Below are positions 1 to 64,000 of a stretch of DNA of 64,000 bases, in pieces; within the stretch, counting starts at the first letter, position 1, and each line of letters begins with the position of its first letter. The position numbers and the translations under genes are program-made. Under the pieces are notes generated by a model, which saw only the letters and a list, made by a program, of their open reading frames with translations, made no database searches and was not told the origin of the DNA. Source of the DNA: Patescibacteria group bacterium (GTDB taxonomy: Bacteria > Patescibacteriota > Minisyncoccia > Minisyncoccales > Staskawiczbacteraceae); contig JAHJTG010000016.1 of the NCBI GenBank assembly GCA_018829965.1, positions 93,537 through 157,536 of the forward strand. The letters are read 5' to 3'.

Positions 1-2004
1 CCAGAAAGAATTTCAATGCCTGATATTGATTTGGATTTTACTGACCGACGCAGAAATGAGGTTATAAATTATATCGGCCAGAAATATGGCAAAGACCATG
101 TTGCTCAAATTATTACATTTGGAACTATGGCCGCCAGAGCTGTTATTAGAGATGTCGGCAGAGCATTAGCTATCCCCTATAGTTATTGCGACAGAATAGC
201 AAAAATGATTCCCTTTGGTATGTCTTTAAAAGAGGCGCTTGATGGCGTAAGCGAATTTAAAGAACTTTATGAAAGCGATGCTGAAGCAAAAAGATTAATT
301 GATTTGGCAAAAAATCTTGAAGGAGTTGCCCGCCACGCTTCAACTCATGCCTGCGGTGTTGTTATTTCTGAAAAACCTTTAACCGATTACGTCCCTTTGC
401 AACATCCGACTCAAGATGACGAAACTATTGTTACTCAATATGAAATGCATGCCATTGAAGATTTAGGACTTTTAAAAATGGACTTATTGGGTTTGAAAAA
501 TTTAACTATTATTGAAGATTGTTTAGCGCGTATTTATCAGATTTATGGCAAATCAATTCAAGTTGATAACATTCCCGCAGACGATGAAAAAACCTACAAA
601 CTTTTTCAAGAAGCGAACACAATAGGTATTTTCCAATTAGAATCATCAGGAATGCAAAATTATTTAAAACAATTAAAACCAACTAGTTTTGATGATATTG
701 TGGCAATGGTTGCTCTATATAGACCGGGACCGATGCAATTTATTCCTGATTTTATCAAAGGAAAACATAAAAAGAAAAAAATAGAATATTTGCATCCTAA
801 ATTACAACCTATTTTAGAAAGCACCTACGGCATTTGCGTTTACCAAGAACAATTAATGCAGATCGCCCAGCATTTAGCCGGATTTTCTTTATCCGAAGCC
901 GATGTTTTAAGGAAAGCAATCGGGAAAAAAATAAATGATCTACTCCAAGCTCAAGAACAAAAGTTTATTTCTGGCTGTATCAAAAATGAAGTGCCTAAAA
1001 AAACCGCTCAAGAACTTTGGCAATGGATTTTACCTTTTGCCTCTTATGGATTTAATAAAAGTCACAGCGTGGGTTACGCCACGATTGCCTGCCAGACAGC
1101 TTATTTGAAAGCTCATTACCCTGTTGAATTTATGGCAGCTCTTTTAACTTCTGAAAAATCAGACATTGAAAGAATCGCTGTCCTAATAAAAGAATGCCAA
1201 AAAATGGGAATCCCTGTTTTACCGCCAGACGTTAACGAAAGCTTTAGAAATTTTTCTGTAATTCCAAATGAAAATAAAATACGTTTTGGATTGCTGGCGA
1301 TAAAAAATGTCGGCGAAAATATAGTTGAAGCAATTTTAGCAGAAAGAAAAGCCAAAGGAAATTTTAAATCAATGTATGATTTTATTTCCCGAATACAATC
1401 CAAAACCTTAAACAAGAAATCGTTTGAAAGTTTGATAAAAACCGGAGTTTTTGATAAATTAGAGGATAGGAGCAAGCTTTTATACAATATGGAGGATATA
1501 TTGGAAGCTAATCGGGAAATCAAGCAAAACATGAATAATAACCAAACAAGTCTCTTTGCAAATTCCTCTTCATATAATCCCTCTGTATTAAGATTGAAAG
1601 AAGCTCAAAATATATCTCTAAACGACCAACTAAATTGGGAAAAAGAACTTCTAGGCCTTTACATCTCTGCCCACCCTTTAGATAGCTTTAAATCTGTTTT
1701 AGAAAAAAACTCTTATCCCCTATCAAGGCTAGACAATGACGTAGTCGGCAAGCTGGTAAAAATCGGCGGGGTGATATCAACAATCAAGAGGATTATAACA
1801 AGGAACGGAAAGCCGATGCTTTTTATGAGCCTTGAAGATTTAACGAATAAGGTTGAGGTAGTTGTTTTCCCAACAGTTATTGATAGAAATCCCACTGTTC
1901 TTCAAGAAAATAAAATCGTGTTTGTAAAAGGCAAAGTTGACAACAGAGATGGCGAGATAAAAGTTATCGCAGATGAAATAGAAGAAATTATAAACACGGA
2001 TTAA
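1..2004 (+). CDS. dnaE: DNA polymerase III alpha subunit, C-terminal ~660 aa (gene starts upstream of the window)
   Basis: Frame is open to the window edge. Motifs LLKMDLLGLKNL, YRPGPMQFIP, GFNKSHSVGYA and a C-terminal OB-fold-like region. Confidence 0.9.
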   Translation, partial: PERISMPDIDLDFTDRRRNEVINYIGQKYGKDHVAQIITFGTMAARAVIRDVGRALAIPYSYCDRIAKMIPFGMSLKEALDGVSEFKELYESDAEAKRLIDLAKNLEGVARHASTHACGVVISEKPLTDYVPLQHPTQDDETIVTQYEMHAIEDLGLLKMDLLGLKNLTIIEDCLARIYQIYGKSIQVDNIPADDEKTYKLFQEANTIGIFQLESSGMQNYLKQLKPTSFDDIVAMVALYRPGPMQFIPDFIKGKHKKKKIEYLHPKLQPILESTYGICVYQEQLMQIAQHLAGFSLSEADVLRKAIGKKINDLLQAQEQKFISGCIKNEVPKKTAQELWQWILPFASYGFNKSHSVGYATIACQTAYLKAHYPVEFMAALLTSEKSDIERIAVLIKECQKMGIPVLPPDVNESFRNFSVIPNENKIRFGLLAIKNVGENIVEAILAERKAKGNFKSMYDFISRIQSKTLNKKSFESLIKTGVFDKLEDRSKLLYNMEDILEANREIKQNMNNNQTSLFANSSSYNPSVLRLKEAQNISLNDQLNWEKELLGLYISAHPLDSFKSVLEKNSYPLSRLDNDVVGKLVKIGGVISTIKRIITRNGKPMLFMSLEDLTNKVEVVVFPTVIDRNPTVLQENKIVFVKGKVDNRDGEIKVIADEIEEIINTD

Positions 2005-2075
2005 TACGGATTTTAGCGGATTAATACTAATAAAAACCATCCGCATAAATCTGTCTTATCCGCATAAATCAGCGT
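2001..2075. repeat. Arm-inverted array of short degenerate words (CGGATTA... then ...ATCCGCATAAAT)
   Basis: Left arm acggattaatacggattttagcggattaat and right arm catccgcataaatctgtcttatccgcataaatcagcg are roughly reverse-complementary. Fills the dnaE-thrS spacer. Confidence 0.6.
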
Positions 2076-2078
2076 CTT

Positions 2079-3809
2079 ATGAACATAGAAACAATTCGTC
2101 ATTCATTGGCTCATATTATGGCTTATGCCATTCAAGAACTTTATCCGAAAACAAAATTCGGAATCGGCCCGGCAGTAGAAAACGGGTTTTATTACGATAT
2201 TGAAACTCAAAAACCGATAAGGCCAGAGGAATTGTCAAAGATTGAGGAAAAAATGAAAGAGCTAATTAAACAAGACATCAAGTTCAAGAAAAAACTAACC
2301 AATAAAGCCCAAGCGAAAAAGATATTTAAGAGCCAGCCGTATAAGCTGGAGCTTATCAAGGAACTCAAAGAAAAGAATGCCACTATCTACGAATCAGGCG
2401 ATTTCATTGATTTGTGTAAAGGACCGCATATAAAGTCTGGTAAGGAGATAACTCCTGATGCTTTTAAATTAACAAGGATTGCCGGAGCTTATTGGAAAGG
2501 CAGCGAAAAGAATAAAATGCTGACCCGCATTTACGGATTGGCTTTTGCTTCTAAAAGAGAATTGATTGATTATTTAAACAACCTTGCTGAGGCAGAAAAG
2601 AGAGACCATAGGATTATCGGGCAAAAATTAGACTTATTTGTTTTTTCTGATTTAGTTGGACCAGGCCTTCCTCTTTTTACATTCAAAGGCGCCACCATTT
2701 TAAAAGAGATAAAAGATTATTGCAACGAACTTCAAAATGAAATCGGCTACCAGGAAGTACAAACTCCCAACATGAATAGAGCCGAACTCTTTAAAATTTC
2801 TGGCCATTATGAAAAATTCAAAGACGACATGTTTAAAGTTGTTTCACATTATACAGAAGAAGACTATTATCTAAAACCGATGAACTGCCCTCAACATACG
2901 CAGATATATGCTTCGAAACCAAGAAGCTATAAAGACCTGCCTATAAGAATTGCTGATTTTGCCCAACTTTATAGAGACGAAAAAACAGGGGAACTTTCTG
3001 GCCTTACGCGTCTGCGTGGATTTGCCCAGGATGACGGCCATTCCTTTTGCAAAGAAGATCAGATAAAAGATGAGTTTAAGTCTGTACTTTCTGTTATTGA
3101 GAAAGCAATGAAAACTTACGGGATGAATTATAAGATAAGATTTTCACTATGGGATCCGAAACATCCCGAAAAATATTTGGGCGATACTAAAATTTGGAAA
3201 AAATCGCAACAAATGCTTGAAGAAATCTTAATTGAAAACAAAATTGAATATTTCAGAGCAATCGGAGAAGCAGCTATGTACGGCCCGAAAATGGATTTAA
3301 TATCAAAAGATTCTTTAGGAAGAGAATGGCAGATATCAACTATCCAATTAGATTTCATTATGCCTCAGAGGTTCGGCTTAAAATATGTTGACTCTGACGG
3401 AAAAGATAAAACTCCGGTCATGATACACCGGGCAATAGTCGGCTCTCCGGAAAGATTCTTCGGCATTCTGATTGAACATTACGCGGGCAGTTTTCCTGTT
3501 TGGCTTTCCCCTATTCAAGCTTGGGTTGTGCCAGTGGGAGATAATCACAAAAAATATGCCAAAGAAATTTGCGAGAAATTATTAAATGAAAAAATAAGAG
3601 CGGAGATAAAAGACGACAATAATACTATTTCAAAAAAGATTAGAGAGGGGGAAATACAAAAAATCCCTTATCTTTTAATTGTTGGTGATAAAGAAATTAA
3701 ATCAGGTTCCGTAGCAGTAAGGGAAAGAAAGAAAGGAGATGTCGGTATGATAAAATTTGCTCAATTTATTGAACAAATTAAAAAAGAAATAGAGACCAAG
3801 AAATCCTAA
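2079..3809 (+). CDS. thrS: Threonine--tRNA ligase lacking the N-terminal TGS domain
   Basis: 576 aa. Starts at editing-domain motif RHSLAHIMA. Class II core YRDEKTGELSGLTRLRGFAQDDGH, HRAIVGSPERF, and a C-terminal anticodon-binding domain. Confidence 0.95.
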   Translation: MNIETIRHSLAHIMAYAIQELYPKTKFGIGPAVENGFYYDIETQKPIRPEELSKIEEKMKELIKQDIKFKKKLTNKAQAKKIFKSQPYKLELIKELKEKNATIYESGDFIDLCKGPHIKSGKEITPDAFKLTRIAGAYWKGSEKNKMLTRIYGLAFASKRELIDYLNNLAEAEKRDHRIIGQKLDLFVFSDLVGPGLPLFTFKGATILKEIKDYCNELQNEIGYQEVQTPNMNRAELFKISGHYEKFKDDMFKVVSHYTEEDYYLKPMNCPQHTQIYASKPRSYKDLPIRIADFAQLYRDEKTGELSGLTRLRGFAQDDGHSFCKEDQIKDEFKSVLSVIEKAMKTYGMNYKIRFSLWDPKHPEKYLGDTKIWKKSQQMLEEILIENKIEYFRAIGEAAMYGPKMDLISKDSLGREWQISTIQLDFIMPQRFGLKYVDSDGKDKTPVMIHRAIVGSPERFFGILIEHYAGSFPVWLSPIQAWVVPVGDNHKKYAKEICEKLLNEKIRAEIKDDNNTISKKIREGEIQKIPYLLIVGDKEIKSGSVAVRERKKGDVGMIKFAQFIEQIKKEIETKKS

Positions 3810-3998
3810 ATCCCAAACCCTAAACTCTAAATAAGCCCAAATTCCAAAACCCCAAATCCAAAAGTGTTTATAATTATAAGCGAGGATGGAAAAGAAAAAT
3901 TTATTTTTATTTTTCAACCGAGCGAAATAATTATGTGGCAACGCCACAATAATTTAGATATTTGGATTTTGAATTTGTTTAGAATTTAGAGTTTAAAA
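3801..3998. repeat. Composite intergenic palindrome: AAATCCY heptamer arm, AGCGAGG...CCGAGCGA core element (3871-3952), TTTAGRR heptamer arm
   Basis: Read directly: aaatcctaaatcccaaaccctaaactctaaat (3801-3863), then tttagatatttggattttgaatttgtttagaatttagagttt (3953-3998) in inverted orientation. Confidence 0.7.
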
Positions 3999-4003
3999 AA
4001 CTT

Positions 4004-5641
4004 ATGCCTCAATTATCGCAAGCAACCAAAGATCTTCTGTCGCAATATCGTTCCGGAGATAAAGTTAATCAACTCCCAGAAGGAGTAACCACTGTTCATG
4101 TAGATGAAGTCGCAGCAAAAGTCGCTGTTTTCTATGAAAAAATAAGAGGGATTATTGATTGGAGAGAAGAGCATCTTCTAAAGAGAGGGGCTATACAGAG
4201 GACGTTAAAAAGACATTTTTTTGTAGGTATTGATATCCTCCAGGAAAAATTGACCCGCGAATCTATCGCCGAGCCTTTGGTCTTAGAATTAATACGCGGC
4301 GGGCATTATCCAAATGATAAAATTCCAGAAACGAAGATAACTGACGTTCAAAAAATAATTGAAAAATATATTTTTATTCTGAAGAATATACCTCAAGCCG
4401 AAAGCGGACAAGACTCCTTGCATTTTTACAATTGGCTTTTATCAATTGCGGCCTGCGAAATTGAAGAAACCCTTAGCTCCTCTTACAAAGAAAGAGCCCT
4501 TATCTCCTATATGTACGAATTAATGAAAGAACGCATTGTTCTAAATGAAGGAGCTCTCGCTATAAAACCGCTTAAGGAGGAAGAAAAAAACGTCCAAATA
4601 TACATCGCCGTCCAAAGAGCTCTCTTCAAGCTTGATGCGCCAGTAATAAGCTACCATTTATTGAAATACAAATATCCGGATTGGAGAGATATAGGACAAG
4701 AAAAATTGCTGGAAGCCGCAAAAAATATGCTCTTGTTGGAAAAAAAGATAGAAAGAAATTTATCGCACCCCTTATCGGGCAAGTTTTATCAAATTTGTGA
4801 AAAATATGACACCCCATACTTGCTTTTAGGAGACATTTTATCTGAAGAGAATCCCGAAGAGCTCTCTAAAAAAATAGCAGAACCGGAAGCTATGGAGAGT
4901 TTAATTAAAAATACCTACAACAAAAGACTATCTACTCTTAAAACCAGGGTTCATCGCGCCGCTTTTTACTCAACACTTTCTGTTCTATTGACTAATGCTT
5001 TTTCAGTTCTGATTTTAGAAATACCAGTAGCAAAATTAATCTACGGCTTTTTCAGCAACTCCCCTTTTCTTACAATATCAGTGGATATTTTAGGACCAAC
5101 ATTCTTAATGTTCTTAATGGTAGCCACAATTAAACCGCCGACGAAAAATAATCTGAACATTGTAATAATGGAAACAATGAAAATTATTTATCAAAAAGAA
5201 AAGCAGGATGTTTATGAAGTAAGACATTCTCGACAAAAGGGACTTATCATGAAATCAATTATTGGTCTTATTTATCTTTCTGTAGCTTTAGTCTCTTTTG
5301 GAGCCATCTATTGGATTTTCTATCTTGCTAAATTCCCTATAACTTCAGCGGTAATCAATATTATGTTTATAGCTATAATTATGTTCACTGGACTAGCTAT
5401 CAGACGAAAAAGTGAAGAGCTCACGGTTGAAGAGGCAACGCCGGGTTTCTTGGGTTTTATATTTGATATTCTTTCCTTGCCAATTGCCAGCACGGGCCAG
5501 TGGCTATCTAACAAATGGAAAAAATACAATATTATCTCCGCCTTCTTCAGCGCGTTGATAGATCTGCCGTTTATGACATTTGTGAGGTTTATAGAACAAT
5601 GGAGATATTTCCTAAAAGAGAAAAAAGAAAAAATGCACTAA
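4004..5641 (+). CDS. Hypothetical protein: soluble N-terminal half plus C-terminal polytopic membrane domain
   Basis: 545-aa ORF with several hydrophobic helices after about aa 320. No motif I recognise. Confidence 0.5.
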   Translation: MPQLSQATKDLLSQYRSGDKVNQLPEGVTTVHVDEVAAKVAVFYEKIRGIIDWREEHLLKRGAIQRTLKRHFFVGIDILQEKLTRESIAEPLVLELIRGGHYPNDKIPETKITDVQKIIEKYIFILKNIPQAESGQDSLHFYNWLLSIAACEIEETLSSSYKERALISYMYELMKERIVLNEGALAIKPLKEEEKNVQIYIAVQRALFKLDAPVISYHLLKYKYPDWRDIGQEKLLEAAKNMLLLEKKIERNLSHPLSGKFYQICEKYDTPYLLLGDILSEENPEELSKKIAEPEAMESLIKNTYNKRLSTLKTRVHRAAFYSTLSVLLTNAFSVLILEIPVAKLIYGFFSNSPFLTISVDILGPTFLMFLMVATIKPPTKNNLNIVIMETMKIIYQKEKQDVYEVRHSRQKGLIMKSIIGLIYLSVALVSFGAIYWIFYLAKFPITSAVINIMFIAIIMFTGLAIRRKSEELTVEEATPGFLGFIFDILSLPIASTGQWLSNKWKKYNIISAFFSALIDLPFMTFVRFIEQWRYFLKEKKEKMH

Positions 5642-5642
5642 T

Positions 5643-5735
5643 CTAATCGCTGATAAGACGCTGATTTCTACGCTGATAAAAGGCTGATTCAGCGTAAATT
5701 CTGCGTATATTTCAGCGTTAACTCAGCGGAAATAA
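5643..5735. repeat. Arm-inverted array of GCTGAT / ATCAGC words
   Basis: cgctgataagacgctgatttctacgctgataaaaggctgat followed by tcagcgtaaattctgcgtatatttcagcgttaactcagcgg. Confidence 0.6.
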
Positions 5736-5737
5736 GT

Positions 5738-7363
5738 ATGTCTAATTCAATAAAATTATTTTTAACCATAACAGTAATCTATTCTGGATTAGTAATGGGT
5801 TTATCCGTTTCCGCTCAAACATTAATCCCAGAAAAAGCGCTTACTGCAACTGCAAATTCACAAAGCTTAGAAATTAAAGACCAAAATTTATTGCCAGATA
5901 GTCCTTTTTACTTTCTGAAAGAATGGAGTCGCGGAATCCAATCTCTTTTTACCTTCAATGATGTGAAAAAAGCCGAACTGAAAGAAAAGTTTGCCAATGA
6001 AAAGCTGCTAGAGCTACAAAAACTGATAGATAACAACGCCAGTCAAAAGATAATAGAAAAGGCAGCTGACAAGTACGGAGCAGAAATGGAAAAGATAAAA
6101 CAAGCTGTAGATAAAATAAAAGATAAAACAGAAGATAATTCTAAGGTAGAAGAATTTCTAGACAAGTTCACCAAACAAGCGCTTTTACACGAAGAGATCC
6201 TCCAAAAATTAGAAGATCAGGTTCCAACCGAGGTTTTTCAAAAGATAGAAGAAGCGCGGAAGAATCACATTGATAAATTTTGGGAAGTAATGCAAAAACT
6301 GGAAAACAACAAAGAAGAGATTAAAAATAGAATAGAAAATAAAATACAGGAACAATCGGGTCAAGAACTTTTAGGAATCAAATCATTGGAAATATTAAGC
6401 GGTTTAGAAGAAAATGCGTCATCGGAAGATATTAAAAAGATGATATGGGGAATAAAGCAAAACGCCATTCAAAATCTAGGACAAAAAATAGAAAACTTAA
6501 CAATAGAGGAACAAGAAACACTTAAAAGCTACATAAGTAATCCAGCTGGCGACAAAACAAGAAGACTCCAAGCGATAGAAACGTTAAAGTCAGAAATAAC
6601 AAATAATCCGCCAATTAAAGAAAAGCTTATGGAGTCCCGCCAAAATGTATTAGAAAAAATAGGAGAAAAAAATCAAACGAGAAATTGCCCAATTCTTTCA
6701 ACCCCAGGACTAGATTTTTGCACCAATGGCAAAATAGCGACAGAAAAAAATGATGCTGGTTGCGTTAATTTTGAATGCACCGAAGAAACACAGGACGGAA
6801 ATACAGGAAATAATAAATGCTCCCCTATTTGCTTAAACATTAATACCGGATCAGAGGGTTGGTATAACTCATGCGACAATGAATTAATAAAATATGACAG
6901 CTGTAAAGATTGTAAAGTTACTTGTAAAAATATCGGGGCTAACTCTGAAGGATTATACAATTCTTGCTCTGGAATTTTAATTAAAATGGAGAAATGCGGC
7001 GAGAAACCAGCAATATGCGCGCAGGTTTACGACCCCGTCTGCGGGAAAAATGGAAAAAATTATAATAATGAATGTTTTGCAAAAAATGCCGGTAAAGAAA
7101 TTGCCTATAAAGGAATTTGCAAATTAGAGTGCCAAAAAGATACTGATTGTCCGCAAAAATGCGCTGTTAGTTTCGTTGCCGCAAACTGCAATACAAAAGT
7201 AAAATGCGTAAATAATAAATGCGTTACAATAGAAGTAAAAAGCACAGGGAATGAAAACACTGGTAAATCAACCAACTCAACTAATTCAAGTGAAGGATGG
7301 GAACCGCGAGAAGGAAGCAATGAACCAGAGGTACCATTTGTTGACACAGGCGAACAGGAATAA
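5738..7363 (+). CDS. Secreted coiled-coil protein (DUF5667-like N-terminus) with a Cys-rich C-terminal region containing a Kazal-type module
   Basis: N-terminal signal/TM segment. DSPFYFLKEWSRGIQ motif. Long Lys/Glu-rich helical region. C-terminal CAQVYDPVCGKNGKNYNNECFAKNAGKEIAYKGIC. Confidence 0.6.
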   Translation: MSNSIKLFLTITVIYSGLVMGLSVSAQTLIPEKALTATANSQSLEIKDQNLLPDSPFYFLKEWSRGIQSLFTFNDVKKAELKEKFANEKLLELQKLIDNNASQKIIEKAADKYGAEMEKIKQAVDKIKDKTEDNSKVEEFLDKFTKQALLHEEILQKLEDQVPTEVFQKIEEARKNHIDKFWEVMQKLENNKEEIKNRIENKIQEQSGQELLGIKSLEILSGLEENASSEDIKKMIWGIKQNAIQNLGQKIENLTIEEQETLKSYISNPAGDKTRRLQAIETLKSEITNNPPIKEKLMESRQNVLEKIGEKNQTRNCPILSTPGLDFCTNGKIATEKNDAGCVNFECTEETQDGNTGNNKCSPICLNINTGSEGWYNSCDNELIKYDSCKDCKVTCKNIGANSEGLYNSCSGILIKMEKCGEKPAICAQVYDPVCGKNGKNYNNECFAKNAGKEIAYKGICKLECQKDTDCPQKCAVSFVAANCNTKVKCVNNKCVTIEVKSTGNENTGKSTNSTNSSEGWEPREGSNEPEVPFVDTGEQE

Positions 7364-7376
7364 ATTATTTATAAAA

Positions 7377-7401
7377 ACAGCCCTTGAACGGGCTGTTTTT
7401 C
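7377..7401 (+). terminator. Rho-independent terminator
   Basis: acagccc-ttgaac-gggctgt stem-loop followed by a T5 run, 14 nt after the stop codon. Confidence 0.75.
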
Positions 7402-7425
7402 TATTATAATATAAGCCGTATGAAA

Positions 7426-7551
7426 CCCCGTTAGAAGTTTACAAAAATTAGATTTACTTTACTCTATTTTTTTTATAATATAATTCAATTTTAGCAAAAG
7501 AGAGTTTTCCTCTCTTTTACCGCAGAGAAATATGGCAAACTTCTAACGGGG
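7426..7551. mobile_element. MITE-like element (126 bp) with 15-bp perfect terminal inverted repeats and a 5-bp flanking direct repeat
   Basis: ccccgttagaagttt (7426-7440) versus aaacttctaacgggg (7537-7551). tgaaa lies immediately outside both ends (7421-7425, 7552-7556). Confidence 0.6.
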
Positions 7552-7564
7552 TGAAATAAATCGA

Positions 7565-8938
7565 ATGACACAAAAATATTACATAATAACTTTCGGCTGC
7601 CAGATGAATGTATCGGATTCGGAAAGAATCGCAGCGGTTTTAGAATCTATAAAATACAAACCTGTTCAGAAAATAGAACCTGCTGATTTGGTTGTAGTAA
7701 ATATGTGTTCTGTGAGACAATCAGCCGTTGACCGAGTTTTTGGTTTAAACCAAAAACTCGTCAAACTCAAAAACCACAACCCACAACTCACAACTATATT
7801 AACTGGCTGTGTTCTAAAAAAAGATGAGAAAAAATTATCCAGATTTTTTGATTACATTATCAATATTAAAGATATTGGAAAACTGCCTAAAATTTTAAGA
7901 AACAAAAATGAGGGAAAAAAAGATTACCTTAGAATAAAACCAGCGCACGTTAATAAATTTTCTGCAATAGTGCCGATTATGACTGGATGTAATAATTTTT
8001 GCGCCTACTGCGTTGTCCCATACACTCGTGGAAAGGAAGTTTCAAGGCCGGCCAAAGATATTATCTGCGAGATTAAAAACTTAATTAAGCGCGGATACAA
8101 AGAAATCTGGCTGATGGGACAAAACGTGAACTCTTACGGAGTTCAACGCGAAACTGATGCGAAACAAAACGCGAAACTGATGCGAAACAAAATAAACTTT
8201 CCTAAATTATTAAAGATGGTAAATAATATTCCAGGAAACTTTTGGATAAGGTTTACCTCTTCCCATCCTAAACCCAGCACTAGGGCAAAGCTCAGTGCTG
8301 GACTAGTCCCGTACCGAAACAAAGTTTCTGGTACGGGGGATTTTTCTTGGAATGAATTAATCAATATTATAGCTAAAGGAGAGAAAATCACCCCCTACCT
8401 TAATCTTCCGGTCCAAGCTGGTGACGATAAGGTTCTGAAAAGAATGAATAGGCCTTATACAATAAAACAATATATAAATATCATTAAGAAAGTCGGAAAG
8501 AAAATTCCTGATATTTGTCTTTCAACAGATATAATTGTCGGCTTCCCCGGAGAAACAAAAAAACAATTTCAGAATAGTGTTAAATTGTTTAAAGAGATAA
8601 ATTACGACATGGCATATATCTCAGAATATTCTCCAAGACCAAAAACAATGTCCGCTAAAATGAAAGACGATATTTCCATAGAAGAAAAATCTGAAAGAAA
8701 AAGAATTCTAAATAATATCTTAAAAGAAACTGCGTTGGGAAAAAACAAACGATACGTCAATAAAGTTGTAGAAGTTTTACCAATGGAATATAAGAACGGA
8801 CTCTTATTTGGTAAATCTTGGCACTATAAAACAGTGAAGTTTAAAGGGAATAAAAACCTGATCGGAAAATTCGTTAAAGTAAAAATTACTAACGCTTTGC
8901 CTTGGATACTGGAAGGAAAAATAGAATATAGAATTTAG
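7565..8938 (+). CDS. miaB: tRNA-i6A37 methylthiotransferase MiaB (radical SAM)
   Basis: N-terminal UPF0004 domain (YIITFGCQMN), CNNFCAYC radical-SAM cluster, C-terminal TRAM domain. Carries two internal repeat insertions. Confidence 0.9.
   Translation: MTQKYYIITFGCQMNVSDSERIAAVLESIKYKPVQKIEPADLVVVNMCSVRQSAVDRVFGLNQKLVKLKNHNPQLTTILTGCVLKKDEKKLSRFFDYIINIKDIGKLPKILRNKNEGKKDYLRIKPAHVNKFSAIVPIMTGCNNFCAYCVVPYTRGKEVSRPAKDIICEIKNLIKRGYKEIWLMGQNVNSYGVQRETDAKQNAKLMRNKINFPKLLKMVNNIPGNFWIRFTSSHPKPSTRAKLSAGLVPYRNKVSGTGDFSWNELINIIAKGEKITPYLNLPVQAGDDKVLKRMNRPYTIKQYINIIKKVGKKIPDICLSTDIIVGFPGETKKQFQNSVKLFKEINYDMAYISEYSPRPKTMSAKMKDDISIEEKSERKRILNNILKETALGKNKRYVNKVVEVLPMEYKNGLLFGKSWHYKTVKFKGNKNLIGKFVKVKITNALPWILEGKIEYRI
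8273..8338 (+). repeat. 66-nt twin-hairpin insertion, in frame inside miaB
   Basis: ccagcact...agtgctgg and cccgtacc(gaaac aaa gtttc)ggtacggg. Splits the conserved SSHPK|DF motif and is translated PSTRAKLSAGLVPYRNKVSGTG. Confidence 0.7.
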
Positions 8939-8970
8939 GATTTAGGATTTAGAATTTAGAATAAAAAATC

Positions 8971-9882
8971 ATGGATAATAAAAACAAAAAAATTATTGTT
9001 ATCGTTGGGCCGACGGCTTCTGGAAAAACCGATCTATCTATTAAACTCGCCAAAAAATTCAAGGGCGAGATAATTTCTGCTGATTCAAGGCAGGTCTATA
9101 AAGGAATGGATATTGGTACTGGAAAAGTGACCAAAAAAGAAATGAGAGGTATCCCCCATTATCTTTTAGATGTTATATCGCCTAAAAAAAGATTTGATGT
9201 TGCTCAATATAAGAAGCTGGCAGAGGAAGCAATCAATAGGATATATAAGAAAAATAAGCTTCCTTTTTTAGTCGGTGGCACTGGTTTTTACATCCAAGCC
9301 GTAATTGATAATATTTCAATGCCTAAAATTAAGCCAGACTGGAAATTAAGGAAAAAGCTGGAAAAGAAGCCTATTCCCGAGCTATATAAAATGCTGGTTA
9401 AATTAGACCCTAATAGAGCCTCTAATATTGATAAAAATAACCCCAGGCGTCTAATAAGGGCCCTAGAAATCGTTCTAAAATCAAAGAGGCCTGTGGGTCC
9501 GCTAATCCCTCAAAAACCACGATTTAAGGCATTATTCTTAGGAGTAAAAAAAGACCAAAAAGAATTAAAAAACTTGATTGAAAAACGACTATTAAAACGA
9601 CTAAAAAGCGGAATGATAAACGAAGTTAAAAAACTCCATCGCTCCGGAGTTTCTTGGAAACGATTAGAAGAATTCGGCTTAGAATACCGTTTTGTCGCAC
9701 AATACCTGCAAAAGAAATTAACTTACAATGAAATGATCCAAAAACTGGAAAAAGAGATAGAACATTACGCCAAAAGACAAATGACTTGGTTTAAGCGCGA
9801 TAAGCGAATTAAATGGATTAAGAATATAAAAGAAGCGGATAAATCAGTTAAAAATTATCTAATATTGACAGATAAAAAATAA
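8971..9882 (+). CDS. miaA: tRNA dimethylallyltransferase
   Basis: P-loop GPTASGKT, SADSRQVYKGMDIGTGK, typical length of 303 aa. Confidence 0.92.
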   Translation: MDNKNKKIIVIVGPTASGKTDLSIKLAKKFKGEIISADSRQVYKGMDIGTGKVTKKEMRGIPHYLLDVISPKKRFDVAQYKKLAEEAINRIYKKNKLPFLVGGTGFYIQAVIDNISMPKIKPDWKLRKKLEKKPIPELYKMLVKLDPNRASNIDKNNPRRLIRALEIVLKSKRPVGPLIPQKPRFKALFLGVKKDQKELKNLIEKRLLKRLKSGMINEVKKLHRSGVSWKRLEEFGLEYRFVAQYLQKKLTYNEMIQKLEKEIEHYAKRQMTWFKRDKRIKWIKNIKEADKSVKNYLILTDKK

Positions 9883-10063
9883 AGCTATATAATATTTGAA
9901 TAGAAGTAGACTATCTGAAGATAGAATTGTTATTTAAAAATTTTTTTGGAATAGGAGCGATATAATGAAAAAGAAAGTGTTCCAAATATGGTACCAAGTA
10001 TTTCTACATGAATCATTGATGCGATTCCGATCGGCGCTAATAATAGGAGAAGGTGATAAAACC

Positions 10064-10345
10064 ATGCCAAAAAAATCTTGCAGGAAGGATTGGCGAAAAA
10101 TTATTATCCTCATGCCGACAGGCGACCCTAAGACTCGTTTTTCGATTGGGTTTTATAAAGACGACATATATAAACTATCAACTGCCACCAGAAAGGTTAG
10201 AAATGGTCCATTTGGAATGAGGATGGGTCCAGAGAACTGCGGATTCTTTATAGTAAGCAATAAAAAAGATAGACGACTTGGGTTAAAGTTTGTGGAGTAT
10301 GCCGATATAGATGATAAAACTTATTCTAAATTGCCTCTTTATTAG
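10064..10345 (+). CDS. Small hypothetical protein (93 aa from the ATG at 10064)
   Basis: ggagaaggtg Shine-Dalgarno-like sequence 8 nt upstream of the ATG. The longer ORF from 9965 lacks one. Confidence 0.35.
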   Translation: MPKKSCRKDWRKIIILMPTGDPKTRFSIGFYKDDIYKLSTATRKVRNGPFGMRMGPENCGFFIVSNKKDRRLGLKFVEYADIDDKTYSKLPLY

Positions 10346-10367
10346 GTGGGATAGCATACATAGGACT

Positions 10368-10403
10368 AAAAACCAGTGCAGAATTTTTTGCTCTGGTTTT
10401 TTT
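10368..10403. terminator. Bidirectional terminator between convergent genes
   Basis: aaaaaccag...ctggttttttt stem flanked by an A-run and a T-run. Lies between the 10345 stop and the gatB stop. Confidence 0.7.
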
Positions 10404-11925
10404 ATTTGAGAATATTTTTCAACAATTTTTGAACCATTTCGGGATTAGCTTTGCCTCGGGTTTCTGCTATAACCTTTCCTGCTAAAAACTGCAAAGCATT
10501 CTGTTTTCCTTTTTTAAAGTCGTCTACTGCACTTTGGTTTTTTTCGATTACACTTTTAATCGCTTTTTCAATTTCTTTTTCGTCGCTAATCTGACTTAAG
10601 CCTTTTTCTTCAATAATCTGTGAAGGATCTTTACCAGTTTGCAACATTTGCACTAAAACTTCTTTCGCTGTTTTGCTAGTTATTTTTCCGTCGTTTATAA
10701 GAATTATAAATTCAGAGAAGTCTTCCGGAGTTATCGCGCATTCTTTCTCTGAAAATTGTTCTCCTAATAAGCCTTGTAGGTCTGTAATGATATAATTACT
10801 AGCTAATTTAATTAAAGACTGTTTTTTATCTTTTTTTGCCTCTGTTTCAATCTCGCTGATAACTTTTTCAAAATATTCTCCTAGGTCTTTGTTATCGGTA
10901 AAGATTTCTATAGATTTTGCATCCAAGTCATACTCTTTTTCAAATCTTTTTCTCTTATTCGCCGGCAATTCTGGGATTTCAGCCTGAACGCTGTTTATAA
11001 GTTGTGAGTCCAATATGATAGGTGGTATATCTGGCTCTGGAAAATACCTATAATCATGCGCTTCTTCCTTCTCCCTCTGACTGAATGTCTCCTCTTTGTT
11101 GTCATCCCAGCCACGTGTTTCCTGAATTACTTTTTTCCCGTCGTCTAAAACCTCTGTTTGCCTTTTAATTTCGTAATTAACTGCCTTCTCCGCCGCTTTA
11201 AAAGAGTTTAAATTCTTTATTTCCACCTTTGTCCCGAGTTTAGGATTTTGGACTTTCGATTTTGAATTTGTTTCGGATTTAGAATTTAGGATTTCGGATT
11301 TGAGTGGAAGTAAGCTTATGTTTACTTCGACTCTTAGTTGTCCTTTTTCCATATCAGCATCGGAAACCTCCAGATATCTTAAAATTAATTGCAGCTCCTC
11401 GGCAAAACGTCGTACTTCTAATCCTGATTTCAAATCAGGCTCTGTTACTAGTTCCATTAAGGGCATGCCTGCTCGATTATAATCAACTAAAGAATAGTCC
11501 ACGCCTTTTGGATGTAAAAGACGACCAGTATCTTCTTCTAGGTGTATCCTCGTAATTCTAATTTTCTTTAAATATAACTCTGAAAAATCTTGAGATACTG
11601 GTATTTCTAAAAAGCCTTTTTCACAAAACGGTTTATCATATTGAGAAATCTGATAACCTTTTGGCAAATCTGGATAGAAATAGTTTTTCCTATCAAACTT
11701 TGACTCTTCATTAATCTTGCAGTTTAAAGCTAATCCTGTTTTTACAACTTTTTTTATTGCTTCTTCATTAGCAACCGGAAGCGTCCCCGGGTGCGCCATA
11801 CAAATCGGGCAAATATTAAAATTCGGCTTTTTCTCATCCGGATCGTTCTTACAAGAACAAAACATTTTAGAGTTAGTTTTCAACTCCACGTGTATTTCTA
11901 ATCCTATTGTTGTTTTGTAATTCAT
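10402..11925 (-). CDS. gatB: Asp/Glu-tRNA(Asn/Gln) amidotransferase subunit B
   Basis: MNYKTTIGLEIHVEL, CPICMAHPGTLP, C-terminal GatB/YqeY domain. Contains a heptamer-array insertion at 11239-11301. Confidence 0.93.
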   Translation of the reverse strand: MNYKTTIGLEIHVELKTNSKMFCSCKNDPDEKKPNFNICPICMAHPGTLPVANEEAIKKVVKTGLALNCKINEESKFDRKNYFYPDLPKGYQISQYDKPFCEKGFLEIPVSQDFSELYLKKIRITRIHLEEDTGRLLHPKGVDYSLVDYNRAGMPLMELVTEPDLKSGLEVRRFAEELQLILRYLEVSDADMEKGQLRVEVNISLLPLKSEILNSKSETNSKSKVQNPKLGTKVEIKNLNSFKAAEKAVNYEIKRQTEVLDDGKKVIQETRGWDDNKEETFSQREKEEAHDYRYFPEPDIPPIILDSQLINSVQAEIPELPANKRKRFEKEYDLDAKSIEIFTDNKDLGEYFEKVISEIETEAKKDKKQSLIKLASNYIITDLQGLLGEQFSEKECAITPEDFSEFIILINDGKITSKTAKEVLVQMLQTGKDPSQIIEEKGLSQISDEKEIEKAIKSVIEKNQSAVDDFKKGKQNALQFLAGKVIAETRGKANPEMVQKLLKNILK

Positions 11926-12413
11926 TTTCTTTCTAAAATTACGAATGAATAATCAAACTTATTCTTTTCGTCAGCTTTATTGTCTGTTCTTTTTACTTCC
12001 CTCCATTCCTTTATATCAAATTCTGGGAAATATGTATCGCCTTCGAAACTGTGATGTATAAAGGTTAAATAAAGGCGGTTGGCTAATGGCAGAAGTTGCT
12101 TATACACCAATGCTCCTCCGCAAATCATTACTTCGTTTTCATTTTTTACCATATCTAAAAGTTCTTCTATAGAGTGCGCGACGAAGCAACCTTCTGGCGG
12201 AACATAACTTAAGTCGTTGTTTAAAATAATATTCTTTCTGCTTGGCAGGGGTTTTTCTCCAATTGATTTGAAAGTGTTCAAACCCATAACAATAGGTTTA
12301 TTCAGCGTGGTTTCTTTAAAATATTTAAAGTCGTCTGGCAGATGCCATGGCAAAGAGTTTTTGTTTCCAATCACTCTATTCTCTGCTACTGCTGATATTA
12401 TTGAAAGTATCAT
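11922..12413 (-). CDS. folA: Dihydrofolate reductase
   Basis: MILSIISAVAENRVIGNKNSLPW start. The upstream part of the ORF track covers a repeat element. ATGA overlap with the gatB start. Confidence 0.85.
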   Translation of the reverse strand: MILSIISAVAENRVIGNKNSLPWHLPDDFKYFKETTLNKPIVMGLNTFKSIGEKPLPSRKNIILNNDLSYVPPEGCFVAHSIEELLDMVKNENEVMICGGALVYKQLLPLANRLYLTFIHHSFEGDTYFPEFDIKEWREVKRTDNKADEKNKFDYSFVILERK

Positions 12414-12420
12414 ATATTTT

Positions 12421-12507
12421 ATAATTACAAGTGAAGGAGGAATATATGGAAACGAGTTTCTATATATTCCGACCGAACGACTAATTATATAAATTGCGGA
12501 GCAATTT
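12421..12507. repeat. AGCGAGG...CCGAGCGA-family modular hairpin element (variant GTGAAGG...CCGAACGA)
   Basis: ataattacaagtgaaggaggaatatatggaaacgagtttctatatattccgaccgaacgactaattatat, plus a second small hairpin. Confidence 0.7.
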
Positions 12508-13332
12508 CTAAACAGCCATTGGCGCTTTAATCGACGGATGATATTTATAGTCAACCAGCTTTATGTCTTCCATCTTAAAACTAAATATATCTTTTACTTC
12601 TGGGTTCAGCCATAATTTTGGCAAAGGATAAGGCTCTCTCGCCAACTGCTCTTTTACCTGGTCAAAATGATTTAAATAAATATGCGTGTCGCCTAAAATA
12701 TGCACAAATTCCCACGGCTCCAATCCCACAACCTGAGCCACCATATGTAAAAACAATGAATAAGAAGCAATATTAAACGGCACGCCTAAAAATGTATCGC
12801 AACTTCTTTGATACATTAACAAAGACAATTTGCCTTGAACGGAAAAAAAATGGAAAAGTAAATGGCAAGGCGGAAGAGCCATCATATCTAACTCTGCCGG
12901 ATTCCATGAAGACGCAATAATTCTTCTGTCTCCAGAATTTTTTTTCAATTGAGAAATAACATTGCTTATCTGATCTATCGGCACATCAGTATAAGGCGAC
13001 CTCCAGTTTCTCCATTGAACTCCATAAACTCTGCCCAAATCTCCCTCAAACTTTGCTTTTGGCTTCCAATAATCTGCATTAGCATTGCCATCCCAAATAT
13101 GACAACCTAGTTTTTGTAACTCTTTTACATCACTGCTTCCAGATAAAAACCAAAGTAATTCTGCTTTCATTGATTCAAATGCTAATTTTTTTGTTGTCAC
13201 TGCAGGAAAACCGTCTTTCATATTAAATCTCATCGGAACTCCGAAAATAGCTCGAGAACCAACTCCAGTTCTGTCAGGTCTATCAACACCCTCATCCATT
13301 ATTTTTTTTAAAACATCTAAATATTGCTTCAT
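12508..13332 (-). CDS. thyA: Thymidylate synthase (ThyA type)
   Basis: 274 aa. DRTGVG, PPCH (LPPCHLLFHF), DTHIY motifs. Confidence 0.95.
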   Translation of the reverse strand: MKQYLDVLKKIMDEGVDRPDRTGVGSRAIFGVPMRFNMKDGFPAVTTKKLAFESMKAELLWFLSGSSDVKELQKLGCHIWDGNANADYWKPKAKFEGDLGRVYGVQWRNWRSPYTDVPIDQISNVISQLKKNSGDRRIIASSWNPAELDMMALPPCHLLFHFFSVQGKLSLLMYQRSCDTFLGVPFNIASYSLFLHMVAQVVGLEPWEFVHILGDTHIYLNHFDQVKEQLAREPYPLPKLWLNPEVKDIFSFKMEDIKLVDYKYHPSIKAPMAV

Positions 13333-13340
13333 GTTTTTTT

Positions 13341-13400
13341 AATTATAATTTCTAGCGAGGGAGGAATGAAAATAAATTTTCATTCCAACCGAGAGACAAA
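13341..13400. repeat. AGCGAGG...CCGAGAGA-family modular hairpin element
   Basis: aattataatttctagcgagggaggaatgaaaataaattttcattccaaccgagagacaaa. Confidence 0.7.
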
Positions 13401-13401
13401 A

Positions 13402-14106
13402 TTATATTAATTTTTTTAAAAAAATTAATATTTTTTGATTTATTATTTCCGGTGACAATAACTCACTTTTATCCAAACATTCCACAACTTTAAAATCCTT
13501 TGGAAATTCTTTCGCTGCCGTTAAATAAGAATTAAGAGCGTTTTTTAAATGACTTCTGTCTTTTTCGTGTATATCTTGTTTTTTACTACTTCCCAAATAA
13601 GCTTTTCTTCTGTTTTGTTTATCTTTATCTGTTATGTTGTGTGCTAGCTTTAAAGAAAACTCTGGTGACGTTTTCAAAATAAACGTACAATCCGGCTTTG
13701 GTATTTTAAAAATATTATATTCTAAATTATACAACCAATTTACATATTTCTTCCATTCTTTTTTGCTTTTTATCTTTCCTCCTTGATGCCCAATATTTGA
13801 AACTAAATACCTGTCCGAAATAACAATCTTGCCTTCGTTTAACCATTTTTTAATTTTAAAACTAGCGTCATATCTATCACAAGCATAAAAAATAGAGGGA
13901 ACATAAGCCCCCACTTCTTCTGAGCTCCCGTATTTACCTGTTAAGTAATCATCTACTAATGCCGAGGATCTTTCTCCATGTTGTGGAAAATCAATTTTTT
14001 CTACTTTATATCCTTTATCTTTAAAATACTCAATCGCCAATTTTGCCTGAGTGGCTTTGCCACACCCATCAATTCCCTCGAAAACAATAAATTTTCCTTT
14101 TTTCAT
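13402..14106 (-). CDS. tmk: Thymidylate kinase
   Basis: FIVFEGIDGCGKATQ P-loop, DRY motif (SDRYLVS). Confidence 0.85.
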   Translation of the reverse strand: MKKGKFIVFEGIDGCGKATQAKLAIEYFKDKGYKVEKIDFPQHGERSSALVDDYLTGKYGSSEEVGAYVPSIFYACDRYDASFKIKKWLNEGKIVISDRYLVSNIGHQGGKIKSKKEWKKYVNWLYNLEYNIFKIPKPDCTFILKTSPEFSLKLAHNITDKDKQNRRKAYLGSSKKQDIHEKDRSHLKNALNSYLTAAKEFPKDFKVVECLDKSELLSPEIINQKILIFLKKLI

Positions 14107-14198
14107 AATTATGAGCGAGGAAGGGATATATGGAAACTCGTTTCCATATATTCCGACCGAGCGATTAACTATATAAACGGCTTCGCCGTTTATATAGT
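14105..14198. repeat. AGCGAGG...CCGAGCGA modular hairpin element (best-preserved copy)
   Basis: ataattatgagcgagg-aagggatatatggaaac-tc-gtttccatatattcc-gaccgagcga-ttaactat, then the perfect hairpin actatataaacggc-ttc-gccgtttatatagt. Confidence 0.75.
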
Positions 14199-14812
14199 CA
14201 TATTTTTTTTAAATATTCATTATAAACTATTTGCATCCAAACACTGTGACTTATTTTGTCACCCGACAAATCTTTTAAGCCTATCATCATTCCATCCATT
14301 TTATCGGCTTCTTTCACATTAATATTCGAGCTATCCCCCACGAAATGATAGACTAATCCTAAATGCACTTGCTCCACTGATCTTGATTCGTCGTTTATTA
14401 TACCGATTAATTTTTTTTGTATTAAATTACCTTGAAAATTAACTTCTTCATTCCACTCTCTCATCATACCAACCTCTAAAATATTCTTACCCCTATCGCC
14501 ATCTTTTTTGTTTATGTGTCCACCAACTCCTAGCTGATAATCATTATTAACTAATCTTTGATCGCCAGCTGCTTTTAAATACTTGTAAGCAAAAAATTGG
14601 TCTTCAAAACTAAAAAGGATATATGGAATTATCTGCTGAAAAGAAGAATCATTTTCCATATCTCCCCTTCTTTTAAATTGGCTTTCCTTTTTTATTAAAT
14701 CGATATAATAATCCAAATTATCAGTTTTCAATCCTTGCCACTTCCCATTTTTGAAAAGAATTTCTGATTTTATGACCAATACCTGCTCGTCCTCTTTTTT
14801 TATTTTTTCCAT
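14198..14812 (-). CDS. Hypothetical protein with a degenerate Nudix-like box
   Basis: GGHINKKDGDRGKNILEVGMMREWNEEV resembles the GX5EX7REUXEEXGU box. Sits inside the dTMP cluster. Confidence 0.45.
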   Translation of the reverse strand: MEKIKKEDEQVLVIKSEILFKNGKWQGLKTDNLDYYIDLIKKESQFKRRGDMENDSSFQQIIPYILFSFEDQFFAYKYLKAAGDQRLVNNDYQLGVGGHINKKDGDRGKNILEVGMMREWNEEVNFQGNLIQKKLIGIINDESRSVEQVHLGLVYHFVGDSSNINVKEADKMDGMMIGLKDLSGDKISHSVWMQIVYNEYLKKI

Positions 14813-14875
14813 TGTTCTTAATTATTATCATAAATTATTCAAAAGTAAAAGGGCTCATTTTTTGAGCCCTTTTAT

Positions 14876-15274
14876 CTAATCAATTTTCATCCATTCAAAT
14901 GAACCCGAGAAATAAGCACCACAATTTTCGGAGCAGTCAAATTCATATATATTTCCTACATGTTTTAAATTGCCGTAACTTCTTGCGCCTCTTGAAAAAA
15001 TGGGCTCTATTTTTGTTAACCTGATATGCCCTTTATTACAAAACGGACAAAAAACTTCGGTAACTTTCCCAACAGAACGGTCATCGCAAGGATCACCCAT
15101 ATCTAATTCTTTGATAAGAAAATCCTTATAGAGAATAATTGACTTACTTCTATTCCCGAAAGGAGAGACCATACCCATTTCGTGAGGTTCAAACTTTTTA
15201 GGAAATTCAATTTTCTTTTGACCGGAACAATCTTTCGGCAAATGCTGTTCTGGAAGGTCGCTATTGTCGTTCAT
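14876..15274 (-). CDS. Hypothetical small protein with putative zinc-ribbon cysteines
   Basis: CPFC...CSENC pattern. 132 aa. Confidence 0.4.
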   Translation of the reverse strand: MNDNSDLPEQHLPKDCSGQKKIEFPKKFEPHEMGMVSPFGNRSKSIILYKDFLIKELDMGDPCDDRSVGKVTEVFCPFCNKGHIRLTKIEPIFSRGARSYGNLKHVGNIYEFDCSENCGAYFSGSFEWMKID

Positions 15275-15310
15275 CTTTATACCTCCTTTTTCAGTTTTAA
15301 AAGTTCTTTT

Positions 15311-15841
15311 TTATTTTAAATTCTCTTTTATATTCCTGTCTGCGCCATACTGATATTTATCGTCATAAATATCTTTTTCCCGCCACTCTTTAATCCAATC
15401 ATCTACTATAAATATTTTAAGCTCACCTTTGTTAGTATGACAAATTACCCTATCCAAACCTGCGTTTATAATCATTCTTTTGCAAAAAAAACAAGGGAAA
15501 GAATCATTTTTTTCCCCGTTTTTTGGATTTAAACTATGAATATATATATCTCCGCTTAAAAGACTTACTCCAGCACGAGCAGCATTAATTATAGCGTTCA
15601 TTTCCGCATGAACGCTTCTACAAACCTCATAACTTGTGCCATGAGGAATTTTAAATTTATCTCTTAGGCATTCTCCCCTTTCTAGACAATCTTTAGTTTT
15701 TCTCGGAGCGCCAATATATCCCGTGGCAATAATTTGATCGTCTCTAACGATTATTGCTCCACACTTATGCCTAAAACAGGTGCTTCTATCACCAATTTCT
15801 TTAGCAATCCCTAGATAGTATTGATCTTTAGATGACCTCAT
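15311..15841 (-). CDS. Deoxycytidylate (dCMP) deaminase
   Basis: HAEMNAI and PCFFCKRMIINAG zinc-binding motifs of the cytidine/dCMP deaminase family. Confidence 0.85.
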   Translation of the reverse strand: MRSSKDQYYLGIAKEIGDRSTCFRHKCGAIIVRDDQIIATGYIGAPRKTKDCLERGECLRDKFKIPHGTSYEVCRSVHAEMNAIINAARAGVSLLSGDIYIHSLNPKNGEKNDSFPCFFCKRMIINAGLDRVICHTNKGELKIFIVDDWIKEWREKDIYDDKYQYGADRNIKENLK

Positions 15842-15908
15842 AGTTTAGGTTTTAGGTGTTAGGGTTTAGGGTCTAGTTAATTATACGCTAAACGCTATAC
15901 CTTATACG

Positions 15909-16334
15909 CTATTCGCTTATTTCAATACCCATATTCTTGGCCGTACCTGCAATAATCTTCATTCCTTGCTCAACATCATTAGTATTCAAGTCTTCTAATT
16001 TCTTCTGGGTTATTTCTCTTAATTGGGCTTTTGTAATCTTGCCAACTTTTGTTTTATTCGGAGAACCAGAGCCTTTTTCAATCCCAGCTGCTTTTTTCAA
16101 TAATTCTGATGCTGGTGGCTTTTTTAATTTAAAGGTGTAAGTTCTATCAACATAAATTGTGACTTCTACTGGAATAATAAAACCGGCTTGGTCTTTTGTG
16201 GCATCATTAAATTTCTGACAGAATTCAGAAATATTCAAACCATGAGTAGCTAAAGCTGGTCCTACTGGAGGAGCTGGGTTAGCTTTTGCAGCTTGTATCT
16301 GAAGTTTTACTATAGCTTTTACTTGCTTTGGCAT
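15909..16334 (-). CDS. rplK: 50S ribosomal protein L11
   Basis: [35 protein letters not shown]. Start moved to the second Met of the ORF. Confidence 0.93.
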
Positions 16335-16450
16335 AAATTTTATCAGCATTAATCCGCCAAAATCAGTATTAATCCGTGGTCTGCAATTGAAGTATTATTA
16401 ACCGCGGATTTATGCTGATACGACTGATTTATACGGATTTTTGTGTAATT

Positions 16451-16996
16451 TTAAAGTTTTTTAATCTGTAATGAGTCAAGCTCCACCGGAGTATCTCGAC
16501 CGAACATATTTACTAATACTTTTATCTTTCCTCTTTCTGCATCAAGCTCTGATATCTTTCCGTCAAAACCTTTAAACGGGCCGTCGGTAACCTTAACCAT
16601 TTCTCCGACTTCGACATCAATCTTGAAATTAGGCTCTTTAACTTCCATTCTTTTCATCAAATAGTCCACTTCTTCTTTTGAAACTGGGAGAGGCGTAGTA
16701 CCGGCTCCGATAAATCCTGTTACTCTCGGAGTATTTCTAACTACATACCAAGAAGCATCAGTAACAACCATTTCAACTAAAACATAGCCGGGATAAATCT
16801 TTTCTTCTATTGTTTTCCTCTTTCCATTTTTAATTTTAATCTTCCTTTCTTTTGGAACAATAACATTAAAAATCTTGTCTTCCATACCTAAACTCTCAAT
16901 CCTCTGTTTTAGGTTCTTGGCAACTGCATCCTCATAGCCTGAATAGGTATGAATCACATACCAGTTTTTACTTTGTTCAACTACTTGTTTTGGCAT
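16451..16996 (-). CDS. nusG: Transcription termination/antitermination factor NusG
   Basis: NWYVIHTYSGYE NGN domain and C-terminal KOW (VKVTDGPFKGFDGKI). Confidence 0.93.
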   Translation of the reverse strand: MPKQVVEQSKNWYVIHTYSGYEDAVAKNLKQRIESLGMEDKIFNVIVPKERKIKIKNGKRKTIEEKIYPGYVLVEMVVTDASWYVVRNTPRVTGFIGAGTTPLPVSKEEVDYLMKRMEVKEPNFKIDVEVGEMVKVTDGPFKGFDGKISELDAERGKIKVLVNMFGRDTPVELDSLQIKKL

Positions 16997-17017
16997 ACAC
17001 TTTTTGTTTCACAAAAG

Positions 17018-17149
17018 AAACTCTAAATTCTAAGCTCTAAACTCTAAACAATATCAAAACTCTAAATTCAAATAATTAAAACGTTTTTAGATTTTGAATA
17101 TTTAATATTTGGATTTATTTAGGATTTAGGATTTGGGATTTAGGATTTT
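17018..17149. repeat. Arm-inverted heptamer arrays (CTCTAAA-type arm, then TTTAGGA-type arm) forming a ~130-bp imperfect palindrome
   Basis: Left arm 17018-17074, right arm 17084-17149. Fills the secE-nusG spacer. Confidence 0.7.
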
Positions 17150-17156
17150 ATTAATA

Positions 17157-17366
17157 TTATTTATATAAGATGAATCTCTTAATTAATTCCGTAAAAATAT
17201 AGTCCAAACCGCCCAAGAAAGCAGCTGCCACAAAGGTAATTAAAATTACAATCATTGTGTATTTAAAAAGTTCCTGGCGGTTCAACCAATTAACTTTTCT
17301 GAGTTCTATATATACTTCCTTCAAAAAACTTTTAGTTTTAGCTGGAATATTAGAAATTTTGATCAT
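17157..17366 (-). CDS. secE: Preprotein translocase subunit SecE
   Basis: 69 aa. KEVYIELRKVNW motif plus a single C-terminal TM helix. Classical position upstream of nusG. Confidence 0.8.
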   Translation of the reverse strand: MIKISNIPAKTKSFLKEVYIELRKVNWLNRQELFKYTMIVILITFVAAAFLGGLDYIFTELIKRFILYK

Positions 17367-17515
17367 GCCCAGTATATCATCTTCCAGACAACCAAAAAAT
17401 TATATTATTTATTTGGTTAAATGGATTAATTATTATAGTATCTACATACCCAGAACCAACTTCTTATCTTTTTGTTTGATGCGAATTAAGAATACTGGAA
17501 GTTGTATTACTGGGC
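17367..17515. mobile_element. Foldback (MITE-like) element, copy 1 of 2
   Basis: Terminal inverted repeats gcccagtatatcatcttccag and ctggaagttgtattactgggc (17/21 complementary). Shares termini and the internal ttggttaaatgRattaa with 49547-49691. Confidence 0.6.
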
Positions 17516-17565
17516 ATGTTAAAATTATATTAAGATTTTGGCTAAAAGTCAACGAATTAAGGTAA

Positions 17566-17587
17566 TTAAAAACGGCCGCGAGGCCAT
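17566..17587 (-). terminator. Rho-independent terminator after the NUDIX gene
   Basis: Minus strand reads atggcc-tcgc-ggccgt followed by TTTTT. Confidence 0.55.
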
Positions 17588-17646
17588 CTATTTCTAGATT
17601 AGCCGAGATGATAAAAGAAGTCAATGCTTTTAAAATACTTGTAAAT

Positions 17647-18135
17647 TTATTCTTGCATAGTGTGAGTCAATAAATCTAATGGATATCTTTTGCCTGAAAA
17701 ATAATCTTTAACCATTTGTTTTATATCCATATCCCTAAGAGTCTTGGAATCCATCGCCTCTATTTCTTCAGGGGTGAACCATTTTGTCTCTGAAACATCA
17801 TCGGCAAGATCAGCAACCCTTTTATCAGAAATTGTACCAATGAAAATAATTTTTACAGGATGATGAATTTGCCCTAATTGCTTTTCTAAATCTTTTCTAA
17901 TAAGAGAATATATTCCTAAGATATGAATTGGAGTAAAAGAAAAACCCGTTTCTTCTTCTATTTCTCTTAATACCCCCGTTGGATCTTCACCTACTTCAAT
18001 CCATCCTGCTGGATGATTCCATTTTCCCTCATCTGGTCCCTTTTTTTGAGATTCTTTAACTAAAAGAATTTTACCATCTCTTTCAATAATAGCTCCCACT
18101 ACTCCAAATGTTTGTGTAAAAACTCTATTTGCCAT
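17647..18135 (-). CDS. NUDIX hydrolase
   Basis: Canonical Nudix box GWIEVGEDPTGVLREIEEETG. Confidence 0.85.
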   Translation of the reverse strand: MANRVFTQTFGVVGAIIERDGKILLVKESQKKGPDEGKWNHPAGWIEVGEDPTGVLREIEEETGFSFTPIHILGIYSLIRKDLEKQLGQIHHPVKIIFIGTISDKRVADLADDVSETKWFTPEEIEAMDSKTLRDMDIKQMVKDYFSGKRYPLDLLTHTMQE

Positions 18136-18139
18136 AAAT

Positions 18140-20779
18140 TTATATATCTAAGTTCTTTACCGTCTTTGCATGAGTCTGGATAAATTTCTTTCTTGGCTCT
18201 ACCTCTTCGCCCATTAAAATATCAAAAATTTTATCTGCCTCTCTGGCGGTATCAATTGTAACCCTTAATAATAATCTATTTTGAGGATTCATTGTTGTCT
18301 CCCAAAGCTGTATTGAATCCATTTCTCCCAAACCTTTATATCGTTGGATAGAAATACTTTGATTTTTATTAACTGTTTTCAAAAGCTTCTCTTTTTGTTC
18401 GTCGTTATAGACATGCTTTATTTCTCTGCCAATCTGTATTTTATAAAGCGGTGGCTGAGCGATATAAATATATCCAGCGTCAACCAATGGTCTGAAGTGA
18501 CGATAGAAAAGAGTTAAAAGTAATGTCCTAATATGGGCGCCATCAACATCAGCATCAGTCATAATAATAACTCTATGATATCTTAGTTTTTCTATATTAA
18601 AATCTTCGCCAATCGCTGTCCCTAGAGCAATAACCAAAGCTCTTATCTCTTTTGAATCCAACATTTTGTCCAAACGAGCCCTTTCCACATTTAGAATCTT
18701 GCCTCGTAAAGGTAAAATCGCTTGAAAATGCCGGTCTCTTGCTTGTTTTGCGCTATTATGAACAAAAACCCCCGATGCCAATGCAAAGTTATGAGTATTC
18801 TTAACTTCTAAATCATAAACATCTACCCTTTCTTTCAATTTAACTATTCTTTTAATTTTATGGTTATAGCTTGAAACTGTTTGTTCTAATACTCTTTCTT
18901 TTCTAAAACATTCTTTATGAAAAGGCATTAAAGAATCTTCTGTTTTTAAGTCTTTTGCCATTTTGTAATTTCCGCCCCTCAACATAAACTTGTGATCTGG
19001 CGTACAAATCATCTCTTCGTCATTATCTAAAACAACTTTAATAACTTCTGCGTTTTCTTTTGTTTTTCTTGGATTATCAATTGGCTCGATTCCAACACTA
19101 CCGTCATTTTTAATTGTATAACAATAATTCTTCTTTCCTTGTTTATGTTCTTCAACCAAATTTTCAAAAGATAAGTTTCTTCCATCAGCTAAAGCAACTT
19201 CAGTTTTTCCAAACCAACAACCACCGGCACTCTCTCCTTCGACGATATACAATTCTGATTCTTCTGGTTTTCTTGAAAGACAATCTGCAAGTTTTCCAGG
19301 CAACGCTAATCCTTCTAATACTCCTTTTCTTAAAACTGTCTGACGAGCGCTTTTTGCCGCTTGCCTGGCTTTTGCCGCCAATAAACAGTTTTCAACAATT
19401 CCTTTAGCATCTGATGGGTAACGTTCTAAATAATCGCTTAAACCTTCTGCCACAGCTGTCTCTACGGCGTTTTTGGCTTCTGGGTTTCCTAATTTTGCTT
19501 TTGTCTGGCCCTCAAATTGAGGATTCCTTATTTTTACAGAAATTACTGAAGTTAATCCTTCTCTTACGTCTTCACCTGAAAGATTTTCATCTTTTTCTTT
19601 TAAGTATCCTTCCCTTCTAGCATAATCATTTAATGACCTCGTTAAAGCCGCCCTAAAACCAGTTAAATGAGTGCCTCCTTCTGGAGTATAGATATTATTG
19701 GCAAAACTTTCTTCAATGCATTCCATCTCTTGGGTATATTGAAAAGCTGCTTCAACTGCGATTTCGTTTTTTGTAGTAGCTATGCTGAAAACATTAGGAT
19801 TTCTTGGTGTATTCCCAGTAGTTAAATATTTTACGTAAGAAGCCACTCCCCCTTCAAAATAAAAGGCGTAGCTAAATTTCTCTTTAGAATTTCTTTCATC
19901 TGAAAAAGAAATCCTAACCCCCTTAGTAAGATAAGCCTGTTGGCGTAAATGATTTAGAATCTTCTTAGAATCAAATTTTATCTCTTTAAAAATATCTGGA
20001 TCTGCTTGGAAAGTAACAGTGGTTCCTGTCTTTCTGCAAGCTCCTATTTTTTTAACCGGAGACTTTACATCACCCTTAGCATATTCCTGCATATACAAAC
20101 CGCCATCTCTGCAAACTTCTGCTCTCATTTGAATAGACAATGCGCAAACAACAGAAACGCCGACACCATGCAAGCCTCCAGATACCTGATATGCTTTACT
20201 ACCAAATTTACCACCAGCATGTAAAACCGTCATTACAGTTTCTAATGCTGATTTTTTAGTTTGAGAATGTTTTTCTACTGGAATGCCTCTGCCATCATCA
20301 GAGACTTTAACCAAATTGTCTTGCAAAAGAGAAACCTCTATATTTTTACAATGACCAGCCATCGCTTCATCCAAGCTATTATCAATAACCTCCCAAATTA
20401 AATGATGAAGACCATCCAAACCAGTTGAGCCAATATACATTGCTGGTCTTTTTCTTACCGCCTCAAGACCTTTTAAAACATAAATATCTTTAGCTGTGTA
20501 TTCGTCCTTTCCTGTTTTTTCTTTTAAAGGCTTCTCGTCTCTCACTGTCTCAATAACCTCTTTTTCTACTTTAGTTTGTCTTGTTTTAGTTTTAATAGAT
20601 TCAACCTTAGTCGGTTTAACTTTAGCCACAACAGCTTTCTTGACTATTTTTTCAGCTTTTGGTTTCTTCTTTCCCTCACCTGCAACGCTATGCCAGCCCG
20701 CAGTAGATACAGCGTTTCTGGCGGGCGAAACATTGCGGGCAGGTTCTTTTATCTCTCTTATTTTTATTTTTATAGCCAT
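18140..20779 (-). CDS. gyrB: DNA gyrase subunit B, interrupted by a mini-intein. The long Lys-rich 5' extension is of uncertain translation.
   Basis: VLKGLEAVRKRPAMYIG, GGLHGVG, EGESAGG|intein|SAKQARDR, Toprim and C-terminal motifs. Possible alternative GTG start at 20545. Confidence 0.9.
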   Translation of the reverse strand: MAIKIKIREIKEPARNVSPARNAVSTAGWHSVAGEGKKKPKAEKIVKKAVVAKVKPTKVESIKTKTRQTKVEKEVIETVRDEKPLKEKTGKDEYTAKDIYVLKGLEAVRKRPAMYIGSTGLDGLHHLIWEVIDNSLDEAMAGHCKNIEVSLLQDNLVKVSDDGRGIPVEKHSQTKKSALETVMTVLHAGGKFGSKAYQVSGGLHGVGVSVVCALSIQMRAEVCRDGGLYMQEYAKGDVKSPVKKIGACRKTGTTVTFQADPDIFKEIKFDSKKILNHLRQQAYLTKGVRISFSDERNSKEKFSYAFYFEGGVASYVKYLTTGNTPRNPNVFSIATTKNEIAVEAAFQYTQEMECIEESFANNIYTPEGGTHLTGFRAALTRSLNDYARREGYLKEKDENLSGEDVREGLTSVISVKIRNPQFEGQTKAKLGNPEAKNAVETAVAEGLSDYLERYPSDAKGIVENCLLAAKARQAAKSARQTVLRKGVLEGLALPGKLADCLSRKPEESELYIVEGESAGGCWFGKTEVALADGRNLSFENLVEEHKQGKKNYCYTIKNDGSVGIEPIDNPRKTKENAEVIKVVLDNDEEMICTPDHKFMLRGGNYKMAKDLKTEDSLMPFHKECFRKERVLEQTVSSYNHKIKRIVKLKERVDVYDLEVKNTHNFALASGVFVHNSAKQARDRHFQAILPLRGKILNVERARLDKMLDSKEIRALVIALGTAIGEDFNIEKLRYHRVIIMTDADVDGAHIRTLLLTLFYRHFRPLVDAGYIYIAQPPLYKIQIGREIKHVYNDEQKEKLLKTVNKNQSISIQRYKGLGEMDSIQLWETTMNPQNRLLLRVTIDTAREADKIFDILMGEEVEPRKKFIQTHAKTVKNLDI
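18755..19219 (-). mobile_element. Mini-intein (155 aa, no endonuclease domain) in the GyrB EGDSAGG-SAKQGRD site
   Basis: Starts CWFGKTEV (Cys1), block B TPDH, ends GVFVHN followed by Ser+1. The exteins rejoin to the conserved EGESAGGSAKQARDR. Confidence 0.85.
20676..20742. repeat. GC-rich palindromic element type B (core tgccagcccgcagtagatacagcgtttctggcgggcg)
   Basis: The 37-bp core at 20691-20727 is 35/37 identical to 53807-53843. Outer stem acctgc/gcaggt. Confidence 0.75.
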
Positions 20780-20842
20780 ATTTACTTTAATAATTTTTAA
20801 TTTTTAATTTTTAATGATTAAATTTTGAAAACTATTTAGACA

Positions 20843-22048
20843 TTAACGCAATGTAGCTCCCAAGTCCTGTTTAGTCTTTTCCCTAATTTCTTCTTGAATT
20901 TTATTTATCTCTTCATTTGTCAGCGTTCTTTCTGGCGAACGATAAACAATCCTGAACGTATAGCTCTTCTTGTCTTTTCCAAACTTACTTTCATCTTCGT
21001 ATTCGTCAATTAATTTCACCTCTTCAATAATTCCAACATTTGAATTTTCTGTCCCGACGGCTCTGCCGTCGAGGATCCTCGATGACGAAGTCATCGGGAC
21101 AAAATCTCTTACAATTTCGTAATAATTATTCAAATTTATATTTTTGTCTATCACAAAAGAAATATCTCTTGAGGTTTCCGGATACTTGCTTACTTCTTTA
21201 TACTTGCTATTAATATCTTTAAATTGGCTGGTAATTCTTAGGTCATCCGACCAAAGAACTCTAATATCTGGTATTCCCATTTTTACCATTGCTAACCTAT
21301 CTATCCCGAAGCCGAAAGCCCAGCCATTGTAAACTTCCGGATCTAAACCAAAATTCTTCAAAACCTGCTTATGAACAAGTCCCGACCCAACAACTTCCAT
21401 CCATTGCTCACCCAACTTAATATCCATCTCTACTGACGGATCCGTAAAAGGGAAAGAGTCAACGATAAACTTATGCTCAACCTTTTCTCCAAAGATACTT
21501 TTTCCGATATCGGCTAAAATATCTTTCAAATCTTCTAGGGTGATAACTTTTTGGTCTTTTTTGCAAATATATAGTCCGTCTATTTGATGAAAGGCAGGAA
21601 AATGATTTTTATCAATTTCATCTTTGCGGAAAACTATTCCAGTTGATAAAGCCCCAACACTCCCCTTTTCTTTTAATCTTTTAAAAATCTCAGGATCTCT
21701 TAAATAAAAAGGCCACATAACTGTTGTCTGCGTTCTTAAAACATATTCGTCTGTAAGGTAATAGGTATCTGTTTCTCTGCGACTCGGGTGGCCTTCTGGA
21801 GTATTTAAAACATCGAAGTTCTCTTCTAATGTAACCACTCTAGGAAAATCGACTAAATCAAAATCAGCAAATCTTGACAATTTTATTATCTGATTAGCTA
21901 AAATCTTTACAGGAGAATTCTGCTTCTTTGTAAGGTCAGGAAGGTTTAATAATTTTTTGATTCTCTCTGCTTTAATATCTTTCCTCTTCCCCAACTCCTC
22001 AATAATAGCGCCTTCTTTAGAGTTTTCTATTACGATATTTTTACGCAT
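20843..22048 (-). CDS. pheS: Phenylalanine--tRNA ligase, apparent single-chain type: PheS catalytic core fused to a C-terminal FDX-ACB (anticodon-binding) domain
   Basis: Motif 2 FRKDEIDKNHFPAFHQIDG. Motif 3 GWAFGFGIDRLAMVKMGIPDIRVLWSDDLR. C-terminus YPETSRDISFVI...KSYTFRIVYRSPERTLTNEEIN. Confidence 0.85.
   Translation of the reverse strand: MRKNIVIENSKEGAIIEELGKRKDIKAERIKKLLNLPDLTKKQNSPVKILANQIIKLSRFADFDLVDFPRVVTLEENFDVLNTPEGHPSRRETDTYYLTDEYVLRTQTTVMWPFYLRDPEIFKRLKEKGSVGALSTGIVFRKDEIDKNHFPAFHQIDGLYICKKDQKVITLEDLKDILADIGKSIFGEKVEHKFIVDSFPFTDPSVEMDIKLGEQWMEVVGSGLVHKQVLKNFGLDPEVYNGWAFGFGIDRLAMVKMGIPDIRVLWSDDLRITSQFKDINSKYKEVSKYPETSRDISFVIDKNINLNNYYEIVRDFVPMTSSSRILDGRAVGTENSNVGIIEEVKLIDEYEDESKFGKDKKSYTFRIVYRSPERTLTNEEINKIQEEIREKTKQDLGATLR
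21051..21100. repeat. GC-rich palindromic element type A, in frame inside pheS
   Basis: gtcccga-cggctctgccg-tcgaggatcctcga-tgacgaagtca-tcgggac. Translated VPMTSSSRILDGRAVGT. Confidence 0.8.
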
Positions 22049-22146
22049 ATTGTTTAAAAAATATAATCCAAATAGTACAAGGATTACTCTCTTATTTTAC
22101 CCTAAAAACAAACAATAATCAACGCTTTTTTGTGGAAAACTTTGTA

Positions 22147-22176
22147 ATAAAAAGGGCAGATTTTTAGGTCTGCCCT
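22147..22176 (-). terminator. Rho-independent terminator
   Basis: Minus strand reads agggcaga-cctaaaaa-tctgccct followed by a T-run. Lies downstream of the 22209 stop. Confidence 0.7.
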
Positions 22177-22208
22177 ATATCTCGGAGTTTTAAAATCTCG
22201 TTTTAGAC

Positions 22209-22881
22209 TTAATTCACAAAAGCAGGCTGTATATAAAGACGAGAAGGCGTAATACTTTGGTTATTTACCTCGTTGGCATCAATCCATTTAAGAACTGGCC
22301 CACTAGCATCAAGACACAAACTCACAATTTTGTTTTGCATACTACGCCGAGACCAAACTGCGTTTATAGAATACTGTGAAAGCACATTAGTGTAAATACC
22401 GAAAGAAATAACCTCGGCAACTGTAAGACATCTATGATTCATATTTCTGTTAAAAGCTTCTGCTGCACACGGAGTAAAATTAAGAACATCTTCACCGTTC
22501 TTTATGCCGATAATCCAATAACAAGCGGTAAAAAACCCTTCCAAAATCTTGATCTTGTATCTCATCCGGATCAATCTCGCATCTGCCAATTTTTCCGTTA
22601 CATTCAATTAATTGCGCTTGTACGGAAACGCCTAAAATGTTTTTTGGAATAATTGGCAAAAGAAGGGGCGTCTGTTCTTGCAAAATCGGTGTATTCATAA
22701 CTACTCCGATAGCACTTTCACGACTTTGTTCTAAGCTCTTAAAAATCGCGTCGGCTTTCTTTTGTTCAATTATCTTGCTGGTATGCTGTCTTTCGAATAT
22801 AACGGCCAAACGACCTAATTGGTGTGCGGTTAAAGCATACAACTTGTTCTTTGTTTCATATCTTTTATTTTTATCAATCAC
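22209..22881 (-). pseudogene. Hypothetical gene split into two overlapping frames at a T6 homopolymer (frameshift, or a sequencing or slippage artefact)
   Basis: ORFs 22492-22881 and 22209-22607 overlap by 116 nt. The frames can be joined by a +1 shift at gggttttttacc (22530-22535). Strong SD aaggagg before the GTG at 22881. Confidence 0.5.
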
Positions 22882-23126
22882 TGGAATTCCTCCTTATTTT
22901 AAAAGAACTTATTATTGCTATTTTTTATAACTAAACCAGAACCCTTCTGGAATTTGTTATTATATAATAATGTTTTCGAAAATGCAAAAACCTGTATGAT
23001 GCCACTTACTAGTGGTTTTCTGTAGCTCAAATTTATATATTATGCGCCCCTTACTGTGTGCGTTTAGAACACTAAACTGGGATTTAATGAAGGTTGAGAT
23101 GGATATAGTTTGAGCTTTATTTAGAT

Positions 23127-25817
23127 TCACCCCACCCTGCGACTCAATATAGTTTTTGTAACAAAAATCCTCTTTTTGAAAAATTCAATCAATGAAATTT
23201 CTATCAAACTGACGCTAAAAATGGCTAACCATTCCATTATGCTTAACGGCTGGGTGGCTAAAAGTTTTTGCAGCGGCGGAAGATAGATGCTGGAAAAAAG
23301 CAAAACGAATCCAATAATAACACCGCCAACCAAGTAGCGGTTAGAAAATATGTCTTTCCTAAAGATGGTTCTTTGAAACGAGCGGACTGAAAAAGCGAGG
23401 ATAAGAGAAGCGACGCACATAAACGCAAAAACCATTGTTCGTGTTTTATCAAGGTCTTCAGTAAACTTCCAGAAAAAAATAAAAAATAGGAACGCATTTA
23501 TCCCAGTAATAAAGAAAATGGTGGTCATCCAGCGTTTCATATCCTTATTTAGTATCGGTTCTTTAGGATTCCTTGGTTTCTCGTCCATCAATCCTTTGGT
23601 CTCTTGTTCTGTGGTAAGGGCAATATCTGGAAATCCGCTTTCAACAAGGTTTATCCAAAGAATCTGGGCTGGCAATAATGGAAGCGGAAGCCCCATTGCC
23701 ATACTTACCAAAAATAAAAATAGTTCTGAAAAATCATTTACTACAAGATAAACAAACACTTTACGAATGTTTCCGAAAATCACCCTGCCTTGCTCAATGG
23801 CTTTTAATATCGTTTTGAAATTGTCGTCCAATAATATCAAATCGGCCACTTCTTTTGCCACATCTGTGCCAGAACCAACGGCAACCCCAATATCGGCTAA
23901 TTTAAGGGCTGGAGCGTCATTAACGCCATCACCAAGCATTGCCACCACCTCTCCATTAGCTTGAAGGACGCTAACAATTCTTAATTTATGGCGTGGGGAT
24001 ACACGGGCGTAAATAGAGATAGTCTTTGCTTTTTCTTTTAACTCGTCATCGCTTATTGTCTCCAAATCCTTACCCTCAATTATGTTATCGTCTTCTGCCC
24101 CAAGACCAATCTCTTCAGCAACGGCTTTAGCGGTAAATTTATGGTCTCCCGTAACAATAACTGTGCGGATACCAGCCTTTTTAGTGATTAAAATTGATTC
24201 CTTGGCGTCTTGACGAAGCGGGTCTTTAAGAGCGATAAAACTAACAAGTGAAAGGCCATTAACTAATTCTGTAAGATTTTGATATTTTGTTTTGGAATCG
24301 TAATCCCTATGGGCACAAGCAAGAACACGTAATCCTTTCTGTGTGAGCGTTTCTAATTTCTTTATTAATTTATTCACTTGAGCCGTACCTAATTTATCCG
24401 TTCTGCCATCAACATCCAAATCAACAGAACGAGCAATAATCTCCTCTGGCGCTCCGACAACATAAAGCATATTTTGCTTCTCGTCTTTGCGATGAAAAGT
24501 GGCGGCAAATTTGTAATCCGATTCAAAGCTGATTCTATCCAATATGGGATATTGCTCTTCCAGTTCTTTTTTATTCAAACCCAACTGCATTCCTGCCAGA
24601 AGCAATGCCTGTTCGGTTGGTCTGCCTCGCACCACCCATTTTTCCAATTCCGCCTCTGGGTTTTCCACAAAGGCTTCGTTTGTCAAAATGGCGATTTTTA
24701 ACGCCAAGAGATGTGATTCAACGCCATTAATATTTTTGTCTTTAGCGAGCCCTCTAATGTTGCCTCCCATCAGTTCTTTTGTGCTCGTCAAAATATGGCT
24801 TACCTGCATTTTTCCTTCGGTAAGAGTACCCGTTTTATCAGTGCAAATGACAGTTACGCTTCCCAAAGTCTCTGTGGCGGCAAGTTTTCTTACCAGACCG
24901 CCCTGTTTGAAAATACGCCTCATCCCTAAAACTAATATAACTGTAATAGCTGGAAGCAATCCTTCGGGTATCGCTGAAACTGCAAGGGCAAGGGAGGCTA
25001 TAAAAACATCTATAAAATTCTTTTCAGTAAAATAACCCTCAATGATGATAATGGCGATTATAGACAGAATGAAAATGCTAAGCCACCCTGAGAGAGTTAC
25101 AATTTTCCGTTGCAGAGGAGTTTTGCGTTCTTTTGTTTCTTTAAGAAGCGACACAACTTCTCCGATTTGCGTATTAATTCCAGTAGCGATAATTACTATT
25201 GTAGCTCGTCCTTCCTCTACAATCGTACTCATAAAAACCGTATTCGTTCTTTCGGAAAGCGACGCTGATTCAGAAAGGTTATCACCAGCCTTTTTTTCAA
25301 CCGCCAACCATTCTCCCGTAAGGCTCGCTTCATCTATCTTTAAGTTTTTTGATTCAATAATGCGTCCATCTGCTGGCACTTTATCTCCTGATTTTAGAAA
25401 CACCACATCTCCAACAACTAATTCCTCGCTGTCTATTTCTTTTTCATAGCCATTCCGCAAAACTTTCGTCCTCACTTTTACCATTTTCTTTAGAGCGAGA
25501 AGCGACTGATTGGCTTTATTTTCTTGATAAAATCCGACAGTAGTGTTAATAAGCAACACAATAATAATAAAGATGGAGTCTGAATAGTGCTTCAATAGAA
25601 AAGAAACAACAACGGTCGCAAGCAAAATATACATTAATGGACCGTTGAACTGACTCAAAAACAGCCGCATCTTGGAATACGGTTTTTCTTGAGGGAGAGT
25701 ATTTCTTCCAAACCTTTTAAGTCTCTCCGCCGCCTCTTGGTTGGTGAGACCATCTTTTCTGCTTCCTGTTTCGACAAAAATTTTCTCTAATGAAATTGTG
25801 TGCCAATTTTTTTTCAT
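23127..25817 (-). CDS. P-type cation-transporting ATPase (type II, Ca2+/Mg2+-like)
   Basis: DKTGTLT phosphorylation site, TGDHKFTA, GDGVNDAPAL, about 10 TM helices. Start taken at MKKNWHTISLEKIF. Confidence 0.9.
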   Translation of the reverse strand: MKKNWHTISLEKIFVETGSRKDGLTNQEAAERLKRFGRNTLPQEKPYSKMRLFLSQFNGPLMYILLATVVVSFLLKHYSDSIFIIIVLLINTTVGFYQENKANQSLLALKKMVKVRTKVLRNGYEKEIDSEELVVGDVVFLKSGDKVPADGRIIESKNLKIDEASLTGEWLAVEKKAGDNLSESASLSERTNTVFMSTIVEEGRATIVIIATGINTQIGEVVSLLKETKERKTPLQRKIVTLSGWLSIFILSIIAIIIIEGYFTEKNFIDVFIASLALAVSAIPEGLLPAITVILVLGMRRIFKQGGLVRKLAATETLGSVTVICTDKTGTLTEGKMQVSHILTSTKELMGGNIRGLAKDKNINGVESHLLALKIAILTNEAFVENPEAELEKWVVRGRPTEQALLLAGMQLGLNKKELEEQYPILDRISFESDYKFAATFHRKDEKQNMLYVVGAPEEIIARSVDLDVDGRTDKLGTAQVNKLIKKLETLTQKGLRVLACAHRDYDSKTKYQNLTELVNGLSLVSFIALKDPLRQDAKESILITKKAGIRTVIVTGDHKFTAKAVAEEIGLGAEDDNIIEGKDLETISDDELKEKAKTISIYARVSPRHKLRIVSVLQANGEVVAMLGDGVNDAPALKLADIGVAVGSGTDVAKEVADLILLDDNFKTILKAIEQGRVIFGNIRKVFVYLVVNDFSELFLFLVSMAMGLPLPLLPAQILWINLVESGFPDIALTTEQETKGLMDEKPRNPKEPILNKDMKRWMTTIFFITGINAFLFFIFFWKFTEDLDKTRTMVFAFMCVASLILAFSVRSFQRTIFRKDIFSNRYLVGGVIIGFVLLFSSIYLPPLQKLLATQPLSIMEWLAIFSVSLIEISLIEFFKKRIFVTKTILSRRVG

Positions 25818-25834
25818 AACTAATTTAATTCTAA

Positions 25835-25866
25835 CAAAAAACCACCTCAATTAAAAGGTGGTTTTT
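25835..25866 (-). terminator. Strong stem-loop plus U-tract located 18 nt upstream of the ATPase start codon (leader terminator or attenuator candidate)
   Basis: Minus strand reads aaccacct-tttaattg-aggtggtt followed by TTTTTG. Confidence 0.55.
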
Positions 25867-25869
25867 AAC

Positions 25870-26035
25870 AACGCGCCCAGTGCTTTGCCCGTCCGTAGCT
25901 TTAGCGAAAGAGGGCTTTGTCCTGCCGTAGTTTTAACGAAGGCGGAGGACGCAGTTCCCTGCCCGCAATGCTAAAGCATAGCTTTTGCAGACGGGGAACT
26001 TGGTTTTGGGAAAACTTCCCAGTGGTAGAACCGAA
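25870..26035. repeat. Array of four GC-rich hairpins, two with the GCTAAAGCTACGG-type loop
   Basis: gcccgtccgtagctttagcgaaagagggc, gtcctgccgtagttttaacgaaggcggaggac, agttccct...ggggaact, gggaactt...aacttccc. Confidence 0.6.
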
Positions 26036-26198
26036 TATTGGCCTAAAATAAAAAGCCCTGACTCCATTTATTCTCGTAAATTGTGGCTGACCCCATTTAT
26101 TTCATTTATTGGAACCTTTTTTCTAAAATCTTGCTGGCTATACAAACATTGCCAATCAAATAAATTAAAGTATTACACAGAGACTTAACGATAAATTC

Positions 26199-27056
26199 TT
26201 AAGATTTCGCTTGGTGAACAACTCGTTGAGGAAACGGAATTTCAATCCCCTCTTTGTCAAAAGCAATTTTAATCCTTTTTCTCAATTCACCTGTTACATC
26301 CCACTGCTTAAGTGGTTTTGTTTCTCCGAGAATTTTAATAATAATCGCCGATTCTCCGAAATCATCCACCCGCAAAAATTGCGGAGGCTTTATAATATAA
26401 CTCTTCCACGCACTATCTTCAGCGAGTTCTTGACCAATTTTATTCACCACGGAAATAACCTGCTCAAGATTAGAACCATAAGAAACCCCGATGTTTAAAT
26501 TCACTCTAGCAAAAAGCTTAGAGAGATTAGAAACTTTTTTGATTTCTCCATGCGGAATATGATGAACTGTTCCATCTAAATCTCTTAATGTAGTCATTCT
26601 TAAGCTTATATCTTCAACCAATCCGCAAGTTCCATCAAAACAAACAACATCGCCAATTCGGTATTGATTTTCCATTATGATAAAAAGCCCACTGATAAGG
26701 TCGCGGATAAGGTACTGCCCGCCAAAACCAAAAGCCAATCCAACAATTCCAGCCGCCGCCAGAAGCGGACCTATTGCAAAACCGACTTCCTGAAGAATCA
26801 TCAGAAAAGCAAGAATCCATATAAAAATACCGAGCGAAGTTGAAAAAATTCTAATTAAGGTATCTTCTCGTTTCTTTTCGGCTTCTTTGTTTAAAAAATG
26901 GTCTGCCACAATAAGTTTCCTTGTGAGTTTTTCAATAAAAATACCAGCGAATTTACGGATGATGTGCGCAATAATTATAATTGCGACGATTTTAATTCCG
27001 TGATTAAAAAGCCAAGAAGGCGTGCTTTGGGTAATTTTTTGAATAAAATCTTGCAT
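26199..27056 (-). CDS. mscS: Small-conductance mechanosensitive channel (MscS family)
   Basis: Three N-terminal TM helices, then IMENQYRIGDVV and the beta-domain typical of MscS. Confidence 0.85.
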   Translation of the reverse strand: MQDFIQKITQSTPSWLFNHGIKIVAIIIIAHIIRKFAGIFIEKLTRKLIVADHFLNKEAEKKREDTLIRIFSTSLGIFIWILAFLMILQEVGFAIGPLLAAAGIVGLAFGFGGQYLIRDLISGLFIIMENQYRIGDVVCFDGTCGLVEDISLRMTTLRDLDGTVHHIPHGEIKKVSNLSKLFARVNLNIGVSYGSNLEQVISVVNKIGQELAEDSAWKSYIIKPPQFLRVDDFGESAIIIKILGETKPLKQWDVTGELRKRIKIAFDKEGIEIPFPQRVVHQAKS

Positions 27057-27154
27057 ATTTATGAAAAAATTTTGTCTTTATTAATAATTTATTTTTATTC
27101 TAGCAAAAAATCATTTCTTTAGCAACTCTTTGATTTTCATTTTGTAAAGGCTAA

Positions 27155-28625
27155 GTTAAAACGTCATACCTGTCGGCAAAGTTAAAATGTCATACTTGCC
27201 TCAGGTCTTATCGTTCCACTGCCGATAAAATCGGCTGTTTTTTATTGATTAAAAATTGCTTTCGCCAAGGATGATTGGCTGGTGGCGTCCAACTAGCTTG
27301 TTTTCTGCTTGTAAGAGCCGCTAACTTTATATCCATCTCCTTCTTCGGCCTTTCTGGCAAACAGAAGTAATTTAAACAATGATTTCTCAGAGAAATTTTA
27401 ATCTCGCCGCTTAAATGTTCTTCAATCGTTATTTTCTCTTTCTTGTAAACCGTGGTCGGTTGGGTTTCCTCTAATTGGTAATAATTACCTTTAAACCGAA
27501 TCGTGTAATCATTATTAATTTTTCTTTCTGACTGGACTGATAATATTTTGTCCAATTCTTTCATTTTTTCTGCATCTAATATTTGATGCAGATCGCTTTT
27601 CTTTTTTGGCAACACCGCAAACTGTTTGCTGAATTTAGGAATGAATATTTCCTTTAAAAATTTGCTGGCATCGGCGATGGTGTTAATATTGCTAAGTCTT
27701 AATTCTTTCACTAACCGTCTCTGAAGCGTGTTGTTCATTTTTTCCACTCGGCCATTGGCCTGTGGGCTATTGGCGCTGATTACTCTAACGCCTAACTGAT
27801 TCATTGCTCGTTGAAACTGTGTCATTAACTCCTTATTATCAACTGCATTTTTATGATTAACCTTATAGGTGCTGAATTTGTCTAAATAGATTGATATTGG
27901 CAGGCCGTTGGCTACAAAATATTCTTTCCAGAACCTGAATACCGCCCCTACGCTTTCATTGCTCTCAAATATGGCTCCAGTGAGCTTGCCGGTGGCGTCA
28001 TCCACCGATAGAAGCAAACATTGTTCAAGCCCTAACTCTTTTTCATTCCTACCCTCAAACCAATTATGATAAGAGCCGTCAAATTGCTGCATTTCGCCAT
28101 AGTTGTCTTTTCTTTCTCGCCAAAAATGTTTTTTAGTAATACCCTTTTTCCGCGGTTTCCATAACTGCTCGCTAATCATTAATTTCCTGACAGTTTCTTT
28201 ACTCAATTTCACTTTGTTTATTTCAAATAGTTTTTCCTGAGCCAAGAGAGGATTAAAATCGTGATAATCTTTGTGTAAATATTTCTTGGCTTTTGCTAAA
28301 ATTACTGGGCATGTTTTGTTATGACTAACTTTCCCCCTGTTGCCATGAATAATTCCCTTAATACCTAAACATTTAACAACTGCCTTTATTCTTTTGATTT
28401 GCCTCACTGAGCGAGACAGTAATTTAGCAGCTTCTGCGCCATCTATCTTTTTAGATAGCAGTTCCTTAATAATTTCGTAACGATTAACTTCTTTTTGAGT
28501 CATAGTTATTAGCTGATTTTGATTCATAATTTAGTCTAAATTAATTATTAATAATTTAGATAAATTATTACACAAAACTTGTTAACTATGACATTTTAAC
28601 TTTGCCCGTACTATGACATTATCAC
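27155..28625 (-). mobile_element. Insertion sequence (~1.47 kb), ISNCY-like, with ~38-bp imperfect terminal inverted repeats
   Basis: Left end acgtcatacctgtcggcaaagttaaaatgtcatac matches the reverse complement of the right end, atgtcatagtacgggcaaagttaaaatgtcatag. Single transposase ORF. Confidence 0.75.
27208..28527 (-). CDS. DDE transposase (N-terminal HTH plus rve integrase core)
   Basis: MTQKEVNRYEIIKELL...RSVRQIKRIK HTH. DDE candidates QFDGSYH, IYLDKFS, ANGRVEKMN. Confidence 0.85.
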   Translation of the reverse strand: MNQNQLITMTQKEVNRYEIIKELLSKKIDGAEAAKLLSRSVRQIKRIKAVVKCLGIKGIIHGNRGKVSHNKTCPVILAKAKKYLHKDYHDFNPLLAQEKLFEINKVKLSKETVRKLMISEQLWKPRKKGITKKHFWRERKDNYGEMQQFDGSYHNWFEGRNEKELGLEQCLLLSVDDATGKLTGAIFESNESVGAVFRFWKEYFVANGLPISIYLDKFSTYKVNHKNAVDNKELMTQFQRAMNQLGVRVISANSPQANGRVEKMNNTLQRRLVKELRLSNINTIADASKFLKEIFIPKFSKQFAVLPKKKSDLHQILDAEKMKELDKILSVQSERKINNDYTIRFKGNYYQLEETQPTTVYKKEKITIEEHLSGEIKISLRNHCLNYFCLPERPKKEMDIKLAALTSRKQASWTPPANHPWRKQFLINKKQPILSAVER

Positions 28626-28895
28626 TTGGGCGGGACACCTTTCTTCTGCTGTAGCTTTTGATAATTGCCCAGTTCTAATGCAAGTTGGACAGCGTTGGGT
28701 TGCGTGAAAAAGGAATACTTCAACTTTTTCAGGGCTTGTGAATGATTGCATCGTTTGACTTGAGAACGTATTGTTTTGACTGTTTTGATTGTCTTGAACT
28801 ATTCCAGGCAATCTAGGCGAACCCGAACTGGCAATCACTAAAATTAAAATAATTCCCAATCCGATTACAAACCCGACGATGATTTTTTTGTTCAT
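28611..28895 (-). pseudogene. Membrane-anchored thioredoxin-like (CPTC) protein whose 3' end runs into the IS terminus
   Basis: N-terminal TM helix and HATQRCPTC motif. The last codons (VIMS, stop) are encoded by the IS inverted repeat. Confidence 0.5.
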
Positions 28896-28900
28896 AGCTT

Positions 28901-29875
28901 TTATTTCACAAATAAATTAAAAAGATATCCAATGATAATAATATTTATGGCGGTCACGCCAAAAAAATAAACCAGTAGCTTTATTTTCATTACTCGTTTT
29001 AGTATTAAGGCCTCTGGCAAAGATAGACCCACCACAGCCATCATAAAAGCCAAAGCAGTACCGATGGGAATACCTTTTTCAACTAGCGACTGCATAATTG
29101 GAATAACTCCTACGACATTAGCATACATAGGCACGGCAACAATTGTGGCTATTGGCACGGCAAACAAATTTTCAACTGTAATATATTTTTCAAAAAACCC
29201 AGCAGGAATATAGCCATGGATTAAAGCGCCCACAGCTATTCCCAAAAGAACATAAGGTGTAATTTTCTTGGTTAATGAAAAACCCTCTTGCCAAAAAATT
29301 TTAACAAGCTTTCTAAGAGACTCCTTTTTATTTACAGCTTTACTCTTTTTACTTCTAATCTGCCAGACATAATCAGCTACTTGTTTTTCCAGATTTAATT
29401 TACCCAAAATAAATCCGCCGGTTACCCCCAAAATCATAGCTGAAATAACATATAAAATTGTTATTTTCCAACCGAATAGCCCTGCGAATAAAACAACTGC
29501 CACCTGATTAACAAGGGGCGAAGTGATCAAAAAAGATAAGGTTACGCCAAGCGGAATCCCGGCCTCCAAAAATCCTATAAACAAAGGAATTGAGGAACAA
29601 GAACAAAAAGGAGTAATTGTGCCAAAAATAGAAGATAGCAGATAATCTAAACCATACCATTTTCTGGAGGCCAAAAAATCCCGCAGTTTTTCCACTGACA
29701 GATAATATCTAATTATGGCCATAAAATAATTTATGACCAAAAGTAGAAAGATAATTTTTAAAGAGTCATATATAAAAAAATTCAGTGACGTGCCTAAGTG
29801 CGACACTTTTCCAAGATTAAAAATTCCGTAAACTAACCAATCAGATAATAATTGCAAGGGATAAAATATGTCCAT
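28901..29875 (-). CDS. Permease of the YraQ/ArsP (DUF318) type
   Basis: Polytopic protein with the TPFCSCSSIPLF motif characteristic of this family. Confidence 0.8.
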   Translation of the reverse strand: MDIFYPLQLLSDWLVYGIFNLGKVSHLGTSLNFFIYDSLKIIFLLLVINYFMAIIRYYLSVEKLRDFLASRKWYGLDYLLSSIFGTITPFCSCSSIPLFIGFLEAGIPLGVTLSFLITSPLVNQVAVVLFAGLFGWKITILYVISAMILGVTGGFILGKLNLEKQVADYVWQIRSKKSKAVNKKESLRKLVKIFWQEGFSLTKKITPYVLLGIAVGALIHGYIPAGFFEKYITVENLFAVPIATIVAVPMYANVVGVIPIMQSLVEKGIPIGTALAFMMAVVGLSLPEALILKRVMKIKLLVYFFGVTAINIIIIGYLFNLFVK

Positions 29876-29876
29876 A

Positions 29877-30131
29877 TTATTTTATAATTTCTTTTATGGT
29901 TTCTTTTATTTTTTTTATGTCAGGCGATAAGCCAGCTATTACTGGTTTTCCGCCTATTGCCAAAACGGGGCTGGATATTACGCCCATTTCCACAATTTTT
30001 TGAATATCAGTAATATATTCAACCTCTATTCTCAAATTAAGTTCGTTGACGGCCTGTTTGGTTAATTCAAACAATTTTTTACATGTTGAACAACCCGAAC
30101 CAAGAACTTGTATTTTAATTTCTTTATTCAT
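29877..30131 (-). CDS. Thioredoxin-fold redox-active disulfide protein
   Basis: 84 aa. GSGCSTCKKL CxxC motif. Confidence 0.8.
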   Translation of the reverse strand: MNKEIKIQVLGSGCSTCKKLFELTKQAVNELNLRIEVEYITDIQKIVEMGVISSPVLAIGGKPVIAGLSPDIKKIKETIKEIIK

Positions 30132-30135
30132 ATTA

Positions 30136-30438
30136 TTATAAAAATTTATTCAATAATTTTAGATATTTTTTAATGATAATTTTGTTTAATTTATAAAAAA
30201 CTTTCAAACCGTCTTTTCTTGAAGATATTAAACTAAAACCCTTTAGAACTTTTAGGTGGTGCGATGTTAAATTTTGTGGGGAATCTAAGTATTGCCAAAT
30301 CTCACAAACACACATTTCTTGTTCTTTCAGAATACATAAAATCCTCAGACGATTTTCTTCTGAGATAACTTTCAGAAAATCAACTATGCCCTTTAATTCG
30401 CTCCCCACTTTTTTATTTTTGCAACATTTTATCTTCAT
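30136..30438 (-). CDS. ArsR/SmtB-family metalloregulator
   Basis: ENRLRILCILKEQEMCVCEIWQYL winged-HTH with a CVC metal-site motif. Confidence 0.85.
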   Translation of the reverse strand: MKIKCCKNKKVGSELKGIVDFLKVISEENRLRILCILKEQEMCVCEIWQYLDSPQNLTSHHLKVLKGFSLISSRKDGLKVFYKLNKIIIKKYLKLLNKFL

Positions 30439-30448
30439 AAATTAAAAC

Positions 30449-30470
30449 AATATCAATATGTATTGATATT
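30449..30470. promoter_or_regulatory. Perfect 10-2-10 palindrome, candidate ArsR operator
   Basis: aatatcaata-tg-tattgatatt, 11 nt upstream of the arsR-like start codon. Confidence 0.55.
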
Positions 30471-30507
30471 ATATCAAGCGATTATTTATAATTCAAGCTA
30501 TACAAAT

Positions 30508-30534
30508 AAAAAATCGCCTAAAAGGCGACTTTTT
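30508..30534. terminator. Bidirectional terminator-like hairpin
   Basis: aaaaaatcgcc-taaaa-ggcgacttttt. Confidence 0.55.
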
Positions 30535-30542
30535 ACCAAATA

Positions 30543-30830
30543 CCCACGACGGGATTTGAATTAAAAATAATCGGGAAAAGTTCTGAAATACTTTTACCCC
30601 TCTAAAATATGCCTGTTTTCAGAACCGTCAAAATAAGTTTAAAACAGGCGATTTTCGTCTACTTATTCCGTCGTGCGCGGGCGACGGGCCTCCTTTGCTA
30701 AAGCTACGGACGGCCAAAGGATTTGAATAACGGGTTCATTCACCCACCACAACAACACATAAAAATAAAATGCCCACGAGGGGCATTTATTTTTATGCGC
30801 CCGCGTGAGGATTTGAACCGGACGGGTCAC
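30543..30830 (-). other. Cluster of three decayed tRNA 3'-end-like fragments (integration scars)
   Basis: 30543-30575, 30669-30750 (tgcgcgggcgacggg...atttgaataacggg, split by a hairpin insertion) and 30796-30830. Compare the tRNA-Asp 3' end tgcgcgggtgacgggatttgaacccg. Confidence 0.55.
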
Positions 30831-30854
30831 TCAGAAAAAAGTGCTACGCCATCA

Positions 30855-31445
30855 CTATACAATAATTCCCAATCTTAAAAGTTTTTGGAAATGGTTAGGA
30901 TTATTTATTCTTAAATATTCGACTACTTTACCTCTGACAACAGTGTCAGAATTTATATTATGTCGTTTTGCAAATTCAATAATAGACCTTGTTGCCTCTT
31001 CCATTTCTAATTCTTTATTCGTCATATATTCTATTTCTGTAATAGTATAACCAAAATCCATAAAATCTAAATCGATGTTAAACTTTGACTTTTTATATTT
31101 TCTTCTCGTAGTAGTTATTGCGCAGAAAGGGTTAAATTCATTTTTTACTAAAAAATCGGCGAGTGATCCATCGATATTAGCTTTAAAATAATTTAATATA
31201 TCTTTATCATTTTCTATCTCTTTGTACTGATCTGATACTCTATCTTCAATACACACATTCATTGGAATTTTTAACTCAAACCTATTATCTCTACTACGAA
31301 GCCAAATATCTTTACTTGTTAAAGAATAATTTGAGTCGTCATAATATATATCAGTAAATTTTTTCCCACCTAAAAATTCTGCGCCATCAATAAGAGCTTT
31401 CTCTTGTTCGTTAGTTAAAATAAATTTCTTTTCTACCTCAATCAT
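30855..31445 (-). CDS. CYTH-domain protein (triphosphate tunnel metalloenzyme; CyaB / thiamine-triphosphatase-like)
   Basis: N-terminal ExExK signature (MIEVEKKF). 196 aa. ATGA overlap with the upstream gene. Confidence 0.7.
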   Translation of the reverse strand: MIEVEKKFILTNEQEKALIDGAEFLGGKKFTDIYYDDSNYSLTSKDIWLRSRDNRFELKIPMNVCIEDRVSDQYKEIENDKDILNYFKANIDGSLADFLVKNEFNPFCAITTTRRKYKKSKFNIDLDFMDFGYTITEIEYMTNKELEMEEATRSIIEFAKRHNINSDTVVRGKVVEYLRINNPNHFQKLLRLGIIV

Positions 31446-32212
31446 AAACTTAATTTAGTAATAATAGCTGAATGATCGCTTAATCTCTCTTTCCTTGGAT
31501 TATGTAAATAATAACACTCTTTAATAGACGGCAAAAGGTCTTTTGATACAAAACAGTAGTCATATCTATAACCATCTCCTGTGCGACCAACCCAGCTGTA
31601 ATCTTGTTTTTTGGGATTTAAATGACGAAAAGAATCGAAAAGTCCATAACTTATCAGAGAATTATAAAAACCATACTCCCAATTTTCAAAAAAAGGATAA
31701 TGAGGAGTATGGTTAGGTTCTAAAATATTAAAATCTCCACAAAAAATTCTATTAGAATTATTATTATATAATTGAAATGATTTTCTAAGATTTTCAATAA
31801 ATTGTTTTTTTCTTTGGACTTTATCAAAACTTTTATCTCGCGATGGAATATATGCACCTATAATTTCTACAAACTTATTACTTAAAAATACTTTTACTGA
31901 AACTATCCTAGGCTTAAGATTATCATTTAAATTATAAAAGCCTATCGGCTCTAACTGATGCTTACTTATTACCATTGAACCATATTCTTTTCCATCTGGT
32001 TTTGTAAAAATTACACTATAATTATTTTTTTTAAAATATTCTTCAATAAATGCACACCCTTTACTGTTTTTTGTTTCGGTTAATACAAAAATATCCTCAT
32101 TTCTCTTAGATAACCAATCGACTTGCCTACTCGCCCGTTCAATAGACGGATTTGCTATGTTCCAACAAAATATCGAAAAATTATTTTTTAGATCTTTTTT
32201 CTGCTTAATCAT
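31442..32212 (-). CDS. Exonuclease III-like endonuclease/exonuclease/phosphatase (EEP) family protein
   Basis: CWNIAN, VLTETK, CGDFNI, LSDHSAI motifs. Confidence 0.8.
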   Translation of the reverse strand: MIKQKKDLKNNFSIFCWNIANPSIERASRQVDWLSKRNEDIFVLTETKNSKGCAFIEEYFKKNNYSVIFTKPDGKEYGSMVISKHQLEPIGFYNLNDNLKPRIVSVKVFLSNKFVEIIGAYIPSRDKSFDKVQRKKQFIENLRKSFQLYNNNSNRIFCGDFNILEPNHTPHYPFFENWEYGFYNSLISYGLFDSFRHLNPKKQDYSWVGRTGDGYRYDYCFVSKDLLPSIKECYYLHNPRKERLSDHSAIITKLSL

Positions 32213-32225
32213 TAATACAGTATAA

Positions 32226-32266
32226 CAAAAAAAATCCTTATCGAGAACAAACTCTCAATAAGGATT
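32226..32266 (-). terminator. Rho-independent terminator between the radical-SAM gene and the EEP gene
   Basis: Minus strand reads aatccttat-(16 nt)-ataaggatt followed by T8. Confidence 0.65.
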
Positions 32267-32275
32267 ATAATAAAA

Positions 32276-33370
32276 TTAACCATTTTTATCCTCCGATAAT
32301 AGATCTACTATAGGACAAACTTCTTTGTCCATTCCACCCAACTTATTGCCAGATGCAATAATAGCAGCAGGACAACCCTTTCCGCAAACTGACCTAAGGT
32401 GGCATTTCTGACATTCAGGATTATTCCCTGATTGGCACAACTCTTGAAAATTGTATTTGTCGAGCTTTTTACTAATGTCGGCGTCCTTAAAAATATTTCC
32501 AATGATGAACTCGCTTGATTTATGCTTACTTTGAGGAGTTCTCGCAGCAAATATAAGATACGGGCAAATCGTGACTTCGCCATGCGTAAATACATAAATA
32601 ATATTTCCCGCTTCGCACGAAGAAAGTGGGAGCTTTTGTTCATTTGGAAATCTAACATCTACAACTTCTATCCTATCTCTAAACGGTTGTATAGCTTCTT
32701 TAATTTTTCTCATCATTTCATCTGGAGATCCCAACTCACCAATAGACGCAACCCCTCTTCCCATTCGAGATAGAGGGTTCATAAGCACATAAGATGCATG
32801 ATTCTGGATAGCAAATTCGCATATCTCTGCATATTCGTTTATGTCGGCCAATGTGTTAGGAGTGACTAAAATTCCCCGCAGAAGACGGTTATCTCCCAGT
32901 AACCTAATCCCAGATATTGTTTTTAAAAAGGATTCTTCATTTCCACGAAACTTTCCGTGGCTTTCTGGCTTAAATCCATCTAAACTGACATTAACATGAA
33001 CATCGCCGATATTCGTTAGTGACTCAATTTGCTCCGGTTTTATCACAGAAGCATTTGAGCAAATACCGACTTGAATATTGCTTGCTTTAAATAGCAAAAC
33101 TATATCCAAAATATCTGGATGTAAAAACGGTTCTCCTCCAGTTAAGGTAATACTGACCACTCTGCATTCTCTTAACCGTGGTATTACCATTTTACGAATA
33201 TTATCAATCGACACATAATTACCCTTGGGACCCGCCGAAAGAAAACAATGAGCACAATTCAAATTACATCGTTCTGTAATTTGCAATAATGCCTTACGTT
33301 CTGGTGGCGTAACTGATGACCTAAAATAGCAAGACGATGCCATATTTCTATTAGCAAGTGCTTTCTTCAT
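32276..33370 (-). CDS. Radical SAM enzyme with a C-terminal SPASM/twitch Cys-rich domain
   Basis: CNLNCAHC (CX3CX2C), GGEPF, C-terminal CEAG...CPYL...CQKCHLRSVCGKGCPA. Confidence 0.85.
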   Translation of the reverse strand: MKKALANRNMASSCYFRSSVTPPERKALLQITERCNLNCAHCFLSAGPKGNYVSIDNIRKMVIPRLRECRVVSITLTGGEPFLHPDILDIVLLFKASNIQVGICSNASVIKPEQIESLTNIGDVHVNVSLDGFKPESHGKFRGNEESFLKTISGIRLLGDNRLLRGILVTPNTLADINEYAEICEFAIQNHASYVLMNPLSRMGRGVASIGELGSPDEMMRKIKEAIQPFRDRIEVVDVRFPNEQKLPLSSCEAGNIIYVFTHGEVTICPYLIFAARTPQSKHKSSEFIIGNIFKDADISKKLDKYNFQELCQSGNNPECQKCHLRSVCGKGCPAAIIASGNKLGGMDKEVCPIVDLLSEDKNG

Positions 33371-33617
33371 ATTCCACCTCTCTTTTATTTATTGTTTGAT
33401 TTTCAAAGCCGAAAAACATTTTCGGCGAACTATTATCAGTCTACAACTTTTATGCCAATCCGTCAAATTTTTGGCGAACAAAAAATCCGCCTATTTATCG
33501 GATTTTTTCATTATTTTATCCTATTTTTTCAAATCCCTTCGGGGTCACGGCGACGGGATGTGAACTTTCTCCTATTTTTGTGAGGCCTTCGGGTCTCTCG
33601 ATACTAAAAGCTTCGTG

Positions 33618-33692
33618 CGCGGGTGACGGGATTTGAACCCGTGATCTGATCCGTGACAGGGATCCGAGGACTCCAGACTCCTCCACACCCGC
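33618..33692 (-). tRNA. tRNA-Asp (GUC)
   Basis: Manual cloverleaf: GCGGGTG/CACCCGC acceptor, GATCC-CTGTCAC-GGATC anticodon arm, ACGGG-TTCAAAT-CCCGT T arm, G73. CCA not encoded. Confidence 0.9.
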
Positions 33693-33759
33693 AGGACTAA
33701 ATATAAAAATAATTAAAGTTTTCGTTTTTTGTTTTAAAAATTGGCATTTTTAATTTCTG

Positions 33760-33831
33760 TGCCGACGGCTGGAATCGGACCAGCGACCTTAGCCTTATGA
33801 AGACTCTGCTCTACCACTGAGCTACGCCGGC
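33760..33831 (-). tRNA. tRNA with CAU anticodon (elongator Met or Ile2-lysidine type)
   Basis: GCCGGCG/CGTCGGC acceptor (one G-U pair), GCTC-AGTGGTA-GAGC D arm, loop TTCATAA, unusual T loop TCCGATT. Confidence 0.8.
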
Positions 33832-33835
33832 TTTT

Positions 33836-34528
33836 TTATACGACCCTTAACAAACCTTCTATCCAACCAATAATTTTTCTTCTTATTTTAACCCCTTTAT
33901 GCACAGAAACCCTTACAGTACCATAATGGTTATTATAATTTGAATAAATCTTTTTTGATTTTGTATTAATTAAAACTGTTTTTGTAAATTGGGAAGATGG
34001 AATTTTCGTTAATCTTGACCAATAACCCTCTATTTCTCTTATCCTGTTTTTATGAATTTTGTTTATTCTAATTTGTAACGCGAACCTATCCATAGATACT
34101 TCGCAAACTTCTTTAAACCATTTAAGCATATAAAGAACCATTTTAGGATCTGAATTAGAAAAACTTGTTTCCTCAGCATTCACAGATGTTGTCCCTTCAC
34201 TACAATACATCGCTATCCCACCAATTAATAAATCTCTATTACTTAGTTTCCCAATTTCCTTTAACCCTTCTTCTTTGAGTTTTATTGTCTCTTCTTTTCT
34301 TGCTTTTCTAACATTCTCTAAAAATTTCATCCGACCCTTATAACTACCTTCCATCATTTTTTCGTGTAATCTTTCAATTTGTTTATTTGTTAATTTAATG
34401 TTCCTACACCAACGACTAACTACGCTTTTAGAAACCCTTAATGCTTCCGAAATGTCCTTTATGCTCTCTCCTTTTTCCCTTAATTGAATTGCTTTATATT
34501 TCTCTTTAAATTTTGCCATAGAACCCAC
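33836..34528 (-). CDS. HTH plus LAGLIDADG-like (homing-endonuclease-like) protein, free-standing
   Basis: N-terminal HTH (IKDISEALRVSKSVVSRWCRN). LLIGGIAMYCSEGT resembles a single LAGLIDADG motif. Lies between two tRNA genes, next to the group I intron. Confidence 0.45.
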   Translation of the reverse strand: MGSMAKFKEKYKAIQLREKGESIKDISEALRVSKSVVSRWCRNIKLTNKQIERLHEKMMEGSYKGRMKFLENVRKARKEETIKLKEEGLKEIGKLSNRDLLIGGIAMYCSEGTTSVNAEETSFSNSDPKMVLYMLKWFKEVCEVSMDRFALQIRINKIHKNRIREIEGYWSRLTKIPSSQFTKTVLINTKSKKIYSNYNNHYGTVRVSVHKGVKIRRKIIGWIEGLLRVV

Positions 34529-34579
34529 GTTTAATATTATTATTTAATTATAACGTGGGTTCTAAAATATTGCAATTTG

Positions 34580-34913
34580 TTGCGCTGCCTGGAATTGCAC
34601 CAGGGCCTTCAGCTTCTTTTTATACCTTTTATTTCTAAAAGGAATGGACTATACCATGTCGCCCGAGGCGACTTCCTATTATAGTCTCTGAACCTCCCGC
34701 CTTTATTTAAAGGACGGTTTGGATGCTGATTGCCAAATCTCTTTTCTTTTCAAACGTTCGCGTTTATCCTTACGGATTCCGCTGTCGTGAAAAAAGCTCT
34801 AATGGGTTTCCAGCAGTTTAAGGAATTTTTCCGCTGAGTGTTGCCACTCAGGGTCACACTTGGGCCTTTGGCCTTTATATGAGACTGACGAGGTACTACT
34901 CCTCCACAGCGCT
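34580..34913 (-). tRNA. tRNA(CAU) gene interrupted by a group I intron in the anticodon loop (exons 34913-34879 and 34615-34580)
   Basis: Exon 1 AGCGCTGTGGAGGAGTAGTACCTCGTCAGTCTCAT. Exon 2 AAGCTGAAGGCCCTGGTGCAATTCCAGGCAGCGCAA. Joined, they give a 71-nt cloverleaf with loop CTCATAA. Confidence 0.8.
34616..34878 (-). ncRNA. Group I intron (~263 nt)
   Basis: The 5' exon ends in U, which is pairable with an internal GTGTGA guide (U-G wobble). Conserved TTCAGAGACTATA core. The last intron nucleotide is G. Same insertion site (after CAU) as the cyanobacterial tRNA-fMet introns. Confidence 0.75.
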
Positions 34914-35024
34914 ATTTAAATACTATCATAAAAGGAGATGTAATCAATAGCTCATATTTCAGCCGATATAGGTAAAACAAAAAAACACCCGCCCAAGGCA
35001 AGTGTTTTTCATACTGCAATCTAA

Positions 35025-35282
35025 CTAAGATAAATGTTTTGAAACTAATTTTGTCATTTCAAACATATTCACTACTTTCTTTCCGCCAAAAACTGCTTTC
35101 AAGTTTTCATCAGCGTTGATGTTCCTTCTATTTTTGCTATCCTGTAAGTTGTTTTTCTTTATATACATCCAAAGTTTCTTTACAACCTGGGGACGGGACA
35201 TAGGACCCTTGCCTACTACTGCTTCTAAATCAGCAGTGAGCTTTAACGGCTTCATAAAAGCCGAATTTGCTTTTCCTGGCAT
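35025..35282 (-). CDS. SWIB/MDM2-domain protein
   Basis: PLKLTADLEAVVGKGPMSRPQVVKKLWMYIKKNNLQD...MFEMTKLVSKHL. Confidence 0.8.
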   Translation of the reverse strand: MPGKANSAFMKPLKLTADLEAVVGKGPMSRPQVVKKLWMYIKKNNLQDSKNRRNINADENLKAVFGGKKVVNMFEMTKLVSKHLS

Positions 35283-35390
35283 ATTTTTTTTATTCGACTT
35301 AACCCAGTATTAACCGTAAGCTATGTCGAAAGTTAATTATAATTATTGTATCTAATATAATACTACCATATATCCTAAATCAAGACAACC

Positions 35391-37319
35391 TTACTGCCTG
35401 CTCTTAAATATCTCCAAGAATGCCCGATGGGAGATTTCAACCCTCCCCTTCTCCTTTAATAGCTTTTTTCCTTTCTTCTGTTTCTCTAAAAGTTTTCTTT
35501 TTCTTGTCACATCTCCTCCGTATAGATAACCGGTGACATCCTTTCTTCTGGCCCTGATTGTTTCACGGGCTAAAACCTTGCCTTGAACTACTGCCTGCAA
35601 AGCAACTGAGAATTGTTCCGGAGGCAAAACATCTTTTAATTTTTCTACCAAAAACTTTCCTTCCCTATATGCTTCGTCTTCGGAAACAATCTTTGAAAAC
35701 GCTTCTTCTGAGTGTCCTGCAATCCAAATTTCCATTTTTACCAAATTACCTGGCCTAAAACCTAAAACCTTATAGTTCATTGAAGCATAACCTTGGCTTA
35801 CGCTTTTTACTTTATCGTAAAGATTGCTAATAATCCCGCGCAAAGGCACTTCATAAATAATAATTGCCCTATCTTGGCCAAAATATTGGGTATCAACATA
35901 GATTCCTCCGGTATTTTTTAAAATATCAGAAAGCTTGCTTATGTAAACACTCGGGGTAATAAGCTCTAAAGACACCCAAGGCTCTTCAGTTTTTTGGATA
36001 AAGGTAGCATCCGGCCAATCCGAAGCTGAATAGATAAATTCTTCTTTGCCCTTTTGATTAAAGATTTTATAAACAACCGATGGCGTTGAAATCACTAGAT
36101 TAAGACCGAATTCTCTTCTTAGTCTTTCAGAAGCAATCTCAACGTGTAAAGTACCTAAAAATCCGCATCTGTATCCTCTGCCTAAAGCTTCTTTTGTTTC
36201 GGGCTCAAATATAAAAGATGGGTCGCTTAACTTTAGTTTTGCCAATGCGTCTTTTAATAAATCAAAGTCGCCAGCATCCTGCGGATAAAAACTGGCAAAA
36301 ACCATTGGTCTTGGTTCTAGATAACCATGCAGGGGTTGGATTTCAGAGGCTTTTAATTTAAACTGCTGGCTTGAAACAATTGTATCGCCGACCCTTACCT
36401 TGCCTGGCTCTTTAATTCCTGTAGCAATATATCCGATTTCACCTGCTGAAATCTTTCCTTGAGCAACAGGTCCTGGCATAAAATATCCTATTTCTTTTAT
36501 CTCTGCTTCAGTATTCGTAACCATCAACCTTACTCTCTCGCCTGCGTTAATTTCACCATCAACAACTCTGATAAAAGCAATGACTCCTTTATAGGCATCA
36601 TAATCTGAATCAAAAATTAAAGCCCTAAAAGGTTTTTGAGTATTTATTTCTGGAACAGGAACTTCTTCAATAATTTTACTTAAAAGAGTATCTACATTAG
36701 CTCCTGTTTTCCCAGAGATTCTAAGAATTTTCTCCGGATCAATGCTTAAAAGATTAGCGATTTCTAAAGCGCTTTCTTCAATTCTGGCATCTGGCGCATC
36801 TATTTTATTCACCACAGGAATTATTACTAAATTTTGTTGTTTAGCCAACTCTAAATTAGCTAATGTCTGGGCTTGAATGCCTTGAGTGGCATCAACCAAT
36901 AAAACTGCTCCTTCAACTGCAGCCAAAGCTCTTGAAACTTCGTAGGAGAAATCAACGTGGCCTGGAGTATCTACCAAGTTCAAAACATATTTTAAACTTG
37001 GAAACTCTAAATTCGAAGCACTAAATTCTAAACTATTGGTTTCGGATTTTGGGTTTTGGGTTTTGGGTTTATTTAGAATTTCGGATTTAGGATTTAGGAT
37101 TTGCGAATGATATATCATTCGTACTGGTTTAAGTTTAATTGTAATCCCCTTTTCTCTTTCTAAGTCCATTCTATCCAAAAACTGCGGTTTCATTTTACCC
37201 GGCTTTACCGCTCCAGTTATTTCTAAAAATCTATCGGCTAAGGTAGATTTCCCATGGTCAATATGGCTAATAATTACAAAATTACGTATATTCTCCTGCA
37301 TATTTATATTTTTTACCAA
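35391..37319 (-). CDS. lepA: Elongation factor 4 (LepA)
   Basis: NFVIISHIDHGKSTL, DTPGHVDF, NKID, LepA C-terminal domain. Contains a ~37-codon heptamer-array insertion. Confidence 0.93.
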   Translation of the reverse strand: MVKNINMQENIRNFVIISHIDHGKSTLADRFLEITGAVKPGKMKPQFLDRMDLEREKGITIKLKPVRMIYHSQILNPKSEILNKPKTQNPKSETNSLEFSASNLEFPSLKYVLNLVDTPGHVDFSYEVSRALAAVEGAVLLVDATQGIQAQTLANLELAKQQNLVIIPVVNKIDAPDARIEESALEIANLLSIDPEKILRISGKTGANVDTLLSKIIEEVPVPEINTQKPFRALIFDSDYDAYKGVIAFIRVVDGEINAGERVRLMVTNTEAEIKEIGYFMPGPVAQGKISAGEIGYIATGIKEPGKVRVGDTIVSSQQFKLKASEIQPLHGYLEPRPMVFASFYPQDAGDFDLLKDALAKLKLSDPSFIFEPETKEALGRGYRCGFLGTLHVEIASERLRREFGLNLVISTPSVVYKIFNQKGKEEFIYSASDWPDATFIQKTEEPWVSLELITPSVYISKLSDILKNTGGIYVDTQYFGQDRAIIIYEVPLRGIISNLYDKVKSVSQGYASMNYKVLGFRPGNLVKMEIWIAGHSEEAFSKIVSEDEAYREGKFLVEKLKDVLPPEQFSVALQAVVQGKVLARETIRARRKDVTGYLYGGDVTRKRKLLEKQKKGKKLLKEKGRVEISHRAFLEIFKSRQ

Positions 37320-37454
37320 TCGCTTGGCTTGACAGCGCTTGTTGATTTGCTATTATTAATATGTGCTTGTGGGCGAAAGCCCCGTTCAGCCAAGGATTTC
37401 CTAAGCTGAAGGCAAGCACGACAAAAATGCTGTCCATTGGACGGCTTTTTTGTT

Positions 37455-37919
37455 TTATTCGTCTTCAATGCCATCGGTATATAATTTTTGTCCTCTCTTA
37501 AGGTTTGAATCTGGCATAACGCTCCAAAAAATAATATTGCCATCACCTACCCTTTTCAAAACTACTCTAATTTTAATATTAGAATCGCCAATAATCGCTA
37601 TAAATGTCCAAAACTCTACGTTTTTTGTTTTTTTGAGTCCATCTTTACCCGTCTTACCAATAGGGGCAAATCCCCTCCTAATTTCTTGGAGTGTCCCAGA
37701 ATTTCTAATAACTTTTAAAGCCAGCGGTAAAAGACTGAATTTAAGAATTTGTTCTCTTTTATTTCTTTCTCTCCTCGCAGAAAATTGTAAATGATGAAAT
37801 CCATCGGAATTCAAAACAATATCGCTTTTAAAATAAGGGCTGTAAATCGTTTTTTGGGTGTAATATATAGCCCTTGCTTTTTCCTTTTTTTGATTGAAAT
37901 ACTCAATATTTATATCCAT
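37455..37919 (-). CDS. Hypothetical protein (154 aa)
   Basis: ORF only. No motif recognised. Confidence 0.4.
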   Translation of the reverse strand: MDINIEYFNQKKEKARAIYYTQKTIYSPYFKSDIVLNSDGFHHLQFSARRERNKREQILKFSLLPLALKVIRNSGTLQEIRRGFAPIGKTGKDGLKKTKNVEFWTFIAIIGDSNIKIRVVLKRVGDGNIIFWSVMPDSNLKRGQKLYTDGIEDE

Positions 37920-37926
37920 TGTTTTT

Positions 37927-39597
37927 TTACTTTTTATTCTTCCCGTTTAAAAATCCGACTTGGCTTAAAACAAAATTTTTGAGATGTTTCACTTCGGGGG
38001 ACTTAAAAATATAGGTAGCCAATAGATAGAATGAAAATCCTAAACCTCCGGAAATTAAAGCTTGGAACAAAATTGTCAAAAAAGTTTTCTCGCCTATATA
38101 ACCACCAACAACCTGACGAACGAAATAAGTGAAAAATATCGTTAAAAAGGTTGCAACTAAAACTTTTTTTAAGGAGGACAAAATTTCTTTTGTATGGAAA
38201 TTAATAACTTTCTTTTTAAAAATAACAATTAATAAAAATAATTGTAAAACAGCATTTAACGAAATTGCTAATGGCAAACCGACAACGGCTAAATTTTGCA
38301 TACCTTCAATTTTTAAAAATTGACTTAATAAAATAGAAAAGAAGTTTTGGAAACCTAAAGCCCAAACAAAAAAATAACCGAACGCGGCCGTACTGGCTAT
38401 ACTGATAATACTGATTAAGGCTGGAGTTTTTGTATCGTGCATTGCGTAAAAAGCTTTGGCTAAAAGATAAATTAATCCCTGGGCAAAAAGACTTAACATA
38501 AAAATTCCAAAACAAGCAGCGGTCAATTTAGTGGCTGACCAATCAAACTTTCCAGCGCCGAAAGCAATTCTTACGAGATGAGCTCTTAAAATAAATGCGA
38601 TGGCGCTTATGGGAATTATTAGAAATAGAATTTGGCGAAAAACCGAAGTAAATTTAGCAAGCATTTCTTTTTTATCTCCTTTTGAAAAAGCCAAAGACAA
38701 AGCCGGAAAAACAGCAATGGCAAACGGAATAGCAACCAAGCCAATTATCGGCAAGGACAAATCGTTAGCTAAACTAAAAACACCAATGCTCCCAGGAATT
38801 AATGTTGAACCGATGATAGTAATGACAACCAAGTTAATTTGAGCGGCAGCTAAACCAATTGCTCTAGGCACAGTGAGTTTTAAAGTTAACAAAAATTCCT
38901 TGTCAAGAAAATTAAAGACATTCTGGATTTTAAAGCCAATTTTAAATAATGTGGGCAACTGAATTATAAGATGGAGAATGGCTCCCAAAACAATACCCCA
39001 TGCAAGGCCTGAAATCCCCATCCTGGGAACAAAAAATATAATACCGATTATACTGCCAAGATTATAGACTATTGGAGCTAAAGCAGTTATTAAAAACCTT
39101 TGGAAAACCCTTAAAATAGCAGAGATTATATTACTAATACCCATTAAAATCGGGCTTAAAAACATTATTCTGGTCAGCGTAGTTGTAATTTCCCTTTTCT
39201 CTCCTGAAAAACCCGGCGCAATTAAAGAAATCAATTGAGGGGTAAAAATAAATAAAATCCCACAGATTATAATCAAACCAACCAAAGCTAGGTTTAAAAG
39301 ATTAGATATATAGTTAAAAGCTTCTTTCCTGCTTCTTATTAAGTTTTTAGTAAAAATTGGAATAACTGCGACACCGATAGCGCCAGTCATTAAAACCATC
39401 GCGACAAAGTCCGGAATACGAAATGCAGTATAATAAACATCAAGCTCATTCCCCAATCCATATCTTCCGGTTAATAAACGGTCTCTTAATATCCCTAAAA
39501 CAAAACTTAGAAAAGAGAAAACGGACAAAATTAAAGCGGCCAAAGAAATATTTTTGGCCTCATGATTATATATTTTTTTAAGAAGATTTTTTAACAT
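37927..39597 (-). CDS. murJ: Lipid II flippase MurJ (MviN family)
   Basis: 556 aa, about 14 TM helices. N-terminal LGILRDRLLTGRYGLGNELDVYYTAFRIPD is typical of MurJ. Confidence 0.85.
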   Translation of the reverse strand: MLKNLLKKIYNHEAKNISLAALILSVFSFLSFVLGILRDRLLTGRYGLGNELDVYYTAFRIPDFVAMVLMTGAIGVAVIPIFTKNLIRSRKEAFNYISNLLNLALVGLIIICGILFIFTPQLISLIAPGFSGEKREITTTLTRIMFLSPILMGISNIISAILRVFQRFLITALAPIVYNLGSIIGIIFFVPRMGISGLAWGIVLGAILHLIIQLPTLFKIGFKIQNVFNFLDKEFLLTLKLTVPRAIGLAAAQINLVVITIIGSTLIPGSIGVFSLANDLSLPIIGLVAIPFAIAVFPALSLAFSKGDKKEMLAKFTSVFRQILFLIIPISAIAFILRAHLVRIAFGAGKFDWSATKLTAACFGIFMLSLFAQGLIYLLAKAFYAMHDTKTPALISIISIASTAAFGYFFVWALGFQNFFSILLSQFLKIEGMQNLAVVGLPLAISLNAVLQLFLLIVIFKKKVINFHTKEILSSLKKVLVATFLTIFFTYFVRQVVGGYIGEKTFLTILFQALISGGLGFSFYLLATYIFKSPEVKHLKNFVLSQVGFLNGKNKK

Positions 39598-39607
39598 TAA
39601 AGTTAGA

Positions 39608-39862
39608 AAGCGAGGTGTTAGCGTTAAAAGTAAATTTCACAGGCTCAATTCCCAATCTGTTGAGCGAGGCGACGAGTTTAAAGATAAATTTCGCAGGCTC
39701 AATTCCCAAACTGTTAAGCGAGGCGACGAGTTTAAAAGTAAATTTCGCAGGCAATTTAGCATGGTTTCGCCGATTGGCGACCGCAACCGACCGCAACACC
39801 GGGTGTTGCGGAGTAAGGGGTTTGGATTATCGCCACTTTTATGGCTACTGCCGAGCGACATT
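39608..39862. repeat. Expanded AGCGAGG...CCGAGCGA element: ~2.6 tandem 54-55-bp units plus a conserved ~110-bp GC-rich module
   Basis: Units start at 39608, 39663 and 39717. The tail gcatggtttcgccgattggcg...ccgcaacaccgggtgttgcgg...attatcgccacttttat...ccgagcgaca is shared with 44618-44826. Confidence 0.7.
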
Positions 39863-40549
39863 TCTAATAATGATAATCGGTGTTTGTTCGTCTGATTGCC
39901 CAGCTGGGTTGTCTTTCAAGATTTTAAGCAATAATTTTTCCTTGCCAATTAAATCCCGACTCCTGCCTAAAATATTGCCACCTAAATCATTGACATCAGA
40001 CACGCAAAAAGAAAAACCAAATTTTTCTTCTAATTTGTCGCACAATGAGTCGCAGCCAACAGGGCCAAAAATTCCCATTTCTGTATATTGAGGAAAAAAT
40101 TTCCCATAAAATCCGTCTAACTCGTTTATCTGATTACCGACTATCCTATAAAAAATACCTGATATCCCAAATAATTTACAGATCATGCCACAAAATCCGG
40201 CAAAAAAAATCCGGGGAAGGCCGGCCAAATTTATCGCGACTTGCATTTTTAATGGATTCCCTACTGAAAAACCGTAAGGTGTTTTTTTAGCGAATTTTGA
40301 TAAAAATTTTGCCCAAAAACCAACTCTAATGTCTTTTTTATAAACAATCCTTTTCTGCAGAATTGAAACTATCTTTTGACCCAAAGCAACAATATCGCCC
40401 TTCTGGGCAACTGACAAAACATATTTTTCTATAATATCCTCAAAACCATCTTCAACTCCAATAAAATGAGTTTTTATAGGATAGCGAAACCATTTCTGAC
40501 TGCCAACTTCAATTATTAAATTTTTCCCAAAATTTGGAACAGCCTCCAT
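39845..40549 (-). CDS. F420-0:gamma-glutamyl ligase (CofE)-like domain protein
   Basis: KGDIVALGQKIVSILQKR and VSDVNDLGGNILG resemble CofE-family motifs. This is a weak call from memory. Start taken at MEAVPNF. Confidence 0.45.
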   Translation of the reverse strand: MEAVPNFGKNLIIEVGSQKWFRYPIKTHFIGVEDGFEDIIEKYVLSVAQKGDIVALGQKIVSILQKRIVYKKDIRVGFWAKFLSKFAKKTPYGFSVGNPLKMQVAINLAGLPRIFFAGFCGMICKLFGISGIFYRIVGNQINELDGFYGKFFPQYTEMGIFGPVGCDSLCDKLEEKFGFSFCVSDVNDLGGNILGRSRDLIGKEKLLLKILKDNPAGQSDEQTPIIIIRNVARQ

Positions 40550-40563
40550 GTTTATTAAAAAAA

Positions 40564-41694
40564 TTAGATTGAACCCCAAACGTCATTAGTCCTTTGACCA
40601 CTGGTTAACATTCCTCCCATAAAAAATAACCTATTTTTAAAATCCACGCAAGCGGAATCTTCTCTCCCCTTCCAAGGGGATTGAGCTTCTGGTTTTTGCC
40701 AACCAATGCCATCTTTTGAAAACCAGACATCGTTAAATCCTTTTCCGTAGCCTGACCATCCGCCAATTATCCAAAGATAGCCTTCATAACCGATAAAACA
40801 ATGCCCATGCCGTCCAGTCCAAGGAACTTTTGGGACAACGAGCTCCCATTTTATGCCATCATCAGAAACCCACACCTCAGACATACCCATCTTACCAGGA
40901 AAAACGCCGGCAGAAAGCCATAATCTATTATTAAAAACTTCTATAGCCATGTCGTATCGCGGAGACCAGCTTGCGTTATCTACAGCTAAAAGCCAATCCT
41001 TGCCATTTTCTGAATACCAAACGTCATTTTTCATTCCTTCTGAAGACGCTCCGCCGAATACCCAAATTTTATCGTTATAAACAGCTGAACTAAAACCTTT
41101 TCTTGGAGACCAACCAGCACTCTTTGTGGCTTGAACCCAATTTATCCCATCTTCCGAGCTCCAAACATCATTTAGATATTTTCCATCTGTAGTCACTCCA
41201 CCCAAGAGCCAAATTTTATTGTTAAAAACTACTGAATCGTGAGCTCGTCTTAAGCCCCAAGGAGCTTTATTTGTAACTAAAGTCCAATTTATTCCATCTT
41301 CTGAACTCCAAACATCACTATAATTTTGAGTGTAATCAGGAGCTTTACCGCCTATCCCGCCCAAAAGCCAGATTTTATCTTTAAAAACAACTGCGGTGTG
41401 AGCATCTCTTCCAAGCCACTGCGCTTTAACGCTAACCATTTGCCAATTTAATTTTATTGGTTCAAAAAGCGGATTATCGTTTTTAACAATCGGGACTATT
41501 TCTCCTTCTTTATTTATCTCCGGTGTATCAATATTAGGCATATCAGCTACAGAAATCGGAGTAACTATTGTATATGAGACAACAACTTCATTTGTTTTCA
41601 AAATAAAAAAAGAGATAGGAAATAATATCCCTACAAATATAAATAAAAATAATACTATTTTTTCTAATAAATTATAGTCTATGGAGTCTTGCAT
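40564..41694 (-). CDS. Membrane-anchored beta-propeller protein with Kelch/Asp-box-like repeats
   Basis: N-terminal TM helix, then about 6 repeats of DVWxSxDGxxW...W..R.....V.F..K.W..GG. Confidence 0.7.
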   Translation of the reverse strand: MQDSIDYNLLEKIVLFLFIFVGILFPISFFILKTNEVVVSYTIVTPISVADMPNIDTPEINKEGEIVPIVKNDNPLFEPIKLNWQMVSVKAQWLGRDAHTAVVFKDKIWLLGGIGGKAPDYTQNYSDVWSSEDGINWTLVTNKAPWGLRRAHDSVVFNNKIWLLGGVTTDGKYLNDVWSSEDGINWVQATKSAGWSPRKGFSSAVYNDKIWVFGGASSEGMKNDVWYSENGKDWLLAVDNASWSPRYDMAIEVFNNRLWLSAGVFPGKMGMSEVWVSDDGIKWELVVPKVPWTGRHGHCFIGYEGYLWIIGGWSGYGKGFNDVWFSKDGIGWQKPEAQSPWKGREDSACVDFKNRLFFMGGMLTSGQRTNDVWGSI

Positions 41695-41873
41695 AAAATT
41701 TTATTTAACAGGATTTTATAGACTTATTCTAATCATTTTTTAACAATTTTACAAATTTAGCCAGTAGAGACTCGCCCTCCACGTAATTTTATTGCAGGTA
41801 TTGCAGGGTCGGACCTTGCAATAATTTTGAACCGACAGAAGCCTGTCCTCTGCGGAATTACTTCCACGGAATT

Positions 41874-41901
41874 AAAAAGCCCGTCATATAACGGGGTTTT
41901 T
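41874..41901 (-). terminator. Terminator after rnpB
   Basis: Minus strand reads aaaaaccccgt-tatatg-acgggc followed by TTTTT. Confidence 0.6.
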
Positions 41902-41904
41902 AAT

Positions 41905-42280
41905 ATCTCAACAAGACTATAAGCCGAATTCTGTTCTATGTGATCATCTGTCTGGACCAAAAATTACTCTTTGGTTCTTGCGAACTACTTTTAACAGAAA
42001 TTCAAGATGAAATTAACCTAAATTTCTGCTTTGTTCTTGCGCCCAGTAAGGATTTAGCCGTTTCATTTCCGTATTACTACGGAATTCGCCCCCCTTCGCA
42101 TAAAGCTACGGAAGGGCGTTTTAATCCTTTCGAATTAAAACGTTTCTGCTCGCACCTCTAACCTCGCGGTCGACGGCTGTTAGCCGCTACTTTTTTAGAG
42201 TCGCCTAAGCGACAATGGGTGTTCGGACTTTCCTCCCTTTATCAATTAAGATAAAGAGCGATCACTCGTCTTGTTGAGAC
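41905..42280 (-). ncRNA. rnpB: RNase P RNA (bacterial type A)
   Basis: P1 TCTCAACAAGAC/GTCTTGTTGAGA. P3 hairpin CTTTATC-TTAATT-GATAAAG. CR-I GGGAGGAAAGTCCGAACACCC. CR-V ACAGAATTCGGCTTATAG. Confidence 0.85.
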
Positions 42281-42286
42281 AATTAT

Positions 42287-42315
42287 ATAATACCAAACCT
42301 TTAACCCCTTGTCAA
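42287..42315 (-). promoter_or_regulatory. Sigma-70-type promoter for rnpB
   Basis: TTGACA (42315-42310), 17-nt spacer, TATTAT (42292-42287). The P1 helix starts 6-7 nt downstream. Confidence 0.7.
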
Positions 42316-42380
42316 ATTAGAATTGGGGTGTCCGACATAGAATTGGGGTGTCCGACACCCCAATAACTCAATGAAATTAA

Positions 42381-42421
42381 AAGAAAACCCGCTAAAACAG
42401 TTTTCTTCTGCTTTAGCGGGT
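42381..42421 (-). terminator. Rho-independent terminator
   Basis: 10-bp stem acccgctaaa/tttagcgggt followed by TTTCTTTT on the minus strand. Confidence 0.7.
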
Positions 42422-42432
42422 TATTATACCCT

Positions 42433-42786
42433 TCATTCTTCTGACGACCAGTCTGTCCCTATATGTGGAGGTATTATAGGCTGAACGACACATCTGACGT
42501 AAGCTTTTTGAAAGTATGAACGTTTGGTTGCTTCACTAAGACGCCTGCAAACTTCTTTCAGTAATTCTGCGGTTACATATAAACCGACGACTGAAATAAT
42601 TATTTCTCCTCCTAATCCTTTTTTGTAAAGATCCTGGGGGAAAAATATTGAAACCCCATCTTGAGAAACGTTTAACCCCTTAACGCCACTGATGAGAATC
42701 TGGAAATCGGCTATCATTTCTGCCAACAATTCCTGACTAGTACATAGGGGCACCCCATAAACGATAATAGTAACTTTATTATTCAT
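42433..42786 (-). CDS. Hypothetical protein (117 aa)
   Basis: AAGGAG 7 nt upstream of the ATG at 42786. No motif recognised. Confidence 0.45.
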   Translation of the reverse strand: MNNKVTIIVYGVPLCTSQELLAEMIADFQILISGVKGLNVSQDGVSIFFPQDLYKKGLGGEIIISVVGLYVTAELLKEVCRRLSEATKRSYFQKAYVRCVVQPIIPPHIGTDWSSEE

Positions 42787-42905
42787 CAATCATCTCCTTA
42801 TCAAAAAATTTTCGTCACATATTTTGCTAACAAACAACTATTTATAACATAACATTTTATATCTTTTTTTGTCAAACTAAAATAGAGGGACCAGCCCTCC
42901 ATTTC

Positions 42906-43349
42906 TTATATCAACTTCTGATTCTTATAAGTATTATCCAGTGCCTCATTTGCCATCTTATCGGCTTCCCTATTCTTTTCGCGAGGAATATGTTTAAATT
43001 TTATCTTTTTAAAGTCTAATCTCAGATTCCATAATTCCAAAAATAGTTTTTGTATTTTTTCGTCTAAAATTTTATATTCGCTATTAACCTGGCTAACCAA
43101 TAATTCGGAATCAGACCTTATTTCAATTTCTGTGTTTTCGGCAAGCTTTTTGCCAAAAAGAGCTTTAAACTTCTTTAGAGCAAAAATTACTGCCTTGTAT
43201 TCAGCTTCATTATTGGTCAGATTATCTCCTAAATATTCCCCGTATTTTTTAAGCTCTTGCTCTTTCTCATTGCAAATTACAACTCCTATTCCTCCCTGAC
43301 CGGGATTACCGCGAGAACCGCCATCTGTATATATAATAAATTTTTTCAT
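42906..43349 (-). CDS. rnhA: Ribonuclease HI
   Basis: IYTDGGSRGNPG, NNEAEYKAVIFAL, DSELLV, NREADKMAN (DEDD catalytic residues). Confidence 0.9.
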   Translation of the reverse strand: MKKFIIYTDGGSRGNPGQGGIGVVICNEKEQELKKYGEYLGDNLTNNEAEYKAVIFALKKFKALFGKKLAENTEIEIRSDSELLVSQVNSEYKILDEKIQKLFLELWNLRLDFKKIKFKHIPREKNREADKMANEALDNTYKNQKLI

Positions 43350-43350
43350 G

Positions 43351-44508
43351 TTATTTCTTTTTAAAATATTCTATTAAACAGCTTTTAAATTTTTCTAAAT
43401 TTTCGTTTTTAATTCTAAATCCGGAAGCTGGCGGATGTCCACCGTAAGTTATTAAAAGGTCGGCACAGGTAGCCATGGCATCAACAGAATTTACATTCTT
43501 TGGTACCCTCACAGACCCGCAGCTTTCTGTATCGCCTTTTTTAAAAATAAAAGTTGGCTTCTCGTATCTTTGAGAAATAGTTGAAGCGACAGAACCAGCT
43601 AAAATTAACGACCAAAATGAATCCCCCTCAAATATAATTGGCTCTAATGTTTTTGACTCTACTCTGTTTTCAACTTCTCTTATTATCTCTTTGATTCGAA
43701 ATTGTTTTCCTTGAGAATTTTCAATTAACCTTTGGGCTATTTTCTTGGAATCTTCTAAAGAAGAAGAGATTAAAAGTAAATATGTTTCATTAACCCTGCC
43801 AACTCTTTTACAAGTATTTAAAGCGCCGATAATTTTTTGAAGATTATTTTGGCTTTGAATATTATCCCCAAAAATTTCAAAAAAAGCTCTCAGTCCCGGC
43901 CGAAAAGTATTCCCTAGAGAGTCTAACCCATTTTCAATAAAAATTTTATTTTCATCCACTATTGGCATCATATCTGCTAAAGTGCCCAAAGCCGTAAGTT
44001 CTAAAAAACTATTTCTTAAACTTTGAGACATATTTTTTCCTAAAAGAATTTCTGATAATTTGAAAATTAAGCCAACATTCGCAAAATTTTTAAAAGTAGA
44101 TTTATCGCTCTCCTGCTTCGGAGCAACAATAATTGAAGCCTTTGGCAACCCATTTAATGGCTGATGATGGTCAATTATTATTACTTCAAAACCCATAGAC
44201 TCCGCTATTTCTACCTCTGCAAAACTGCTGATACCCAAATCCATTGAAATAAATAATGCTGGAGACAAATCCTTTAATTCCTCTATGGCTTTTTTTGTTA
44301 TGCCATATCCATCACTTTCCCTGTCAGGGAAAAAAACTGCGGAGACTTCTCCACCTAAATTCTGGATGCTTTCTTTCAAAATTATAACCGACGTTTCTCC
44401 ATCCAAGTCTGAATCGCCATAAAGTATAATGCGCTCTTTATCTTTTACTGCCTTTTTTATCCTTTCAGCCGCTTTTTTTAAATTTTTTATTTGTATTTCT
44501 TTAGGCAT
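43351..44508 (-). CDS. DHH-family phosphoesterase, RecJ-like
   Basis: ILYGDSDLDGETS (motifs I/II), IIIDHHQP (DHH motif), C-terminal DHHA1-like GGHPPASG. Start taken at MPKEIQ, downstream of a repeat element. Confidence 0.75.
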   Translation of the reverse strand: MPKEIQIKNLKKAAERIKKAVKDKERIILYGDSDLDGETSVIILKESIQNLGGEVSAVFFPDRESDGYGITKKAIEELKDLSPALFISMDLGISSFAEVEIAESMGFEVIIIDHHQPLNGLPKASIIVAPKQESDKSTFKNFANVGLIFKLSEILLGKNMSQSLRNSFLELTALGTLADMMPIVDENKIFIENGLDSLGNTFRPGLRAFFEIFGDNIQSQNNLQKIIGALNTCKRVGRVNETYLLLISSSLEDSKKIAQRLIENSQGKQFRIKEIIREVENRVESKTLEPIIFEGDSFWSLILAGSVASTISQRYEKPTFIFKKGDTESCGSVRVPKNVNSVDAMATCADLLITYGGHPPASGFRIKNENLEKFKSCLIEYFKKK

Positions 44509-44544
44509 AATAATTTTAATTTTCAATTCCCAATTTTCAATTTT

Positions 44545-44587
44545 TCCCGACTTCGTCGAGGATCCTCGATGGCTTCGCCATCGGGAC
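44545..44587. repeat. GC-rich palindromic element type A, intergenic copy
   Basis: tcccga-cttcgtcg-aggatcctcga-tggcttcgcca-tcgggac. Confidence 0.8.
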
Positions 44588-44617
44588 AATGAATTTTTAA
44601 TTATCTAATCTTCAAAA

Positions 44618-44826
44618 TGTTAAGTGAGGCAATAATGTATACGGAGCACTTCGCGGAGCCAAGCTAAACTGTTAAGCGAGGTGGTAGTTATAAAAGTGCC
44701 TCTCGCGGGCGATTTTGCATGGCTTCGCCGATTGGCGGCCGCAACACCGGGTGTTGCGGAGTTGGTGTTGCGAAGTGAGGGGTTTGAATTATCGCCACTT
44801 TTATAACTACTACCGAGCGACACTCT
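44618..44826. repeat. Expanded AGCGAGG...CCGAGCGA element with a 15-bp perfect stem enclosing the conserved GC-rich module
   Basis: gtagttataaaagtg (about 44684) pairs with cacttttataactac (about 44796). The cargo contains the ccgcaacaccgggtgttgcgg hairpin. Confidence 0.7.
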
Positions 44827-45887
44827 CATTGTATTAAAGGTTGTAATCCAACAAGCTGTTCCCCTGAAAGAAAACTTAACATTGCGCCTCCTCCGGTTGA
44901 AACATAATCAAACTTTGATGCCAATTTTGTTTTAGTTAAAAATTCAACCGTCTCGCCTCCACCAACTAAAGTGAAACAAAACCATTTTTTAGTAATTGCT
45001 TTGGCAATCGCAAGCGTCCCCTTCGCAAACTCTTCTTCTTCTGTCTGGCCGAGAGGACCATTCCAAAAAATAGTCTTTGCTTTTTTAATTTTTTTCCTAA
45101 AAAGTTTAACCGTCTCCGGGCCAATATCTAATTTTCTTCCGTCCGACTCAATGGCATCAATCGGTACCACTAACTTCTCCTTAAAACTAAACTCTATTCC
45201 CATTTTTTCTATTTCCTGTTTTATCAACTCTCCGATTATAACAACATCTGCAAACTTTAAGATATTTTCGATTAATTTCGTCTTTGTTTCTACTTTCTTA
45301 CCGCCAATAATAGCTAACATTGGCCTCTTTGGTTTTTGCATCACTTTTTCCAATGTCCTTATTTCTTTTTCAAGTAAAAGCCCGACTCCTTTCTCTTTTA
45401 TATATTGCGGCACGCCAACAACCGAGGCGTGAGCTCTATGACAGACGCCGAAAGCATCATTAATATATATCTCTCCCGTTCTTGAAAGAAACGATGCAAA
45501 CTCTTGATTATTTTCAGTTTCTTCTTTATGAAACCTTAGATTTTCCAAAAGAAAAATATCACCGGGATTCAATCCATAAGTGTATTTTTCTATTTCATAC
45601 CCTATACAATCTGGGGCTTTGGTTACAGGACGGCCCAAATGAGCTACAAGATTTTCTTGAACCTTATCCATTGTTAAAGTCGGGACAATCTTGCCGTCCG
45701 GATTCCCCAAATGACTCATTAATATTATTTTTGCCTTTTTTTTAATAAGATATTTAATAGTTGGAAGAATTTTCACAATTCTTGAATCATCTAAAATGTT
45801 CCCTTGTTCATCCAAGGGAACATTAAAATCACATCTGACCAAAACTCTTTTATTTCCGACATTAAGGTCGTAAATTTTCTTAATCAT
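44826..45887 (-). CDS. pgk: Phosphoglycerate kinase
   Basis: RCDFNVPLD, HLGNPDG, GGGETV/STGGGA motifs. Short at 353 aa. Confidence 0.93.
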   Translation of the reverse strand: MIKKIYDLNVGNKRVLVRCDFNVPLDEQGNILDDSRIVKILPTIKYLIKKKAKIILMSHLGNPDGKIVPTLTMDKVQENLVAHLGRPVTKAPDCIGYEIEKYTYGLNPGDIFLLENLRFHKEETENNQEFASFLSRTGEIYINDAFGVCHRAHASVVGVPQYIKEKGVGLLLEKEIRTLEKVMQKPKRPMLAIIGGKKVETKTKLIENILKFADVVIIGELIKQEIEKMGIEFSFKEKLVVPIDAIESDGRKLDIGPETVKLFRKKIKKAKTIFWNGPLGQTEEEEFAKGTLAIAKAITKKWFCFTLVGGGETVEFLTKTKLASKFDYVSTGGGAMLSFLSGEQLVGLQPLIQ

Positions 45888-47645
45888 TTAAAGTTTAATT
45901 GTTTCTCCGGGGTTAATTACGCCTTTTTTGATCTTGTTTTCCCCAGTAGTAGTCGCTTTGGGCGACACTACGGGGCTACGCTCGCCCTGCGGGGCTCGCT
46001 TGTTTTTTTCAGGGACAGATTCTTCTTCCAGCGATTCTTCTAATGCTTTTTTAAGTTCGCTAATATCCACTTCTTTTCTTTTCGGTTTCTCTTTCTCAGT
46101 TCTTTTCCTTGGAGAAGAAAAAGAAACTACTTCTTTCTCTATGGCCTCTTTTAAAGATACTGTCGGAGCCCTATTAGTTTCTGTCTTCTCGCTTTTTCCA
46201 GAATTTTCCCTAACTTTTTTTAAACAATTTTTACAATAAATAGGCCTTCCTTTTTCTGGTTGGAAAACAACTTTAGTTGGTTTATTACAATTAGAACAAA
46301 TAGCATCATAAAGCGTAGGGGGGGTTCCGGCAGGAGCCGATGAATGAGTTTTCATTGTTCCTTCATCAGTTTCTCCAGTCCAGCGCCTAATTTTATCTTC
46401 AACCAGCTCTCTTCTAACACCGTATCTTTCACGGCTGGTTTTAATAATTTTATCCCTGCTTGATTTTTCTGGCGCTTCTATCGGAGGGAGAGTCTGCGCT
46501 GAGAACGGACGGCCAGCAACTCCATCAATCATTAATTTTAAATAAATATTATACTTTGTTAAACCTACTAAATCTTGGGCGAGAAATTCTGGAGTAAACT
46601 CTCTCTCTAAATATTCTGCATCTTCAGCGCCAATACGGAAAAGAATTAAAGTACCTACGTTTCCAAAAACAGCATCTCTTACTTCGTCCTCCATTTGGGC
46701 TATATATTGATGACCTAAAGTTAAATCTAAGCGATATTTTCTCGCTTCAGATAAAATATTGGCAAATGATTCAGTGGCAAAGTTTTGAAATTCGTCAACA
46801 TAAAGATAAAAATCACGCCTTTCTTCTTCTGGAATATCAACTCTAGACATTGCTGCTAATTGAAGTTTAGTAATCAATAAAGCTCCCAACAGCCTTGAAT
46901 TATCTTCTCCTATTCTGCCTTTAGATAAATTCAAAATTAATATTTTTCCTTCATCCATAATCTTTCTCATATCAATGGTAGATTTCACTTGGCCAATACT
47001 ATTTCTTATTAAAGCGTTTGAAACAAACTGTCCGACTTTATTCTGGATAGCAGCCGTTGCCTCTACTTCATATCTTTGAGTATAGCGGGAGTATTCATTA
47101 ACCCAAAATGACTTAATAACAGGGTCAGTTACTTTTTCTACTACTTTTGCCCTATATTCCGGGTCTGCTAACATTCTATTAACTCCAAGTAAGGTTGAAT
47201 CAGGATATTCTAAGAGCGCTAAAATTGAATTATTTAAAATATATTCCATTCTAGCCGACCAAACATCCGGCCAAACTTTTTTAAAAACACCCATCAAACC
47301 GCCTGCAACTAAATGACGATACCTAAAATCTACTTTTTCCATAACATTAAAAGCTATCGGAAAATCAATGTCAGCTGGATTAAAATAAACTACGTCATTG
47401 ATTCTGCTTGAAGGAACAAAATCAAGCAGTCCCTCTGCCGCTTCACCGTGAGGGTCAACAAAAGCTACGCCCCTTCCTTGCAGAATGTCTTGTCTTGCCA
47501 TATTTTCCATTAAGACGGTTTTGCCCATACCTGTTTTACCAATAATATAAATGTGCCGCCTTCTATCGTCGGTTTTAATTCCGAAATTCTTTTCTTGATT
47601 TCTGAAGGTTGTTTTGCCTATAATAGTTATTTTTTTCTCTATCAT
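45888..47645 (-). CDS. P-loop ATPase of the VirD4/TraD/HerA (DUF87-like) type with a C-terminal CxxC...CxxC zinc ribbon and a Lys/Glu-rich tail
   Basis: Walker A GKTGMGKT, Walker B FYLYVDEFQNF, CSNCNKPTKVVFQPEKGRPIYCKNC. Confidence 0.75.
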   Translation of the reverse strand: MIEKKITIIGKTTFRNQEKNFGIKTDDRRRHIYIIGKTGMGKTVLMENMARQDILQGRGVAFVDPHGEAAEGLLDFVPSSRINDVVYFNPADIDFPIAFNVMEKVDFRYRHLVAGGLMGVFKKVWPDVWSARMEYILNNSILALLEYPDSTLLGVNRMLADPEYRAKVVEKVTDPVIKSFWVNEYSRYTQRYEVEATAAIQNKVGQFVSNALIRNSIGQVKSTIDMRKIMDEGKILILNLSKGRIGEDNSRLLGALLITKLQLAAMSRVDIPEEERRDFYLYVDEFQNFATESFANILSEARKYRLDLTLGHQYIAQMEDEVRDAVFGNVGTLILFRIGAEDAEYLEREFTPEFLAQDLVGLTKYNIYLKLMIDGVAGRPFSAQTLPPIEAPEKSSRDKIIKTSRERYGVRRELVEDKIRRWTGETDEGTMKTHSSAPAGTPPTLYDAICSNCNKPTKVVFQPEKGRPIYCKNCLKKVRENSGKSEKTETNRAPTVSLKEAIEKEVVSFSSPRKRTEKEKPKRKEVDISELKKALEESLEEESVPEKNKRAPQGERSPVVSPKATTTGENKIKKGVINPGETIKL

Positions 47646-47654
47646 CTTAAAAAT

Positions 47655-49052
47655 TTATTCTTCAAAAGGTAAATTAGCAGGTGGACCGCCTCTTTTAGCC
47701 TCTACGCCAGCCACCGCAGAAGAGCTAATTCCGCTAATTTTGGTTGGAAAATGAAAAATAGTAGCTAATTCTTCGGTATTTAAAATAGGGTTTCCTTCTC
47801 CGAACAATACTGGAAATTTATATGGATACCTCTTTATATAATTCCGGAAAATCTTTTTAGCCCTTAAACGTTCCCTGGTTTTTCTTAAAATATAATGAAT
47901 TTTAGTCCTTGTATCAAGTGAAAATCTAATATAGTTTAGATTCGCAGCCGCAAAATGCATAAAATAAGTTCTGGCAATTTTCCCGTTAGGACCCTTAAAA
48001 GAACCTTTTTTTGCGATGTAAACAGCTCTGATATTGGTTTTATAGGCCGCTTTTTTAATTTTTTCCTCAACGCCAGAAAGAATTTCTCTTTCCCCTGGAG
48101 TAATTATCATTTCTCTTTCCGTACTTTCAGATTTAGCCGGCGATAAAGATTTGGCTTTTCCCTTATCATCAACTCCCGCGCTTCCTGTTATTCCAGCAAA
48201 AAGCTCGTTAAACATATTGCCTAACATATCCCAAAATGATTCCTTTTTCTCTTCTGGGCGCTTGGCAATCTTATTAATTATTTTTTTTGCCTCTTCTTTC
48301 CATGGAATCTCGTGATCAACAGCAGGATTGATTATAATCTGAAGCCAAAATTGCTCTCCTGGATCCAATGTCGCAAGGTTTTCTAATAAAGAGGCTATCG
48401 GGTCAATCCTTTTTTCTTCTTGGGATATTTTTTCGCCTTGAGGCTCAAAAAACTTTGAATATGTTTTAATGGGATAAGCATTCCCCCTGCCTAAAATATA
48501 ATCTTCTGCGTATATCTGCCATTCTTCGTTAGGAATATCTTGAGGAACATTTTTAGTATAATCGGATGTTTCCACAATTTCTACTTCAGGATAATGCGAA
48601 TAAAGAACCGATTCAATAATGTTACGGTGTTGGGCCAAGCACCTGACATAAAAATGAACTTTTCCTTCAATGCTTGCTATTTCCCAAGAACACCAATAAG
48701 GGCATATCGGCAATTCTCCTTCGCACCAAGTCTCTCTCCAATTTGCCGAGTCTATAATACTCCAGACAACATTAAAAACATCGTCCATCGCAGAAAACGG
48801 GGCAAGAACTTCTTTTGGCGGGATTAATTCCAACATCACCCATTTTTGCTTCTTATACTCAAAATCCCAACTTATCCACCAAAGATAGTATGTTTGAAGA
48901 TGATAAACAAGAAATATCGGTATTATCAGCCACCACCAAACATTAATTACTGGCACTAACAAAACAATTGCGGATAAAAACAAACTCCAAAATGGCTTCC
49001 AAATTACTCTTTCAGGAACCTCTAACCAGAAAAAATAATCTTTAAATTTCAT
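47655..49052 (-). CDS. Membrane protein (two N-terminal TM helices plus a large soluble domain), partner of the ATPase
   Basis: 9-nt gap to the ATPase gene, same strand. No motif recognised. Confidence 0.55.
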   Translation of the reverse strand: MKFKDYFFWLEVPERVIWKPFWSLFLSAIVLLVPVINVWWWLIIPIFLVYHLQTYYLWWISWDFEYKKQKWVMLELIPPKEVLAPFSAMDDVFNVVWSIIDSANWRETWCEGELPICPYWCSWEIASIEGKVHFYVRCLAQHRNIIESVLYSHYPEVEIVETSDYTKNVPQDIPNEEWQIYAEDYILGRGNAYPIKTYSKFFEPQGEKISQEEKRIDPIASLLENLATLDPGEQFWLQIIINPAVDHEIPWKEEAKKIINKIAKRPEEKKESFWDMLGNMFNELFAGITGSAGVDDKGKAKSLSPAKSESTEREMIITPGEREILSGVEEKIKKAAYKTNIRAVYIAKKGSFKGPNGKIARTYFMHFAAANLNYIRFSLDTRTKIHYILRKTRERLRAKKIFRNYIKRYPYKFPVLFGEGNPILNTEELATIFHFPTKISGISSSAVAGVEAKRGGPPANLPFEE

Positions 49053-49157
49053 AAAAGGTTTTTGTAAAACAAAAAATGTTTTTTTACTATTATCTTAGTG
49101 ATTTTAACACATAAAAGTAAAAAAACATAGCTATATTTGAAAGAAAAATCTTACTTT

Positions 49158-49337
49158 ATTACTTTGAATTACGAAATGCATTATTAAAAGCAAGTTTCAG
49201 GTCTTTTCTCCAAATTTCAGCTGAAAATTTGCTATAATTATTTGGCGTATGCGTTGCATATGCCTCATAGTTCTATCAAATTTTCGCTCTGAAATTTGGA
49301 GAAAATCCCAAGAAAGCATTCCGTAATTCAAAGTAAT
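49158..49337. repeat. ~180-bp extended imperfect palindrome (long hairpin)
   Basis: Outer 21-bp stem ttactttgaattacgaaatgc/gcattccgtaattcaaagtaa. 17-bp perfect inner stem ttttctccaaatttcag/ctgaaatttggagaaaa. 9-bp gaaaatttg/caaattttc. Confidence 0.7.
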
Positions 49338-49546
49338 TAAAAAAGCTGCGGGACATATTCCAACAGTATAGATAGAATAATTACTATTAAAAAACCTACT
49401 AAAAAAAACTTAAAGGAAAACATTAATGGCACTAAAATATAAGTTAATTCTTTTTTATGCCAGTAGTAAACGAATCCGAAAAAGATTGCGTAGTAAACAA
49501 TTGTTAATAAAAAAAGGATTTTTATCAACAAAAGAAAATATATCAT
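49337..49546 (-). CDS. Small hydrophobic protein (69 aa, two TM helices)
   Basis: ORF only. The start codon abuts foldback element copy 2. Confidence 0.35.
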   Translation of the reverse strand: MIYFLLLIKILFLLTIVYYAIFFGFVYYWHKKELTYILVPLMFSFKFFLVGFLIVIILSILLEYVPQLF

Positions 49547-49691
49547 CCCAGTATATCAACCTCCAGAGCCAAACAACACATAGGTTCTTGGTTGGTTAAA
49601 TGAATTAAATTAATAAATACCATTGCCCAGAGACAACTTTCGTGTTCTTTGTTTGGCATAGACCAAGAACACTGGAGGTTGTATTACTGGG
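49547..49691. mobile_element. Foldback (MITE-like) element, copy 2 of 2
   Basis: cccagtatatcaacctccag and ctggaggttgtattactggg. Internal pairings ccaaacaa/ttgtttgg and ggttcttggt/gaccaagaac. Confidence 0.6.
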
Positions 49692-49699
49692 TCATCTTA

Positions 49700-50728
49700 T
49701 TAAGCAGTTTGGGTTTTTCTTAATATGTATTTTCCTTTATCATCTATTGAAAAATATTTCCTATCGTTCAAGTTCATTAAAACAGTATTTTTTGCAACTA
49801 TTCTTTGAGAAAGAACCTTATTAACTAACGCATCTTTTGTTAATGGTTGTTTATGCTCTCCCATAATTTGAGCGATTACGTCCCTAACTGTTCCAGGATT
49901 ATATCCCCATTCTCTTAAAGCATACATACCCCTTCCCACTAAGACAAACCTATTATCTTTTATTAATTCGTTATGAACTGTTTGAGGAAGAGTTTTTTTG
50001 TTAGGTAAATTATAGTTTAAAGTGTCAATTAAAGTAGCCACTTTGGTAAAATGAAGCGGTTTATTTTCTTTTTGAAATACTAAGAATGATTTATCTCTTA
50101 CGCCCCTTGGGCTAATTTCTGGCCAATTAATTAAACCGATCCTTCCTTCATTATTTTCCTTAATGTTTTTTGAAACTTCAAAATAAGAATCTAAAATCAC
50201 CGGAGTTAAATTATATTTGCCAGTGAATTGAGTTATAAATTCTTTTTTAACTAAAGGTTTACCCATTTTTTCAAGTCCGCCAGATAAAGAAGCTAATACT
50301 TTTTTAACTCCTGTTTCTCCATTAATAACATTGGCCCAGAAAGAATAGAAATCTCTCTTTTCGCAAACACGCGAAAATTGCTCACCTAAGGTTAACAAAA
50401 ACAATACATATGGTTGAGCATTATTCCCGCCAAAATCTGCTAAAATTAAATCCTCTCTTCTAAAACCGCCTTTATTTTTAAAATAATTTGAAAAATCTTT
50501 AAATATTTTTTCTAAAATTTCTTTGTTCTGATTTTTTATATGAGAAAAACCAACTGCCTCTATTTGACGCACTCTTTCACGAGTAATGCCCATGCTCTTG
50601 CCGATTGAATCCAAGGTCTCTCTTTCTTTTTGATTAATGCCAAAACGCCGACTAAAAATCTCTTTTGTTTTGTCGGATAAACCTTTAGTAAGGTTTGCGT
50701 ATGTCGTAGAATAATTTATTTTTTCCAT
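49700..50728 (-). CDS. Sigma-70 region-4-like HTH protein with C-terminal HARE-HTH-like winged helices
   Basis: LDSIGKSMGITRERVRQIEAVGF, then GRGMYALREWGY. Confidence 0.6.
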   Translation of the reverse strand: MEKINYSTTYANLTKGLSDKTKEIFSRRFGINQKERETLDSIGKSMGITRERVRQIEAVGFSHIKNQNKEILEKIFKDFSNYFKNKGGFRREDLILADFGGNNAQPYVLFLLTLGEQFSRVCEKRDFYSFWANVINGETGVKKVLASLSGGLEKMGKPLVKKEFITQFTGKYNLTPVILDSYFEVSKNIKENNEGRIGLINWPEISPRGVRDKSFLVFQKENKPLHFTKVATLIDTLNYNLPNKKTLPQTVHNELIKDNRFVLVGRGMYALREWGYNPGTVRDVIAQIMGEHKQPLTKDALVNKVLSQRIVAKNTVLMNLNDRKYFSIDDKGKYILRKTQTA

Positions 50729-50989
50729 TGTTGTATATTTTAATTTATATATGACGGATTACGACATCCAGCATATTGTTCTATTCAATCATACTTATCA
50801 ATATGTGTCAAGACTTTCACCTTGTAAAAGCAAGGTAAGAGGCGCGGACCCTTGCACTTATTTTGCCATATTTTTACTTATCAATAAAACTATTAGATAA
50901 AGTCTGGAAATATTTTACAGTCCGCGTGGGGCGAATAGCCACATCCCTTGTTGGGCGAAGCGGACTGCCGTAGAACTTTTTCGCAAAAT

Positions 50990-51108
50990 TGTGATTCACC
51001 ACATAATTAATCGTTCGGTCAAAATGAAAATTTCGGTTGTCAAAAATAAAAGTAAATTTTTATTTTTTTCCCTCAATTTTCATTTTTCCCTCACTCATAA
51101 TTATAAGT
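50990..51108. repeat. AGCGAGG...CCGAGCGA-family element in reverse orientation
   Basis: The minus strand reads ataattatgagtgaggg-aaaaatgaaaatt...aattttcatttt-gaccgaacgattaattat. Confidence 0.6.
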
Positions 51109-51139
51109 GGCGGGGCCAAGCTCTTACCAAGCCCTAATG

Positions 51140-52051
51140 TTATTTTACCGCTCTTTTCTCTTTTCTTTTTAACCAACTTACTAAAATCTGACTAGCAATA
51201 AACAAAGACGAGTAAGTGCCGATAATAATACCAATTATCAAAGCTAAAGAAAAATATTTGAGAGATTGTCCGCCTAAAAAGAAGATGGCAAAAAGTGGAA
51301 ATAAAGTCGTAAGAGATGTGCTCAAGCATCTGCTCAATATTTGATTCAAGGATACATTTACAATTTCATCATAATTAGAAGAACTTTTTCTTAAAAGATT
51401 TTCCCTAATCCTATCAAAAACTACAATTTTATCGTTAATTGCATAACCAACTATGACCAATAAAGCCGTAACAACAGGGATTGTCACCTGCACCCCGTAA
51501 AACTTTCCTAAAATACTAAAAACCCCTAATGTTATTAAAACATCTTGAGAAAGAGTTAATAAAGAAGCGACTCCATATTGCCAAGAAGAAATCGGCCTTG
51601 CGACCCTGCCGAAAGCAATGGCTATATAAAGTACTATCACTAATATTGATAAAATTGTAATAATCTGAGTTTTTGCCCTTAGCTCTTTACCGATGACTGG
51701 ACTGATTGTTTCAAAGCTTAAAGAGCCATCCTCTACCTCTCCCAGTGTTTTTAATTTATCGCTTATTTTTTGTTGTAAATCGTTAGTAATGTTTTTTTCA
51801 CTAATCCTTAAGTTGATATTTTTTCCCCCTATTAATTTGATTTCTATTTCTTTAAAATCAAACTCTGAAAGAGTCTTTTTAAGATTATCAATCGTAGGTC
51901 TTTGATTATTATAGCTAATATCAATAAGCGTACCCCCGGTAAATTCAATGCCTGGTTGCAAGCCAAAAATAAATAAAGAACCGATAGAAGCAACTATCAA
52001 AATACCAGAAAAGATAAAGAAAATTATACGATATTTTAAGAAATCTATCAT
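51140..52051 (-). CDS. secF: Protein translocase subunit SecF
   Basis: 303 aa, 6 TM helices. GIEFTGGT motif. Confidence 0.9.
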   Translation of the reverse strand: MIDFLKYRIIFFIFSGILIVASIGSLFIFGLQPGIEFTGGTLIDISYNNQRPTIDNLKKTLSEFDFKEIEIKLIGGKNINLRISEKNITNDLQQKISDKLKTLGEVEDGSLSFETISPVIGKELRAKTQIITILSILVIVLYIAIAFGRVARPISSWQYGVASLLTLSQDVLITLGVFSILGKFYGVQVTIPVVTALLVIVGYAINDKIVVFDRIRENLLRKSSSNYDEIVNVSLNQILSRCLSTSLTTLFPLFAIFFLGGQSLKYFSLALIIGIIIGTYSSLFIASQILVSWLKRKEKRAVK

Positions 52052-52071
52052 ATTTTAATTTATAGTTTAAA

Positions 52072-53502
52072 TTACGCCCACAGCCATCTCCATCTTTCAA
52101 GCCTGGTTCCTTCAAATAATCTTAAAAGGTTTCTCGTAATTACAATCGCTGAAAACACACTGATGACAATACCAATGCTTAAAGTTAAAGCAAATCCTTT
52201 AATAAAACTTGTGCCCAAGAAAAAGAAAATAAAGGCAACGATTATAGTAGTTAAGTTGCCATCGCGAATTGACGGCCAAGCTCTTTTGAAACCATCTGTA
52301 ATACTTTGACTGAATATTTTGCCATCTCTTAACTCTTCTTTCATGCGGGAAAAGATTAGAACATTAGCATCTACGGCCATGCCTATTGATAGAATAAAAC
52401 CGCCTATGCCGGCCAAAGTTAAAGTAACTGGGATAAGTTTAAATAGTGCCAGTATTAAGATTATATAAATTGTCAAAGATAAAGAAGCAACAACGCCAGA
52501 ACCCCGATAAACAATTATTATAAATACAACAACTGCCAAAAGACCGACTAGTCCCGCCCATAGTGATTTTTGTAATGATTCTTTCCCTAATGTAGGGCCT
52601 ACTATTGTTTGAGAAATCGGTTCCCCTATTTTTACCGGTAAAGCCCCGGAATTTAATCTTTTAACAATTTCGTTTGCTCTTTGAATGCTCATATCACCCG
52701 TAATTACTGCCTTGCCACCAGATATTTTATCTTGTACTATCGGCGCATATAAATCATTGATGTCAATTTTTCCGTCGCCATTCGTATCAACAATAGACAT
52801 ACTGTCTAAAAAAATAGCCAAAGGCTTTTTTATGTTTCTTTCTGTAATTTGTTCAAACAATTCTGCGCCCTCATCGTCAAACTGAAGTTGAATTGTTGGT
52901 TTATAACTTGTTTGGTCAAAAATAACTGTTGTTTTTGATAAATATTTTCCAGTTAATTCGGTTGGTTTAAAATAAGGATTTTGAAAAGCTATTTGCCAAT
53001 CTTCAACTTTTTGCATTTCTTCTAAATTCTTTTCTTCTAATTCTTTTATTTTATCCAAAATAGTATTTGTTTCTTCCTCTGCTCTTTGTTCCAAAAATTC
53101 AAGATACGGCGTTTCTCCAATCATTCTTATTGCTTCATCAACATTTTTAACACCGGCTAATTCTACAAGTAAACGATTTTCCCCTACTACTTGAACCAAC
53201 GGCTCTGTAACCCCAAGGATATTAACTCTTCTTTCAATAATGTCACGAAGCCCTGCCATTACTTCTGTTTTGTTCCTATCACCAATAGTGCTTAAATCTG
53301 CCTCATAAGTCAGACTCACCCCACCTTGCAAATCAAGACCTAATCTAAATGGTCTTGTCCAAAAATGAGGGATTTTAAAAGCAACTTTCGTATTCAAAAA
53401 ATCAACTCCTTTATCAAAATAGTCGGGGTAAACAAAAGTCCCAGCTAAGAAAACCAGAACTAAAATACCAATAAAAATTAAATATTTTTGTTTCACCCCC
53501 AC
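52072..53502 (-). CDS. secD: Protein translocase subunit SecD (GTG start as called)
   Basis: LGLDLQGG, large periplasmic domain, C-terminal 5-TM bundle with the GIGMAVDANVLIFSR motif. Confidence 0.9.
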   Translation of the reverse strand: MGVKQKYLIFIGILVLVFLAGTFVYPDYFDKGVDFLNTKVAFKIPHFWTRPFRLGLDLQGGVSLTYEADLSTIGDRNKTEVMAGLRDIIERRVNILGVTEPLVQVVGENRLLVELAGVKNVDEAIRMIGETPYLEFLEQRAEEETNTILDKIKELEEKNLEEMQKVEDWQIAFQNPYFKPTELTGKYLSKTTVIFDQTSYKPTIQLQFDDEGAELFEQITERNIKKPLAIFLDSMSIVDTNGDGKIDINDLYAPIVQDKISGGKAVITGDMSIQRANEIVKRLNSGALPVKIGEPISQTIVGPTLGKESLQKSLWAGLVGLLAVVVFIIIVYRGSGVVASLSLTIYIILILALFKLIPVTLTLAGIGGFILSIGMAVDANVLIFSRMKEELRDGKIFSQSITDGFKRAWPSIRDGNLTTIIVAFIFFFLGTSFIKGFALTLSIGIVISVFSAIVITRNLLRLFEGTRLERWRWLWA

Positions 53503-53606
53503 ACCAAACGAATTTATATCCTACAATCAGGTAAAATTTTCATTCGTTGGTATATTTTATTTTTTATTTTATTGCCCCCACATTGATTATTCGTTTGGTG
53601 TGGGGG
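53496..53606 (-). promoter_or_regulatory. secDF leader with mutually exclusive helices, one of which covers the start codon
   Basis: 18-bp perfect inverted repeat cccccacaccaaacgaat (53496-53513) / attcgtttggtgtggggg (53589-53606), plus a competing local 8-bp pairing with cccccaca at 53575-53582. Confidence 0.5.
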
Positions 53607-53658
53607 TTCATAAACTAATTTTAATATTATATCCTATTATGAAAAATAATCAAGGATT

Positions 53659-54231
53659 TTATAGTCTTTCCACAATTTTTAATTCTACACTATCCTTCTC
53701 CGTATCATAAACAGCGAAAGTTGGCTTAAAGATTTGACCTGCAGCTTCACCGGGGTTAATTAATAAGCATCCTTTTTCTTCCCCGCTCGCAACGCTTCGC
53801 TTCGCTTGCCAGCCCGCAGTAGATACAACGTTTCTGACGGGCGTAGCGATGCGGACGAGCCATGGCTTATGAGTATGGCCGTAAAAAACTATATCGTATT
53901 TTCCTGATTCGGCTAATTGTTTAGCCGGCTCTAATTTATGGATAACAGCTATTTTTTTACCGTCTAATTCTATTTCCAAGGGTTCTTGAACAACTTTGAT
54001 TGTCGACGGATTTTGATATTCCTCTATCCTTATATCCCAATCTTTATCCATATTGCCAAAAATCCCAAGAAATTCTCCTTTGAAATTTGCCAAAGACTCC
54101 TTCAATGATTCCGGGCTGCCGATATCGCCGCAATGCAAAATAGTCTTTATATTTTCTTTGTTTACCCATTCAACAATTTTTTTAAAAGTTGCAGTATTAC
54201 CGTGAGTATCAGAAATAATTACGATTTTCAT
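53659..54231 (-). CDS. Metallophosphoesterase (YfcE/MJ0936 family) with an in-frame repeat insertion
   Basis: MKIVIISDTHGN, HCGDIG, GNMD, GHTHKP...INPG. Confidence 0.8.
   Translation of the reverse strand: MKIVIISDTHGNTATFKKIVEWVNKENIKTILHCGDIGSPESLKESLANFKGEFLGIFGNMDKDWDIRIEEYQNPSTIKVVQEPLEIELDGKKIAVIHKLEPAKQLAESGKYDIVFYGHTHKPWLVRIATPVRNVVSTAGWQAKRSVASGEEKGCLLINPGEAAGQIFKPTFAVYDTEKDSVELKIVERL
53781..53860. repeat. GC-rich palindromic element type B, in frame inside the phosphoesterase gene
   Basis: Core 53807-53843. Translated RIATPVRNVVSTAGWQAKRSVASGEE between the conserved GHTHKP and INPG motifs. Confidence 0.8.
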
Positions 54232-54235
54232 CGTA

Positions 54236-54478
54236 TTATTTAATATATTTAAATCTTGGAACTTTTTTACCACCAATTTCTACCTTTTCTAAAAACATTT
54301 TAAGCGGTCTAACCCAAAGCTCGCCGTCGCCCCTCATCCGCTTGCGAGCTTCGGACGGACAAGCATAAAGCGATTTATAGACAACTAATTCTTCTAAGGT
54401 TTCGCTATGTTTGGCAGTGCCTAAAACCTCGTAATTATTCCCTTTAAAATGCTGGTAAATTCCTGTTTTGATTTCCAT
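54236..54478 (-). CDS. DUF1653-domain protein
   Basis: GIYQHFKGNNYEVLGTAKHSETLEELVVYKSLY...LWVRP. Confidence 0.7.
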   Translation of the reverse strand: MEIKTGIYQHFKGNNYEVLGTAKHSETLEELVVYKSLYACPSEARKRMRGDGELWVRPLKMFLEKVEIGGKKVPRFKYIK

Positions 54479-54481
54479 AAT

Positions 54482-55003
54482 TTAAATAATTATTCTCTTA
54501 TAATTATACTTTTTAAGAAATGTCTCCAAGTCTGAATATTTTTTTCCTGCTAACATACCGCCAGCAAAAACTTTTTCCTGCGTAACATCTGCCAAACAAA
54601 AACTTGGCATTTTAAATCCATCTTTTTCTCCCCGATTATTAAATTCAAAATCAATTAAAATAAGTCCTTTTAAATCGTCTAAATAGACATCTACTTCTGC
54701 TGTTCTGTTGTTATAAGGATAAAAATAACGTATTTTCCGAAATCTTTTTCCTTTAAGCTTTGACAATTCATTAAATTCTTCTTTTGACAAAGAAATAGTA
54801 TGCTCTCCCTGTTCCGAAGAATCATTTCCTTTAACTGGGCATTTTTTAGTTATTTCAAAAGAATCCCCTCTTTTACGAATTCTTAAAATAGGGTGTTCTG
54901 TAATCTCTGGGATATAGATATCAATAATCTCAATCAATTTACAGCTTTCCAATCCTGAAGGAATATCTTTTAATAAAAATGTTCTCTCTAATTCTATTTC
55001 CAT
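54482..55003 (-). CDS. CYTH-domain protein (second paralog in the window)
   Basis: MEIELERTFLL (ExExK-like). Start moved downstream of a GC-rich hairpin that the long ORF reads through. Confidence 0.7.
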   Translation of the reverse strand: MEIELERTFLLKDIPSGLESCKLIEIIDIYIPEITEHPILRIRKRGDSFEITKKCPVKGNDSSEQGEHTISLSKEEFNELSKLKGKRFRKIRYFYPYNNRTAEVDVYLDDLKGLILIDFEFNNRGEKDGFKMPSFCLADVTQEKVFAGGMLAGKKYSDLETFLKKYNYKRIII

Positions 55004-55086
55004 ATTATTTCCCATGACACTTTTTATATCCCAGTAGTAGAACTCGCTTCGCTTGTTCACTACGGGACTGCGCTTCGGCTTGTTTT

Positions 55087-57576
55087 TTATTTTCCATGGC
55101 AGTGTTTGTACTTTATCGGACGACCATCTTCATGCTTCGCTCCGCATGGACAAGGATCATTTCTGCCAACTTCTCCTTTAGGTTTTGGTGCCTGCCCGCC
55201 TAAATGCGACGGCTTTTGGCGGGTTAATTCAGCTTTTAAAATATTATTAGCAATAGCAATCTCTGTCTCTTCTAAAAATCTTTGGAACATTCTTCTCCCC
55301 TCTCTTTTATATTCTATCAACGGATCCTGCTGGCCGTAAGCCCTTAATCGCACGGAATCCCTTAAATAATCCATATCTTCCAAATGTTCTATCCAATAAG
55401 TGTCTAAAACTCTAAGAGAGACAAATTTTAGAATTTGCTCCATATTCTCTTTGCCGATTTCTTTTTCTTTCTTATTATAATCCTCTTCTGTAAATCCAGC
55501 CTTTTTAATAATCTCTAAAATATATTCTTTTAAATTATTTTGGTCATTGGTTATTGGGGTTTGTCCCGCGAAGCGGGATCCCGTCTCGCGGGAGGATTTT
55601 TCTAGTATCTCTTTTCTCTTTTTATAAAATACCTCTCGGTGTTTATTCATTACCTCGTCGTATTCTAAAATATGTTTTCTGGAGTCAAAATGAAACCCCT
55701 CAACTTTTTCTTGGGCTGAAGCGATTGCTTTTGAAATCATTCCTGATTCTATTGGCTGGTCTTCTGGAATATTAAAAGTATTCATTATGTTCTTTATCCT
55801 GTCCCCGCCGAAAACTCTCATCAAATCGTCTTCTAAAGACACGAAAAACTGGGAAGAGCCGGGGTCTCCCTGCCTGCCAGACCTTCCTCGCAACTGGTCA
55901 TCAATTCTTCTTGCTTCGTGCCTTTCTGTGCCAATAACGTGAAGCCCGCCTGCTTCTATAACTTTCTTCTGCTCTTCCAAGTCCGGCGGATTCCCCCCCA
56001 AGATTATATCCACGCCTCTTCCTGCCATATTAGTAGCAATGGTTACAGCTCCAAGTTTTCCTGCTTGAGCAATAGTTTCAGCTTCTTTCTCATGATTCTT
56101 GGCATTTAAAATCTGGTGCCGAATCCCCTCTCTTTCTAATAGTTTCCCCAAAAACTCATTCTTTTCAATTGAAACCGTTCCGACTAAAACTGGCTGGCCT
56201 TTTTTATTCCTTTCTTTGATTTCGTTCACAACCGACTTAAACTTTCCTTCAATAGATTTATATACCCTATCTGGTAGATATTCTCTTATAAGTGGCTTAT
56301 TCGTAGGGATAGAAACGACTTCTAATTTATATACTTTATCAAATTCTTCGGCAGAAGTCTGGGCAGTGCCGGTCATACCAGATAGTTTTTTATACATCCT
56401 AAAATAGTTTTGAAAAGTAATTGTTGCCCATGTTTTTGATTCCTCCTGAACATCAACTCCTTCTTTGGCCTCAACTGCCTGATGCAGACCCGCAGACCAG
56501 CGACGGCCAGGCATTAACCTGCCGGTAAATTCATCTACGATTATAACCTTCCCGTCTTTTACAACATAATTTTTATCTTTTTGAAATAATGTTTTTGCTT
56601 TTAGAGCTGATTCTAATTGATGAATCGTCGTAATGTCGCTATCTAACCAAGGGTCGGAACCAAGGCTTTTTATCATTTTTACCTGACCCTGTTCAGTAAA
56701 AGTAGCTACTCTTAATTTCTCGTCTAATTCATAGTCTTCTTTTTCTTGTAAGCCTATTACTAATTTCGCAAATTGATAATATTTTCCGGTCGGCTCCCCG
56801 CCTGGAGAAGAAATAATTAAGGGGGTTCTTGCCTCATCAATTAAAATAGAGTCTATCTCATCAACAATCGCATAGTTATGACCCCGCTGGGATTGCTCTT
56901 GCAAGCTATGAACCATATTATCTTTTAAATAATCAAAGCCGAATTCATTGTTCGTGCCATAAGTAATGTCAACTGAATACGCTTCTTTTCTGGAAACCGG
57001 CCTTAAGAAGTCTTCCATGACCTTAAAGCTTCCTATCGAGTCTCTAATTTTATCTTCTGTCTCTTCTGCTTTCTTATATCCAGAATCATAGACAAAAGAT
57101 TGTTCGTGATTCAAACAACCTACTGTCAAGCCAAGAAAATGGTATATCTGGCCCATCCAAACAGTGTCTCTTCTTGCTAAATAATCATTGACCGTAATAA
57201 TATGAACGCCCTTTTCAGTTAAGGCATTTAAGTAAGCTGACAAAGTAGCGGTTAATGTTTTTCCTTCTCCTGTTTTCATTTCTGCAATTTGGCCTTGGTG
57301 TAAAACAATGCCACCGATCATTTGAACGTCAAAATGACGTTGTGAAAGTACTCTTTTTGATGCCTCGCGGACTACGCCAAAAGTCTCTGACAATAAATCG
57401 TCCACTGTTTTCCCATTAGCTAATTGTTCTTTAAACTCTTTAGTCTTATTTCTTAATTCCTCATCAGAAAGCTTTTGAAGAGCTGCTTCAAAAGAGCCTA
57501 TTTCAGCAATTATTGGGTCTAGTTTTTTTAGATTTTTCTGATGGACATCACCGAAAATCTTTGTGAAGATTGACAT
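55087..57576 (-). CDS. secA: Preprotein translocase ATPase SecA
   Basis: MKTGEGKTL, DEIDSILIDEARTPLIIS, TNMAGRGVDI, C-terminal zinc motif CPCG...HCHG. Confidence 0.95.
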   Translation of the reverse strand: MSIFTKIFGDVHQKNLKKLDPIIAEIGSFEAALQKLSDEELRNKTKEFKEQLANGKTVDDLLSETFGVVREASKRVLSQRHFDVQMIGGIVLHQGQIAEMKTGEGKTLTATLSAYLNALTEKGVHIITVNDYLARRDTVWMGQIYHFLGLTVGCLNHEQSFVYDSGYKKAEETEDKIRDSIGSFKVMEDFLRPVSRKEAYSVDITYGTNNEFGFDYLKDNMVHSLQEQSQRGHNYAIVDEIDSILIDEARTPLIISSPGGEPTGKYYQFAKLVIGLQEKEDYELDEKLRVATFTEQGQVKMIKSLGSDPWLDSDITTIHQLESALKAKTLFQKDKNYVVKDGKVIIVDEFTGRLMPGRRWSAGLHQAVEAKEGVDVQEESKTWATITFQNYFRMYKKLSGMTGTAQTSAEEFDKVYKLEVVSIPTNKPLIREYLPDRVYKSIEGKFKSVVNEIKERNKKGQPVLVGTVSIEKNEFLGKLLEREGIRHQILNAKNHEKEAETIAQAGKLGAVTIATNMAGRGVDIILGGNPPDLEEQKKVIEAGGLHVIGTERHEARRIDDQLRGRSGRQGDPGSSQFFVSLEDDLMRVFGGDRIKNIMNTFNIPEDQPIESGMISKAIASAQEKVEGFHFDSRKHILEYDEVMNKHREVFYKKRKEILEKSSRETGSRFAGQTPITNDQNNLKEYILEIIKKAGFTEEDYNKKEKEIGKENMEQILKFVSLRVLDTYWIEHLEDMDYLRDSVRLRAYGQQDPLIEYKREGRRMFQRFLEETEIAIANNILKAELTRQKPSHLGGQAPKPKGEVGRNDPCPCGAKHEDGRPIKYKHCHGK

Positions 57577-57669
57577 TGCGCTTATTTTACATAAAATTAC
57601 CCTCTTTGTAAATCAAAAAGCCACCCTTTGTTGCTTAAAGCGACTAGGTGACTTTTTATGTTCTTTATA

Positions 57670-58992
57670 CTAATAAATCCTATACGTATGCTTATCTACC
57701 AGAAGACCACTTTTATCTCTTAAAATAATCGTATCAACACTTCTGTTGATAAGATTTTGGTTCATATAAATATGCCATTCGTTTTGAAAAAAGTCTTGGT
57801 CTTTTGAGTGCTTACTAACGCAACCCGAATAACTAAAATTATCATTAATATATGAGGTACACTGGGAATCTGTAGAAATAGCATAATTTGATCCATAGTC
57901 AGGTATTTCGCAAGTTCCTAATACAAGAATGTAATTCTGACAAGAAGACCTAAGGCTTGTAACTTCATAATTTTCTGTCCTTGGGCAATTGTCATAAAAG
58001 TAAATTGGGAATGTTTGATAGTTCTTTAAATAGCCAAGACATTTATTGAGACGGAAATTATTATCCCTCCCTAACGGATTTTGGCTACTTGAAAGATATA
58101 TTCTATCTCCGGATTTAACAAAAATATTGCTTGTAAACGTATTAGAAGGATTATACTTTTCCATTCCTTGAGGGATAGGAAATTTTCCCTGCATGCTTTC
58201 AATGCTCCATCCCGTAATATCAATTTTATTTTCGTTATAGAAATATGCTCCTAGCGTTATTAACGAAGAAGAAGGATTGGTTTTATTTTCAACGCTTGAA
58301 ACCTTTATCTTTCCGAAATAAGGAGAAACTTTAATGCTAAAGGTTCGTATTGCTGGAGTTTTATCAACCAAATTGCCAACTTTTACTCTAACAGAAAAAA
58401 CATATGATTTTGACTCTGCTGGTAAATATATAGTTCTCTCTTTGCCATAAGCGGTTTGCCAATTACTATCTAACCCATATACCATTGTTTCAAACGTAAC
58501 TTGCTGATTGTTCTTGTCTGCTGGAATCTGAGCATCAAATTTAAAAGTAATATTCTCTGTTGATTCTAAAATATCTCCGTTATTAGGACCTGAAATAATA
58601 AAAGTATCTATTGCTTCTGGTAATATTTGCGTGTTTGTTTGCGGTACATACGAGTTTGATTGTCCTACAGCTTTTTTAACAACCGGCGGAACATAGTCAT
58701 AGTTATAAGTAATTAAGGGTTTATTTTTAGAACCGACAGGAGAATTAGAAGCAGCGGATGGAGAAGTAGAAGGATTGATTTGATTATTATTTTGCGCCAC
58801 AACATTAGTATTAACGCTTCCTGAATAGCCAACCAATTGAGCAGTTAAAAACCTCCCGATGTCTTTTAGCTCAATACCTAATTTATTGATTGATGATTTT
58901 TCATTTTTAAAAGACTCAAAAAACGACATGCCAGATAATGTCAAAGCAATTATAATGACAATAATAATGATAATGGGGAAAAATCTTTTCAT
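57670..58992 (-). CDS. Membrane-anchored or secreted hypothetical protein with a possible lamin-tail-like domain and a Cys-rich C-terminus
   Basis: N-terminal TM helix. IDITGWSIES...GDRIYLSS is LTD-like. Weak call. Confidence 0.45.
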   Translation of the reverse strand: MKRFFPIIIIIVIIIALTLSGMSFFESFKNEKSSINKLGIELKDIGRFLTAQLVGYSGSVNTNVVAQNNNQINPSTSPSAASNSPVGSKNKPLITYNYDYVPPVVKKAVGQSNSYVPQTNTQILPEAIDTFIISGPNNGDILESTENITFKFDAQIPADKNNQQVTFETMVYGLDSNWQTAYGKERTIYLPAESKSYVFSVRVKVGNLVDKTPAIRTFSIKVSPYFGKIKVSSVENKTNPSSSLITLGAYFYNENKIDITGWSIESMQGKFPIPQGMEKYNPSNTFTSNIFVKSGDRIYLSSSQNPLGRDNNFRLNKCLGYLKNYQTFPIYFYDNCPRTENYEVTSLRSSCQNYILVLGTCEIPDYGSNYAISTDSQCTSYINDNFSYSGCVSKHSKDQDFFQNEWHIYMNQNLINRSVDTIILRDKSGLLVDKHTYRIY

Positions 58993-59123
58993 AATTTATA
59001 GACAGACTGTATCATACTAACATTGTTCTGTCAAGTCCGCCTTAGGCGGGCACAGACCAGCCAATTAAAAAAGCCTTGACTCTTGACTTGGGCTTTAATA
59101 ATTATCTCATCAAATAGTTTAAA

Positions 59124-59666
59124 TTACGGCACAAAAATTGCGGCTGCTATTACTGTCGTCCATAAACCATTTTTATTGCCTTCGGCTGTTTGGGTAACAT
59201 TGGAGGTATAAACAATCTTACCTGACATTTTAAAAACTTTTTCTTTCTCATCCCAAGCGCTATCTGAATTAAACTCAACTCCTAAAGTTGTAGCGAGCAT
59301 TGAAGCGGCTAAATCTTCTGTGTAATCACTTACTTTTTCCTCTGTTTCGCCGAAAGAATGGTGCTCCGAAAGATAGCCATACTGATTTCCTTCAGCTGGA
59401 ATAGCGCAACCGACAGAAGCTGCAACCAACCTATTCGGCTCATTGGTTTCGTTCCTTGCTAAAACGCAATAAACTATTTCACCAGCCTTTAAATCTTCTA
59501 AGCCTTTCTCTCTTGGAACTTTTTTACAGCCGGGCGGTAAAATGCTGGATACAGAAACTAGATTAAATTTCTCAATGCCGGCGTTTCTTAAAGCCAATTC
59601 AAAAGAAGTAAGCTTTTCTTTGGCAGCGCCGACTCCTTTGGTAAAAAAAACTTTTGTTGGAATCAT
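59124..59666 (-). CDS. pdaD: Pyruvoyl-dependent arginine decarboxylase
   Basis: [13 protein letters not shown]...[12 protein letters not shown] (self-cleavage Ser-Ser site). 180 aa. Confidence 0.85.
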
Positions 59667-59681
59667 AATATTAGATGTTGG

Positions 59682-59767
59682 GTGTCCCGACTTCGTCGAG
59701 GATCCCCGATGGTTCCGACTTTGTCGAGAATCCTCGACTTTGTCGGGACTTCGCCATCGGGATTAGT
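59682..59767. mobile_element. Nested or double GC-rich palindromic element type A, flanked by a 13-bp perfect direct repeat
   Basis: tattagatgttgg occurs at 59669-59681 and 59768-59780. Interior: gtcccgacttcgtcgaggatcc...ttccgactttgtcgagaatcctcgactttgtcgggac...ttcgccatcggga. Confidence 0.75.
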
Positions 59768-60152
59768 TATTAGATGTTGGATATTTAGAATTTTTTATGC
59801 TTCTTGCGTCCCTTTGTTCTAAATCAATTTTTCTTAATTTATATTTTTTAATTTCCTGCTGCATCTCATTTTTAACTTCAACAATTGCCGTTTTTAAATC
59901 TTCTCCTTTTGCCTCAACTCTTAAGGTTCTACCCGATAGATAAACCTGAGCTTCGGCTCGAAAATAAGGGCCTTTTTTATGATGCCTTGTTTCTTTTTCT
60001 ATCTCAACAAAAACTTTAACTGTTGGTTTGCCTATTTTTCCGTCTTTTCTTAATAAATCAATAAATTTTTTGAGACCTCCTATTTTCTCTTCAATAAAAT
60101 CCCCTATTGCCTCACTTGGTGTTATGTTTTTCGATCTAACAATAATCTTCAT
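59763..60152 (-). CDS. hpf: Ribosome hibernation promoting factor (HPF/RaiA family)
   Basis: MKIIVRSKNITPSEAIGDFIEEK...YFRAEAQVYLSGRTLRVEAKGEDLKTAI. Confidence 0.85.
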   Translation of the reverse strand: MKIIVRSKNITPSEAIGDFIEEKIGGLKKFIDLLRKDGKIGKPTVKVFVEIEKETRHHKKGPYFRAEAQVYLSGRTLRVEAKGEDLKTAIVEVKNEMQQEIKKYKLRKIDLEQRDARSIKNSKYPTSNN

Positions 60153-60306
60153 CTATTTTAAAATTAAAAATTAAAACATTAAGAAATTATTTAAAAATAG
60201 AGATTAAGTAACCTATATAATTGGTTCGCTCGCTCGGAATAAATAAGCAAAGCTTCTTTATTCTTCACTCGCTACCAATTATTAAAAATTACAAAATTAA
60301 AAATTG

Positions 60307-61257
60307 TTACTTAAGGTATTGTATTTCCTCTTTTAATTCTATTCCAAACTTTTCTTTTATTTTTTTCTTAATAATTTTTATTAATTTTACCACATCTTTT
60401 GTTTTCGCTCCACCTAAATTAACAATAAAGTTTGCGTGTTTTTCAGAAATTTTTGCCTTGCCTATCACTTTTCCTTTTAATCCGCACTTATCAATTAAAT
60501 ACGACGTTGGAATTCTACTTCCTTTATTAAATTCGTTAAGTTCTGGAAATTTTTTAAGTAAGTTTTTATTTTTTATTTTTTTAGCATAATTTTTAAAAAC
60601 ACAGCCGGCTGATGGAAAATTCAAAGGATGATTTCGTTTTCTATAGTCGGAGAATCTTTTTATTTCTTTTTGAATTTCTTCTTTATCCCTTTTTTTCAAT
60701 TCTAATATGACGGATAAAATAACAAGGTTTTTTTTCTTTTTAAAAACACTGCTTTTATTACCGAACCTGCATTCTTTATTAGAAAAAGTTTTAATCTTTA
60801 AGGTTTTAATGTCTAAAGCTTTTATACTATGAACGCTATCTGCCATTGAAGACCCAAAGGCTCCAACATTCCCATAAACAGCAGCGCCAACAGTACCCGG
60901 GATACCAACCGCCCATTCTAAGCCGGTTAATTCTTTGTCTGTTGAAGTATTAACTAATTCTCTTAATTTTGTTCCCGCGCCAGCAATAATTTTATTTTTT
61001 TGAAACTTGAAACTTGAAACTTGAAACTTGATTACTAGTCCTTTATACCCTTTATCCGAGACCAGAATATTGCTTCCGCTACCTAAAATAAAAAACGGCA
61101 AATTAAATAATTTTGCCGCTTTTATGGCTTTGATCAAACCTTTTTGATTTTTGGCTCCAAAAAAAAACTTCGCCTGCCCACCAATTTTGAAAGTGGTGTG
61201 CCCAGCCATTAATACATTTTCTTTTATCCCATGTAATATTTTTTTGATGTCTTCCAT
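60307..61257 (-). CDS. murB: UDP-N-acetylenolpyruvoylglucosamine reductase
   Basis: HTTFKIGGQAKFF, ILGSGSNILVSD, AGAG, PSAGCVFKN motifs. Confidence 0.9.
   Translation of the reverse strand: MEDIKKILHGIKENVLMAGHTTFKIGGQAKFFFGAKNQKGLIKAIKAAKLFNLPFFILGSGSNILVSDKGYKGLVIKFQVSSFKFQKNKIIAGAGTKLRELVNTSTDKELTGLEWAVGIPGTVGAAVYGNVGAFGSSMADSVHSIKALDIKTLKIKTFSNKECRFGNKSSVFKKKKNLVILSVILELKKRDKEEIQKEIKRFSDYRKRNHPLNFPSAGCVFKNYAKKIKNKNLLKKFPELNEFNKGSRIPTSYLIDKCGLKGKVIGKAKISEKHANFIVNLGGAKTKDVVKLIKIIKKKIKEKFGIELKEEIQYLK
61001..61031. repeat. Heptanucleotide tandem repeat (TGAAACT) x4.4 inside murB
   Basis: tgaaact tgaaact tgaaact tgaaact tga. Translated KFQVSSFKFQ. Confidence 0.85.
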
Positions 61258-61374
61258 ATTTCTTACTTTTAAACTTTAAAAAGTTAGTCAATGATGAGGT
61301 AACTTTATAAGGTTACCCGAAGAGAACGCCTTACAGATTCAAATGAATTATCTAATTCTTCTTTGCCCAGCCTT

Positions 61375-62466
61375 CTATAATTTTCTATATCTTGCGCTTC
61401 TGCCAAGGCCTATTCGTTCAATCTTTTTTAGACGCAAAAGCTTATCAAGAGCCTGTTTTACAGTAGGCCGCGCTATCTTGGTGTTATTTACTATTTCACC
61501 AGTTGTAGTTTCATTTATTTTCTGTAAATATTCCCACACGGCGAGCTGTTTTACTGATAAAAGTTTTTCAACGTTTTCTTTAGACAGTAAGTCAATTGCC
61601 ATTTTCGATTGTTTTAAGAAAATCTCTAAGAAAAAATCCAGCCATGGGACTATATCTTCTTTTTCTGTCTTAAATGTTTTTTGGCTTCTGCGCAACGCCA
61701 CATAATAATCTGGCTTATTGTCCTCAATTAATTTTTCGTGAGAAACATAAGGCACATAAAAATATCCTTTTTTTAATAGAAGAAGGTTTGTAAGTATGCG
61801 TGAGACGCGACCGTTGCCATCCTCAAAAGGATGTATCTGTAGAAACTCAACAAGAAAATTTCCAATAATAAGCAAAGGATGGAATTTTTTCTCATCAAAA
61901 GCCTGTTGGCTCCATTCCACTAATTCCTGCATTTCTTTTGAAGCAAGATAAGCTGGCGTAGTATCAAAAAGAATACCAATAGGTTTTCCGGCTATATCAA
62001 GCATATGTACTTGGTTTTCTTTCTTTTTATAATCGCCTCGGTGTTGTTCGTCTTTTTTTACATATTTTAAAAGTTCTTTATGAAAATGTTTAATGGTGTT
62101 TTCTGAAAATTTAATCAATTTCCATGCATCAAAAACATTTTCAAGCAATTTAAAATACCCCCTTACCTCTTGCTTGTCGCGATTAGTAAATTTCTGTATA
62201 TCTATGCCTCGCATTAACTTTTCTACATCTTCATCAGACAGCCTTGCGCCCTCAATACGCGTTGAAGAACCAGTTGAAGTAACCAAAACAGAACGTTTTA
62301 ATCGTCCCAAAACTTGAGGACTTAATTGAACGCCAGCAATCCATTGTCCTTTTAGCCCATCTATCTGTGCTATTTTGGACCAGATTTCTGTTGGCATACT
62401 ATCAATCCTTTGATCAAATTGTTTATTTGTTGCCATAAATTCATTGGATATATTAACTATATCCAA
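61375..62466 (-). CDS. Fic-family protein with an N-terminal inhibitory-helix motif and a C-terminal winged HTH
   Basis: HPFEDGNGRVSR Fic motif. STRIEG matches (S/T)xxxE(G/N). Confidence 0.85.
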   Translation of the reverse strand: MDIVNISNEFMATNKQFDQRIDSMPTEIWSKIAQIDGLKGQWIAGVQLSPQVLGRLKRSVLVTSTGSSTRIEGARLSDEDVEKLMRGIDIQKFTNRDKQEVRGYFKLLENVFDAWKLIKFSENTIKHFHKELLKYVKKDEQHRGDYKKKENQVHMLDIAGKPIGILFDTTPAYLASKEMQELVEWSQQAFDEKKFHPLLIIGNFLVEFLQIHPFEDGNGRVSRILTNLLLLKKGYFYVPYVSHEKLIEDNKPDYYVALRRSQKTFKTEKEDIVPWLDFFLEIFLKQSKMAIDLLSKENVEKLLSVKQLAVWEYLQKINETTTGEIVNNTKIARPTVKQALDKLLRLKKIERIGLGRSARYRKL

Positions 62467-62531
62467 TTATATCCAATTAATGGCGGGCGGTCAAGTAAGC
62501 GACGGAAACCCGCCAAATCCGTCCTACAGAG

Positions 62532-62565
62532 TTATTTATTCAACAAAAGATTTAATTGGGTTCTA
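62532..62565. repeat. 34-bp direct repeat upstream of each Fic gene (second copy at 63858-63891)
   Basis: ttatttattcaacaaaagatttaattgggttcta is identical at both positions, 1326 bp apart. Confidence 0.85.
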
Positions 62566-62588
62566 TCCCCGATGACGATTTTTATTTT

Positions 62589-63731
62589 CTAACTCCTAAA
62601 TAATTCGACATATTCAGATAACTCAAACGAACGATTTCTTGAAAAACCGGTAATTTCCTTTAAGATTCTTTCTTTTTCAAAATCTTTGATTATTCTTGTA
62701 GCTGTTACAAAAGAAACGTCAAGCACATTCGCAATCTCTTGCGCATTTATTATCGGTTTAGAAAACAGGGCGATAAGCAGTTTCTGTCCAGATTCTGCTC
62801 GACGGCCCATCTTTATTATACTTTTTTCATAATTTTGACGTAAAGAAACTATAGCCTCAAAGGTTTCTTTACCCTTGCTGGCAGTTTCGATAACACCTGA
62901 AATAAAAAATTTAATCCACTGCTCTAAATTATTAGAGTTTCGAACAATGGTCAAAGAATCGTAATATGATCCCTTATGTTTTTCAAAAAAATCTGAGAGA
63001 TAAAGTGTTGGTTTTTGTAGTATTTTACTATCCACTAATTGCAAGGTTATAAGCAAACGTCCTATCCTACCATTACCATCTAAAAATGGGTGAACTGTTT
63101 CAAATTGATAATGGCTAATTGCTACCTTAATTAAAAATGGTATTTCAAGATTTTTGTTATGCCAAAATTTTTGTAAATCAGAAAGCAACTCTTCTATCTC
63201 CTCGTGGTGCGGTGGTATAAAAAAAGCATCTTTTAAATTTGAACCACCGATCCAATTTTGGCTTTTTCTTATTTCGCCCGGAGTTTTATGCTCACCCCTA
63301 ACGCCAGAAAGTAAAATTTTGTGGGCATCTTTTAATAAACGTATTGATAGGGGTATATTTTCCAACTCTTTAATGGAATAATTTATTGCTTCTATATAAT
63401 TATGAACTTCTTTCCAGTCGTCACGGCGTTCCGGATTAATGTCTTCCTTAACCTTCAATACATCGTCGATGGCGGTTTTTGTTCCCTCAATACGACTCGA
63501 TGTCGTTGCTTCTTTAGCTATGTGCATTTTTATAAAATAATCAACATCAGGCACAAGCGTTGAATATGCGTTAAGTTCACCTAAAAGACGCATCGCTTCA
63601 TCAGAAAGCATGTTGATTTTTTTATCTTGCCATTCAAATGGCTTATTAACTAAAGATGGACTGAAACTTTTATATTCCAGCTGTTGTTTATACAAGCCTG
63701 CCTTAAATTCTTGACTCATATGTGAAAACAT
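62589..63731 (-). CDS. Fic-family protein with an N-terminal inhibitory-helix motif and a C-terminal winged HTH
   Basis: [12 protein letters not shown] Fic motif. SSRIEG inhibitory motif. Confidence 0.85.
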
Positions 63732-64000
63732 AAATATTTATACTTTCAGTTTACCATAACAAGTGAAAGTATGCAACAACATACTTTCAATTGTAATTAT
63801 CTAATTATATCTGGCTAACTTCAATAACCGATAGAGCAAACTCCAACCTAATTAAACTTATTTATTCAACAAAAGATTTAATTGGGTTCTAGTCCCAATA
63901 CCAACAAAACCGGTAGCACGTATAGCATAACCAGCTATTGCAGATATTGCTGATTTGTATTTATTTTGGAGACATCTTACCGCTTGCAGAGTCAAGGGGC

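Follow-up and report, generated by a model that had tools for sequence, protein, structure and literature searches.

A nested palindromic element between hpf and pdaD of a Patescibacteria group bacterium, probably inserted into a heptamer array without target-site duplication

The palindromic element between hpf and pdaD of this Patescibacteria group bacterium probably arrived by clean insertion into an existing array of 7-nt units, and the two 13-nt direct repeats around it would be units of that array that the insertion pushed apart; we place the probability of this reading at about 0.75. A preliminary description of the locus had read the repeats as a 13-bp target-site duplication. That claim was not upheld, as the repeats stand 3 and 5 nt off the element ends, belong to the 7-nt array and flank a member of a family that inserts without duplications. 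The 13-bp repeat is not usable as evidence for a DDE-type MITE or for a 13-bp stagger. Positions are those of the 64,000-nt stretch of DNA that was analysed, called the window below.

The hpf-pdaD locus and its direct repeat

The genes, repeat copies and arrays at the locus are as follows.
59124-59666, minus strand: pdaD, pyruvoyl-dependent arginine decarboxylase, 180 aa (PvlArgDC)
59763-60152, minus strand: hpf, ribosome hibernation factor of the S30AE family, 129 aa (Pfam Ribosomal_S30AE, residues 3-107)
59669-59681: 13-nt repeat copy beside pdaD, in gene orientation CCAA-catCTAA-ta, that is, array units
59768-59780: 13-nt repeat copy at the hpf 3' end, codons P T S N N
59667-59684, minus strand: heptamer array on the pdaD side, cacCCAA-catCTAA-tatt and then ATG
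59763-59790, minus strand: heptamer array on the hpf side, ttCTAAa-tatCCAA-catCTAA-taaCTAA

Here hpf, pdaD and other genes lie on the minus strand throughout. The 13-mer TATTAGATGTTGG was found exactly twice in the 64-kb window, at the two positions listed, so the two perfect copies reported around the palindromic block were borne out. Their reported placement was also correct: one copy codes for the end of hpf (P-T-S-N(N), minus strand), and the other stands just before the pdaD start, ending 2 nt short of the ATG. In gene orientation the hpf side reads ...AGC ATA AAA AAT TCT AAA TAT CCA ACA TCT AAT AAC TAA and continues with TCCCGATGG..., and the pdaD side reads ...GTCGGGA followed by CAC CCAACATCTAATA TT ATG. 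The hpf stop codon (TAA, 59763-59765) directly adjoins the element and had been counted as part of an 86-nt block. The hpf tail NSKYPTSNN and its stop are encoded by the heptamer array and lie beyond the S30AE domain, which ends at residue 107. The hpf frame through KNSKY is ancestral, as seen by comparison with L007 (..SLKKSLHIAPDARFRKNKS) and L005 (..SIKKKFHIISDARFRRK).

A perfect 13/13 direct repeat that brackets a palindromic element speaks for the insertion of an 86-nt MITE (59682-59767) into CCAACATCTAATA upstream of pdaD, with a DDE transposase whose staggered cut duplicated 13 bp. This explanation is weighed in the following sections against clean insertion into the array. Another explanation is that short-read metagenome assembly produced both the nested palindrome and the repeat as artefacts. 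The contig is a MEGAHIT k141 assembly, in which palindromes and repeats are error-prone. Against this, the exact PdaD sequence is present on two contigs in the collection and a 100%-identical 181-aa version is held at NCBI (P0002), the spacer junction itself being read in one contig, L001. Furthermore, the element fits a family from more than 100 independent genomes, and neither gene has a broken reading frame. An artefact was judged the most improbable of the explanations considered.

The compound element and its nested copy

The element, termed type A in the preliminary description, is present at three loci of the window (21052-21099, 44545-44586 and the hpf-pdaD block), with the following parts.
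59685-59762: compound palindromic element (78 nt) with ends T-CCCGA...TCGGG-A, directly after the hpf stop; boundaries from the family-wide test
59685-59712: outer copy, left part, TCCCGAC TTC GTCGAGGATCCCCGA TGG
59713-59748: inner copy (36 nt), TTCCGAC TTT GTCGAGAATCCTCGAC TTT GTCGGGA, in the hairpin 2 loop of the outer copy
59749-59762: outer copy, right part, CTTCGCCATCGGGA
44545-44586: canonical 42-nt copy, sister of the outer copy, abutting an (AATTTTC)n array at 44512-44544
21052-21099: 48-nt copy, in frame in a PheRS-like CDS (20843-22048, minus strand); L163 and L174 have a copy at this site

The block is GC-rich and consists of two element copies, one sitting in the hairpin-2 loop of the other: once 59713-59748 (36 nt, T...A) is taken out of 59685-59762, the 42 nt that are left differ from the sister copy (44545-44586) at a single position (41/42). 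This was the best-scoring of all the excisions tried, and the G/C insertion site of the inner copy is not duplicated. The sister copy lies 15 kb away and has both variable arms of the outer copy. Nested or fused type A copies had been proposed for an 86-bp block (59682-59767); the nesting stood, but the extent did not, the element proper being the 78 nt of 59685-59762.

A family of 36-, 42- and 48-nt palindromic elements

One genome per species was scanned with the pattern CCCGAC-N(1-20)-GTCGAGGATCCTCGA, and at least 117 stretches were obtained. Among the matches listed, almost all were from Patescibacteria, of many classes and more than 100 independent genomes; the host groups listed were Saccharibacteria, Paceibacterota, Magasanik-, Yanofsky-, Wildermuth-, Staskawicz-, Nealson-, Lipton- and Kerfeldbacteria and Sungiibacteriota. 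Actinobacterial and similar matches were set aside, as their translated flanks, which were all that was considered, look like chance matches in gatA-like coding sequence (SSRILDG codons). No match to the full element pattern was found in viral contigs. A literature search on palindromic elements of Patescibacteria, CPR and Parcubacteria, on MITEs and on the core sequence found no description, and the family appears undescribed.

The common plan is T-CCCGA, arm 1, TCGAGGATCCTCGA, arm 2 and TCGGG-A, which gives lengths of 36, 42 or 48 nt and 26 conserved nt in three blocks (6+14+6). Each arm is a hairpin, mainly of 5 nt (closing pair and triloop) or 11 nt (4 bp and triloop), and 35 of the 41 arms of 11 nt were fully paired. 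With 115 distinct arm sequences in the family, it is the structure that is conserved rather than the sequence. Stop codons are absent from the conserved blocks in every frame, and of the element-by-frame readings 81% are open. Element length was a multiple of 3 nt in 78 of 92 copies (85%), including 49 of the 60 copies outside ORFs; frame-compatible lengths even outside ORFs suggest selection on the family as a whole.

The remaining 32 of the 92 copies lie inside long ORFs, and two in-gene cases were confirmed with Pfam. In a trigger factor gene (L178), exactly 42 nt (T...A) stand between the codons for GFRPGK and VPPELAK, and Trigger_N covers residues 1-156 against profile positions 1-142, that is, 14 residues extra. 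In the PheRS-like gene, a 48-nt type A copy adds ..VPMTSSSRILDGRAVG.. at the same site in the window (21052-21099), L163 (3886-3933) and L174 (3494-3541). As it is common to three species, this pheS copy is old and inherited. The loop of one of its hairpins is flipped between the window and L174 (CTTCG vs CGAAG). MurB and, as a related palindrome, SecA are possibly further gene insertions. The palindrome in secA (55087-57576, minus strand) is at 55564-55593, has 30 nt (TCCCGCGAAGCGGGATCCCGTCTCGCGGGA, ..SRETGSRFAGQT..) and may be a variant family in frame.

Other GC-rich repeat families were noticed in the window, at 20669-20750 and 53771-53882, at 39758-39827 and 44694-44783, and at 39623-39752. 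A 54-nt tandem repeat of 2.4 copies was also noticed, and one of the families is located in the 5' end of the gyrB ORF (18140-20779, minus strand, 879 aa). The GyrB ORF has an apparent intein-like insert (CWFGKTEV...VFVHNS) and an apparent N-terminal extension that overlaps the GC-rich repeat.

Element ends and absence of target-site duplication

For 88 distinct copies, nine boundary assumptions (-4 to +4) were tried, and under each the 7 nt on either side of the element were compared with each other. With the ends T-CCCGA...TCGGG-A, the flanks matched at 6 or more of 7 positions in 11 of the 88 copies and at 7/7 in 6 of them, and every other choice of boundary gave 0-1 copies at 6/7 or better. 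The strong matches were all in 7-nt tandem arrays, with units such as CAAATTC, AAAATTG, CAATTTT and CTTTTAG; they therefore fix the boundaries to the nucleotide and show no duplication. In non-periodic flanks the match averaged 1.93/7 and did not differ from that of permuted left/right pairs. Among the 49 copies with such flanks, no abutting repeat of 2-10 nt rose above chance under three boundary settings. No flanking duplication was found at the nested inner copy (59713-59748) or at the trigger factor copy. These last two, which serve as 'empty-site' controls, agree with the non-periodic flanks: insertion in this family is precise and leaves no target-site duplication. Flanking duplications at other copies had been named beforehand as a check on the duplication claim, and essentially none were present outside heptamer arrays. 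A family-wide excess of left/right direct repeats (at least 8 nt in 21% of copies against 2-7% in controls) was considered as a sign of variable-length duplications and discarded, as almost all of it came from 7-periodic flanks.

At the hpf-pdaD locus the 13-mers do not abut these ends. The gaps are 3 nt (GTG, 59682-59684) and 5 nt (TTAGT, 59763-59767), and the two are neither mutually complementary nor part of the family consensus, so that for a MITE of 86 nt the repeats would stand off its inverted ends. Neither does such a MITE agree with the lack of duplication in the 49 copies with non-periodic flanks, the nested copy and the in-gene copies.

In two copies, L100 and L126, 6/7 abutting matches were found in non-periodic flanks where about 0.14 were expected, which weakly suggests that some insertions duplicated 7 bp. 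These matches would fit a further explanation, in which the element makes a 7-bp staggered cut and the footprints of repeated insertion and excision build the heptamer arrays. The sharp 7-nt identity signal exactly at the element ends would fit it as well, as would the co-occurrence of arrays and GC-rich palindromes in many spacers. However, that signal is expected in a period-7 array without any duplication, and the units that flank an element are no more alike than other neighbours (mean of 3.5/7 in periodic flanks, 4/7 at this locus and 4/7 at the 44545 copy). Non-periodic flanks stay at the level of permuted pairs, with no exact duplication, and arrays are also found where no element is present, next to elements of other types and within the coding sequence of murB. 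Heptamer repeats elsewhere are attributed to polymerase slippage (PMC4679880). We consider it improbable that footprints of the element built the arrays.

Heptamer arrays around the element and in the genome

On the hpf side the motif CTAA/CCAA recurs at spacings of 8, 7 and 7 nt, and on the pdaD side also every 7 nt. In gene orientation the units are nnnCTAA or nnnCCAA, one of them being TAACTAA. With the element removed, identity of the flanks was 0.59 at lag 7, and other lags gave about 0.3. Between the 13-mers and the element, ACTAA (5 nt) and CAC (3 nt) complete array units and keep the register, and this continuation of the register by ACTAA is a further point against a MITE that would include these bases. 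As 13+3+5 = 21 = 3x7, the 13-mers stand 21 nt, or three units, apart once the element is taken out. The 7-nt recurrence of CTAA/CCAA, the lag-7 identity and the three-unit distance together mark the 13-mer, as far as its sequence tells, as a higher-order repeat of the heptamer array; taken by itself, agreement in register would be expected by chance in about 1 case in 7. The 13/13 match at three units exceeds the length of the match between neighbouring units here, indicating that a recent local duplication of some kind occurred.

Direct repeats of at least 13 nt within 150 nt numbered 0.7 per window on average in locally shuffled sequence. The real window contains 19 of them, mostly spaced by multiples of 7. 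A repeat of the 13-mer type is thus non-random, yet not unusual for this genome.

Strict period-7 runs numbered 9 in the window vs 0.05 in shuffles, no run had a period of 8 or more, and about 25 rows of period 7 were reported by TRF. In 0.8 Mb of other Patescibacteria loci there were 57 period-7 runs vs 6-11 for each period from 8 to 15. The units are AT-rich and differ between arrays (AAATCCT, TAGAATT, GGTTTTG, TTGAAAC and others). The 7-nt arrays of the window are located as follows.
3801-3832, 3951-3995, 7764-7795, 8922-8962, 11239-11301, 15843-15917 and 17018-17148: 7-nt arrays, first part of the window
20791-20826, 37038-37102, 44512-44544, 60160-60189, 60281-60305 and 61000-61031: 7-nt arrays, second part of the window

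The murB-hpf spacer (60150-60310) holds an unrelated GC-rich palindrome (about 60215-60275) and no type A element; the palindrome is bracketed by (AAAATTA)n arrays, which give a 13-nt direct repeat, AAAATTAAAAATT, at 60160 and 60293, 133 nt apart. Inside murB (60307-61257, minus strand), a perfect (TTGAAAC)x4.6 array at 61000-61031 encodes KFQVSSFKFQ. In L010 (9017-9058), an ORF just upstream of pdaD with a similar motif context (..GLIIK.. / ..AGTKL..) carries a heptamer array and a type A element, seemingly, when read by eye, at the same loop as the array in murB.

Relatives and the reconstructed empty site

Empty sites were sought by exact-protein contig look-ups and by one metagenome scan with PdaD (80 loci). 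The element was not in this spacer in about 20 relatives that keep hpf-pdaD synteny. The preliminary description had pointed to an empty site in relatives as a check; absence of the element was found, but not the exact empty allele with a single 13-mer and hpf abutting pdaD. No true empty allele was present among the relatives examined, the nearest of which are 87-91% identical in PdaD and have diverged or rearranged spacers, so the pre-insertion sequence is reconstructed rather than observed.

The spacer of L002 has no element and reads (TAACTAA)2 (TAATTAA)2 CACCTAA TACT-ATG, with a lag-7 identity of 0.61; other element-free spacers gave 0.63 (L004) and 0.68 (L204). The L002 array aligns with that of the window and is homologous to it, the insertion point not being fixable to one unit because of the 7-nt periodicity. 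A 13-mer duplicated without the element in relatives had been named as grounds for giving up the duplication claim. In spirit this is what the relatives have, as array units are duplicated there and the element is absent.

Removing only 59685-59762 leaves ...AAT AAC TAA, an 18-nt spacer CACCCAACATCTAATATT and ATG. Under clean insertion the expected empty junction would be CTAATAACTAACACCCAACATCTAATATTATG, and an empty allele of the array type would read ...CTAATAACTAA/CACCCAACATCTAATATTATG..., the stroke marking the insertion point. For a 13-bp duplication the expected junction is AAATATCCAACATCTAATATTATGATTCC, in an allele ...AAATATCCAACATCTAATATTATG... with a single 13-mer and hpf running into pdaD. 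The MITE is favoured by the relatives without the element and by the pdaD-side copy, which looks ancestral, L002 having AACACCTAATACT-ATG where this 13-mer stands. Its implied empty site, however, is without the hpf stop: when the block and one repeat (99 nt) are removed, hpf is fused in frame to pdaD. Furthermore, no split, transposase-carrying version (left half and right half 0.1-4 kb apart) was found in 1.6 Mb of loci. Together with the gaps, the register and the family-wide lack of duplications, these points make a MITE with a 13-bp duplication as improbable as the building of arrays by footprints.

The relatives also bear on whether the hairpin is a conserved regulatory structure, such as a terminator, an attenuator or an mRNA-stabilising stem-loop, with the repeat as part of the same region. 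The predicted RNA fold of the block is very stable (-44.7 kcal/mol, z = -5.3), and the element has co-oriented genes on both sides and stands 18 nt before a start codon. In contrast, all relatives examined have the spacer without the element, the same element is found inside coding sequences and in unrelated spacers, no T run follows the stem, and Rfam in E-value mode gave no match in 59000-60400. A conserved regulatory structure is therefore very improbable, and the element may have a secondary effect on hpf-pdaD expression. The preliminary description had called the hairpins mobile rather than conserved regulatory structures, and mobility is supported by the nested copy, the 41/42 sister, the absence from about 20 relatives and the in-frame copies in conserved genes.

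The region upstream of pdaD is highly variable among close relatives. Other palindromes occupy the hpf-pdaD spacer in L202 (163-276) and L063, that of L202 being a different palindrome pair. In L203 and L205, murB is directly upstream of pdaD and hpf is missing there, and in L002 an rve-family insertion sequence (10695-11777) is located just downstream of pdaD.

Comparison with known repeat elements

By analogy, the family appears closest to Rickettsia palindromic elements in behaviour and to REPINs in architecture. REPs are short imperfect palindromes that are extragenic and species-specific, have a conserved GTAG-type 5' motif, flank a RAYT gene and insert without target duplication. The elements described here are likewise short imperfect palindromes with many copies per genome, and each unit has two hairpins in inverted orientation (TCCCGA..TCGAGGA and TCCTCGA..TCGGGA) with a one-base bulge each. 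Unlike REPs, they are without GTAG, are not confined to extragenic positions (32/92 in long ORFs) and keep the same 26 nt across a superphylum.

MITEs are defined by a target-site duplication of fixed length and a parent insertion sequence with the same ends. The present elements share with them terminal inverted repeats (TCCCGA / TCGGGA), the whole element being palindromic, whereas an abutting duplication of fixed length was looked for and not found. Bacterial MITEs such as Correia, ERIC, RUP and Nezha are small non-autonomous elements in multiple copies that have inverted repeats at their termini and form a strong hairpin (PMC10969869), features that the elements here have as well. Rickettsia palindromic elements (RPEs), of about 150 bp and reported from Rickettsia, are found in frame inside unrelated housekeeping genes, to which they add a peptide (PMC10969869). 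Compared by description only, RPEs and the elements here are both short and palindromic, code for nothing by themselves and are found in spacers and in frame in protein genes, here those for trigger factor and the PheRS-like protein. The elements here differ in having only 36-48 nt, three invariant blocks with two free arms, and hosts in many classes of Patescibacteria rather than in Rickettsia.

Heptanucleotide tandem repeats in spacers are also known as STRRs in cyanobacteria. TAACTGA heptamer repeats of Beggiatoaceae, cyanobacteria and Bacteroidetes are located in spacers, often a few nt upstream of start codons (PMC4679880). That paper, citing Mrazek et al. (2007), names heptamers as the most frequent of the long simple repeats in bacterial genomes rich in repeats and ascribes them to polymerase slippage. 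The arrays here are similarly tandem 7-nt units in spacers upstream of starts, above chance. One heptamer (TAACTGA) dominates there, whereas here each array has its own AT-rich unit and some arrays are inside coding sequences.

Proposed mechanism and significance

In the mechanism that we propose, the spacer would already have been a tandem array of 7-nt units before insertion. A small non-autonomous palindromic element would then have inserted right after the hpf stop, with no target bases duplicated, and a second copy would later have entered a hairpin loop of the first, again free of duplication. The allele intermediate between these steps, with the outer copy only, would read ...CCCCGATGGCTTCGCCATCGGGA.... 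The 13-mers would be two array units (CCAA-catCTAA-ta) that recurred 21 nt apart and that the insertion moved to a distance of 99 nt.

The copies are presumably mobilised in trans, by an enzyme whose recognition sites would be the three conserved blocks when the DNA forms a hairpin or cruciform. Single-strand systems of the IS200/IS605 type or the REP/RAYT type leave no target duplication, and these would be the nearest mechanistic model. From general knowledge of such systems, a single-strand, hairpin-recognising mechanism fits best, given the bulged hairpins, the duplication-free insertion and the weak preference of the family for G/C (TTG/CAA) insertion sites. Copies are usually open in every frame and a multiple of 3 nt long; insertions into genes would then be tolerated, which may be why the family persists. 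A wider reading is that this is an undescribed, Patescibacteria-wide family of modular 36/42/48-nt elements, usually open in all six frames, whose duplication-free integration into spacers, genes and each other, precise to the nucleotide, reflects a conserved trans-acting insertion machinery; we hold this tentatively, at slightly less than even odds.

Patescibacteria have tiny genomes and are thought to have few mobile elements. The heptamer arrays remodel protein C-termini, as in the hpf tail NSKYPTSNN, and sit directly before start codons; their positions matter for the annotation of these genomes and for understanding their gene expression. The 26 conserved nt of the elements are kept across classes while the elements enter essential genes (trigger factor, PheRS-like), which raises the question of the enzyme that moves them. 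Such a family would be a counterpart of the Rickettsia palindromic elements in another group of bacteria that are reduced and depend on hosts.
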